Under the pieces are notes generated by a model. That model saw only the letters and a program-made list of their open reading frames with translations. It searched no databases and was not told where the DNA came from. Of a stretch of 64,000 nt of DNA, positions 1 through 64,000 are shown piece after piece. The stretch is from NCBI GenBank assembly GCA_044892525.1, contig CM097885.1, positions 11,968,001 through 12,032,000 on the forward strand, read 5' to 3'. The position numbers and the translations under genes were made by a program. The stretch is from Schmidtea polychroa (Eukaryota). Within the stretch, counting starts at the first letter, position 1, and each line of letters opens with the position of its first letter.

Positions 1-564
1 TTGTTGTGTTGAAAACACCAACAAACTATGGGAATCACTGTCTTGGATTTGAGAAGATATTTCTAAAAATATACATTGTTCTTTTTTTTCTCCTAGAATT
101 TTCATAACAAAACCAAAATAAAGGTTTTATTAAAATATTTCATCCCTAACTTATATTTGTTAATCTATAATTTATTTTTTGACCCCCACCCCGCTACGTC
201 CTTGCTGAGTTTGCTAAATATAATCCAGAAAAACAATTTTCTTCAAAGTTTTTCTTTTTTTTAAATTTTACTTCAAATAATTCACTTGTGACTTAACATT
301 GAATCCAGTAATTTTCTTGTAAACTTTATGTTCATTATCATGCTGATCTGGTCTGGTAAATATTTAATGATTCTTTTCTATACAAAATTTGTATTTTGTT
401 ATTCTCTAACAAAATAAAGTATAAAATTTACGATATTATAAATAATATCAATTTATCTTATGAAGTGACAGTATTTTGCAGTTATTATATATTTTTTATA
501 AATAATAACGCATAATAATAAAATAATCGTTATTTCATTGGATAACGGCTTATACACTCTAGGG

Positions 565-3159
565 CAGGGATGGCAAATAGGTTTTTATCAAAGTGCCAAA
601 ATAAACTAAATTTAAATTCAATTTTTTTCGCGTGCCCTCGTAACTTTTATTTGTTATATGTACCTATATATATATTTTTTATTCATTTTTTTATTCATAT
701 TTTTATTCACAAGAAAACAGAAATAAATTTCAATATTTGAGTTCATGTGATAATATTTATTCAATATAAAGAAATAGTAAAAAAAATTATAAAGTTTAAT
801 AATAAATTTAATAAAAAATTCTTAAATTTTGTTAGAAGTTTTTTGCTTCATATTACTTGCAAGGTTTTTAATATCAGGATGGTATGTTGTCGATTGTAAG
901 GTAATACAAGCTGCTGAGTCTTCTTCTGTTAATCTGTTTCTTGTCTTTGATAGTACATGATTAAGTACAGAAAAAAGACTCTCACAGTAATAAGTGGATG
1001 CGAAAATGGTTAACATTGCGATTGCTAATTTTTTTACAGAAGCAAATGCTTCTGGCATACTATTCCACACTTCCAATATCAAGTTTTCAATGCGGCATTC
1101 CGACTCTCCATCCTGTGACAATCGATGATATTCCAATTCTTCTATATTTTTTCGCATATTCACAAATTTTTGTGTCCAAATAGGATTAGATTGCAAATCT
1201 ACTGTCTGCATTTCTAAATTTTCTAATTTCATCCAATTAATAAGGTTGTTATCGAAATCCTGTATATCGAATAAGTCCGGATAATTTACAATTTTCAACA
1301 GCCTATCAATTCTTTTAAAATCTTTAAATCGATTTGAAAATTGTTCTTTTATAGTTTCAAGAACTTTAGAAAATTCGTAATTAAAATTCCAATTAGTTTT
1401 TTTGAAAATTGTAGATTCATTTAAAAAACTTTTAAGTTTCGGAAAATTATTATGTTTTCCAGATGCGATATCTCTAGCAAAAATATCTAATTTAATTTCA
1501 AACCCCTTTATCAATCCAAACATAACTTCAATTGTTTTTCCTCGTCCTTGCAATTTTTTATTAAGAACGTTTAAATGTAATGTTACGTCGGTAAAAAACA
1601 TTAATTTTGTTAACCATTCTGTATCATATAATTCTTTAAAACGATCCCTGTCGAATTCGTGTAAAAAAAGTCGAATTTCTTCCAAGCAATTCACAAATCG
1701 TTCTAAGGATGTCGCTCGACTTAGCCAACGTACACTATTGCACATTAAGAGAGTATCGTATTCGCAATCCATATCATTTAAAAGTTTTTTAAATTGTCTT
1801 TTATGCATGTCGCGTGCAACTACAAAATTTATGATTTTATTAACTTGTTCTGATATTTCTTTGAAATCGCTAGTTCCGAATTTTGCACAAAGAACTTGCT
1901 GATGAATAATGCAATGAAAGCCTATTATTGGATGACCAACTAGGTTTTGAAATAAATTAACAAAACCTATCTCTGGTCCAGTCATATTAGGAGCTCCATC
2001 TGTCGTTACAGAAATGATTTTTTTAATATTTATTTTAAGTTTGTTTAATTCATTGAATACAACTTCACAAATATCACTACCTCTTGTTCTTTCTGGGATA
2101 TTTGCTAATTTTAAAAGTTCTTCGTGCATTTCATTATCTTTCGGATAACGTGCAATGATTGCTAATCGAGGAGATGACTTAATATCTGTTGATTCATCGA
2201 GGCAAATTGAAATGTAGTCACAGCTATTAACATCGTTGTAAAGTTGATCAGAAATATTCGCACTTATTTTTAAAATTCTATCTTTAACTGAATTTCGGCT
2301 TAGCTGGACTTCTCGAATTCTTTGAATAATCTTTTCTTTATTATTAAAATCTTGAAACAAACTTTCGGCCGCTTTTAACATAACCGTTTTTACAAACTCT
2401 CCATCAGAAAATGGTTTTGATTGCTTAGCAATCAAATAAGAAATTTCAAAACTAGCTTCTGTAACATTGCTGTTGGTTTTTACAAATTTTGATAATGAAT
2501 TCGATTGATTTTCAGCTATCTTTAATCGTTGAGAAATTAGTTCTTTTCTTTCTTCAATATTTTTTTCGGCAATTTCTTTATGGTTGGTTTCAAATGTCGC
2601 TTAATAGAAGACGTTCGACATACAATAATTTCAGAGCACAGACCGCACCGACTTTTATCTCCATGTTTAACAAAACCGTAATCAGCAGTCCAAGAGAGTA
2701 CAAAGCTACGAATATCTTGTAGTTTTGGTTTTTTTGGTACCATTTTAATTCAGCAAAAAATAAATTTTATTTAAAATTAAACACAAATTTTATTGAACTG
2801 CACAAGTTAAAACAAAACTAAAAACTGATGTAAGAATATACAAGAATTATAACACAACCATATACGTATGTACAAAATAACCGTTATTTTGGCAAATAGG
2901 TTTTTATCAAAGTGCCAAAATAAACTAAATTTAATAATTAATTGCGTTATTTAATAACGCAAAGCCAACTAGAGAAAAAAATATAGAATTCAATTCAAAG
3001 CCGTTGATTAAAATTTTGGGTCCAAATTTTTTTTTAAAAAGCAGTAATTATTTTATAATAAGAATTTTTTCTACTTCTTTTTTTGAATTTCTTAGAGTGC
3101 CAGAAGTTTTTTGTCTGCGTGCCAAGTTTGGCACGCGTGCCATGTAATTGCCATCCCTG
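565..3159 (-). mobile_element. hAT DNA transposon (Buster/SPIN/Charlie-type), full length
   Basis: 12-bp perfect TIRs CAGGGATGGCAA (565-576) / TTGCCATCCCTG (3148-3159). Perfect 8-bp TSD CTCTAGGG (557-564, 3160-3167). Encloses a hAT transposase gene. Confidence 0.96.
822..2743 (-). pseudogene. hAT transposase (GTF2IRD2/SPIN-like), about 640 aa, one frameshift near 2592
   Basis: ORF 2743-2537 gives a BED-finger-like start (CGLC...KRH). Restoring one T (CAT TTT GAA) continues RHFETNHKE... without stops into ORF 2435-822. That ORF has LDESTD, TTDGAP, HCIIHQ, VRWLS and the dimerisation motif STYYCESLFS. Confidence 0.9.
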
Positions 3160-3475
3160 CTCTAGGGTACACTTAATAAATAGAATAAATATTCAATTTA
3201 ATATTGAAAAAAGTGCGAATATTCTGCAAGATAAACTATTTTAGCTCATATTTTAAAAACGGGTATCATTTAAGACACTCTAGAATGGATGGGATAATAT
3301 TTTAATGTACATTTTACTTATTAAAAGAAAAGAGATTACAATTAGTTAAGAAGTTGTTTACACATGATACGGTAAAAATAACAATTATACATCTATTCAG
3401 CTTTCATTTGTTATTGAAACAATGTAAATAATGTGAAAAACTAAAACAAAATTATGAACCATTAAAACTTTAATA

Positions 3476-4254
3476 AACCAATTCCTCGTTTTACGAAGTC
3501 TCTTTTCACAAAGTTTCGCTATAACGTAATTTAGAAAATAATTCACAGTGTCTGTTTACGATAAAAAAATATTGGATTTACAAATTTTGTTTTTGTTTAA
3601 TTAGGGAAATCACACGTACAAATATACAGAAACAGAATACATAATAAAACAAATGAATTATATATTTATTGTTGTGATTACTTGAATATTATAAGCAGAA
3701 AATGCGCATTTTAAACGAGAAAGATCGTATAGAGCAACGCCGTTTAAAAGTAACCCGAGTAGTCAACGATACTATCAATTGTTATAAACAGCTATATAGA
3801 GAAAGACAAAATGCGGCAAAACCACTAACCCTAGACCCATTTTTATCACCAATTGCTTCGACATCGGTTGCTGCTAAAAATTCTTACTTAGACTTGAATT
3901 CCAGCGCATAGACCTAGAGTACATTCACATGTGCTATGTACATAATACGTAAAAGAATAATATGAATTTACTAATTTAATTAAATGTATAATGTTCCTTG
4001 AATTATTTATGTAATAGATATATTTTTTTTTGTTTTGAATAAATAAAATACACACAAATTATTTTTGGTTTTGAATTACGAATATTTTCTTCAATATTAT
4101 TAATTGATTAGATTTTTTAATTTATAATTTACCGTTTTTAATCAGACTTCATGGTTTATATTACCGATAATTAAAATAAAAATTCGCTTAACAAAATTTT
4201 GATTTACATTCATTTTTTTGAGAACGAATTAATTAGTTAAGCGAAGAATTGGTG
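3476..4254 (+). mobile_element. Internally deleted Tigger/pogo-like element
   Basis: Imperfect TIRs AACCAATTCCTCGTTTTACGAA / TTAGTTAAGCGAAGAATTGGTG with TA on both sides. ORF 3702-3911 (RRLKV..V...I.CYKQLY....K..TLD.F) resembles a Tigger transposase C-terminus. Confidence 0.6.
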
Positions 4255-7200
4255 TATAAATAAAAAGCGTGTGTACTCAGGGATCAGTATTGGACGGAAA
4301 GAAAGTATTTGTTTGAATGTTTAGGCTTCTTTAATGGAAAAATTACGTTTTTAACTCTACAACTACTTTTTTTATTTATCAACTAAGAGTACTTTTTAAA
4401 TTACTTAATTTATTTTAATTAATTACCACAAATTTGTAACTCAATTTAAGCACTAAGCAGTTATATAAAGCACATATACATTTAAGTACATATAAGTATA
4501 AAAAATACATACTAAGCCGAATATTTTTCATTTTACCACTCAACCACAAATATGCAAAGTAACCCGTTACCTCCGGGTGCTCCTTTATATGGGCGAACTC
4601 GAATAACCCATAATAATTACATAATAATAAAACTATATCTAACGTTTTTCTATTATTTCTAACTATATCTGTTCATAATTTATTTTTATTCTTATAAACT
4701 CCCCAAAACATTTTTTTACGCAGCGAAGAATATTTTGTAATAATTGCGTAATTGACTCCACCCACTTATTTTTTATTTTTTAAACCTTTTTATTCTTATT
4801 TCTTTTAATATGTCTTATTAAATAATTATCAAATTTCTGAAAAACAATTCGGTAGTTAACGAGTTAATTGTAGTAATAGTTGTAATGTAATTCTTGTGTC
4901 AAGGGTTGTTATCTGCTATATTAAATAGTTTATTATTTGTTTTAATTAACCACTGTTATCTTTGTTATTTATATAAGATCAAGTTGAAATTCTGAAAGCC
5001 TTAACATATCTTCTGAAAATAAGATTCATGAACAAGTACACTTTATAATTATTATTATTTTAGATAAAGTTGTAAATAAGGCACCAAATAAAGTTTTTAC
5101 GTGATAAATGAGCTAAATTGTTTTAATCGTTTTAAAAATTTAAAATTTATTTAAAACTTTATTACAATTAGAGTAGTTTAGTTGCATTTGTATAAATTAT
5201 ACAAAAAAATATCAAAGTTTTATTTATTTTAAATTTGAAAACAAATTACAAACTTTTCATAAATTGCTTTTTAGTAATCTTTTGTCAAAATATGAAATAT
5301 AGACTTTTCATATTTTTTTCTTTCTCCATAACTAACAAATTGTGGGAATTAGAACTGGCATTACTGACTTCCCCATAATACGTAATAGAGTCTCTTGAGA
5401 GTTTCAATTGCGATGTGCTCAAGTTTATTTTTTTTAAAAAATCTTTCCACTTTAGCATTGTTATTAGCCAATTGTTTGTAAAATATTTTTCCAGCTATAA
5501 ACAAATTAATTTCATAAAAATAAGTCAACAATATTCGTTTGTTTTATTTATTATTATTTGAAATGGTTTTTGACTGTTTTAGATTTGACATTTTCACTTT
5601 GAAATAAAATGTTCAAAATTGCATTATTTTCCTTTCCAAATCCTTTTTCAAAAAGACGGTTTAAGTAATGAAATTGTCAACGCATTAATTACAGTGTTTA
5701 AATTTCAACCTTTAATTTTGTTCACTCTTGTTTTTTTTCGACATTTTTTATTATTAATTTTAAATTTATAGTGACAATAAAAAATTCGATTTAAAAAAAT
5801 GATAAGAAATAATTAAAAAAAATAAAATTTAATGTTATAATAAATGAAACAAATCGTATTTTATTAAATTGTAGTTATTAAATAAAATTAAATATATATT
5901 AGAATTTTTTAAAAAATTAGAAATAATATAAAAATTTTTTTTCTAAAATTTAAAATTTAAATTTAAAGAATTAATATGATAATTTCTAATTATTTATCAA
6001 TTATAAATTCTATCAGTTATTTCTGATTATTACAATAACTTGATTTGGCAAATATTTAGATATTTATTTGATATTGCTTATTTATGTTTATAAGTTTGCT
6101 AAACTAATTAATATTAATTAATTTTAAATTAATTAATTCGAATTAATTTTGAAAATTTTAAAAATATTTATGAAAACAAATCATTCACAAACACAGAATA
6201 ACATGAATAAATTTGTGACCAGCCGGCAATGTTATAAGCTGATTTTAATCACAAAAGTAAAGAGATAATTAATTATTATAATAAGTAAATAAAGTAAAAT
6301 AATAGAGATAAATAAAGGTTATTCTATCTTTTTAATAAAACAATGGATACAAGTTATTAGATAAAATTAAAATAGACATATTAATTAAAATTATTACTTT
6401 TACATTTAATATTATTTTTAATAACTAATTAATTTTGTTAATTAAATGTTAAAAAATTAAAAATAAATAATTTGATGTTTAAAACAAAAAAAAACACGTC
6501 AATAATGAATTATGTTTTAGTTAAGTTTGAAATTATAAATATTAAAATCAAAAATGTACGTATATTTTTACAGTTTGTTTCTACAAAAGACATAAAATTT
6601 GGATATATTTAGTACTTTATATTTTATATCTTCGTGACGCTAAACTCAGAATTTTAATTAAAAAAATTCATCTAAGGTTTTAATTTTTTTTAAATGTCAT
6701 TTAAAGTAATGAAAAAAACAATCATCAGTAGCTTCGACAGTTTGTTAATTTTTATACTAAATAAATAAAAAAAATAAGATAAATAAAAAAACTTTTTACT
6801 ATTTTTTATATTTATTTAACAAACTGAAAAAAATGAAAAATGTAAGCATATCGCAAGAATGAAAACTGTTAAACAAATTGACGCAAAGCAATGGCTTATG
6901 TGCATAAATTACAAAATAAGTTTTGTTTAATTGTAAAAGGGCATTTTAAAAATTGAAAAAGGAAATAATTGAAAAATAATTGAAATAATTGAAAAAGGCA
7001 GTGCCGAAAATTCGTGAGTATCAAAAACATTGATATATTACTGATTTATATAAACATTTTATTGGTATTATTGTAATATTAGTTATACAAAAATAGTTCC
7101 AATTATTGAAAATATATTAAAATATAGTAAAATATGTCATTAAGATTTGGCTCAATGAGCAATGTAATTTTTGGGCATCTAAATATTTATCTACAGTCAA

Positions 7201-7840
7201 AATAAAGATATGTAAACTAAAAATAAAACACATTATTTATAATAATCTATATTTAGTAATTTGGACTTTTTTGTTTAAATTTATATATATAAATTTTTTT
7301 ATATTTTATTCAGCTTCAAAAGGTGCTGTATAAAATGTTTACTATTAGTAAAAATAGTAAATTTACTATGAAATGAATATTTTCTATAATTTTACCCTGA
7401 TATTTTCCATTTATCACAATAAACTATTCACTAAAAATCTTTAATGATACACTTAATTTGAAAAAATAAATAATTTACACTTTCTTCAGATCAGTTGGAA
7501 GTTTGTTTACGAAGAAGTGTAAATCATTTCTACGATACAAACAACTAAATATTTGTTTTAACAATTATTCAAAATTTACATATAAAATTTGGGGAAAAGT
7601 TTTTCGAAACATCAAATATTATGTTCACAGTTAAGATTTAATTTCTCAAAAAATTTACCGAAATAAAATCAATATTTACCATTTAAAATGAAAAAATCGC
7701 TAACGAAGCAAACTTTAATTCGATAAATCACTTCAAAGTAAATTTAAAATGAAAAATTGCTACAGCTTTAAATTCGATCAAATAATTCCAAAATTAAATT
7801 TCGAAGATATTAATATTTTTTATGTTATAATATTCAGGAT

Positions 7841-8205
<365 letters not shown>

Positions 8206-8343
8206 AATAGTAATTAAAAACTATATGTTAATTAATTAATAATGAAAAAATTATTGATAACAAAAAAATGAGTTTATAATTAATATTGTTTAAATTATAA
8301 TTTTTTGATTTTATTGAAAATTGATCAATTATATATTCTATAG

Positions 8344-8526
8344 GGTTCAACAGAAAAATTCCATTCAAACCTCGATTTTCTATGACTGGAGATGAAGAAG
8401 CAGGAGATCAAAGTTTAAGAATTGAAAATGTAACAATATCCGATGCTGGAGAGTACGAATGTCAAGTTACTCGAGGAAACTATGGCAAAAAGGAATTGCG
8501 CAGATTAACTCGTTTGACTGTATTGG
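8344..8526 (+). CDS. Nephrin/Sns-like Ig superfamily protein, exon A (second half of a V-type Ig domain)
   Basis: AG 8342-43, GT 8527-28. Translates FNRKIPFKPRFSMTGDEEAGDQSLRIENVTISDAGEYECQV...LTVL, with a DxGxYxC motif typical of the first nephrin Ig domain. Phase 1/1. Confidence 0.88.
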
Positions 8527-9972
8527 GTTAGCTAATTATATTTTTATTTTATTATTCTTTTCTCGACGATGAAATAAACCTAATTTTATATTGAAATAGT
8601 GATAAATATGAATCATTCCACAACATGAATTTAATTTGATTATATTTGTAATTAATAGTATTTATCGAGAAATACAATTAGAATTATTTTTTTGGTTGTG
8701 TAGAAAAGAAATAGTTTAAACTAAATAATATATATTTTTTTATAATTTTTTATTTAAAACGTCACCTTTACTTTGAGTAACCCTCTCATATTATTTTATA
8801 CGGGTGATAAAATAAGATTTCTGCATTTAATATAATAATATTTTCAAGAATATTACGTAACCTATACAACGGGTAGGTACGAGTCGGAACATCTAATCTG
8901 GTTAAATTCAACGAGTTTACAAATATTTATCTTAGTGTTTTACATTTCTTTTTTTAATTAATTAATTAATTAATATATTTTTTATTAATTTTTCACATTT
9001 AATATTATAAATATTATTATAATAATTAGAGATTTTCATGAGTTAAAATAAATTCTAAAACAGAAAATCAACAAATAAATTATTTTCAAAATGGTTTTAG
9101 AGTTAATTTTAAATCTGTCCAACAATTCAGGAAATAAATCTGACAAATGCAAATGAAAATAATTATATTTTTCTTATTGTAGTTTGAATGAACTAAGTAA
9201 TTTTAAAAATTTTTGTTTTAATGACTGTTAATTAAAATGTTGTTTGAAATATTATATTTAAACAAATACTCGTTTTAATCAATTAAAGTTATTTAATTGT
9301 CAGAATTATTTCTAATCTTGGATAAAGAAAACAACATGTCAATTAATTAGTAATGGGAAAATTGATGAATACAAAAAATTTAGAAAATTTCAAAATATTT
9401 TATTATTTTTTAAATTTATACTTTTAACTAAAAATTTGTTTCCATAGTACCAATATGATTGAATATTCTTCAATAGTTATTAATAAATTTCAATTAATTT
9501 TTTACACCAAAAAGCGTAGTTAAGGGGAAGAGGGAGAGACAAAAAAAAGAAAAAAGTAATTTCAAATTGTTTTAATATATATTTATTTTAAAGCAAGAAT
9601 TTAATTTCTTTTACTTTATGTATCAAATACTATTTTTTAATAATTAATTATTTTTGTTAATTAAATGTTAAAAAATTTAAAAAATACATCAATGTTTAAA
9701 ACAATAAAAACTCGTTAAGAATGAATTACATCTTTTAGTTAAGTTTGAAATTATAAATATTAAAATTCAAACCAAACGTTGAAATGTAAAGAAAAATAAA
9801 TAAATAAAAATTAGATATAATAAAGCAATATATTGAAAATAAGATCAAATTTATTTAAATTCTATTTTGCATAAAACTGAAAATTTAACAAAATTTAACA
9901 AAATTCACATATAATTATATAATTATAAATATTTATTTTTGTAATTTGTTCAGTTAATAAACAAACTACATA

Positions 9973-10004
<32 letters not shown>

Positions 10005-11866
10005 ATTTATATTTATATTTATATTTATATATTTATAAAGGTAAATCATATTTTATTAGTAAAATAAAATCCAGAAAATAAAATGGAAAAATTTCAATTA
10101 AATACTTGAAATATTGAAGTAATTTCTTCACTTTTAAACAAATTGTTGACATGCATATAATTTTTACATCTAAAGTATTATATTATAAAATATTTTATTC
10201 GCAAATTATGAAAGAAAAATAAAAGTCGAGTCTCAATTTATCTCAATTTGTTTTAGTTTGACTTATCATGAAAATATACAGGAAATTATAAAAATTATTA
10301 ATTAGCAAAAAAGATTTTCCCTTAATTATTAATTCAATGCTTACTTTTCTGAAATATATTCTTTTAATTAAAAAACATTATTGCATAGAAGAAATGCTAA
10401 TAATAAAATGTTAACATCACATTTCTTATTGTTGGGTTTTAATAAATTTCGGTAGGTTCACAATTCAATCTGGCCCCAAGAGTATGGATGACGTCTCACA
10501 AATACCGGACATTTATCTTCGTGCTGTTTTTACATTAAATGTCAATGTCGTACCATTTTTTTGCTACCGACACTGATATTCACAAATTTAACATCCAGAT
10601 AAAATGGGAAATAATATTGTTATATAATTATATTATAAATTAAAAAATCACGTTATTAAACATCGTTACTTATAGTTAATCATTTGCACTACATGCCATG
10701 ATTGTGAATGTGAATTAGGAAATTTTGTAAATATTTGAGCACTGGAATGTGTTACATGTTGGTGTCATCTCAATTCTATGATTTACATCGACAATATTTC
10801 TTCATTTTTGTTAATTTATTCAAATTAATGGACGTAATTTCTTTACTATTATACATCTACTTGATTTGAGTTTTATATAATTTTCACTCAAATTTAATTA
10901 ATTCTATATTTAAATTACATTTTTACACTTCTTCACACTTTAACTAACTCTTTTTACTCTGCACACTTTTCAAAATCAACCTGAATCTTGCGTAGAGGTT
11001 AATCTTCAAACGTGAAATGTCCCATTCTGGTACGTTATATTCAAAATGACTAGGTTAGCACTAAGTTAAATTCACTTTTACTCTCTTTCCCTGTAAAATT
11101 ACTTTTCTTTCTTTGACCAACTGGCAATTCTTTTTAGTTGCCAGTTGCTTTAAGTAATTACCTGTCTAGTAATTTTATTATCTTCTTATCAATTTACTTT
11201 TGATACTTTCCTCCTGGCTTCCTCTTTCCGACTATTTATTTTTTGATAGTCAATCCTTATTTAATTACTCGTCGGTTAATTTTATTGCCTCTACCTAATT
11301 TGATTGACCACTTGGGTCCTCTTACACTGTTCGGGTTTTCAATTCGCTCAATTTTCCTATTAGCTAATTAATTTTTTAACTTTATTTTTATTATATTTGA
11401 CCTTTATTATATTATTATATTATATATTTATTATATTGTTCGACATCTGCCCATACCATTTCCTCCGGAATATATTCGCTTTTAATTTTTTTTAATTTTT
11501 AATTAATATTTTTGTACTTTAAATTAATACAGTGAATTTGATGTTTTTATTGATTTGCACCTTGTTTTTGTGCCTGTCTCGTCGAACCCCGAAATATTTG
11601 CTTTTCTGGCTCACTTAAAAATTAATTCAGTGATCAAAACCATTTTTTTGCTCTTATGAATCTTATGAATTAACTACAAGAAACAAACATTGACATCTTT
11701 CTGACTTAATTATAGATATTATAATAATTAAAACACAAATCAAAATCTTTTATTTTCAAAATAAAATAGAGTCAATTTTAATCACATACATTACTATGAA
11801 AAATATGAAAAGAAATTAAAACTTTATTTCACCTTTATAACTTGAATCATATTAAATTTTATTCAG

Positions 11867-12226
11867 TTCCACCGTCCCAACCTCTGATCTATGAAAACAA
11901 TAACAGACAACCAAGTTCGACAATTCTAATAACGATTTCGGCGAAAATGTACGACAATCATAATAAGAAGCTCAATCTAAAATGTGAATCCAAAGGAGGT
12001 CAACCAGATCCAACCTTTGAATGGTATCACAATTCTCAAATGTTGAAAGAACAGGAACTTTTAGTTAAAATAATCGATTACAAAACTCATAGTTTTTTGA
12101 CAATTAGTTTCACTCAATTAATGAATGGCGATTCAATAGCCTGTGCCGTTTCCAACAAGGCTACTTTACGGAACAGTCAAACAAGCCAAACCAAACTGAA
12201 AACAAGTGTGACAATAACCGTTAATA
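11867..12226 (+). CDS. Nephrin-like protein exon B (C2-type Ig domain)
   Basis: ttcAG acceptor, GTAAGT donor. VPPSQP...LKCESKGGQPDPTFEWY...IACAVSN...ITVN. Phase compatible with exon A. Confidence 0.9.
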
Positions 12227-12981
12227 GTAAGTAGTTGAACATTGTGCTTTATATTCATAATTATATTCAATATATTTCATTTATTTCTATTGCGATTATA
12301 GATCAATTTCTTTTTTCTTTATTTGTGTAACACAAGTTTTCAGCACTGTTTTTATTAAATGTTAATTAAAATATTTTATCATTTGTTTGTTTTGTTAGGA
12401 TTGTCTAGATTAATGATAGTATAAAATAGATTTTAAATGCACAGAAATGTAAAATTCCAAAAATAATAATTGAAATGGAAAAGATGATTAATAAATTAGA
12501 AAAGTTGATATTTTTCCAAGGACACGGATATGAGCAAAGGGCAAATGATGAAAAGAACACGAATATAGAGTAATATAAAAATGATTAAAAGCGGGTAGAC
12601 AAAGTTATTAAAGAAATACAGATTAATTAATTAATTAACTGTAATAAATTAAATAAATTAGATTAGAAGAAACTTTAAGCTTGACAGACAAAAGATCAAC
12701 CTATCAAGCAAATTAAATTGGTCCCGACTCCTTATAAGAGAATAATTTAATTAAAATGTAAAATGAGGCGAGAATTCCTATAAAAGAAGCTTTTGACTCA
12801 GGAAAACTAACATTTTGATCGATGAAAAAATAAGGGTGTTTTAAAAGTGAAGATAAAGTTTTAAAGCCGAGTCAGATTCGTTAAACTATTGTATTTGAGA
12901 CGGTGTCCCATATGAGTTGTATTGATTGAGTTCGAAAGATTGTAAACTGTTTTAATAGTAAAAGTTAAGAGGGATTTAATC

Positions 12982-13965
12982 ACTAATTTCACAATATAAA
13001 GTCTGTTATTGACAATATAAACAAATGCTTTGACAGTTAAACAAATCAATGACAGAATAAATACAATTTTTGACAAAAAAATATAACAACCTATTTAATC
13101 AACTATAAGTTCTTAATTAATACATCTTGGTATATAAGTCCACATATTTCTTAAATATACATCACAATCGATTGCAGTCACCAAAGTACTTCCATTAGCA
13201 ATATCATCCATATACTCTGTTTCATTCTGTGGATTGACCCTTTTTGTAATCTCCTTCCACTTGCTTAACATATTCTCAATAGGGCTGATAAAAGGCGAGT
13301 ACGGTGGTACTCATCAATGATAATGTTGACAACTTCTGGACTCCTGTGGAACTTTACATTATCCATAATATATAATGCTCGAAAAATTGCCTTATCAATT
13401 AAAATCTGCTTAAAATCATTAATATATTCAATAAATAACTTATTATTTATTGCGCGATTATGATACTTATAGAAAATTACACCACTTTTTTTCATGGCGC
13501 AAATTATCGATATATTACGTGATCAAATGTTTGGATCTTTTGAGTAGCCGGTGTTCCTATGCATGAGCGGCTCCGTGTTGTCGGAATTGAAACATTAAAT
13601 CCAACCTCATCAATAAATATGAGTTCTTCCTCGGAATAAAACTTAAAACGGAACTAAAATTAAGTGCGTAGTTGCTTCTTACGGAAATTACATCAGTAGA
13701 AATTCGTCTTTCGGGAATTAGATGAAGTCTTTTGAACGAATAGTGAAAGAAAGTTAATAAATTGTGAACATAAGTATTGGAAACCCGCACACCATATCGG
13801 TTGTCGGATGTGAAAGTTGTTCGCTTTCTTTATTTTCAACATTTGTGTCATTTAAAGAATTCTCCTAGATGTATTAATTGAGAAGTTATAGTAGATTAAA
13901 TAGCTTGTTATATATTTTTTTAATATTTTACATTGTCAAGGTATTAGTTTATATTGTCAAATTAG
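12982..13965 (-). mobile_element. Degenerate Tc1/IS630-like element with long imperfect TIRs
   Basis: Minus-strand fragments YSFKR..., IDEVGFN, NISIICAM, IMDNVKFH, YSPFISPIENM (DD..E motifs) broken by frameshifts. Inverted arms about 13009-13127 and 13867-13960 (e.g. AGATGTATTAATT.AGAA.TTATAGT.GATTAAATAG). Outer ends approximate. Confidence 0.8.
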
Positions 13966-13966
13966 G

Positions 13967-13969
<3 letters not shown>

Positions 13970-14046
<77 letters not shown>
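13970..14046. repeat. (TA)n microsatellite
   Basis: Direct reading. Confidence 0.97.
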
Positions 14047-14048
<2 letters not shown>

Positions 14049-14588
14049 GTGACCTACATCAAATTCTGAGTTGACCTAGATATTTTCCAGGGGGAGTTGG
14101 TCCAGTGGTTACATGGTATAACGGTGAGACTCTCATCTACTGAATATGAATTCGTTTGAATTAACTGTTCTGAACTAATTAGGATATGACACTGTTAACG
14201 AATTTTGATCAACAGGTTTACTGCCATAAAAAAATGTGTTTGAATAATTAGTTAGCCATCCTTTTCATCCAGTTTGTGCTTCTTTTTTAAATAAAATTAA
14301 AAATACCAAATAATCAAACAAAATATAAGCGGCTAATAAATAGTTTTTAATACAATGAATAAAAAGAATTTTTGAAGAGATTATCCCTGACAAAAAACAG
14401 TTTTCCATAGGTTATTATATTTTATATTTTATGCGTGTATAAATAACTATTTTCATGAATAATTAAAGTAAAAAAAATTTCAAATATAAAGGAAAAATAT
14501 TTACGGAAAATGCCCACATTAGTGAGAATTTAAACAATGTTGAAAGTTTTTTCATAAATATTCACGCAATTAAATAATATACAAATAA

Positions 14589-14655
<67 letters not shown>

Positions 14656-16403
14656 TAAAAATATTCAAATAATAATAGTACTATACAAATGATGTTACTG
14701 CAAAATTTTAATAATAATATTATAATAATATTATCAGTAAACAATAAAATTTATTTTCTTTAGAAAGAATAAGTACTTTACTTTCTCTGACCAACTGTGA
14801 CAATGTTGATGACTTTATGTCAATTTTTGTACATCAGACTATCATTAATCATCTTGACTATCAATTTTTGAATTCATTTCCCTTCATAAAATAAATCAAA
14901 CATTTTTTTTTCAAATTTTAATTTTCACAGTTCCATAACATACTGTCAATCTAGGAATACCGTATGACTAATGAGATTGACAATTTTATAATTAATTAAT
15001 TAATTAATTGATTTGTAATTATGAAATTATGAACTTTAAGTGCCATAATTTATTTAGAATTATTATATTGGTTAAAATGTGAAAGATCCATTTATAATCA
15101 TTCAAGGGTCAACACGATGGATGTAAAGTGTAAAAGGGATTGTTTAAATGTTAAATTTTAAAAGGGAAAAGGTTATTTTAAATATTTATAATATTAATAA
15201 TAATAATAATGATATTAATAAATATGAAAGGTTGTGAGGGTAGTGTTACAGTTGATTAATACCGTTAGGATGAGTGTGATCGAGAGTTTGAGTTTATGAT
15301 AGTATAAAAGTGGATGAATATGAATAAAGTTTTATTAATCTGACTTTATATAAACATATTTACTTAATAATTATTACAGCTGTAAGAGTTAAAGCATAAT
15401 TACAATTTTATCAAGAAAAGAAAGTAATAGATAAAGTTAATGATTTTAATATGGCCAGTCCGAATGAGTAGTGACCAAGTTATTGTGCCTAAAAGACACT
15501 GGTTATTTGTTCGCACCCATACTGTCATCCTTGGTTCCCAAAAGTGGGATCAAAAAAGACTTGGACGTCGTAATACTTAATAAAATATATTAAAGCTAGA
15601 ATATCAGGGTAGTTAACTATCAGCACATTCTCAATATAATCTTTCCAGTGATATTATGACTGAATAAATTCATGATATTGTTAGAATACTAAAATTAATA
15701 TCCACCTCAAAAAGCAGCATGTAAATAAATATTTAAATAAAATATGAAAAAAATAAATATTTGGAACGAGTAACATGCGAGCCGTTGTTAATTAGATATT
15801 TAAATCCTATAATTAATATTCAAAGTAACCAGTCTACAGGAATTTTTTTATTTTTATATTAATTTGAAAAAAATGTTTTTTTGTATGAGAATGTTAATAA
15901 TTTTGCGCGTTTTTAAAATTAAAATATATATGATAAAAAAAATGTTTTTCAAAATTTTATTTAAATATATTTTTGATACAGTTCGATTACGATTATTAGT
16001 TGTTAATTTGTTTGAATATTATTATTTTCATTTAGTTGCTATTAATACGATTCCTAGCGCGAAGAAGACTGTTAAACGGTCGAAATGTATAACAATGTTA
16101 TATTTTAATATACTTAGTTGGCGATTTTCTATTATAAAATTTTTTAACTACATTGATAGAATTAAAATGTTAATCAGATTTAATAATACATTAGCTATTT
16201 TATTTAATTTTAAAAATTTCATAAATTATATTAAAAATTTTTTAATAATCTATAAAATATTTATTAAACAAATTATGGAATTTTACATATTGATAAAATT
16301 TCATGTAAAATTCCATCACTGGTTTTATTGAAAGTTAAATCTAAATATATTAAATTTAATTTCATGAAAAGTAAAAATTATTTTTAGACCTAGTTTATTG
16401 ACA

Positions 16404-16538
16404 CACAAAAGTCACGCACACAAAGGTTATGGCCACAAAGGTCATTTACACAAAGGTCATGCACGCAAAGGTCATTTACACAAAGGTTATGTACACGAAA
16501 GTCATGTACACACAACAAAGGTTATACACAAGTCATGT
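16404..16538. repeat. 15-bp tandem minisatellite (consensus CACAAAGGTCATGTA, 7 regular plus about 2 degraded units)
   Basis: Units cacaaaagtcacgca, cacaaaggttatggc, cacaaaggtcattta, cacaaaggtcatgca, cgcaaaggtcattta, cacaaaggttatgta, cacgaaagtcatgta. Confidence 0.9.
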
Positions 16539-16557
16539 GACAGTCACATCAGTTATA

Positions 16558-17563
16558 CACCTAACCGCGAAATATAACATTATCTATAATCTAAAAAAAA
16601 ATCAATAAATATATATTATAGGAACACACAAACTTACCTGTGTGTAGAAATTTAATGCCGCGAAATTTAACATATTTATTATAGGAATCTAAAAAGTGAG
16701 AGAAAATAATTAAGCATACAAGCACAGCACACATAATGAAAAATACATACAAAATTAAGTAAAGTGTTTTTCATGCGAAATTCAGATTGATTAACATATA
16801 ATTAACATATCAATATTTTAAAATTATTTAAAAAATTATGTACAAAAAAACTTTTGAATCAGATTCCGACTGCTCTACGTTGAGCTTTAGAGAAAAAGAA
16901 GTAAATACATCGTAAGATTTAATTATAAAATAATTTAGAATATAAAATTTCTTTAGATTTACAGATATTGAAGAAGATCCTTCGACATCTTTGAATTTGC
17001 AGGAAAAATATCGCAAATCGTAAATTTTAATAAATTATTTTAACAAATTAATATTTTCATAGAATTACAGAAATAGACAAAATTCGAAAGAAGATTACAA
17101 AAACTTAAAAAATATTTTATCCATTCTTTACTAAATGTCTTTAAAAAATAAATGTTTAGTGATTACTTTACATATTTATAATTATAAAAATATCTAACTT
17201 ACATTTTTACGAAATAAATCCAAATAAATCCAAATAAATCTAAATAAATCCAAATAAATCCAAATAAAATACCATAAAATTCCTAAAAAACACCTGAAAT
17301 TTAATTATCAATGTTATATATTATCAATATTATAAATGCTGACTAACAGTAATATTTAAGAACTTGAATAATGATCTCATAATTATATAAAATCAAAATT
17401 CAAGTCCTAAAAATTACTTCAATGCAAAAACTTACCTTTAAACGATTTTTGGAAAATTGAATAAATGAAATTAAGTTAACATTGTCATATAATTGGTGAC
17501 TCACCTCAGGTGGTGTGCACACCAACTTATATTATAGACAATGTTAACTTTCGCGGTTAGGTG
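16558..17563. mobile_element. Non-autonomous TIR element with TA target site (about 1 kb)
   Basis: 33-bp TIRs CACCTAACCGCGAAA..TAACATT.TCTATAAT (30/33 match), with TA at 16556-57 and 17564-65. Confidence 0.85.
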
Positions 17564-18015
17564 TACACATAATTCATGTTACACACATTTGCAAGTATAA
17601 ATACGATGACAAATTGAATCACCATCATAATTTTATTATGTAATATGTTTTTAGATTTGTTTATGAATCCAAAAAGTATGGTTAAAGAAGATGTCAAAGT
17701 TATCAAAGCTTTAAACAAAATTAATATAAAGCTGTGGTGTAATGAAAATATAGTTATCAACAATTGAAAAATAATTTCCATGATGTCTCTAAAGAAATTC
17801 CATTTAAAGAAAATGAAAGCTGGTATATCTATATAGCGATCCAAGGATATAAATTCTAAATAAGGCGTGACCCCAATTTGGAAGTCGTTTGGACTTTCTC
17901 ATTAAAATTTCAAATGTTTTATTTTATCAGTAGTCTTTTTTCTTACGTTTTGAACTATGGCGGTGAAGGTTCTTTTCCACCTGCCTTTCATAATTTAGTT
18001 AATTATTATTTTTGC

Positions 18016-18052
<37 letters not shown>

Positions 18053-18653
18053 TTATCATTTTTAAGTAACATTTCCACTGTCACTAACTATTGAATAAAT
18101 ATTCTAATGCCTTAAAATGACATTGACATCTGACGAAAATTTTACATTGTATAATAGGGTGGGTCGAAAATTTTTTTTTTCTCCAAACATGCCTAAAAAG
18201 TTGTGCTTATGCTAGAAAATGAAATATCCCTGCAAAAGACTGCTGTTTAAAAAGGTTTACAGGTCCCAACTTTTGTTTGTATGTATTAGTACTATCCCAG
18301 TAAAAATGCTCGCACACGTGCCATTGTAAATTCATCCTGCAAGCAGTCACACGCTTGCAGAAAGACCATTTTTGACATGCTCTATTCACAAGTCCAAGCT
18401 AACGCGTGCATGTATAGAGAGGTTAATTCACGGAAGCACCTTCACACAAGCACTCACAAAGACAATTTCTTCTGAACAATACTAACACACACACTACAGT
18501 CAACACATAATCCACATGGATACTACTAGTCAGTCTAAACTCAGATAATTTAATTTGTTTCGATTGGATGTCAAGTGTTTGCTGGACCTAATTAAAAAAG
18601 TAAACTTGATGATTCACTTTTATTTTGCCAGAGCTGAGTACAGAAGAGCAGTT

Positions 18654-21600
18654 ATGAAGGGACAGAGAAATAAGCAATTTCGCAAAACAAGAAGTAAATC
18701 ACGTCATTGTCTGTTTGGTCAAACTTGTGAACTACCCAGAAACCAATTACCTACTTGTGAAGATGTGTTTCGTGATTACTGTTACAATGAGAAATGTACG
18801 CAATTTCATACTGGCTTTAACGAACAAGCAACTCTTCTCGCAAAAAGGGTGAAGGAAATTTATATGAAGGCAAGTATCCCAACTGTTGAGTTCAGTAGTA
18901 TTGTGGTTCGTGTCAAGCGACTAATATCAAAAGTGCGTGAATTAGAGAAGTATCCAGAATGCAAGAGGTCATCTGCCAAATTTCAAGATAAGTTAAGCTC
19001 GTTTTCCAAATTGTTTGACATATGTTGCTGCAAATGTTTTAATGATGGTGCTCGTGGAAGAAGTCAGTGTACATGCCGATTGGCCTTGAAAATTCCTACC
19101 TTAGAGTGGGAGTTCTGGATTGACCAACAAACTACCAGAAACATGAAAATCGGAAATACGGACAGACAGGAAACCTCAAAATTGAAGAGAAAACAAACGA
19201 AAAGCAGCCCTACAGGAAAAGGAAAACAAATGAAAAATGAAATAATGGACACTGAAGTTAACGATCTACATCCGACCTCAAGAGGTGACACGGAGAGTGA
19301 AGCCGCTAGTGATGAAAGTAAAGATAAGTTAGACAATTCAACAGAAAGCTCAGAGTCAAGCGTAGAAGAATGTGATGAATTTCAAAATAGAATACATTAT
19401 CCTGAATTAAGTAAAGCTGTTGACAGATGTGGTGTGAGCAACAGAGACACGTGTTTGCTAGTAAACGCTTTTCTGAAAGATATGGAACTGTTATCCTCTC
19501 AAACAATCATCGATCCCGCAAAATTACGGCGTCAGAGAAAGTACTGGAGGGAGAGAGAAATTGAACAGCATTCAGCAGAAGCGAAAAACTTGATTTGCCT
19601 CGGTTTCGACGGGAAACAAGATTCCACCTTACTTCATAGAAGGATCCTAAAAGAGGAGCATTATGTGATTGTCGCCTTTCCAGGGGATACATATATCGAT
19701 CATGTTGTACCTCAAAGTAGTAAAGCTGTGGATATTGGCAAAGAAATCATGTCAATCATCGTTAGCACGCAGTCCTCACTGACCCTTCAAGCAATTGTGT
19801 GCGATGGAACCAATACAAACACCGGAAAAAATAATGGAATAATCAGAAGACTCGAAAAAAGCCTAGGGCGACCTCTACAATGGCTGATATGCTTGTAGTG
19901 AGCCGTTACACGGCCTTAACAATATCTATATACCTATTATACTATATTATATTATATTATATTATATATAAATGCGCGGTCACCAACGAATAAGGACCAA
20001 ACAGAACACAAGTATAGTCAATCAAAAGTCGTGCGATCAGCTAATACTTCTACTTATCAATCAGGCTCTATTAATCAATCTCAGACGAGTAAAGCAAATT
20101 CGATGCCATGTTATCATTATCAAGATAAACTGTATTCGGCTCCCAATAGTTTTAGTTTTGGCTTTCATAGACCAACACCCTCATCCATTACAATTCGCGA
20201 AATACGGAACAAATCCTAACAATAATATGAACCCGAAAAGATCTTTTTATCAAACCACCACACGTCTTTACAAATTCTGATCAAGGTGATAATGCAAAAA
20301 AGGATCAGAACGGCAAAGGATATACATTTCCTCAAATATTGTATGCGAATGACAATGGTCAAAATGGTTCATGGACAAATCGGCAGGCTGTAAAATCTTT
20401 AGAAATAATCGGACTATATGAAATTATTATTTTTAGTTAACATTTTGTAAATGAGAAATGCCTGTTGAATATGTTTACCTGGTCTGATTATATTTACATT
20501 TTTTATGTAGTTTCTATTATATATATATTTTTGTTTTACTCAGATCTGTAAATTTTTGTAATTCAAATTAAAAACCTTGTAATTAAAATTAAAAATATCT
20601 TTACCTGCAATTTGACTTATTCATCAGAATATTTTTATGAGTAAAATAAACGATATGCAAAAACCTCAATTGGGTTGTTTTTCGCTAGCTAAAAATTCTT
20701 ATTGTTATTCCAAAGATTCATTCGAATGCATGGATTCTCTAAAATATCTCAATGTAGAGAGCTTTGGAAATGATAACTTGCATTTTGCTGCATTATTAAT
20801 AAATGGTCATAATTGCCGAATTATAGTAGATAAATTATGTAAAAAAATTAAAGTCGAATTCGATGGAAGAAATTTTACGTCACTCACGGATTCCGATTCT
20901 ATAATGAATTATATTGGAAATGTTTTAGAGAAAATCGAACAAAATTTCTTCAATGCAATGTCTAATTTATTCAAGAACAAATCAGATCTTTTGCAAACCT
21001 GTAACTTAAAATTTGAAGTTGAACAAGGTAAAATATTAATTGAAATAGACAAAATAGATGATCAATTGAAAAGTGGGGCAACTATTGCCAAATTACCAGA
21101 AAGGACTACGCCAACCACAACAATGCTTGTTGCATGCAAATGAATTGCCATTCAGGAAGTATTTTTCAGTCGTCGATGGTGGAGAAACAAAAGGTCCAAA
21201 AACGTCATGTGGTGAAATAGGAAGCGTTCTTGATTTTGATCCAAAAGACAAGCCCGTAAGAGCCTTTATGTCCCTTCCTGGAAAGGTCGTAGATATTAGT
21301 GAAAATGTCAAGAAAGAATTGAACACTGATCAATTGTATTTCCTCAGAGTATGCTTGGCAGTCCAGAAAGGGTACCACAACAACAAGGATGTCCCTTTTC
21401 TACAAATGGCACAACCAGGAAATTTGAATCACAGTCGCTGGCTAACGAAAGCTAATAGAATTCTGCGACTATATATGTCCGAAACTGCTCCATCTGAACC
21501 TCTCATGCGAATAGTGAAATTTATTGTCAATTTCTATGGACCGTCATGGTTTTATATAAAGACTCACTCGTCATGCCAAGATGGTGCAAGAAATATTTTT

Positions 21601-22113
21601 TATATGCTCCAACTTCTGCAGGATTTGGATCCATCAGACCAAGAAATCATCTTTCCTGTCATTCAGAACAACAATTACTTCTCACATCCAGAAAATATAC
21701 TCCTAGCTGCTGTTGGTGATGATGATGAAGAAATCAGAAAGTTTGCAACAGAAAAAATCATAACTGCAAGACAAAATTTTCTCCCTTCCGAAGTGATTCG
21801 CACTATGGACAAGAATACTGTCTTTCTTCAGTCGTCTGCTACATCATATGTTGACATGATTGACTGGACAAAATGTAATTTGACGCCTCCTCCTCTTTTA
21901 TCTCATATATTGGATCATGAATTGAAGATGAATAAGAAAATTACATTAGAACAATTTCCCTGTCATTCTCAAGCCGTTGAAAGAGCCATCAAAGATGTTT
22001 CTTCTGCCAGTTGCAAAGTGTTTGGTCACAAGTCCAGACATGGTATGGTACTACTGTGTAAAAAATCAAGGAAGGAATTGCCCAAGGTGCAAAGCAAAGC
22101 TGATTTCATGTGA
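18654..22113 (+). pseudogene. hATm-like transposase (about 741 aa when rejoined), interrupted at 19894-21122
   Basis: Joining 18654-19893 to 21128-22113 gives one open frame (LQWLIC-LLHANEL). Motifs: GFDG, CDGTNTNTG, CxxH, HSRW, HSQAVERAIK. Confidence 0.9.
19894..21122. mobile_element. TG..CA-bounded insertion (solo-LTR-like), 1229 bp
   Basis: Starts TGTAGTG and ends CACAACA (6/7 inverted match). Flanked by ATGCT direct repeats (19889-93, 21123-27). Removal restores the transposase frame. Confidence 0.8.
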
Positions 22114-23149
22114 CTTCTTTTTATGCCCTCGCTAATACATTTCTAAACTTTTGGCTGGATGTTTTTAATAAAAAATAATTTCGAAAGTTGATTTTTGTCT
22201 TTGAAAAGGATAATTCAAATTTGGCCCTTCCTAATCACTGACGTTGTCAGGATATATTTCAATGAGGGATGAGGACACAGAATATACTATCTCAGCCCAA
22301 GAGAGTAAATAATATACTTATAAGCTCTTAAGAAAGCTACATCTAAATATGGACAAAGGCGCAAAACACATTCCGACACTAGCCAAATTACATTGTTTTC
22401 ACACTTATGTTGAACTGCATTTTCGGAGAAAAGTTGGGAGCAGTAAATGTCCATAAATCTAAGTAAAATGGTTTGATTCGATTTTTCTATACCAAAATAC
22501 AACTTTTTAACCATGTTTCCTTTCTTGAACTCAAAATTTATTAACATTCGACCCACCCTATTATATAAGGAGGTTTATTTTGAGGCCGAGTTACAATAAT
22601 AATAACAATATTATTAGACAGTTAAATTGAACAAAATCGAATAATTAAACAATGAATTTAATAATAAAATTATTTACAATTGATAAAAGCTTTTCGATAT
22701 AGAAAATTAATCTTTAATGATGATTAAATTATGAAAATAATCTTTTGTTTGGAAAACAATTGCAGAAAACTAAGAAATATAAAGATTTAACAAACGGGCA
22801 TCTCCAGCCTAAATTACAAATTGTTTCAATCAATCTAAAAATAATCCAAATTTCTTTTATTTTCATTTTCCAATTATGTCATTTTTACTTTGACAGGATT
22901 CTACACAGGGAATTAATTATTAAAATAATCAACTGACAATAATTACCAAACAAAAATTTTGATTATATTTACACAATATGATAATTGAAAACCATTTTTA
23001 TTTCATTTAAACAATAAATTACTTTACGTTAAGATTTTGCAACAAAATTATTCCCAAATGAATTTAGTATAAATTAATGATTTATTCGTTTCACAATCAT
23101 CATAATAATGAATATTTTAAGCAATAACAATAATAAAATCTATAAAATC

Positions 23150-23150
<1 letters not shown>

Positions 23151-23243
<93 letters not shown>

Positions 23244-23346
23244 ATTATTATAATTATTATTATAATTATTATAATTATTATAATTATTATAATTATTATA
23301 ATTATAATTATTATAACTATAATTATTATTATAATTATTATTATTA
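23151..23346. repeat. (ATT)n / (ATTATTATA)n microsatellite
   Basis: Direct reading. Confidence 0.97.
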
Positions 23347-23404
23347 TCAGCAAGTGATGTAATTTTCAGTGCACCATGGAAAGTATGCAATAAAGCTGAA
23401 CTGC

Positions 23405-23446
23405 GTAGTACTGATGAGAGCCAAAAGCTCGAAACTAGTCTACTGT
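23405..23446 (+). ncRNA. Minimal type I hammerhead ribozyme, copy 1
   Basis: GTAGTA | CTGATGA | GAGC-CAAAA-GCTC | GAAA | C-TA-G TC | TACTGT. Complete catalytic core, 4-bp stem II, palindromic ACTAGT stem III region, GUC cleavage triplet, stem I with G-U pairs. Confidence 0.88.
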
Positions 23447-23504
23447 TGTGATTTGCACTGGGTATCACAAAGCTTGTGCTGTTTATATTATATAATTATT
23501 AATA

Positions 23505-23594
<90 letters not shown>

Positions 23595-24446
23595 GTATTA
23601 TTAGTATTATTAATAATAATGATTTCTTAGTAGCGGCAATTGTAAAAGATTTATAAGAAAAGGGTAAGCTTTTATCAAAGATTTCCTCATTTAATGTAAT
23701 ATTTATTTAGATTTATTTTATCATTCACTTGTTTAATTATTATTTTTTTGTATTTGTATTATTTATAAAAAATATATAATATCACTTAAAATTATATTAA
23801 ACTCATTAGAAAAATACTTTGTGATGTATACTAAAACAAAATGCAATCTTCTATTAAATTTAATAATGTTTCAGTAGACAAACTATTTCGATTCTCATTC
23901 AATATGTTCACAATTAAATGACGAAAACGTTCTCTTTTTTACGCCCTAATTTCAATTTTTAAAATTAAAATAAATTATTATTCGAAAGAATTAAGTTAAA
24001 AAATAAAATAAAATAAACTATCTTTTTAGCAAATAATTTAAATAAAGGAAGTGCTGAACATTAATTTTTGTTCTTTTTGTCATAATGGAAATAAATTAAA
24101 AATCATTTGTCTATAGTTTTAACTTCAACATTTATGTCTATCTCATTTCCAAATATCTACATGTTCTGAGTTTAAGATAAAGTTCATTGGACATCAAATA
24201 TAAGACATAGCAAATGGTACATAGAAGTGAACTGTTGAATACAGACACAAAACCAACCCCCTCCAATTAAAAAGATAAATATAATTTTGCGTTTTTATGA
24301 CAGTCTGTATCATGAACTACTGAAAAATCAAATTATAAAAAAATAAATATTATATTATAGATTTATTAGCAATTTTTCTCACAATATTACCTTAAATTCA
24401 GTTTTTATATAAAGGAAAATTAAAAAAAACTTTACTATTCATTTAA

Positions 24447-24526
<80 letters not shown>

Positions 24527-24552
24527 GAATCATAATAATAATAATAATAAAA

Positions 24553-24587
<35 letters not shown>

Positions 24588-27500
24588 TTTAATAATTATA
24601 ATAATAATTGAATGATATTAACATTTTAAAGTAAAAAAATGGAGATGTACGTTTGACCTAAACTTCTAATGCTCTTTTTAGGTGTCTTTAAATAATTACA
24701 GTTTTTAAAAAATACTCACACATTCTTTTGAGTCGTTCTAACATATTTTCACGTCTCTAGAGTTTCAGACACCGGAAATCAAGATGGGAAGTAATTTCCT
24801 AAGATTATTAATATCATTATTTTATGCCGCAAAATAACTGAGTTATGGTGAATAATTATATTAGCAATATATGTATAAACCTAACAATTAAATACAACAA
24901 TAATAAACTCTATAAACCTCAATACTTGAATGGGAAAAGTTTTAAAATAACATTTGTATAAGATATGATTTGCTTTGCACAAAGTTCCTAAGCAATTACA
25001 TTAATTGTTGCATCTTTGATTTGAGAAGAAAAATATGATAATAGTCTAAAGGATTTTGTAATTAATTTTAAACAAAACACAGATTAAAATATATCAAAAA
25101 TTGACTAAAAAAATATTATATTTTCTGCAATTTAATCACAGTTTATACATAAATAAATTTCAGTTATTAATATACCTTAATAGAATTACTGTTGTATGTA
25201 TTTTTCTAGTTTCAATTAAATCTTTAGTGAGAGTTTAAAACCAATTAAACATATTACAAAAGTACAATTCTCTATGTTTGTCTTTTTTATTTTATCTTTT
25301 AACAATTCTCTGTCACATTATTCTGAGCCAAAAAATGGATGGATTTGTGGTTTTAGGCTATTGCCTCTCAAAGGTACAAGCATCTCTGAAGGTAGGGGAA
25401 GAGTTTGTATAGGCCACCTGCGAACAGTGAAACTGGAATAAAACAAGTCAAATTGCTAGTTCACTCATGAGAGTAATAGTTTATCAACATTAAATTAAAT
25501 TAAAAATATCTAAAAAATTGCAACATGAATGTACTTATTTTTATTTCTTAATTTTATTTTACTTTCTACCACCATACGCTTCCTCGTAGGCACTAAACTC
25601 TAACAAATGTTACTCCGTAAATTCTTAAAGGGAAAACAAAGTTGCAAATGCTTAAATATTTCAAATACTTAAATATTCATTTCCAAACAATTAATTTTAC
25701 ATCTGATTTTTGTCAGAAACAATTTAACATTAAAACAAAAATATCATAAATATTCTCTTCATTTATTTAAGCATATTTTAACAAAAAATATATTTAAAAT
25801 AATGAATTAATAACATAATTATTTTTTAAAAATTATTTTTATTATTAATTAAATTTTAATAAATTTAAATTAATTTTTTATTTTTATTTTGACTGTTGTG
25901 TTATTTTATTTTTATTTTTAAAATCTAATTCTAGATATTGTTAAATAATTATTTTTTATTATTTTTTGACAGTTTATTAGTTTTAAATAATTAATAATTT
26001 TATATATTTATTTTCAAAGAAATCGTATTTTTAATTAATCCTCAGATTATGTGGAGATGTAAAAATTCTAGTCCAATACAGAGAAACATGTAAAATATCC
26101 CATAAATAAATTTCCCATTTTCAAAATGCGGAAAACTATATTTATCAGGCATTGAGGTAAATGAAGAAATAATAATTTCCTTCATGTGTTAATGGAATAA
26201 ATTACTAATTAAAATTGATTAGGAAGAAAGGGAAATTAATTAATTTCAGAAAAATATTTTGAGAAATATTGGTCAAATATTTCTTATTTATTAAAATTAC
26301 GGACTGAAATATATATTTTGACTTTCAATTAAAGACCTCATTTTAATATCCGAATAATTTTTAATTTAATCTGATTTTATTTACAAGAATAAAATTAACT
26401 TGAATAATGTAAATTTTAAAATAAATACTTAAACAATTAATTAAAATAATAAATATAACATAAATTCTAACATCATTATTGTTTGGAGAAAAATATAACT
26501 AAGGGAAAAGATAGGGAGGTAGTGAATACAGAAAAAAAATTAAAAAAATATAAAATAAAAATAAAAAGAACGGTTATTGAATTAGTTAAAGGATTAAAAT
26601 AAAATAATTTATTTTTAAAGATTTGATATTTGCAAGTCTTTGAAGCTTTAGTGATTGGCAGCTGTCAGAACGGCAGGATTGTTGAAACATCCACTAAAAA
26701 GATGAAAAAATGGTTTGACAAAATCAGATTGGAAAATGTTGGCTTTGTTGTGTTGGGTTTTATGATATCAAAGATAAACCGTTGGTTACTCTGACTCCAC
26801 GTGTTCCAAAAATTATTTAACACAACTCCCAATAAAATTTATAATAAAATTTACAATTCTCGACACTTTATCAACACTTTAATCGACACAATAACGACAC
26901 TTTCAGTTACCCACAATTTTCTTAAAATTTCCGATCGAACTCCGCTCTGGAAGATCTCGACCTTGTAGGATTTAAAAAAATACTTTCACCTTTTCGTTTG
27001 ATTCCGCTCTTTGATCCGAACTCTTTTAATATTCCCTTCTGACTCCTCGATTTCTCTTATAATTCTTTTCTTCTTTTATTTTATTCCTCGAACTCCTATC
27101 GTCTGTTTCTTCTTCCCTACCTAAGGCTACCGCTGATTATGTGAATTTGAGTTTCTTTATATACTCCCATAATCATTGTAATTGCCCCATTTATTACCTA
27201 ATTGGTTTTGACTTCTTTGGTTATTATTCCCTAATTAGCTATTTCTGTTGGCCCTCTACGTAATTCCCCTTCTTTTGTTTACCCTCGTTTATCCGGTTGT
27301 TTGGATAATGGCCCTCTGAATTCCTCGTTTGTTTACTCTTCCAAATTGCTGTGCTCGGGTTTTCTTCATCGCTCGGGTTCTCCATTGGCTCGGGCTTCCC
27401 CTTTAGGTTGGGTTTCTTATTAGCCAATTAATTAATTAATATTTAACGTTTTTTCACATTTGTCTGTTTTACGACCCTTTCTAAATATTTTCTAACAATT

Positions 27501-27732
27501 TCTTGCTCACTGTCTTCTTCACTATCCCTTATTCTACCCCTCTCCCGTTTTCCAGATTCAATTTTGATAACTTTTCACTTTATTCCACTTCCTCAGGTTT
27601 GCTCATTTTTCCATTTCCTCTCTGATTGTACCCTTTCATGTTACAAATGCATGTTTAAGCAAGAAATTGCAACATAAAATAATGACTAATATAGACATTG
27701 TATTTTATGTGTATTAATAACAAAGATATTGG

Positions 27733-27807
<75 letters not shown>

Positions 27808-29367
27808 AAATTACTGTGTAACGCAATTGGAGGATGGAATAAAAAGTTATCAGTACAGTTAAATTTTTTCTAATTTAAAAAAAAGTCATATTTTTGTAAG
27901 TTTTAACCTCTTAAATGGTTTATTTCATAAAACGAAATGCGCTCCTCAGTAGCGAGTTTTGTTATCCGCTAGTGTATATATACGTCTTAGTGTAACAAAA
28001 AATAAAATAATATCTTATTGGATGATATTTATTAAGATAATATGTTAATAAAAGTAATATTTATGATATATTTTTATTCGTCTTATGCGTTTTGTAATGC
28101 ATATGTTGATGACGTGTATATCCGTCATAGTCACTTAAGAAGTTAAAACTTTAATAATGGTTTTCAATAATTGATACGTGCAATTGATACAGATCCCGAT
28201 TTTTCATTCTGAGAAAATGTAGAAAAAAAAATTTAATACAATAGAAATCGCCAACTAAATATATTAAAATATAACATTTTTATACATTTCATAACAACTA
28301 AATGAAAATAATAATATTCAAACAAATTAACAACTAATAATCGTAATCTAACTGTATCAAAAAGATACTTTAATAAAATTTTAAAAAACATTTTTTTAAT
28401 CATACAAAATTTATTTTAATTTTATATTTAACAATTAAAAATTGATTTTTATACAAAAAATGTTCAAACAACAACATCATCCCAAATATTCAATATACAA
28501 GTTAAATTATTTAAATACATTCAAAATCCCTGTAGACTGGGGACTTTGAATATTAATTATAAGATTTAAAGATCTAATTAACAATGTCTCGCATGTTACT
28601 CGTTCCCAGTAATTACTCAAACTCTTCGACAATATATTAAAATCCGCAATAATTATTTTCTTAATGGTACACTTCCTAAAATGATCATTAATGTGGGTCA
28701 AACCATTCCTTCGGTAATGCTCAAGAACTCAAGTGCAGAGATGACGGGCAATCTCTCCAATGTATATTTCATTACACCCATTACATAAAAATTGATAATC
28801 GAGTATCGAACACAGACCAACTGGAGTTGGAGACTTATTAGTGAACATGCTCTAAATCTTTCAAGACGTTTAAAAAATCGTAAATATAATCTTATCTACA
28901 TGTTTAAGGATCTTATGCTTGAATTCTTTGAAACCTTCAGAATAAGGTAAAACCAACACGTACTTTTAATCAGCATGCTTAGATCTGATTTTTTTCACCT
29001 TCGGAACTTGACAACGTATTAACTTCAACGTCAAAAATAGGATCATTACTTTCAATTAAAAATGTGCAAGGATCATGAATATTCAACATACATTAATCAA
29101 CCATCTCTTTTGCCATGCGCTCTAGAAAAGATTTAAAGTATCCATTTTTAAGAAGCAACACAACCAAAGAATCAATACTTTTCGCTGAATTGATAAACGT
29201 GAATTATAAAGACCATGCACGAAAAGGTAATCCTCTCACCTTATTTTGCTTGTATTTATATTCACAAAAGCTCTCAGTAGTAGTATAAAGATCTGTATCA
29301 ATTTTTATATTTTCTATCAATTTGATATGTATTGTTTCAAAATCTAAAACAATTATATGATTATTAA

Positions 29368-29556
29368 CACATTGTATGCTGGTCACGTACTAGTACGTTT
29401 TTTGACGATGTTACATGAGACGGGTCCCGTACTATAGTACGGGTAGTATAATACTATAGTACTATTTATTGAGATTTTACTGAAAAACTAAATTTGCGCA
29501 AAAAAAAACCCCGCTTCAGCACAACTCCACCAAAAAATGTACCCGCATACAATGTG
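29368..29556. mobile_element. piggyBac-type MITE (189 bp)
   Basis: TTAA on both sides. TIRs CACATTGTATGC.GG (14/15). Confidence 0.85.
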
Positions 29557-29604
29557 TTAAGTGTATAATTAAGAAACGATATTTTATTTGACTTGTTATT
29601 ATAA

Positions 29605-29693
<89 letters not shown>

Positions 29694-30414
29694 ATTATTA
29701 TTATTATTATTTTTATTAATATTTTGTAGAAAATAAATATGTACTAAATAATATTCAAACCTTTCTTTTAAAAATAGTTTTTTATGGTTATACTCCATAA
29801 AACTCAATATGTATATATTTTTTATTTATGTAACTATTAGATTTCGAATAAAATTAATTCCTTTTTCTAATATCAACAGATGAGAATTGCATTTAAAGAA
29901 AAATTGAGTGTTTTGAAGATAGAAAAACCCAACAGAGTAATTAAAATGGTTTTTCGGCAAATTCAAACAAATAATATCTCCTAAATTTAACACATTTTTC
30001 AAAATATTATTATTTTTATTATTATGAAATATATTTTGTAAAATTAAATAAAATAATCTTTTGATAAAATTTTAAAAGAATGATAATATATAATAAAAAT
30101 AATGTAACAATAAAAATAAAAATGAAAGACAAATAGGAGATTTTAACAAAATATATAAATTCAAAAATATATATAATATTAAATAAATTTATGTAAATAT
30201 TTTTTATAATATAATAATTATAAATAAGTGCACCAAATCATTAACTGTATATTGCAATAGTAAATATATATTACAAAACTATGCCTTGACTTGAGGCCCT
30301 TGGTTTGGAAAAGTTTTGGAAAACATTGTAATTTATAAAATGAAATAGAAATCATAGAATAAGTAAAAGTCTGTTTATCAAGCGAAAAGTTTATTTAATA
30401 GTTGAATTTTGATG

Positions 30415-30644
<230 letters not shown>

Positions 30645-30660
30645 CTTATTATTCATTTAG

Positions 30661-30993
30661 CTTTACCTGGCACTCCAAAAATAATTGATATTAAAAATAA
30701 AATAATAATATCAGAAGGCAAGTCTTTATCACTGTCTTGTCAATCACAGCCAGCTGGGGAACCCCCCGGAACAATCAAATGGGAATGGGCTGAGGATAAC
30801 AAAAAGCAATTAGATCCAAATAGATATGCATTATCCAAGGATTGGATCAACACATTTGTTGATTCAGGAATATTATTAAGTAGAATTACAATTCCAAAAA
30901 TTGATAGGAGCTACCATGGACTATTTCTACTTTGTAAACTGAATCATGATCTATTGGATGATCAAACTGATCAAGTGCAAATTTGGGTAGAAC
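30661..30993 (+). CDS. Nephrin-like protein exon C (Ig domain)
   Basis: tttAG acceptor, GTGAGT donor. LPGTPKI...LSLSCQSQPAGEPPGTIKWEW...SRITI...HGLFLLCKLNH...IWVE. Phase 1/1. Confidence 0.9.
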
Positions 30994-32959
30994 GTGAGTT
31001 TTATTGTATTTAATAATATTTCAAATATAATATATAATTGTAAATAAGGGTGCTCCACAATTTGAGACATCTCTAATACTATAATCATAACTCCCGACTA
31101 ATGAAAGAATAGAAAAATATGTTTAACAATAAAATTGCAAAATATTTTGGGTTGAAAAATCATTGCAATTCCTTTAAATTTTACCATTTATATATCTAAT
31201 AACGGTTAGCTATCATTCTACATTGTTAACATAATTGACTATTTTATTACAAATACAATCTTTTATCCTTTTCTGTTTTATCCTTTGACTGGATTGTCAT
31301 CAAGCCCTTATTTTCCATTTTCAATATTGATTAGTTCTTGCATTACATCTTGTCAGTCTTCAATCATATATTGAACGAAATAATGAGCATGTTGTGAATA
31401 TTGATTATTAACCACAGAGCTACGGGTATTAATAGAATCCATAATAACAAATTATATAACAAATTATTAATTTTATTATTCAATATACAAATATTATTGA
31501 AACAAATTATAATGTCAATTTTTTGAGGAGTTTCTAAAAAATAATAATTAATATATAAGTAAGAATTTCAATATACAATCAAACATGCACAACATCATAC
31601 CATTATTTTAATACAAATTACAAAAACGCCTCACATCTTCAATAGTGTGGATATCAAAAATAAATAAAAAAAAAATAATTCAAAATGTTGGTAAGTTTGA
31701 TAAACATCTGAATAAATAGAATAAGGAAAAATTTTGTGTCTAATAAATAAATGTTAAAAAATTTTATTTTTACAAAATTGTGATATATAAACAAAATTGT
31801 TTTTTCATCTTATTATCTGCACATAAATTCAGTTTTATAAATAAGTTTTAAACAATTCCAATTTATACAATTTTTGAAAATAGTCGATCAGTAAACCTTT
31901 AAAAAAATTATATTCATAAATCATGGCCACCAAAATATTTCATAATTTTTCATTTTTATGACTAATATTGAGAGAAAGTGACGAGATGAAAAAACTAAAA
32001 AATGCAATGATATTATAAATTAAATGAATCTTAATTTGTCGGCAAGATAAAGAAAAAAATTCTTTTAATTGAGAATTGTACACTTTATCTCGGTAATTCA
32101 AAATTCCCTTAAATGGTATTTTTTAATTTAATATTAATTGTTGGTTTTTCATTAAAACAAACATTTTGTCGCTGTAAAATGAATTTTTCAAAATCAAATT
32201 TCATTCAAAATATTGAATCATGGAAATGTCCACATGCGTAAAGAAATAAAAAAAATGAAAATAATGACTGCATGTTTTAAATAAATAAACGAAAGCACCA
32301 AACAATAGAAATATATTTCAATGAAATGATTACCCCCCCCCTTCATCAACCTGTGGTCTCAGAAATTGTCAAATGCAATATTTCGAAAACCAAAATTATG
32401 CTTTAGTTACAGTTTTATTAATTAATTAAATATTCTCGCCAAAAATGATACAAATGCATTTGAACAGACTACATAATTTAATACTTTTCCTATCATAATA
32501 TTCAAATAATAATAATTGCAGCGTCCGATTAATTATAAGAGAAAAGTACCGTTATTTCCAGAAATGCTGCAATATGGTGCATATTGATGGTTGAAGAAAA
32601 CTGGAAGCACTCAACGTGCACTTTTTTAACTTATCAAAAAGACTATTTTTGCAAATATAATATAAATATTGTAATGTAACGGATATGTGCTCAATACCGC
32701 TCGAAGCAAGAAAAGAAAAGGGGGAAAACCAGCACAAACCAAAATAGTATTGTTGCGACAAGATAGTATTATGATTAACCAGTTTTGTTTTTTTTCTAAT
32801 AAACTTTTATTCTTTTTGTGGCTATGTTTAAATGACCGTGTCTCAATTATATTAGGTATTTAATCTTTATTTTTGGAGACAAACAATAATTTTGGCGGTT
32901 AAATATTTATTTCTAGCAAACCCGTTGTAGGTAATTTTGTAGGTAATTTCATTAAATAA

Positions 32960-33126
32960 AGTTTATTAAAAAGAGAGCTTGAAGACTACAAATCAGTAAT
33001 ATATCATTGTTTTTAATACTCACGATTTTTTGGCACTGCCTTTTTCAAGTGAACTTGATTCGTGAGTATCAAAAAACATCGATATATTACTGATTTATAG
33101 TCTTCAAGCTCTCTTTTTAATAAACT
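32960..33126. repeat. Foldback copy of a short dispersed repeat
   Basis: AGTTTATTAAAAAGAGAGCTTGAAGACTA.AAATCAGTAATATATC... followed by its reverse complement. Related copies at about 6990, 39130, 53420, 56250 and 62138. Confidence 0.85.
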
Positions 33127-34582
33127 CAATGGAAAAAATAATCAGTGGTGAAATTGGAAAAAAATGTTCTTATAATTAAATAAAGTAATTATGTAATCTT
33201 ATTGTGATCAGTTGTGATCTTATTATTATTAATTAATCGTTAGTTTTTTGTCGGTTGGTTGAAGTGATGTTGTTATAGATTATGTTAGTTTTATGAATTG
33301 TTTTTACGACTATTTTGTAATTTGGTATATGAGAAAAATCTTTAGAGCCCGACAGCATCTCCAGTAAAAATATGTGGCGGGACAGTCAAGATGCCTGTAT
33401 GTATTGCGTTTTACAACGCAAGTGATAATAATGTCAAAATAATATCAATAAATAGAACTAATAGATTATGTTTCCAACTTTCATTAAATAAAACAAAAAA
33501 ACCTTGGTTAGGAATTTTCAGTAATGGTTTGGCTGATATATATATAATATAATTACTTTCGTATAATTCGTAATTATCGTTTTCCCTTCTTCTATTTAAT
33601 AATTCAGGGTAGAATTCTTCAGTTAAATACACTAAAGTCCGACGATATAACTGTTTGCGGTTTGCCTCGTAAGGTCGTTGAATAACAAAGCAAACCAAAT
33701 AAAGTCTATTTGAATCTTCTAAACTTACTTAAATGTTCTTTTACAATGTCTTCTGCTTTTCTGCTGGATCCTTAGATTTTAATTTATTAGAATAATTTTC
33801 ACGGGAAAAATTACTTTAATCCGTTGACTATAATTTTTTAATTTATTCTTCCTGATTGATTTTTTTTCAAATTTTTTAATTTTTATCAATTTGTCATTTT
33901 ACTATATAGTTTTTTAAACATTTCATTTCCCAAAACACTACGGGAACGAAAATGATAGTAATAAAACACCTAATTGAGGTTTTGTTTTAACCCATAAAAA
34001 CAATAAAAATATAACATTCCACTACAAAAGTGTTGCGTTTAACTGATTAAATATTAATTGTTTGGGATTGTAATTTAATCACCAAAGCCTCCAACAATAT
34101 GTTTTCTCAATAATTATCAAAGTTTTATACACAATTTGAAAATTATTTAATTAATTTTAATTCATTTATTAAATCATAACTATTGCATCAATATTGGTTT
34201 CCTTATGTAATACTTTACAATAATTAATATATCAAACTGATATCAATAATCCGTTCCTTGAAATATATTTCGATTATTTTGCATTTTTGTTTATTTAAAT
34301 AAATATGACGTAAGTATTTATTTTCTTTGTTTGAATTAAAAATAATTCCTTTTTAAAGTTTTCATAATATTGCCATGATCAGGTTCTTAGCCTTAAAAAG
34401 ATTAATAATTTAATTAAAATATTTATGACGTTTCATATGATGAAGTATAAATTTAATAAAATAAATAAATAAATTTAAAAAAATTGCTAAAAATAGAAAT
34501 CATTAATATTAAAAATACGTTATTTGAGATTATTTAAATAAACAATAAAACCAAGTGAACTAATCAACTAAAACAAGAAAAT

Positions 34583-34641
<59 letters not shown>

Positions 34642-35834
34642 GAGAAGGAAAGCAAATGAGAAGTGTAAGAGACGCATCCTATCCTCATTCATTAACCAGG
34701 ATGGGTATCAATCCTTCCAGTAAGAGCATTTTGTGGTAATTTGTATTAACTAAAGAAATTGTAGAAAACGGATACATTTTATCCGGTAAATTAAATAATT
34801 AAATAAAGTCAAAAAAATAAAGCTTTTGTCCGCTTTCTTCGCATCAAGGAAGCCTAAAAATACTATTTTCTTTACTCTATAGTGTAAATCGTTTAATTGT
34901 ATAGAAACATTCGATCTTTTGCAGATGTCTTTTACAGGAACACTTCCAACCAAATTAGTAGACAATAAGAAGAATTGTTAAAGGCTAATTTATACATTTA
35001 TATCTTCTTTTAGATGATGAATTACAAAACAAAGTTTAACCTTACTTGTATTAACTAACATTTTTCAATGTCTTGATTTTATAAGCTAATATTTTCGTGC
35101 AAAATTAAGTTTGACAACCTCTCACAAAGGATATTTCTAATTCACATCAAAAAGAGACAAGACCGACATATTGACAAAATTGAACCTTTATTGAAATTAA
35201 GTAATTAATTAAAATAGGAGAAAACCTCAGAAAATTCAACAAAGTAACTAATACTTCTAATCTATTTATTTGAAAAAAAAACTAAATAATTAAATCAACT
35301 TGCCCCGCATATTAACCGACCGACTTAATGTGCTCCTATCTGTCAAAGTCAACCCCACCTGATCAACTGGGGATAATAGAAAATTGCCTTTTACAAATAT
35401 TTTCAAATAGCCGCAATCATCTTATCAACTGATCGACATTCCCTCACTTAAACTGATGAGTGGGTTCAAAAAAAAAAAAATATTAATAATATTAAATAAC
35501 GAGGATTATTATTAGAACTTGGATTATAATTCTCCATGTGAATCTCTCCAAAGAAATAATTCAAAATTTCTATCTACGGATGACATTTATTTTACAATTA
35601 TTTGCAATGGTAATAATATTTTTGAAAATTGCAAAAATTAATTTTCTTATATATACTTTTTATATTTCTTTATTGACATGGATAAATATAAGTAATTTAT
35701 TAAATGAAAATCTTTTGCCTTCCTAGGGTTCAACAACTGCCAAAGAACCATGAAAAGACCACTAGTTTCGGTAATGAAAATATTCTCTCATCGGTTCTGT
35801 AATCAAAAAGTAAAAAAAACAACAAAATAATTTC

Positions 35835-35882
<48 letters not shown>

Positions 35883-36072
35883 CATTTTTTAAGTTGTAAT
35901 GGTGTAAATGATTTTTCACACGCCATGTTTACAAGTTTGCAGATATTTCTTCTGTGATTTACTAACTTTCAAGTGATGTGATTTCCAGTGTTCCAGGGAA
36001 AGTATACAATAGAGTTGATTCAGCGATATTGTATACTTACCAGGTGCGAAGAGAAATCTTTGCGTCTCCTGC

Positions 36073-36114
36073 ATAGTACTGACGAGAGCCAAAAGCTCGA
36101 AACTAGTCTACTAT
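36073..36114 (+). ncRNA. Minimal type I hammerhead ribozyme, copy 2
   Basis: ATAGTA | CTGACGA | GAGC-CAAAA-GCTC | GAAA | C-TA-G TC | TACTAT. Perfect 6-bp stem I and complete core. Confidence 0.9.
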
Positions 36115-36150
36115 TGGGATTTGTACTGGGGTATCACAAAGCTTGTAATG

Positions 36151-36231
<81 letters not shown>

Positions 36232-36805
36232 TGAAATATACTTAAATATTATAAATGCATATAAAATAATAAAAAATAAAATAAAATTGTTAATTATTTG
36301 TTAGTATTTTTTATGTCCATTACGAGTTGCTTTATTTAGATCAGATTTTACTTTCTACAAATTTTTACAAATTGTCACAACCAAAAAGATTTATGTTAAA
36401 TATTTACAGATGAGTGTAAAGTAAAAGTACCTGGTGCTCCAGAACAAAATCTATTCCGAAATAAATTCGTCCGTAAAGCGTTTTAAGTGTTTTATTCTTA
36501 TTTTCTGTTTATAATGTTTTAAATATTTGTTGAAAATATTTCACTTTGTTTCTAATAATTTCTATACATTCTATTAGAAATTTGGGAAGCGAGTAAAATT
36601 ACATAGAAAATTATCAAATGCAAACTACGCATTCCGCAAAACTACAAATTTGAGAATTTAACAAGTGTAAACTCCTACGTTTACTAAATTTAAAGAATAA
36701 GAAAATTATTTTTCTAATCCGCATGTAAATGTTTAATTAACTCATAATTGTTTATTTTCAATGTTATTCAACAAATAATATTATTTGGTGATAGAAAATT
36801 TTGAA

Positions 36806-36920
<115 letters not shown>

Positions 36921-37896
36921 TGACAAAAAGAACTATCGAAAAATTGAGCGGCTAAACTGATTAATCAAAGAAAAACTTTGCTTTTGTCATGGCACACAAA
37001 ACGAAAATTTCCCGGAAAATAAAATATTTTTAGACAGCCAATTAATTTATCCAGTGGATTAAAATCATTTTAAAATCTATTATTAATTGAAATTCATAGT
37101 TTGACAAAAAAGCTAATTAATGTTTTATAATTATAAAAATGTTTATAGACAAATTTCAAAATGTTACACCCAAAAACCTCCTTTTCTAATTTAAAAAATA
37201 TTTAATTTCTGTTCAATAAATATTGAAATAATTAAACGTCAGTTTGGCATTTGGATCAGTGAGCTGCTGTTTTTTGGAGAGGATTATATTTTGCTTTATT
37301 TATTTAATGTTTATCAACCCTTAATTTATTCAATTTAGAAAGTGTTTTATATGTTTTTTTAATAAAATAATTTTCAAATAAATAAAGTGGGGTAGAGACA
37401 GAATGCAACATTATGGAAACCAGTTTCTCAACATACCATTTTGTTGGATTTAGTGAAAAGTCATTTAACAAACCATTATTCGTTTTAATTTTATCTCTTA
37501 CTCTATGTATTCAAAATTATTCACATAAAATCTTTCTAAAATATTAGCTTCGATAATATGTAAACTTTCCCTGTCGATAAAAACTGAATCAATAATGAAG
37601 TTTATTTCAATAAATAATAACTGACGTTTTAATTCAGTATTAGTTAAAACAAACATTACATAATCGAGACGTTTTTAAATTCAACCAAAAATTTTAAAAT
37701 TACACTAATTGATAATTCTTTACGAATTTTTAAAATAACATATCCTTGATTTTTTTATAATTTTTTCTAAATATTCTTTTTGAAATATTTACATTTAAAA
37801 ATTTAAATTCTAATTTTAGTTTTTCTAAAATTTTTAATAGTCACAAACAATATGTTTAAAATCAAGATACATAAGATCAATTTTATTGTCATCAAC

Positions 37897-38286
37897 ATGT
37901 CCAGCTACAAAGCCACTGGGATCAGTTTTGAATAATAACGGTTTGTCCATTTCAATATCATAAGATTATGCTATCATTGAACAACCTAATGGTCGCATTT
38001 CAGCCGATTGGGTGTAAAGCTGATTAATATCCGCAATACAACGACATATTAAGTCACAAGGCATTTCATATCCATTTTTATATTTAAATCGAGCTGCTTC
38101 CATTTGTGCACGACATACTTGAGATCGACAATCAGGGATCATACCAGTCATAAAACCTCCAGTACTTTCAGTAATATTAAAAAATCTTGTAGCTGAACTC
38201 TTCTCAATCATTTTATCTGGAACTTTTCTTTGTGTAGCTACTACACCACAATTATTGCCTCGAATACCAACGGAAAGCAATCCACC
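37897..38286 (-). pseudogene. PSMA6: Intronless fragment of proteasome subunit alpha type-6
   Basis: [23 protein letters not shown]...[54 protein letters not shown] matches alpha-6. In-frame TAA at 37966-68, then similarity continues (LFKTDPSGFVAGH). Both termini of the subunit are missing. Confidence 0.88.
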
Positions 38287-38651
38287 AAATAAATTTGATA
38301 TTAGTTGGCCAAAAACACCATTAACGTTATCAGGATCTCTTGGGGTCATAAAAAAGGAACCATCAGTTTTGTTTGTAGTATTTTCCATTTCCATTGAGTT
38401 ATCAGATTCAAAAGAACATTTATTCTCGATCATATTGCTTGATTCATAAATTTATTCATTAAATGCATTAAATTCATAAATTGCATAAATTCATTAAATC
38501 TTCATCGGAAAAATCATTATTCAAAAACTCAAATCCTTTATTAAAACACAAACCCAATCGACACCATTAACAACTCTGAGTCCAAAATTCAAATCAAATT
38601 CTAAATCTAAAAATTACAAAAACAAACTAATAAAAATTGCCATACCTCTTG

Positions 38652-38804
38652 CTCGCGTCTGTGTGCGCACACAATTCAAATGAACAAAGTAAAAAGCGCA
38701 CACAGACGCGAGATAAACTAATAATTTAACACAAAAAATGACACTGCTCGCGTCTGTGTGCGCATACAAACCCATCTCATAATACACCGCGCACACAGAC
38801 GCGA
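38652..38804. repeat. Two tandem hairpins from four alternating copies of CTCGCGTCTGTGTGCGC
   Basis: Copies at 38652-68 (+), 38696-712 (-), 38747-63 (+), 38789-804 (-, 16 bp). Loops of 27 and 25 nt. Confidence 0.92.
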
Positions 38805-38849
38805 ATTGACCTCATAATTTACCACAATATATTAGATTTTCATTGAGAT

Positions 38850-39080
38850 CACAAGTTGACAAAATCTGAATTATGTCCATTTGCAATTTCATGACAAATC
38901 ATAAATAACCTAATTACCTGTTCTCCTATTTCAGTTGGTTTCCTGAGAATCTTAAATCAATGAGTGACCGGGGGAGTGGTTCCATCAAGACATGAAAGAG
39001 ATGAAGACACGGAATCAGGGGCGTAAGGATGCGCTAATGATAGCAGATTACTGCTGGAACATGAAATGAGACGTCCCAAG
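38850..39080 (+). mobile_element. Transposase C-terminal remnant, Chapaev3 (CMC)-like
   Basis: NFMTNHK*PNYLFSYFSWFPENLKSMSD / GEWFHQDMKEMKTRNQGRKDALMIADYCW resembles the FPENLG..SDE.GERFHQD...ME.RYQG.W...M.ADYCW motif. Frameshift and stops present. Family name assigned from memory. Confidence 0.75.
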
Positions 39081-40205
39081 AGTTCCAAGAAACACATGTT
39101 CAAGCCAGAAATTTATAACAATGATGCTTAAAAGGCAATGCCGAAAATTCGTAAATATCTAAAACATCGATATATTTACTGATTTATAGTCTTCAAGCTT
39201 TTTAATAAATATATTATTATTATTATTATTATTTGTCTCCAAGCTTCTGTTGATACTAAACCTTGACACTGAAAAATATGTAAAAACGAAAAGTTTCTTT
39301 CTTCATAATTTCCTGAAAATGTTTGGTGTGCCGCGAAAATTTTACGATTTACTTACAATTTTACCACAATCCAAAAAAGGTTGAGAAATAATGATCTATC
39401 CTCTTCCGTATATATATACTATAATCAAAAATGGTAATAGTACAACAAAGGACATTCCGATCTCCATTTTTGTTTGTACGAAGAGCGGTTCTCTCGCCAA
39501 AGGGAAAATTATCACTATTTTCTATCGTTTCGTCATATACTTGGAATCCTATGAAATATCCAATAACTGTATATGTAATATCCCATTTTTTGAATCTCCC
39601 TTTAATTGGTTTTATCTACATGCATTGCTTTAGTAATATTCTTCCTTTGAATGTCTCCACGCTTAATGAATGCGGAAAATGAAGCTGGACATATTTTTTT
39701 CGAAAAGATTAACATTGGTCATATTTTAAAGAGTCTATCATAGTTATTATATAGCCTCCTAGTTAGCATATAATTATTTTACTTAAGTATAAAAATTGTA
39801 ATACACGTAAGGATCAAATTATACTAGGTATGTAATTTAATTTAATTAATAATCAATTTAAAATTCAATATTCAAATATCTATTATTATAGACAATATTT
39901 AAACAGAAGATTATTTTATTCCAAGAAAACATCAAACACTTTTTCTACATACATTCTGTTATTTTAGATAACAGATTTATATTATAATTATTTTTATATT
40001 TAAACTGTTAATATATTATTCACAATTATTATTTACATATAAATATTTTGCAATAACGCACGACACGAGTTTCAAAATGTTGCATATATTGACCACAGTC
40101 TACATATGTCATATAATAAGTACATAAAGATCATTCGAGATGGAAATAAAGAAAGAAAATGAGCTTTATTTGTGATGGCATAAATATTTGCCTCTTCCTA
40201 TAAAG

Positions 40206-40618
40206 CAGAGCTTTCCAACCGGTGTGGCGCGACACTTTAGTGTGTCGGCAGCACTGCATAGGTGTGTCGCGTGAACATAATGAAAAGCCACAGAGTCCTT
40301 TAATTTTATAAACTTTTTAACGATTGTTAGACTGAAATACAATACACAAATATAATCCGTCGTGTTTTATCTGCAAGAACTCTTGTTTACCCTATTTATC
40401 AGTTAATTAATAAATCTTGTTTTCAGTTATGAACTATCCTTTTCTGCCATTTATTCGATATTTATATTTAAATCTGTTTCATTGTCTCTTGTATAACAGT
40501 TCACCATATGGCGTAAGTTGTATGACGTCTGGTTTTCAGGTAAAACTGATTTGCTGTGTTGCGAAATGATGGAAGTCTAAAATGTGTGTCACAAGCATGA
40601 AAAGGTTGGAGAGCACTG
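40206..40618. mobile_element. hAT (Charlie-like) MITE, 413 bp
   Basis: Perfect 8-bp TSD CTATAAAG (40198-205, 40619-626). TIRs CAGAGCTTTCCAACC / GGTTGGAGAGCACTG (13/15). Confidence 0.92.
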
Positions 40619-41006
40619 CTATAAAGGGTTAAATGACATTTGACGACAGAAATTTGCTGAAAAAAATAAACCAATTGGAAACCAGCAAAACACTACGTCA
40701 GTTGACCTTTGTATTTTTTATTAAATTATTTTTAGGGATTTCAGATTTCTAATTGTGACTTTCATTATCATAATAAAGAAATTCTACAATATTAAAATAA
40801 ATAATAATAAAAATATTATTATAATAAAATGGATAATGATCTTAACCAAGGTATTCCTGACTCCGATCAACTATTATAAATAATAATACTAACAAGCATC
40901 AACAGGAATATCATAATAAATAATTCTTTTCTTATTCATTTTAATTTTTATTCAATTATATATATTCTTTACAGCTTTATATCAAAATAATTATTTCCAT
41001 ATGCAG

Positions 41007-41245
41007 ATGGTCCAGAAAATATAACCATAGACAGCTCAGTGGGAAAACCAAAGAAAATTACAAAGTACTCCAACAATTACATTGGAATGGATATTCCCAT
41101 AGTTTATGCTCAACCGAATCAGAAACTATTATTTCAGTGTACGACCTCTGCATATTACGGCACGGTCCATTTATCATGGTATGAAGGTGAAGATATCACC
41201 AACCATAAAGATAACTGGAAATTATTGGACCAGGTCACAACAGAA
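41007..41245 (+). CDS. Nephrin-like protein exon D (first half of Ig domain)
   Basis: gcAG acceptor, GTATAA donor. HGPENITI...LLFQCTTSAYYGTVHLSWY. Phase 1/0. Confidence 0.85.
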
Positions 41246-44029
41246 GTATAAATTATTATTTCCTTTATTTAGTTATATTCATTTTATAATGTAAAAATAT
41301 ATAAAACATTATATAAAACAATATATAGAACATATACATAAAACAAATATATAGAAAACAATATATAGAAACAATATATGATGTATGTTCTTAACACTAA
41401 TTATTGTGATTATGAAATTTATAAATTTAACTATTCATACTTTGTAGTGACTGTACTAATATATAGGCGAGAAAGCTGTAGAACCCTTTAGAGTCGCCTC
41501 TAAAAGTATGATGAAGCAATTGGGGTGTTTGTATGTATTTGTGCGAGTACTTCGTGTGTATATATGACAAAATACAATGTAATCAAATCAAATGAACAAC
41601 TAACAAAAGTAAACAACAATTTTAGATAACACCATATTACAAATTAAAACAAAATATAAAATCATATATAAAGTCATATAAAATCATCAACAACAGTTTA
41701 AATTAGTTATCTCGATTATATAATGCATTCTGCCAAACAATTAAAAATAATAAAAAGATAAAAGTGCAGAAAGTGCAGAATATTTGACGAAACTATATAT
41801 AATTAATTTTCTTCAGGATTACATTGACTTTACTTATTTTCTAGGCATAATTTAAAGTTCAAGAGCAATTTGAATATATTTAAATATGTTTAAACAAAAC
41901 CTGTAACACAAAGTTTGGTTTCATGAATTAAAATCTTAAAACTTTCGTTTGACATACTATCAAACATAAATTTTGATACACTCTTGTGTTTTATAATTTT
42001 ATTATTAATAGTTTTATTTATATATAAATGTTAAATATTTAATTAATTCAGATAATAATTACAATTATGACAACAAACCATAATGAAAGATATGGAAAAA
42101 CATGTTTGAGTCATGTTTTCGATGAGAAATATATCCAGAATAGCTGAAACTAACTAATGTTATACACCATTTCCAAATTGAATTAGTTAGCAGCAGATAA
42201 TTTGTACACAATATTCAGATGACATAATTTATGGTTGCATAGAAAGTACTCTTATACGTATTTAACTCAAAATTGTGTGCTCACTATTCATTATTATGTC
42301 TGTGAATAGAACTGGCTATATTTTCCCCATTGATTGTGACTGTATGCATTTAGTAAGTATGTGTGCATTCATCGAGCAGAATATACATTTTTCTTCTTAT
42401 AACAGATTGGGTTTGTAAATGGTGTATATAAAATGATAAAAATTAGAAATAGTCTAATCATAAGAAACATAATTATAAACTTGGTAAAATAGTGTGCCAA
42501 ATACTTGAAAATTGTCAATCAATGACGAAGAAAACAAAGGATTTGACTCATGACAATAAAATCAAACAATTTAATGTCAATTGAAAAATAAATATTTGTT
42601 TAACGAAGAAAACTTTCTTGATTAACTAATTTTAATATGAATTTGTAAAGTTTAATTACCATGCATTTTATATAATAAATTCCCTATTGGATTACCTTTT
42701 CAATATTTTCCCAACTGAATTAAGGACAAATATAAACACAAATACATATCAAATAAAACTTTAGTTAGAATAGTAAACAAAACTTTACATTTTTATTAAT
42801 TTCAAAGAATTATATGTAATTTTACATAGATTATTTTTATTTTAAAAATTTTTTATTTGTATTGATGAAACGAGAAATTAAATCTGATGTCGAATATTTG
42901 GATATATATTATTTATTATGAATCCAAGTTTGATATAATGAAGATATTATAGGCATATAAATACTGTCTATAATAGGAATTAAATCAGGAAGAAAACAAA
43001 TTGCCAATTAATTGTTAATTTTTGTATTGATGCTGACCTCTTTTAGGTTAATATATTTCATTTTTTGAATAATCACTGCCGATAACAATTACATTATTTT
43101 TATTTGAATTATATTTTAATAAATGATACCGCTATCGACAAGTTTATCTAATAAAAATTATTAGAATCAAAAATATCTGTATAAAGTCTGTACTGTAACA
43201 GTTAGGTTTAGTGTTTTTGTGTTATTGATAATATACAATATATGTTAGGCAAATGTATAAAAAATTTAAATCCTCAAATATTGTGTTGCATTGAAAGTTA
43301 ATTTTAGACCTTTTGTCATTAATAAAATGAATGAAATATCGAAAGAGACAAACAAAACGTTATTACTGATTATGCCATTCTGACAGATAGAGAAAGTTTA
43401 TAAATGCATGAAGGGACTATTTTTGAAAATATTTTACATATAGAACATAAAACTGCAGTTTTTTTTCATTTTGAAAATAGATTTTTAATTAAATTGTATC
43501 TCGAACAATAAAATTTCGTCTGTGGTATTTTTATGTTTGGCTACCCTTGGATCTGATCAAAAGTTGGCTCTTTATTTGTAATGTATTTTCATTTTATTCA
43601 TGCTTTTCTAATAATTTTCTTCATCAGTTTTGATAAAACATTTTGTTATAATAAGGTTTTTGCTGACCCACCAAGTGTTGCTAACATATTTTCATACTAA
43701 TCAGAAGACCATTCTTTAGTTAACTTTTTATTACGTTTTCTAAATATAATTACATAGGAATCTTCTTCAATTATATTTAATTTATACTAATTATAATTAA
43801 GAAATTCAGTTTTTTTATTCAAATTATTGATTCTGTTGTTTTAATCATTAGTTTACCTAGGTCATTAAAGCAATTAGCCTACATAATGATAAAACAACAT
43901 GTCTTTTTTCGCGCACTTCATTAAAAAATAATTATTATCAAAAATAGCAAATATGATAGTACTGAAAAAATAATTTTAGTTTTAATTTTCTTTAATGGTC
44001 TAAGAAGTAATGAACAACAATGATAGACT

Positions 44030-45122
44030 TAAATTCAATATATTTTTTCGTATTCAAATTTATCATCCGCGAAATTCATGTTGGTTGCCTTTATTGCAAA
44101 TAATATTGTTGCCGAGAAATCGGCGTATATTCGCTTCATTTTCCTTAGAAAATCTTTAGGATTTCCATTTAATATACTTTTAAAGTCCGAAGCAACCATT
44201 CTAACATCAACAGTATCCTTTTTAACTTTTTCTTCAACATATATCAACTTTTCATTAGTATCATCAAATTTTATTTTCAACAATACTTATCAAACCTTTT
44301 TCAAATTTTCAGCCAAAAAATCCTTCCTAAAGTTTTCTTCCAACATTTTATTTTTTTGTTTGTCCAAGATTGACCAGACTAATTCAAACAAAACATCAAT
44401 TTTTTTATTTTCATTTATATTCATAAGGCCCTTGATTACAAAAATCATTTTATCTAATAAATCACTACACCTACATCCGAAATATTAAAGTCTCTATAAT
44501 GCACGTTGGTGTGTTCATCAGCGAATTTTGTCATTTTATGTAATGCTATGAAATTATTATTTTTTTATACAAGTTATTAAAATTTACTATTTTCGAATTT
44601 TCTTCTGTAAATCCAAAGATATCGATGGACCTTGTTGAATATTAGAAATGCTACCTTCACACAAAGTCGTTTGACAAGAAATATCTGATATACTTTAAAA
44701 TAATTTAATTATTTGTCATTAAATGAAAAAATTCTTACATTGTCAATTCTTCACCTTCGGAAAAATGTAACATTTCCAGGGAAATATCTAAAAATCTAAA
44801 GAAATATTAACTTCAAAAATATTTTATAAATAGATCTTACGATGTTTTGTCGCCCTTTTCTCGAAAACTCAATGTAGAGTAGTCCAATTGAAAATCCAAA
44901 TTTTTTTTAAAAACAATGATATGTTAACAATATGTTAACAATTACTTTTAACTTTCGGAATAAAAAGCTCTATAATAAATTTGCGTGTATTTCACTTACT
45001 CAAATCCTATAATAAAATTTTCAACTTTCGGAACATTAAATTTTTGTACACAGGTAAGTGTGTGTGTGTTCCTCTATTATAATTTTATCGATTTTTTTAG
45101 ATTATATTTTGGATTTTGGTGT
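44030..45122 (-). mobile_element. Diverged inverted relative of the 16558-17563 element, adjoining degenerate coding-like sequence
   Basis: Reverse complement of about 44820-45105 aligns by eye with about 16585-16935 (GGAACACACA.ACTTACCTGTGT; CT.CTCTAC.TTGAG.TTT.GAGAAAA; ACATCGTAAGAT.T). Left limit uncertain. Confidence 0.55.
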
Positions 45123-45340
45123 ACCAGTTTTAAAATATCACTGAAAAATCTTAAAATTTTCATTCTAATAAAAAAAACAATGATTTTTTAAAGATATATT
45201 TTAATTATTGAAGTTGAAAAATATAAAATAACATTAGTTTTAAAAAGACTTAACTAAATGTAAATCATAATCTTGTATGGTTTAAATATACATATTATTC
45301 TAATTATAACTGATAAAACTTAGAAAAAAATTCATTTTAG

Positions 45341-45488
45341 GAAAACGCGGTTGATAAAGGTTTGCGCAAAGTACAAATATCCCAATTTGAAACAATTCAT
45401 TCGGCCGAAAAATCCGTCTTGATGAAATGCGAGTTAAAATTCCAAGATATTTACAAACGCCAAAGTTTTGTTATGGTGGAGACAATAA
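45341..45488 (+). CDS. Nephrin-like protein exon E (second half of Ig domain)
   Basis: ttttAG acceptor, GTATGA donor. ENAVDKGLRKVQISQF...LMKCELKF...VETI. Phase 0/1 bridges exons D and F and supplies the second Cys. Confidence 0.82.
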
Positions 45489-45772
45489 GTATGAATAATT
45501 ATTTTCTATATACTTTACATTTTTGCAATTTATTTATTATACAAAATATCCAAAATATTTAAATATTGTATGAGAGTGACCATAAAAGTATCTAAAAGGA
45601 AAATAATTAAAAAAATGATGAGTAAATAAATAAAATATTATATTTTAGCGTAAAATTAATAACATAATAAATAAATTGTTCGTTCATACGTAAATATAAA
45701 TACTTTAACAAATATTAAATTTTTAATCTATTCATTTATATTTTATAATTAACCCAAATATTTTTAAACCTG

Positions 45773-46003
<231 letters not shown>

Positions 46004-46448
46004 AAATGATGGTTTTTTTAGCAGCATAAATTAAATAAGTTGAAAAGGATTATCTAATAATTGCATACATAAATAGTAAATTATTAAAAAAATTAATAAT
46101 TAGTTATTAAAGCTTTATAAACTTAAAAGTTTTATATTCTTTAATTTTGAATTATTGGAAAAAATGTTTTTTGATTTATCTATTTTGAAAAAATGATAAG
46201 AGAGAAAATGAAAATAAGAGAAGATCAAAAAGCATTTTAAAATAGAAGCAAATAAAATCCAGGAAATTGATAAGGATTTTTTATAGTCAAAAGGTTTATC
46301 ATTGTAATAAATACTTCCAGCAAAACAATTTTAATTTAATTGTTTAACATTTAGTTAATGCATCTATCAATATATATTAGTATGATTACTATTATTATTA
46401 TTAATTATTATTATCATTGTTATTAATTTTATAATTAATATCCTTCAG

Positions 46449-46568
46449 AAATGCCATCTATTCCTATTTTGAAGATAGATAAAGAATATATAACGGACAA
46501 ATCTGTAGTAACAATTACTTGCCAAACTTATGGAGGAAACCCAATACCTTCACTAACCTTATATAAAG
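46449..46568 (+). CDS. Nephrin-like protein exon F
   Basis: ttcAG acceptor, GTATAT donor. MPSIPILKI...VTITCQTYGGNPIPSLTLYK contains the nephrin-type C...GGNP.P motif. Confidence 0.9.
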
Positions 46569-46698
46569 GTATATTATTAAAAAATATATTATTAAAATCT
46601 TTGAGAAATGTTATATTTTAAAAATTTTATCTATTGGTTTTTGACTAATAAATAATTTATTGTAAACACATTTTTATTATGCACTATTATAATTGTAG

Positions 46699-46801
46699 GA
46701 CATCAAAAGATCAAAACAGAATTCGGAAAAAACGATCCAAATAAAATAATTTTAACTCACAAATTTATTGCCAGAAAATCGATGAATTTGGACGTATACC
46801 G
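46699..46801 (+). CDS. Nephrin-like protein exon G
   Basis: tgtAG acceptor, GTAAAT donor. GHQKIKTEF...FIARKSMNLDVYR. Phase 1/2. Confidence 0.85.
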
Positions 46802-48497
46802 GTAAATTTTTTAATTTTCTTAATAAAAATTATTGATAATTTTGTTAAATAATTCTAAAAAACATTTCTATTTTGAAAATTAAACTCATAAATATAAATT
46901 TTATTTTAAATTATATTAAAAATTTCCAAGAAAAAAATTAATTATTTACGAAAAGATTTTTCAAAAAAAAATGTTTAATGAAAATTAAATGCAAAATGAA
47001 CATGGAATCATTATAAATTAAATATGTTATAAAATATTCATATAGATTATGGTGGACTTTATTGAATATCATGTCATCTATGATAATGATCAAGAATACA
47101 TTGTATTTGTGGAGTTAATTACAGAAATGTCGTCACAGAAATTGAATAATATAAATTACTGGAGCTGTTAAATAAGTTATATTCCATTCTATTACAAATG
47201 AATAAAATAAATTTCATTTTATTTATCAAAGATTAAATAATAATATCAAAAATATTTTTCTTGGTATATATCGTATGAAAAATTATTTATTTATTAAAAA
47301 ACAGCTCTACCGAAAATTCATGTTAAACATAAAACAACATAGTTAAAAATGCATAAATTTTAAATATTCGATAAAACAACAAATTATCAAATTAAAACTA
47401 AAAAAATTTTATAAATAAATTTATTAGCATTTAAACATAAATTTTTCATTGGCTGGTTTCTACGTAGCAATTTAATAAAATTTGTGGTAATCCTTGAGAA
47501 TTTTATTGATCTTTATGTAATGAATTAATTTTTTATATTGAAATTATATATTTTTATCAATTAACTTTCTTTTTTTTCCTTTTTAATCTATTTTTATTTA
47601 AGAATAATTTTGCTTTAATTTTCATCTGTTTTTTACTTAACATACATTTTCGGCTTTACCATTTTTAAGTGTTAATAATACATTAAAATTTGTGTTAAAT
47701 AGAAAATTGTTTTCATTTTTAAAAACTAAATGAAGAATTACTTTTACTATAATTAATTTGATTTTTTTTATAAATAAGAATTGATTTCTTTAAATTTTAT
47801 ATGTCAATACATTGCGAAAAATGATATATTTTTTAATTTAAAAATACTTAAGTATTTTTATATATAATATATATTAAAATTTCAATCATAATAAATGAAT
47901 TCTAAGTATTCTTTTTACAATATAGATAGGAAAAATAATAAAATATTAATATAATTATTTTATTGTTTTTATATCAATAAAATAAAATTTAAATATTTAT
48001 TAAAAGGAACATATAATTAAAATACAACATTTGTGTAAAAACATGTTTTGTAACAGTTTTATTTAAAATTTCGAAATTACCTATGAATTTTTTTTATCTT
48101 GTCATCCTTTTAACTTGTAAAACAAAAGAAAAATTCAACAAGAGATCACTGTAAATATTGTTCTATGAACTGGGAAATTCATAAAATACAAATTTTTAAG
48201 AATATATTTTTTCGTTTTATTACAATTGCTATTTATTACAACAATTTTATTTGCACGCTTTCAAAACAAAAATTTGTCTACCACCCCGTCTGCTTCGTTC
48301 CATGATAATTAAATCAATAAAACTATCAATTAAATTTATTAATTGATTTGGTTTCGCTGAAAAAGTCGATACATTTATTCGTTTAATAATGGAAAATTTG
48401 TTTTAATTACTTCAATTTTTGATAATATTAACTAAATAAAATATATTGAAATGTTTATAACATTATGTTATTATATTATTATTTTATTATATTTATA

Positions 48498-48634
<137 letters not shown>

Positions 48635-49218
48635 GCTTTGAATGATTTAAATAAGATAAAATGTTCTTGAAAATAACAAATCTTTAAATGAAAATTTTTA
48701 AACAATTCATAGAAAAATTTAGTTTGTTGAGTAATCAGTTTACAATAAAAATGTAGTTTTTCAGAATATAATCAACTAATTACTGAAATTTATGTCAAAT
48801 ATAAAAGATTATTCTAGATTAAATACAAGGAAATACAAGTTGTTCAGTCTATCATTAAAAAGAAACCTATGAAAAGTAAACTAAAAGGTTTCTTGAGGTA
48901 GGGAATATTACTGGCGTTTTGAAAAAAATGTTTTCTTAGAGCAAACTTATCTGAAAATCAAACAACCTCTTAAAAGTAAAGTCATCAAAACGAAATTTTA
49001 AAGCTAATCTAAAAGTTTAATTTGGAGAAAAGTGTCTATTCTTTGTTTAATTTTTTAAATCTGTTCTTTAGTGGATGACAAAAGAGACTGATAAATGGAT
49101 GTTGAATTTTGTTGACTTTTATTTAGGTGTGTTGGAAGTTAAGGTACCAATTGATTCTAAAAAGTACTTTGTCAAGTTCGGAAGGTGAGAAAAATTGATT
49201 TAATCACACAGAGCTTAA

Positions 49219-49455
49219 CACTCTCAGAGCCACAGAGAAAACATGCGTTTTTTAACATGTTATTGACAAAACACCTTGACCTGACAAGTTAATTTTAAAA
49301 AAAGGCTCTGTCAGACAAATCGACCTGACACAGAATATTGTTAGTTAAATGTGTCTGACGACAAAAGAAATTATATATTTACCTGTAAAACACCTTTTGT
49401 GATGCGAGCGGCAAAGCACTGCAAATCAAAGATAACTGACATGGCACTGAGAGTG
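49219..49455. mobile_element. piggyBac-type MITE (237 bp)
   Basis: TTAA on both sides. TIRs CACTCTCAG.GCCA (13/14). Confidence 0.87.
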
Positions 49456-50751
49456 TTAAATATGTTTTGATGTTGTTTTATTCTGAGGAATTTAGATAAT
49501 GTATGCATAATTTAGTAATATTTTCACTAATAAATCTCCAACTTCATTTGGTCTATGTTCAATATTCATGTGTTAGGTGAAACGGGAAATGTATTAGTAA
49601 AAAATGGGTATTTCTGATTTTAATATTGAGAGGTGTTTTCAGCTGAGAATTAAACATTTCAATGATTTATCAAAATAATTTTAAATTGTAAATAATTGAC
49701 TATTAAAATAACTTTTAAATAATTTTTAAATTGGATTTTTTAAGTTGAAATTTTTGAATTAAAAATTAAAATAGCTTTTTAAAAAAGAAGTTTTATTAAT
49801 GAAAGATTTTTGAATAAATATATTTTAAATATTGAAATTTTAATATATGGTTTTGAATAAATGTTATTCAACGCTGAAAATTTGTTTAAAATTATACAAT
49901 ATGTCATATAATAAATACTTGAAATTATGTCGTTAACTTTTGAACCGGATTTAAAAATGATTTAGAAGATGTGTTAGCAGCTTCTAATAAATATAATTGT
50001 GAAAAGTTTTAGTAATTGTTGGAACCGAGTAAAATAACCGATTGTAGATAAGATATTTAAATACTGAAATTAATTCTCAGATAATACGAATAATTTGAAT
50101 GCATTTAAGTATCTGAACGTTTATGTTGTATTTTGAGTAATCTATATTTACTGATTCATAGTGAAGCGTTTTAATAAAAACAATTCCAATGGAAAAGAAA
50201 TCAGTAATGAAATTGCAAGTAAAATTCTTATATAGAAAAATAAGTTTATATTAAATTTATATTATTTAATAATTATCGTTTAATATACTTGGCGTGTTTC
50301 AAATATTATTATTATAATTTTTTTTATTATCAGTATTATTATTTTAATTATCGTTTAATTTTTTAGCTATGAATTATTCAGTTCACTATCAAATTTTCAT
50401 TAAATTTAAAATGAAATGAAAGATTTTTAATATAATTAATTACGAATATAATTTCTTGATTCAGACAATTTATTCTCTATAAATATTGAATATATTTATA
50501 ATAATCTATTAATTAAAAATGAAAACGACTTAATTATATATAAATGAGTCTTTAATCTGTATCTAATCAAAGAAATTTTCATTTCTACAAAATGCATTCT
50601 TTACATTGAATTTAGAAATTTAATAAATTTATAAAATATATGAAATCAAATCAAATAATTTCAGTATTTTAAAATGTTGAAAATATAAATCGAAAAAAAT
50701 AATAGCATAAAGTGATGATAACTTGGTAGCAGCATTAATTAAATTTTAAAG

Positions 50752-50916
50752 CAATTAAATGATAATTAAGGCCTTTTGATGCGAATAATATATTTAATAA
50801 TGTCGACTACAAGATAGTTCTTGTCAATTTCAATGTCAATTTCTTATAGTCGGAAATATTTTCATTTGTATTAAATATATTATTCGCAGCGAAAGGCTTA
50901 AATTATCACTTAATTG
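50752..50916. mobile_element. Small foldback/MITE-like element
   Basis: About 48-bp imperfect inverted arms (CAATTAA.TGATAATT.A.GCCTTT.G.TGCGAATAATATATTTAATA). Confidence 0.65.
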
Positions 50917-51435
50917 TTTACAAAATAATAGCAATAATAATAAAAATATAGAACCATTTAACAAATCATCAATTAATTAAAAATTTGTAATTATAATTTA
51001 GTAAATTATTAAGTAATTTTGATTGATATCGAAAGGCTACCAAAGATATTTTATTTTTTTTATCATTCGTTTTGATTGAAAAACGAAAATAAATATGGTC
51101 AATCTGTGAGTAATAGGAATTTTCTAATGAAATAAATTCTAATATTTCAATTTGGTTTATTTTATTAAAAAATAATAATACAGTTTGAGATATTGATCGA
51201 AGAAGATTACATTTTAAAAGATAAAGAAATTACTTTTTGATTAAAGAATTTGTTTTCAAATTATTTGTGATTGCTAACAAATATATTTTCTGAAGGTTTG
51301 GTCATACATACATTTGAAATTGGATTTGTAATATATATTGTCGAAATATTAAAATACGTTTGTAAAACTGGTGGATAGATGTTGATTAATGAACAAAATA
51401 TAAGAATACATGCCATATATACAATTCAGTCTTAC

Positions 51436-51479
51436 ATGGTATCGAAGAGAGCCAAATAATCTCAAAACTAGTATACTAT
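51436..51479 (+). pseudogene. Decayed copy of the hammerhead element
   Basis: ATGGTA TCGAAGA GAGC CAAATAA TCTC AAAA C TA GTA TACTAT followed by ..ATTGCACTG. Stem I can still pair, but the core is mutated. Confidence 0.65.
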
Positions 51480-51626
51480 TAGAAATTGCACTGAATATTG
51501 AAAACTATTTTTAAAAGATTTTAATTTAATTTCCAAATATTTATTAGTGAGTCGACCAATTGCATATCTGCAGAAAATAAAGGAAGGACAACTGAAAATA
51601 ATATACACGATAATTATTAAATAATA

Positions 51627-52201
51627 CTCCCTCCGTCCGGAAATATGGTATACATTTGAGCGATTTTTGTTGTCCGGAAATATGGTATACATTTGCGAAA
51701 AAATAAAATAAATCAAAAAATGTACATGACAAGTTTATTATATTACCTTTATTTGAAACATTTTAATAAATATTAATGTAAATATTAAATAAAATTTAAA
51801 AAAATAAATATTAATATTAATAAGTTCACTCGAAATTTGATTTGGCTTTATTGTATGCTTCTTTAGAACAAACATATTTTTCTAGCAGTCGACCTTCGCG
51901 ACGAAGTTTTCCTTTACTTAAATGATATATTTTGAATCTCTTCTTTCTAAATTTAACAAATTTCCTTCCACATTTTCCATATTCGTCTTGCAGCGGTACT
52001 AATTTTATCTACCTCAAGAAACACTGATGTTTGAGCGGTAAGTTTTTAACTAAGAATGATATTACTTAAGTCAAATATTTTAGGTTATATTGTCATGAAT
52101 ATTTACTATGACAATGTCATGACAGTTGCCTATTTATTTTTATATTCACGATAATCTACGATTTTTGTTGAAATGTATACCATATTACCGGACGGAGGGA
52201 G
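51627..52201. mobile_element. Mariner-type MITE with Stowaway-like termini (575 bp)
   Basis: 31-bp TIRs CTCCCTCCGTCCGG.AATATGGTATACATTT (30/31), TA TSD. Confidence 0.93.
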
Positions 52202-55200
52202 TATAAATTTAATATAAACTTATTTTTAAAAATATTTACAATTCAATTCTAGCATTTCACAACTTATTTAACATACAAAACATACTAAAAATTATATTCA
52301 TAATTTAATTAAGTCAACAATAAAAGTGTGAAAATTAGATTTGTAAATAATTTAATTATAAAAAAATATATAATTAATTATACTGATTAATTTGTAGTTT
52401 AGAAAACAAATTGTCTATTATTACATCGAATAGATATAATTTGAGGATTAATAAAATTGCAAATTTAATTGTTTTTTTTTAATTGAAAGAACTTTTCGTT
52501 GATCAACATAAAAAGAAATTTATGATTATTATCAAATAAAATTATATAAAATTAATGAATGTAATGATTTAGAATTTGACTTTGAAATTTAAACAATCAC
52601 TCTTTTTTTGTTTTTAAATAAAACTTCACAATCATAAAAATGCACAATTCTATTAAAACAAATCTTAAAATAAATTTACTTTTTAATCTTCAAGATGATG
52701 CGGTAATTTAATACTATTTTCTTGTTAATTCATCTCTGACTTCAATGCATTTAATTATAAAATTTTATTTACATTTTTTAAAGTAATATTTTTAAGTAAC
52801 TGACAGTTTGCCGGACGAGTTTTGCATTTATTAATTATTATACCTAATTAAATCTATTATTAGTAATAATTATATTAATAATTAAGTAATAGTAATTGGA
52901 TATTTCATAAATGTGTTTCAATGTAAAAATACTCAATGTATTTTGTTATTTTCGTTAAAATTAAACATTATTTGGAAATGTAATAAACAATTTCAGTAAA
53001 CTCTCTCAATAGGGTACATCCTTTTGGCGCTTAGAATTATGTAAAAGGTAATCTATAGAGAGATGTGCCATATATAGTATGTACTGAATGAGGTACACGT
53101 TTTGCATATATATATATATATATATATTAAATTTTTAAAGAATTGTTATGCAATTTTGAACTGCAATGGACTCATTGACAGATTCCCTTGTTTCATGTCT
53201 TATATGTTGAAGTCTAAAGAGTTTTAACATTTGTAGTGGATTCCATTAATAAATCTATAAAGAAATTCCAACAAGAAAATCATCTTTAATTTAAGCACAC
53301 GAATAAAATTAATAAAGCCTACACCAAAAAGTGATGAGAAAAATGCCATTGCATACACAATATGAAAGGGCACACAGATATAAGCATAACAATTTACATT
53401 GTATTTTTCATAAAAAAAATGCAGTACCGAAAATTCGTGAATATCAAAAAAACATCGATATATTTATTGATTCATAGTCAAGCTTCTTAACACATCTGAT
53501 TGGATCTGATTGCTCCGGCCTGTTTGTACGATTTGATATTTTCCATCAATTATATAATAAATTGTATAAATCGAAGTCTTAATATTTGTGTAAATTTCGA
53601 TAAAGCCAAACTTGAATAAATTTTTGTTTAAAATTTCTATTTCTATTCTGATTGATTGTACTACGAAATCTAGATTTTGTCGGTTCTCTTAAAATAAGAA
53701 AATTCGTGTTCAGCTGGATTTTAATCAAGCTTCTCTTTTGGAATTTTTTATTATTCATATTTAGTTTATAAAATCGTTGTAGAGTTAGTAACTTAATAAA
53801 CCGGTTTCGAGAGTTTTATTAACTAAATTTAAATAAATGAGACACATTTAAACAACATAATTCTAATTTTAGGATATATATATATATATAAGAAATAAAA
53901 TAAAAACAATAAGAACAAAAAAAACAATTGAATATATATTTAACAATACTTGTGGACAAAGCTTTACAAATGACTATTTCCCAATATTAACTGAATGTTT
54001 TTTCACGAAACTTTAAAACCACTTTTTATTAAAGAATTAGAACTAATTTCTTATCATGAATTGAAAGTTTATCTAATCTGTAATTATTATCAACGCTGCT
54101 AGTTTATTATAATTTACCATAAACTATTCTGATTGTTTTATCAATTGGTAAAAACTTAAAAAATAATAAAAAAATTAATTTAGAAAATATTATGGCATTT
54201 CAGTCATCTTTTTAAATTAATTTCATGAATTATTTTATTTTAAAAATAGTAATAATAAAATTTTAATGAAAAAAACAACAATAAATATTTCTTGAAATTT
54301 ATTTTGTCTTTGGATGAAAATTGATAGAAAATGTAAAATGATAACCACTCCAATGCTGTTGGGAATGCAATTTTGTCTTGGTTTCATTTTCCTGAAACGC
54401 TTCTTGATTAAATTATGATAAATGTATAAATATTACCCCATTTCAGATATTTTCTCTCGGTTTAACATAACTTTATATTCCATGAATTTATGTGCATGAA
54501 TTATTCAAGAAATAATAAATACCTAATGATTTAATTTGATGATTCTTTTTAATGATTCTTTTTCCTTAATTAATATTTATAAGTTGTAATAGAAGATACC
54601 AGGTCTTTTGATTTCAGAGAAATCACTTTTAATTACAACAAAAAATAAATTCACATCATTAAAACAAAATATTAATTAATTTAAATAAATAATTAAAAAT
54701 CACTTCATTCAAACGACAAAATAAAACAAAATAAATAATAACTTCATTTAAACAAATAATTAAATTAAAAAATATTTTTTAATCCCGAAAATTTCAAGTC
54801 AAATAACCAATGCCGCATAATGTTTTTACTTGTCAAAACTGATAATTTAAGATGATATTGGTATGTCTTAATTAAAGTTGTAAGAACTTTAAATGGATTT
54901 GTCAAAGACAGTGTTACCAACTTTACTGACTTTTTTATATTGCTTTATCAGATTGTGGATATCAATACTCAGGAAATTTATGGTGAAAACAATTGGTAAT
55001 TTATGTAAATCTTTAAATTTTAAATTAAAATCTTATTCACAATTGAGTACATTCCTAAAAAATACAATTGACAATAAATAAAGTTATTAGTTATAAAAGT
55101 TTGTATTTATGTCATCAAATTTATTAAGAATAAAAGATTTGTTGAGAATTTAATTAATTTTTTAAATGTAGAATAAAGGTTCTAGCAACTGAATATATTT

Positions 55201-55302
55201 TTAAAAAAAAGTGACAAAATTTGGTGAAGCAATAACCAAAAATGCCTCTGACTACATTGGTTGGTTATTACGTATTATTGACAGATTACAATTATTTTTT
55301 TA

Positions 55303-55409
<107 letters not shown>

Positions 55410-57121
55410 CATCATTATTATCATCATTATATTTATTAAAAATCAATAAAGAAATAAAAAAAACATCGATATCTTTACTCATTCATAGTCAATTTTTTAA
55501 AAATATATCAATTAAAAAGAAATCAGAGGTGATTATTATTTCTAAATATAATTGTCATAATCAATATTATTATTTTACTCCTTTTATAAAAATTAATATA
55601 AAACCTAATAAGATGTTTAAAAAATCTAATAATATAAAAATTTTGTCAACAAATTCAATCATAATTTGTCAAATTTGTCTGAAAAATAATGTAAATTGTC
55701 TCATTGAAATGAGGAAACTAGCGTAGAACACAATTTTAATACATGAATATATAAATACTATTTATTACTACAAAAAGCTCATTTTATCACATATATTTTA
55801 TCACTAACAAATCTGAAAAATATTGAATTTATGTGACAATTGAATTTTTATAACTTTACGAATATATTTTTTATATTAAATAGTATTTAAAATTAAAATT
55901 AAACTTCAATATTTTATATTCTTTTTTATTTTAGTTATTAATTCCGTTTGCCAAGCTTTGTCCCTGAAAATGAATAGTTGAATTACCGATTTATTGTTAA
56001 TTTTTTGTTTAAATTTATAAATATAAGTCGAGAGACCTGAAAAAGTTGTAAAATATCAAAATATATAAATGAGATATTATTTCATTACTAAATATTTGCT
56101 AAAAAAGTGACACGCATTATAATTATGATTTTAGTTTGTTTTAAAATCATAAATATTAATAATTATTATTAATATAAATTAATATAAACTATTTCAAGCG
56201 CTATAAGAACTTTTTTCCAATTTCACCACTGATTATTTCTTCCATTGAATTTATTAAAAAGAGAGTTTGAAGACTATAAATCAGCAATATATTTTGTTTT
56301 TTGATACTCACGAATTTGATATATTATTGATTTATAGTCTTCAAGCTCTCTTTTTAATATTTCAAGCGCTATTTATAAATATTATAAAAAATTTGCAAAT
56401 AATTTAATTCAACCGGAAGCTTTGAACGATTCAGTAAAAGATGAATAAAGTTTCCTATTCAATGGAATTTTTTTGATAATGAAAGTACAAATTAATTTTA
56501 TTTATTATTATTTAACTCTAAAATTTAGAAGAATAATTAAATAAGTGATTCCTAAGTTCTGGGTTACCAATGATTTTTGTTATGTTCAAGAAATGTTTGA
56601 TATTCAAAAATAAATTAAAAATTTTGCATAGAAACATAACATTTGATTTTATTTGCACTAGTCAACGCTGTAGCTCACTAAATCTATGAAATGTATGTCA
56701 TCACTGTGTCATCAAATGTATGACATCACTACTTTTGTGCAATCAATGATGCCAATATTTTTGGAAATAAAATTTACGTAAAATTATATCAATTGGTTGG
56801 TCAACAAGAAAGACTAAAAATGATGCAAATTCTAAAACTATAATTACTGATAGAAATGATTATCAACGTTCAATACAGAACAACAACATTGATAACGATA
56901 CTCATGTGCAAGGAAATTTGGATAATCATTATAACACTTATTTCAATGACAAAAGCAAGAATGCTACACCAATGAATATGATTACAGATAACAGAGAAGT
57001 CGGATTTAAAGGCACCCAAAGTTTTTTTTCATATAGCATTGATAAATCATAGTGGTCAATGGAAACATGATACCTCTAGTTCATAAAAAAACATCGAAAT
57101 AGACAACCAAATCAGAGTAAT

Positions 57122-57295
57122 ATGGTTAATAGATCTGAATTAAAAAATACACTTTATGGTGTTACAAGGTTTAGAAGAGTCCCAATCCCAATTTGAATTG
57201 AAGAATGGATTGAACAATACAGTCAAAATCATGAACCAGCAATGTTGGATTTAATGCATTTTATTAAAAAAACATATCTTCTAGTAAATCATTAG
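57122..57295 (+). pseudogene. Fragment resembling cohesin subunit SA (STAG/Scc3) N-terminal region
   Basis: TLYGVTRFRRVPIPI*IEEWIEQYSQNHEPAMLDLMHF aligns without gaps to the recalled STAG segment [38 protein letters not shown]. In-frame TGA at 57194. Confidence 0.6.
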
Positions 57296-60200
57296 AAACT
57301 TCAATGCTTTTAATATCATCAACATCATCATGAAACTCATTCATATAAATGTGTATTATTATACTTTATAATTGTCTTTGTTCATTTTTATGAAAAAAGA
57401 ATGTCGGACTTGTTTGCCACGGCGGTTGTCAGCTGCAGTTTACGTGGTAAAAGTTTTAGTCTGATGATTTCTTTATTTTTAGTATTAAAACTTCGTGAAT
57501 TTTTTGGGCAACTTTTGCACATAGACTGTACATTGCCAATTTACATGTTTAGGTGAGTCCAAAAAATGGTTGTGCCTAGCGCACCGTTTTCTGTTATACA
57601 ACAATGTTCAGTTTTCATAATAATTCTAGGCGTCTCACAATTACATATCTCATTGATTAATACTTGGAAACCATATGTTGAATATTATATAGATACAATA
57701 GCAAATTATTAATTTAAAACTTTGCTTTACATTACTAACCACTTATGCAGTAAAACACATTTACACATTTAATTAAGCATTTAGGATTGACCAATTTTAT
57801 TTTGCGTATTTATGATGGATCAATTCTAAACACGTAGTTTACAAGTTGTACTGGATTTTTTCTGATATGATATGATTTATTATATATACATTTTTTATTT
57901 ATTAAATAATGTCAGTTGTTTACAATTTTATATAAATGATAATAATTATAAATTTTAGCAGAAGATTAGGTTTTTTAACTTGTTACAATCACATTTTAGC
58001 AAGAGATTTGAAACGCTATATCGGCTTTACACAGTTTTTTTCTTTCCTATTGTCTTTTCTATTGCAAGAAAATTTATATATTTTACAAATTAAATTTAAT
58101 AATTTAACAAATATTCGGATATTTAAAAATACGACGGGCCATATTATTTTCCCCTTCAATAACTGAAATTCAATTAAAATTTGTCTCTAGAAAAAAAATT
58201 CCATCAAAATGAAAACAAATTAATTTAAATTAATGGAAATTAAATCAATAATGGAAATGAATTTTTTTTTTGATAATAATTTTAATGTCAAATTCTATAG
58301 AAAAATTTTTAAAAATTTTTTTTTAATTTAAAAAAATTTTAAATATCAAAACTCAAGTTTTTTTGGAAAGAAAATCAATAAAATAAAATGAAAAATTCCC
58401 ATTTGTTTTTTATTCTTTGTTTATCGATTCAGATCCAACACTTTGTGTGTTGGAAAAATTATGTTTTATCAAACATTTTTTTACTGAAAAGGAAATTCTC
58501 GGCAGTGGCTATTATGAGAGAAAGTAGTAAAACCAATCTCTACAAGATTCATAAAAGCCGATTTAATTTTTGGCGGTTTGGAATTCTGGCTCAGTAAAAT
58601 TAAATAATAAACACGGAAGTTGCTTGTTCACAACATTAGCTTTCTATTTGGCTTTTTCGTAACCGTTGATATTTTTTGTGAAACATTTTCAAAAAAAAGA
58701 ATATAAGTGACATATTGATATTTTGTAACGAAAATTATGACGACATAATTATTTTATCCAATGTCATTAATGATAACAATAATACTTATTAAAATAAATG
58801 TCATTTATAACATATATATTTAAAATATTTCTCGACACATACAATTAACTCCAGGAATTTAATAATTTAAACAAAATATGCATTTATTCAATGTTAATTA
58901 CAAATAAATTATTTTAATAAAAAAAATAAATTTTCAGTTTTCTACTAGAATTTTGAAATAGTATTTTTTCACTGATAATATTATGCGCATAAATATTACT
59001 CATTCTGCTATATCGATAATATTCCAGATTCTGTAAATATATCGTTAAATTTTATATTTGTTAATATGTAATTTTCTCTATAAATTGTTTTCGTTAAAAT
59101 TATTTCTAAATGTTATACTATTTTTTTTAAAAATTATGTTTATTTTAGTTTTTATTTATGTCACATAAAAAAAGAAATTGTGAGAATGAATTGCTATTTT
59201 TTATCTGTATTTAGACAATAAGGTTATTTGTACAAAATTGTGTGTTTAAAAATATACGCAAGTTTTCAAACGAATACAGGCTGAGATATTATTATTTAGT
59301 GTATGAATGTAATTTACTGTTTATTACAAATAGGAAGATTTAAGTAGGTACTTTGATTAGTAAAAGTTATCGTTTTTGAACTCACATGTTAGACTTACAT
59401 ACTTAGATTTAGTCTTGAGTTGACAAAGAAGAAACCTAATTCTTAGTTATTCTGTTTTGTCAGATAATAGCACCATAGCAAGGGGTATTTTTAATATAAT
59501 GCAAATTATTATTATGGACATTAAATTATATCACTTACCTAAAAGAGTGACAAAATTATATAATATCTCAAATAAAGTTAACTGATATTATTAGGTTTTA
59601 AAATTCATATTAATTCTTCTTTTTGGAACTCTCTCTGTTGATATAAAATCAAGATAATCAAATTGAATAAAATATCATTCGTAGACAAATTCCCGCACAG
59701 AATTTCATAATAGACAAATACCGATATTATTATTCTATTATCTATTTTAATTTAATTACTGAATCAAACAATTATTTTCTGAATATTAATTTGCCGTCTG
59801 GGTTTAAACAATTATAAAACAAAATCTCTTTTTCGAAATAAAATTCAAAAATAAAATAAAATTTAAAAACTTCTAATAATTATAATATTTATGGAAAAAT
59901 TCAATTATAAATAAATACAAACCAGAAAATGACAAAAATTTTAATAATAAAGATATTTTTTTATATATTTTTATCAGAATATTTTTAAACGGATTTAAAA
60001 CTTGGAGGGGGTCGATATACAATATATTTTTATTTTATTTATATTTATTATAAATAATTAATTATATATTATCAATGTTTACATTTTGGAATTTTTATTA
60101 AAAATACCAAAAATCGAAATAGATCATTTTTCTTGCTAATCCAAATCAGAAAATCATTGTATTTTGTCTTAAGATATTTTATCATTTAAATTAATCACGA

Positions 60201-61040
60201 AATAACAGAAAGAGTTGATCGTTGAAACAAAAAGCCTCTTGGCAATACTTTTAATAATTGTATATCTTTTTCTGAAAGCAGTTTTTTTCTCATTAATTTT
60301 TCACTCACTTATTTATAATTGAATAAAAGTTACTGAAAGGCAGTATTTATTCGCGTTTTTATTATAAAATACCGATAAAATAATATTTTCATTTTTTAAA
60401 ATTAAAATTTTATAATTTGCAAAATTGAAACAATTTTTTATTTTATAATTAATGTCGTTCAAAAATGTTTAATTAAATTATATTTCCCGTTTAAGAAATA
60501 ATTTAAAAACATTTGGTAGTTTGCCAAAATGATCAAAAATAACTTTTGAGTAGTTATCAATAAATTCTTTATTGTTAAACTATATATTAACTTCACTTTG
60601 TATGTATGTTTAAATGTTAAAATTAATTAAATAATTCGATTTATTACTAAAGTATCAAAATCACTTTAAATGAAACAAATTAAATTTTTTTATTAATAAT
60701 GCTATTATTTTTTTTATCATTTACTATTCTAGTGATACATTTTATTCGATAACACTTATAATTAAAACAAATTGATTTCTAAATAATATTTATCCAATCA
60801 AATTCAAATGATATCTTAAGCAATATCATCATTCAATTTCAACATACAACAGAAACCCGAATATTTATAAATAGATTTTGCAACATTTTATCAAACTGTA
60901 TGTACATTCTGTAAATACAAGGCTGAAAAAAGTCAATCTTGCATATTTCTTAATGTACCCAATAATTAATTTATTTACTTAAAATAGTAACTAGTTTTGA
61001 ATAAAAAGTATTTTTTTAATATTCTGCACTTAATTTTAAG

Positions 61041-61312
61041 ATGTGAAATTACATCACCATTCCGATTGTTTGACAATCTCAAAAGTGATGAAAAAAAACT
61101 CCAGGTCTTCTATCCACCGACTAAACTTTCTCTGGCCATGGCAACTGAAAATTCAATGCGATCAGGAACATTCAATGCTTTCCATTGCCAAACCGATGAG
61201 TCCAATCCTGCGCCAGAAATAACATGGACAAAATATGATTGCGAAAATGAAATTTTTAATTACCAAATTGAAAGAGCGAAACTTTTAAAATGCGCTTTCA
61301 AAATCATTCAAA
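61041..61312 (+). CDS. Nephrin-like protein exon H (gene continues beyond window)
   Basis: ttaAG acceptor, GTGAGT donor. Completes Y-R-C with exon G, then LQVFYPP...FHCQTDESNPAPEITW. Phase 2/1. Confidence 0.9.
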
Positions 61313-63039
61313 GTGAGTATGACAAAACAAATTTTAAAACATTCACCATGTTTCATAGAAATATTCACTAAAACAAAAAATATTTTTCAAATTATTTTAA
61401 TATATTCATTACACTTCATTAATGTATAATTTGTTTTATATATTGTAATAAAAGTTATTTGTTATAATGTTATAATGTTATTAATGTTAACATTATAATG
61501 TTACAATACCTTTTTTCAGTTATTTTTTATATGCAATAACTCATTTTTAAAGTCTGTTTTTGAAGTCATTAAATTTAAAAAAATATTTCTTTATACATTT
61601 TAAAATCGCAAAGACAGTTGTCATGTTATCATTTGATTTTAAAATTAATGTTCATAAAATTTCTTTATAACCGATTATTTGCCACACCTTTACGCATATG
61701 ATGAGGTGCATTTTTCTTTAAAAGCCATTTTAGGGTTTGGTTAAATGTCATTCATGATCATTTTAAACCTGATTTGCCATTTATTAACAATAAATTAAAA
61801 ATAAATGTTTTTCATTTTTTTTATTTGTTTTAAAAAAATAATTCCATTAATTCATAGTTTTTTTCTTTGTGACATATCACGGCAACTTTTAATTTAATTT
61901 TTAATTTAAATAAATAGTTAATTTGTTAATAATTTCAATAATTTCTTAATTACAGCCACATAAATTTGTAGGATTAAAATATTAAGCTGAAAAAGCAATG
62001 GCGTACTGTAATTTTGTTTTAAAGAATTATGTAAAGTTTACGGTAACGAAGATCTATTTAATAAATGAAAAAGGCTTTAAAAAATTTTATTGTTAAATAA
62101 AAATTAAAAACTATATATGTAGATATTTATTAAAATGCTTGAAGACTATGAATCAGTAAAAATTTTGATTTTTTGGCTCTGCCATTTTCAATAATTTGTG
62201 AATATCAAAAACATCGATATATTTACTGATTCATAGTCTTCAAGTTTTTACGAATAGTCACTCCAAAATAACACATACTACAAAATACTATACTGCTTTA
62301 GGGATAAATAAGGACACAGACTTGGGTTAGGCTTTAAATTTTACTGCATTTAGATTGGATATGTTCTGAAATATGAAAAATCTACGAATAATGATTTCGA
62401 AATTATTTGAAAATTTTTATTGACTTTTAAATAAGAAACATCTTTGAACCACGAAAAGTGCATTTTCTGTGCTTTTCGTTAAAAATAATAAAAATATGTC
62501 ACTGTCTTAGAAAAGAGTGTAAAAAAGAAAGAAAGAACGTTTTGTATATGTAAATATTTGATATATTTACTTTGAAACATTATTCATAACATTTAATCAG
62601 GCAAATCAAGAAAGGAAATAATTAATTATATTACAATAATAATTAATTTAAAATATAGAAATCGACCAAAATTAAAATTAAAATTTTCCGAAAAATCCTT
62701 TTTTGCATTTGGTACCATTTGGCGCCTCTCTGTGTGTGGCATGATAGACTCCCTTGCTCCCTTCAATACGCAACCTTTTGCAAATCTGATAAAAATGTTA
62801 TTTATTAATGTAATCTTAAATGGAATTTAAAAAACAGATAGTTTTCAAAATGTGAAGTTTTGTAAGACAACGGAAATTTTGGAACGCTGACCGTCTTAAA
62901 ATAAACTGCAAATAGACTTATTGCAAATTCTTCTTTAAAGCTGAATTCTTTACCGGTCATGTTAGCTTTATTGTCATATCCTCGGAAATAAAAATATTTT
63001 TCCTATTCATTTAACTCAATTATGAAAACAAACAATGTA

Positions 63040-64000
63040 CACCCAACTCTTTTTTACACGGTCTTTTTTTACACGATTTTGAAATAACACGGTCCACAAA
63101 AAAGGCACAAATCTTCTTTTTTTGCACGAAATATTCGGTTTAACACTATTTCCAAAAAAATTATGGATAGTATTACTCATGCTTCTTTTGCCATAAAACA
63201 ACTGCGGACTTCTACCTTAAATGCTTGTTGGAAGAAAATATGGCCAGCATGTGTTAAAATTAGTAACTCTGTAATACAAAATGCAGTTGTGTGTTCTGAA
63301 ATTGTAACGCTTTCACACGAAATTGGTGGTGAGGGCTTTGAAAATATGCAAGTTGCGATATAGAGAAGTTGATGCTTGAAAACTTTTAGATGATGAGGAC
63401 TTGATTGAAGCTATAACAGTTAATGGTATTAATGAGAACCATAGTGACGAAGACGAAGGTGAAGGTGAAATGCATCAACTAACTTCTGATTTAATTCGCG
63501 ATGGCTTAAAATTTGGTACCAGTATGGAACAATTTTTTCTCTCTCATGATCCTAACTTGGAACGTGCATTAAAACTCCAACGGAATTTACAGGTTTGTAT
63601 GGCTGGCTATCAATAACTTTATAAGGAAGTTACAATAGCAATAATAACAATGCCAGCTTATAACAGATTTTATCATAAGAAAACCAATATCAGATTTGGT
63701 AGACCTAAGTGAGTAAAGCAATTTTAGTCAGTCTATAATAAAGTAGTGATTATAAAGTAGTGATAATAAATATTAGTTGCTAATTAAGACTTATATTTCG
63801 AATTTGAATTTAATTTATATGTATTTATGAATAAAAATTTTATTTGTTTTTTACTTATGGACTAAAATTACTATTATTATCTATTTTTAATAAAAACATG
63901 TATGGATTATATTTTGTAAAACTTATATAATATGGTTTCAAGATTTACTATTTTTTTGCACGGTTTTTTAGAACAACTAATGGTTCCTTTTTCTATTTTA
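63040..64000 (+). mobile_element. Degenerate Tigger/pogo-like element (right end not seen)
   Basis: TA + CACCCAACTCTTTTTTACACGG terminus. Broken ORFs with TLNACWKKIWPACV, GGEGF and DPNLERALK...CMAGY resemble the Tigger transposase C-terminus. Confidence 0.8.

Follow-up and report, generated by a model that had tools for sequence, protein, structure and literature searches.

We consider the repeat at positions 23350-23490 (copy 1) to be, with reasonable probability, a damaged copy of a high-copy, non-autonomous retroelement of the retrozyme type known from animals, which Penelope-like enzymes likely inserted. It lies in a 64,000-nucleotide (nt) stretch of AT-rich eukaryotic DNA, here called the window. 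Copy 1 carries a hammerhead motif, belongs to an abundant family with a predicted multi-hairpin fold, is flanked by microsatellites and has been damaged. The window contains three copies, two of them with a hammerhead:

23350..23490, plus strand: copy 1, a 5'-truncated, internally deleted monomer (alignment; 3' end from the family loose end)
35884..36157, plus strand: copy 2, the longest in the window, about 274 nt (contig coverage and predicted fold)
51435..51493, plus strand: copy 3, a decayed remnant with a broken catalytic core (blastn, 78% over 59 nt, E 1.9e-7)
23405..23446, plus strand: type I hammerhead of copy 1 (sequence, descriptor scan, Rfam HH9)
36073..36114, plus strand: type I hammerhead of copy 2, with helix I fully paired (Rfam RF00163, descriptor)

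Both hammerheads have the CUGANGA, GAAA and UH elements and three helices with helix I open, and both have the palindrome ACUAGU as helix III and GUC as the cleavage triplet. In both, helix I has 6 bp and helix II has 4 bp with a 5-nt loop; in copy 1, two of the helix I pairs are G-U and the core reads CUGAUGA/GAAA. Cleavage is predicted, by hammerhead numbering, after C23440 in copy 1 and after C36108 in copy 2. The full type I descriptor hit exactly these two sites in the window and none in 60 block-shuffled windows. In Rfam, copy 2 matched RF00163 with 29.3 bits (E 1.9e-5), under the gathering score of 34, and copy 1 was listed for HH9 at 18.7 bits (E 0.027); across the whole window no match reached a gathering score. 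As a sequence motif, we regard the hammerhead at 23405-23446 as real. With 6 bp in helix I, 4 bp in helix II and a helix III that is short and palindromic, it has the canonical type I geometry defined in PMC4209133. The exact hammerhead patterns had no matches in viral contigs, metagenome contigs or prokaryote genomes. A C/D snoRNA was rejected, its Rfam scores of 13-14 bits being at chance level. A coding frame from the ATG within CUGAUGA of copy 1 was also rejected: it enters the microsatellite, the corresponding triplet of copy 2 is ACG, and coding support was lacking.

Abundance was assessed by comparing contigs from 4 of 24 public runs, from organisms A, B and C and with no possible RNA run of organism A among them, with region 35882-36152 at 80% likeness. 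In run X1 (organism A), 6,148 contigs matched and covered all 28 bins of this region. Summed depth in X1 reached up to 4.1 million, compared with 125-436 for single contigs, a roughly 15,000-fold difference that gives an order of magnitude only and no copy number; the family comprises roughly 10^4 copies. Depth dropped towards the 5' end. Family contig coverage sets the element length at at least 270 nt, and there may be a longer parent element. Copy 2 (at least 274 nt) represents a non-coding, many-copy unit in the range of about 150-450 nt with a GC content below 50%, and has stops in all three forward frames upstream of the ribozyme. A related family was detected in organism B (463 and 74 contigs) and organism C (84 contigs); the RNA origin of the 74 contigs of X13 and the 84 of X18 is a guess, and their counts are not taken as expression. 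Coverage of these relatives was best over the hammerhead, loop 2 was changed, and the cleavage triplet was mostly GUA. Hammerhead rules tolerate changes in loop 2 and from GUC to GUA.

The initial annotation had described 23351-23477 as homologous to about 35970-36147 with a deletion of about 50 nt, and the alignment of copies 1 and 2 bears this out: the two differ in 15 of 128 aligned columns, 11 times by a transition, and the gaps are one of 49 nt (36019-36067, absent in copy 1) and one of 1 nt. It had also placed the end of both copies at ...AAGCTTGT, which is wrong. Copy 1 continues for about 13 bases that match the loose end of the family, a loose end seen beyond ...AAGCTTGT in 88 contigs of X1, and its end was moved to near 23490. 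Copy 1 lacks the 5' 86 nt of the family and is classified as 5'-truncated because family contigs cover 35884-35969 too. The parts of the predicted folds are as follows:

23351..23373, plus strand: closing stem of copy 1, 5' arm (predicted fold)
23454..23477, plus strand: closing stem of copy 1, 3' arm (predicted fold)
23399..23400, plus strand: junction of the 49-nt deletion (alignment against the copy 2 fold)
35993..36064, plus strand: long hairpin (about 35993-36044) and GAAA-tetraloop hairpin (36045-36064) of copy 2 (predicted fold)

In the predicted folds of both copies the terminal arms pair, in agreement with the partly complementary ends noted before. The rod-like RNA proposed from them was not recovered; in copy 2, the closing stem instead surrounds three arms, namely the long hairpin, the GAAA-loop hairpin and the ribozyme. 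The predicted fold is strong for the whole 274 nt of copy 2 (z -5.43, matched by 0 of 200 shuffles) and for its region homologous to copy 1 (z -6.37, 0 of 200). From the apex of the long hairpin onwards, the deletion in copy 1 takes out the 3' arm of this hairpin together with the GAAA-loop hairpin. The predicted fold of copy 1 is at chance level (z -1.33, 25 of 200 shuffles as good), and its active ribozyme fold is predicted to cost 8.1 kcal/mol compared with 2.5 kcal/mol in copy 2; by these predictions copy 2 pairs stably with itself and leaves its ribozyme free, and copy 1 does neither. The exact 49-nt deletion was absent among the 15 contig joints listed (of 24) in X1. Each of these 15 was a single contig at single-copy depth, indicating that private deletions are common.

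According to the initial annotation, the ribozyme differs between the copies at the tolerant core position N7 (T23415 and C36083) and by two A/G changes in helix I that leave G-U pairs in copy 1, and these differences were found as claimed. All three are changes that a hammerhead tolerates (P 0.015-0.046, with classification post hoc), a slight point in favour of copy 1 having a selected lineage as its ancestor. The number of changes in the ribozyme (3 of 42 positions) did not differ significantly from that in the rest (12 of 86; Fisher p 0.21). The two G-U changes weaken the predicted motif of copy 1 from -6.1 to -3.4 kcal/mol, i.e., by 2.7 kcal/mol in helix I. At N7, T accounts for 99.6% of depth in X1, and the C of copy 2 is the rare letter. 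Places with A>G at 5% or more in X1 were only 35995 and 36006, and the helix I G's of copy 1 stayed under 5%; the one at 36073, close to the alignment end, could be under-counted, and the one at 36113 should not be. With p at 0.21, rare and weakening G-U changes, and two conserved hairpins destroyed, the case for selection on the ribozyme in the short copy, as originally argued, is weak. Copy 1 is likely a decayed, dead monomer rather than a selected minimal form, because no partner ribozyme lies nearby, two hairpins are lost and rare changes have gathered in it.

Copy 3 shows the random decay that had been named beforehand as refuting such selection. Its core is altered at C3, U4 and G12, in hammerhead numbering, and it does not qualify as a type I hammerhead. 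We rejected the idea that copy 3 is a second short form, since its upstream likeness was not significant against random 60-mers of the window (P 0.06 to 0.95 depending on the query; 0.12 when anchored). At a distance of 120 nt past copy 3, a MITE-like element of about 600 nt with 43-nt terminal inverted repeats was noted (51615-52214).

Conservation of the fold was judged from 23 of the 40 variant rows listed (of 84), scored against the predicted fold of copy 2. The majority letters of organism A at 35992, 36042, 36045 and 36061 turn mismatches or wobbles of copy 2 into Watson-Crick pairs, and the one at 36006 turns a pair into G-U. Letters of organism B create additional pairs at 36025, 36026 and 36070. 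The variant C35993G (29% in X1) breaks a pair of the copy 2 fold, and T36060G together with T36061A in organism B break two pairs unless their partners change too. The X7 loose end, with an agreement of only 0.52, suggests that these partners change as well. By the 23 scored variant rows, the predicted family fold looks conserved. Copy 2 itself departs from the family in its 5' part: 33 X1 contigs diverge upstream of 35908 and 33 behind 35961.

Copies 1 and 2 are embedded in simple repeats, detected by an array scan:

23150..23347: (ATT)n array to the left of copy 1
23486..23612: (ATT)n array to the right of copy 1, in the same orientation as the left one
35835-35881 and 36153-36229: (TA)n arrays around copy 2

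Such arrays make up 3.9% of the window, so that finding 2 of 3 copies inside them has a P of about 0.004. The microsatellites might have grown from AT-rich ends after insertion. The two copies with intact cores and the loose ends combine 5' truncation, a fixed 3' end after the hammerhead and an AT-rich or microsatellite target. None of the 149 stop-to-stop frames of at least 55 aa that passed the complexity filter in the 64-kb window belonged to a reverse transcriptase (RT) or GIY-YIG family, as the initial annotation had stated for the neighborhood, and within the window no RT plus GIY-YIG open reading frame (ORF) accompanies the copies, as it would the pLTR of an autonomous Penelope-like element. 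No tandem arrangement was seen among the 3 copies of the window, and the 15 joints listed (of 24) in X1 included 1 backward joint, in a search where junctions could be concealed by the shortness of the contigs and by gaps in the reference. Each of the eight X7 pieces listed (contigs of 842-5,382 nt) contained one match. Circular permutation was rejected: just TA repeats are common to the 5' start of copy 2 and the 3' tails of the two copies with intact cores.

Coding segments for immunoglobulin (Ig) domains were found on the plus strand at 8325, 11809, 30642 and 46439. They probably form one long cell-adhesion gene with large introns; given these positions and this strand, each of the three copies of the hammerhead repeat probably lies in an intron, in sense orientation. 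A fifth Ig-like frame without a Pfam match lies at 60991, and the set spans 8325-61371 on the plus strand. For the Ig exon at 11866-12228, no homologues were found at E 1e-8. Nested antisense between the Ig-domain segments is a proteasome alpha-6 segment (37897-38283, minus strand), whose three best matches are cestode proteins with 66-69% identity. These matches identify the host as a flatworm, and together with base composition they suggest a planarian. The segment corresponds to just residues 36-164 of its relatives, tblastn found no other alpha-6 parts in the window, and it could be a gene fragment or pseudogene. At 18549-22113, two long plus-strand ORFs of 449 and 347 aa lie about 1.2 kb apart with a third frame of 175 aa between them; the 449-aa and 347-aa ORFs look like halves of one DNA-transposase-like gene, an impression without a Pfam match. 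The ORF at 21070-22110 matched just unnamed eukaryotic clusters in Atlas and no RT or GIY-YIG family. Other mobile elements include a frame of 592 aa that is intact and encodes a hAT dimerisation domain (822-2600, minus strand) and inverted repeats (13075-13919) that flank a DDE_3 transposase fragment (13268-13522). Another family of short repeats, dispersed and in part palindromic, has at least six copies in the window:

32962-33174, 39130-39214, 53416-53490, 56202-56359, 62123-62249 and 6989-7050: copies of the second repeat family

The initial annotation had guessed a non-autonomous retrozyme or a Penelope pLTR-derived family, and this guess fits a published kind of element (PMC7229834; 10.64898/2026.07.22.740005). 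According to PMC7229834, non-LTR retrozymes are tandem units of 170-400 nt with canonical type I hammerheads, their hosts include platyhelminths, and their suggested partners are Penelope-like elements (PLEs). A further study ties retrozymes to pLTRs and describes dispersed monomers (10.64898/2026.07.22.740005); canonical hammerheads and the minimal ones of PLEs are kept apart in PMC4209133, and the retrozyme life cycle and flatworm PLEs are treated in PMC7761336 and PMC6515669. The family resembles metazoan non-LTR retrozymes in its canonical type I hammerhead with a weak palindromic helix III, its non-coding, low-GC unit of about 270-290 nt, its strong self-pairing, thousands of copies and platyhelminth hosts; dispersed monomers are known in Xenopus. 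It differs in that tandem units and circular RNA mark the retrozymes, whereas the copies of the window are monomers, and in that both copies with an intact core lie inside microsatellites. Like a Penelope pLTR plus tail, it has a hammerhead just ahead of a shared 3' end, 5' ends that vary, and ATT/TA targets. Unlike a pLTR it has no linked RT/GIY-YIG ORF in the window, its ribozyme is canonical rather than minimal as in a Schmidtea PLE, and the tail past the cut site measures about 50 nt compared with about 85-92 nt in an anole element (subtracted from positions in PMC11167929). Sm-alpha and Sj-alpha are likewise flatworm elements with tens of thousands of copies and the 6/4/short helix geometry, and copy 2 matches RF00163 at 29.3 bits, below the gathering score; their sequence is different, and no tRNA-related head was detected here. 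The family likely belongs to the non-LTR retrozyme or Sm-alpha-like class and is likely mobilised by a Penelope-like element. We found no literature description of this hammerhead family, which may be catalogued in Repbase or Dfam; the element class is already known and the family apparently undescribed.

The copies could also stem from an autonomous PLE, as 5'-truncated pieces of its 3' end (pLTR plus tail), with no separate non-autonomous family, a reading that we hold to be unlikely. It would account for the common 3' end soon after the hammerhead with varying 5' ends (23350 and 35884), the microsatellite flanks and the depth decreasing towards the 5' end, and it agrees with the mostly 5'-truncated PLE insertions of PMC8557442 and with Xenopus retrozymes matching pLTRs (10.64898/2026.07.22.740005). 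The stops in all forward frames of copy 2 and the lack of RT or GIY-YIG matches among the 149 frames of the window speak against it. So does the Schmidtea PLE hammerhead in the supplement of PMC4209133, which is minimal (3-bp helix I, 5-bp helix II, an extra base and no helix III), unlike the canonical one here; some PLEs carry canonical hammerheads, so geometry is not decisive. Mobilisation by a LINE of a Pol III-transcribed, tRNA-derived SINE with a hammerhead would suit the flatworm host and the dispersed monomers at very high copy, and Sm-alpha is such a tRNA-related, SINE-like element with >38,000 hammerhead matches (PMC2770079). We give this origin little credence: ARAGORN finds no tRNA gene, region 35860-36170 has no match to tRNA, 5S or 7SL up to E 10 (a head that has diverged, or that belongs to a missing 5' end, could escape these searches), and there is no poly(A) tail; target duplications are unreadable inside the arrays.

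Equally improbable is a minimal subfamily that propagates in the short form and is under selection for its ribozyme and closing stem. The core of copy 1 is intact and its three ribozyme changes are of the tolerated kind (P 0.015-0.046 as above), it starts at the base of the closing stem, the deletion spares stem and ribozyme, and copy 3 can be aligned as though it carried a similar deletion. Against this reading, the exact deletion was not among the 15 joints listed (of 24), and the two A>G places at 5% or more in X1 (35995 and 36006) both lie elsewhere; moreover, the fold of copy 1 is at chance level and the short form of copy 3 was not significant (P 0.06-0.12). Exaptation as an intronic ribozyme that regulates the host immunoglobulin-domain gene is the most improbable of these readings. 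All three copies are on the plus strand between plus-strand Ig-domain segments, and exapted intronic type I hammerheads have been described in amniotes (PMC6155905). Three of three copies in sense is nevertheless expected by chance in 1 of 8 cases, the core of one copy is dead, the repeat family has a high copy number, and that the Ig segments form a single gene is itself a supposition.

For the preferred reading, a non-autonomous retrozyme-type element inserted by Penelope-like enzymes, the following route may be envisaged. An intact source copy would be transcribed by read-through. Two hammerheads would pair via the ACUAGU palindrome and then cut; the predicted gain of such a dimer is 5.4 kcal/mol over two monomers, and among predicted retrozyme dimers cleavage was reported in 1 of 9 tested (10.64898/2026.07.22.740005). 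The resulting RNA might remain linear or be closed to a circle by a host RtcB-type ligase, and a Penelope-like RT/GIY-YIG protein would bind it. The endonuclease would nick ATT/TA repeats, and reverse transcription would begin about 50 nt downstream of the cleavage site, a start that would lead to a common 3' end and variable 5' truncation. We infer the Penelope-like insertion step because an anole Penelope-like protein cuts 5'-ATT-3' and starts reverse transcription downstream of its hammerhead (PMC11167929), and because PLEs have a bias for microsatellites and insert mostly 5'-truncated (PMC8557442).

A more far-reaching consequence, which we hold to be very improbable, is that dispersed sense copies within one pre-mRNA pair via the ACUAGU palindrome and are cut as a dimer, freeing host-exon RNA. 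If this were true, cutting after 23440 and 36108 would yield an RNA of 12.67 kb that holds the Ig-domain exon at about 30.66-31.0 kb, and a host RtcB ligase could close the ends of this RNA. The approximately 10^4 copies would then be a genome-wide source of ribozyme-made host-exon circles, and host sequence could be captured in a Penelope-driven way.

The copies analysed here belong to a very abundant family of hammerhead retroelements that is apparently undescribed; at least three organisms share it, and its host lineage is a flatworm one of the free-living type. Should the host prove to be a planarian, RNAi and plentiful RNA data would make the family a handy test system. Two questions could be addressed with it: are animal retrozymes mobilised in trans by Penelope-like enzymes, and do they need a circular intermediate where monomers make up most of the copies?

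Follow-up and report, generated by a model that had tools for sequence, protein, structure and literature searches.

Does the hammerhead-like motif at positions 36073-36114 of the window, by which we mean the whole 64,000-nt stretch of Schmidtea polychroa DNA analysed here, represent an active ribozyme, and to which kind of element does it belong? The original prediction described an intact minimal hammerhead of the dimer type and took it for the mark of a ribozyme-bearing mobile RNA family. In our reading, which we hold with good confidence, the motif is the hammerhead of a non-coding repeat of 370-383 nt that resides in AT microsatellites as scattered single units and short arrays, likely a non-autonomous retrozyme that is copied from circular RNA by the enzymes of Penelope-like elements (PLEs).

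All nucleotides of the hammerhead core (CTGACGA, 36079-36085; GAAA, 36099-36102) are present, stem I consists of six Watson-Crick pairs (ATAGTA 36073-36078 with TACTAT 36109-36114) and stem II of four (GAGC/GCTC, loop CAAAA), exactly as predicted. With the core CUGANGA/GAAA/NUH, helices I and II of 6 and 4 bp and the palindromic ACTAGT, the motif corresponds to the canonical metazoan type I form as defined in PMC4209133 (helix I of 6 bp, helix II of 4 bp and a helix III of 1-2 bp with a palindromic loop), and the label 'minimal' has to be dropped: the motif has a helix III palindrome and no linked ORF and is thus not a minimal hammerhead of the PLE type. A search with Rfam Hammerhead_1 (RF00163), proposed as a check, recovered exactly 36073-36114 with an E-value of 2.4e-5; the 29.3 bits obtained, however, did not reach the gathering score of 34 bits, and the whole-window Rfam scan at the gathering score was therefore empty. 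It is the short stem III that lowers the score. With a strict descriptor (core, stem II of at least 4 bp and stem I of at least 6 bp) the window had two matching sites, and 60 locally shuffled windows gave no match at all. The folding energy of the 66-nt hammerhead piece alone was not significant (z -1.33).

Since two pairs around a 2-nt loop are impossible, stem III of the monomer is a single pair over CUAG. The prediction of about one pair around a self-complementary ACUAGU thereby agrees with the dimer-type geometry described in PMC4209133 and PMC7229834, and the axolotl ribozyme HHR_Amex1, which cleaves better as a dimer, likewise has a single-pair stem III and a palindromic tetraloop (PMC7229834). 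A bare double-hammerhead was calculated at -18.8 kcal/mol, two monomers lacking stem III at -13.4 kcal/mol. Nearest-neighbour folding of tandem dimers, for which two of the five tandem loci were parsed, gave a probability of 0.00-0.01 for the dimeric stem III, and the ensemble of every construct, monomer or dimer, preferred an off-path pairing of the core with GUC. Because this pairing is preferred in both, folding supports neither the monomer nor the dimer as the active form. In vitro cleavage has been reported for just one of nine predicted dimers (Li et al., preprint 10.64898/2026.07.22.740005). With its nearest partner at a distance of 12.7 kb, the decayed copy in the window stands alone as a monomer and is therefore probably not the active form, a part that would fall to the young tandem arrays. 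It is an older truncated product, probably inert or weakly cleaving, and is probably tolerated as a weak cutter.

Table 1. Coordinates of the retrozyme copies, their parts and their surroundings in the window.
Feature	Position	Strand	Remarks
Canonical type I hammerhead motif	36073..36114	+	predicted cut after C36108; stem III palindrome ACTAGT 36102-36107
Extended helix I	36067..36119	+	TCCTG 36067-71 pairs with TGGGA 36115-19, bulged C36072; from folding
5'-truncated retrozyme monomer	35908..36157	+	unit positions 171-372, then 1-48 past the cut; 92% identical to reference unit
Inverted 5' fragment of retrozyme unit	35880..35919	-	unit positions 69-109, 86%; Penelope-type 5' inversion
Left (TA)n microsatellite, insertion target	35835..35881	.	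from sequence
Right (TA)n microsatellite, insertion target	36153..36229	.	from sequence
U1 snRNA-like head	36033..36051	+	2 substitutions (T10A, C13T) versus family consensus ATACTTACCTGGCGCGAAG
Hairpin +11 to +34, closing on GGCGCG part of head	36043..36066	+	from folding
Upstream arm and apical loop of long hairpin	35990..36032	+	would hide the U1-like head when the monomer is circular (prediction)
Weak PSE-like site	35966..35974	+	family TTTGCAAGT, -67 from U1-like +1; decayed in window copy; putative promoter part
Second, shorter family copy	23350..23491	+	intact hammerhead core 23405-23446; U1-like head internally deleted; between (TAT)n arrays
Ig-domain-like reading frames	11809-12234, 30642-31013, 40991-41251, 60991-61371	+	Pfam hits for the first two

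The Ig-domain frames (Table 1) suggest that one large cell-surface gene extends across the window and that both retrozyme copies are intronic and in sense orientation. The copy at 36073-36114, a decayed, 5'-truncated and 5'-inverted monomer between Ig-domain exons, is in itself ordinary. The extension of stem I past the bulged C, the second copy and the 370-nt repeat unit had been missed by the prediction, and the interval it had delimited does not reach the U1 snRNA-like head, which is the most unusual part.

In the S. polychroa genome assembly (781 Mb, four large contigs, AT-rich) the exact 30-nt core is present in 881 copies, and 1,626 looser core matches compare with 70 for a reversed control; the 30-nt spacing of the family was found in all of the first 100 core matches listed. 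Together with the retrozyme architecture, these copy numbers, the determination of which had been suggested, substantiate the assumed mobile family. Successive cut sites are 348-383 nt apart (nine extracted units), arrays comprise up to 11.5 units, and the unit is non-coding with a GC content of 37%. Neither an ORF of at least 150 aa common to the family loci nor an ORF with reverse transcriptase (RT) and GIY-YIG domains within the element was found. When folded as circles, all four units tested were 6.4-9.9 SD more stable than shuffled sequences (z -6.4 to -9.9), the young 378-nt unit having a z of -8.8. The family thus combines the properties of metazoan non-LTR retrozymes: units of 348-383 nt with one type I hammerhead each, a GC content below 50% and a self-paired predicted circle. 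An Rfam search of one full array revealed hammerheads and nothing else, the genome-wide search with RF00163 gave no match among the 73 candidates scored of 61,077, and a strict-pattern search identified no canonical hammerhead with another stem III palindrome. Covariation in the stems, named beforehand as a check, did not appear: of 734 stem cells 695 were unchanged, 9 had one-sided changes, 30 were broken and none was compensatory. This check is powerless within the S. polychroa genome because the copies are young. The circles of the old and the young subfamily share 103 pairs, with seven one-sided and no two-sided changes. Among the sequencing runs, all of them assembled contigs, letters of the young subfamily had higher shares in X1 and X2, which may be RNA, than in X7; we give this difference no weight as a sign of expression. 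Part of the unit may resemble a spliced-leader RNA.

The family consensus ATACTTACCTGGCGCGAAG is located 46 nt upstream of the catalytic core. Compared with the U1 genes of the host, which were found with RF00003, this head matches 16 of 16 positions for the C1 genes and 18 of 19 for the large C4 array. The chance of the 16-mer occurring in the unit is about 4e-8, and head and core together gave 1,196 matches genome-wide versus none for the control. We are therefore fairly sure that the head is truly derived from U1. Downstream of it no U1-70K loop, U1A loop or Sm site and elsewhere in the unit no other part of U1 was found, so that the head cannot form an snRNP by itself. Its conservation was followed in 26 distinct insertions in genome order (30 loci minus 4 duplicates of the same array or segment). 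ATACTTACCTGG was intact in just 14 of these, and 12, including both window copies, are without an intact head. Compared with its neighbours, the head has not been better preserved among the genomic copies (4.4% differences versus 2.4-2.7%). The old and the young subfamily have the same head, whereas three positions of the opposite arm are variable, in 27-63% of the copies.

Which role may the head have? A captured snRNA start site is the likeliest one, and we tentatively propose, as a plausible though not yet a probable assignment, that the head marks a working snRNA-type start. An snRNA-type Pol II promoter within each unit would then drive transcription of the tandem arrays, with the U1-like +1 as the likeliest start. 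This proposal follows the example of newt satellite 2 (Coats et al. 1994, via PMC2220036), a tandem repeat with a dimer-type hammerhead that is cited as having an internal snRNA-type Pol II promoter; in the planarian family the link to snRNA is a transcribed U1 sequence and the promoter is putative. A TATGYAARW-like site (at most one mismatch; motif picked by eye) is present at -68 to -70 in 4 of 10 upstream regions of host snRNAs. The retrozyme unit matches the same 9-mer at -67 and equally well at -30. A position weight matrix placed the site of the element at rank 10 of 370 (old) and 45 of 378 (young), a result of low power given that real snRNA genes themselves ranked between 5 and 50 of 387 in a leave-one-out comparison; a de novo search of the snRNA upstream regions found no coherent motif. 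Insertions show no accumulation of 5' ends at the U1-like +1 (5 of 32 within 16 nt, about 2.8 expected). According to folding, any transcript that starts at +1 would be cleaved to a 76-nt RNA whose ten U1-like 5' bases are largely unpaired, whereas the circle would mask them. It is conceivable, though rather unlikely, that the retrozyme captured the start of a U1 gene, carries an snRNA promoter in its own RNA and releases a capped 76-nt RNA as a selfish mimic of U1. If so, each round of transcription would start like that of U1, the free 5' end would be a U1 anti-5'-splice-site able to touch host splicing, and the replicating circle would hide the anti-splice-site sequence in a hairpin.

The same retrozyme could use its head as RNA, either by pairing with 5' splice sites of host or driver-element RNA or by switching internal partners to time the cleavage, with transcription being due to read-through. 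We regard this as possible but doubtful. The block conserved across species spans the region from the head to the downstream CTGGGTA tract, and it is sequence, not position alone, that has been kept. Alternative pairing partners of the head are predicted on both sides: in the +1 transcript it would pair with CTGGGTA (p 0.6-0.8), in the circle with the upstream arm, and in the 76-nt fragment it would be free. With such internal partners the head could be conserved without any U1-like role. The missing U1-70K loop, U1A loop and Sm site and the predicted masking of the head in the circle speak against this use of the head.

Still less likely in our view is that the match to U1 is a coincidence or a neutral relic, that is, an antisense 5' splice site or the hitch-hiking outcome of a one-off template switch onto U1 RNA. 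Eleven of the matched bases are indeed the complement of CAG/GTAAGTAT, and head-less copies exist, the second window copy among them. The match, however, continues for 5-8 nt into U1's own stem sequence, and given a plain antisense splice site the five further letters have a p of 2e-4. The constancy of the head between old and young copies with a variable opposite arm also argues against a neutral relic, as does its retention in organism B.

A related element is present in a second organism, organism B (run X6), where read depth climbs from 20 to 313 in the bin that contains the start of the head and the cover ends shortly past the ribozyme. Loose ends keep CTTACCTGGCGC, and the upstream hairpin consists of other self-complementary letters; loop II is changed, and no stem change is among the changes listed. 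This evidence consists of 30-nt loose-end consensuses of 1-15 contigs with an agreement of 0.5-1.0 and with variants among the rows listed. Organism B also seems to have two or more other families that share this ribozyme and differ in the hairpins flanking the U1-like head.

Several other U1-like sequences were noted in the S. polychroa genome. From C4:74.00 Mb onward, units of about 1.77 kb, each with two different U1 variants, form a large tandem array that amounts to about 250 matches on one strand. Many other divergent U1 variants occur elsewhere, several of which start with AAACUUAC or AAACUAAC and are clustered with U5 on C1. Within an snRNA cluster at C1:80.769 Mb (L033, minus strand, near 701), a U1-like head (18 of 19 identical to that of the retrozyme) is followed by a non-U1 body; this site is probably a decayed U1 paralog. 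Eight further U1-like heads with odd downstream letters and five more sites from this search turned out to be copies of the element with internal deletions or truncations, except for one U1 pseudogene (L208), and no longer U1 intermediate was found among these sites.

How the unit moves can be deduced from its insertions. An inverted 5' piece adjoins 8 of the 26 distinct insertions, and two hammerheads in tandem occur in 3 of them. The young subfamily was identified with one unit as query, and 32 insertions were sampled from the best full-length hits, for which reason all of them are longer than one unit. With lengths of 1.07-11.48 units, these insertions share 97.6-100% identity with a single 378-nt unit. 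Their 5' ends are scattered over unit positions 1-376, and their 3' ends are located 46-52 nt past the cut in 29 of 32 cases (two at 96 nt and one at 30 nt). The right flank is microsatellite-like in 30 and both flanks in 23 of the 32. Duplications of about 9-11 nt were recognised by eye at three of the nine insertions that do not have a microsatellite on both sides (L176, L180, L182). A 3' end fixed beyond the cut, intact junctions and fractional unit numbers indicate that the template spanned the cleavage site; this template would have been either circular after ligation or a tandem RNA left uncut. Partial tandems, inverted 5' copies, tail extensions and a bias for microsatellites are hallmarks of PLEs (PMC8557442), and all of them, together with 5' truncation, are present in the family. 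PLEs with hammerheads in their pseudo-LTRs (pLTRs) furthermore end just past the ribozyme (PMC4209133, PMC8557442). The retrozyme differs from them by the absence of an RT/GIY-YIG ORF, by a canonical instead of a minimal hammerhead and by long arrays of identical units. Mobilisation by a Penelope-like element is, in our opinion, very probable.

We propose the following course of events after transcription. As the published geometry suggests, neighbouring hammerheads would pair their ACUAGU sequences to a 6-bp stem III and cut after GUC, by which unit-length RNA is freed. A host ligase would circularise the monomer, which according to the computed fold is strongly self-paired, has a lone hammerhead without stem III and masks the U1-like head. 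A Penelope-like RT/GIY-YIG protein would then nick AT-rich microsatellites, and reverse transcription from about 50 nt 3' of the cut around the template would yield 1-11 identical units, with 5' ends that vary and with 5' inversions.

Candidates for such an enzyme are resident in the genome, in which at least three PLE families were recognised (150 of 2,572 GIY-YIG candidates scored, 50 loci examined). The first is young and intact, with near-identical copies inserted in (AAT)n at C4:27.19 Mb, C2:183.47 Mb and C1:70.81 Mb (L103, L104 and L105); the intact ORF of L104 (2716-5283, plus strand) codes for 856 aa with RT and GIY-YIG domains and a Cys-rich linker. Its pLTR has a hammerhead-like motif with the core TTGACAA, a U3-A8 variant type as reported in PMC4209133. 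The second family (L075-L122, e.g. L089 and L109) is 28% identical to the first over 310 aa and has a U3-A8-type core TTGAAAA. In the third (L123) the GIY-YIG end was confirmed, and the hammerhead has a canonical core and a TTAA palindrome. In two of the families the element stops about 50-60 nt after its own hammerhead-like motif, frequently within (AAT)n. The supplement of PMC4209133 also lists a planarian PLE ribozyme, which differs from that of the window family. The retrozyme unit was not found as the pLTR of a PLE; it occurred in 2 of the 50 GIY-YIG loci, in both apparently as a separate decayed insertion, and BLAST detected no homology between the unit and the three families. Its 3' tail weakly resembles that of PLE family A (p 0.02-0.03; one of three families compared; AT-rich).

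These data also bear on the idea that the repeat is no independent non-autonomous unit, rather a solo or tandem pLTR of an unsampled autonomous Penelope-like family. Such pLTRs carry hammerheads and give rise to truncated, inverted and partial-tandem insertions (PMC4209133, PMC8557442), Xenopus retrozymes are homologous to pLTRs (preprint 10.64898/2026.07.22.740005), and the fraction of GIY-YIG candidates scored leaves room for a further family. We nevertheless consider it improbable: arrays contain up to 11.5 identical full units with no ORF in between, the pLTRs of the three PLE families seen are unrelated, and 60 family loci have no shared 5' flank or adjoining RT ORF, the PLE fragments in five of them belonging to family A with its own different ribozyme. 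That the arrays are DNA-level satellites produced by unequal crossover or slippage, a route proposed for vertebrate retrozymes (preprint 10.64898/2026.07.22.740005) that would account for the identity of units within an array and make the ribozyme a passenger, is very improbable: the unit occurs at numerous unlinked sites spread over four chromosomes, with a single fixed 3' end, fractional unit numbers, scattered 5' ends and some target duplications.

A non-autonomous retrozyme mobilised by a PLE, as we prefer to interpret the family, has well-described relatives. Non-LTR retrozymes are already known, platyhelminths in general included. Those of metazoa are described as non-coding tandem units of 150-450 bp with one type I hammerhead each, a GC content below 50%, a compact predicted circle, monomers as well as multimers, and co-occurring PLEs (PMC7229834; preprint 10.64898/2026.07.22.740005), from which they have been argued to derive (same preprint). 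To the extent that these sources describe them, the S. polychroa family deviates by its U1 snRNA-derived head and by having no pLTR homology to resident PLEs; its circle is a predicted one. An snRNA-derived piece in a short retroposon is known from SINEU of crocodilians (Kojima 2015, PMC4494074). There the U1-derived sequence is at the 5' end, and the available text of that source describes no ribozyme and no identified promoter. In the retrozyme, by contrast, the U1 piece comprises 16-19 nt and is internal to a circularly permuted unit, and 5' ends are not clustered there; unlike SINEU, a unit arranged in tandem or as a circle could take upstream promoter DNA along in its own RNA. Sm-alpha of schistosomes similarly joins a sequence derived from a small-RNA gene to a hammerhead in a repeat, with a tRNA-like Pol III promoter in place of a U1 head (PMC2770079, PMC2220036). 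No description of a U1-headed retrozyme or of the window family was found in literature titles and abstract starts, and the consulted passages of PMC5680766 and PMC2770079 contain nothing on a U1-headed retrozyme. We see in the family a recently mobile non-LTR retrozyme, as such of a known type, to which a probably U1-derived head is the new addition.

In the literature consulted it is an open question how animal retrozymes are transcribed and copied back into DNA. The family provides an unusually clean test case, with dozens of sites occupied by an identical young unit, a priming end fixed about 50 nt beyond the cut, intact resident Penelope-like ORFs as candidate drivers and a U1-marked candidate start site. 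If the head is functional, a selfish ribozyme circle would be linked to the splicing machinery, and one way would be found in which a retroposon makes use of an snRNA gene with an upstream promoter, a problem raised for SINEU (PMC4494074).

The window contains other sequences that appear to be mobile. A 592-aa hAT transposase-like ORF (PF05699) is present at 822-2600 on the minus strand. Two long ORFs (449 and 347 aa) at 18549-22113 on the plus strand gave no Pfam hit; we take them to resemble a split DNA transposase. At 37966-38451 on the minus strand, a proteasome-subunit fragment (PF00227) is fused to a sequence of other origin, similar to an ORF in L012/L017, and this is possibly a gene-capturing repeat.
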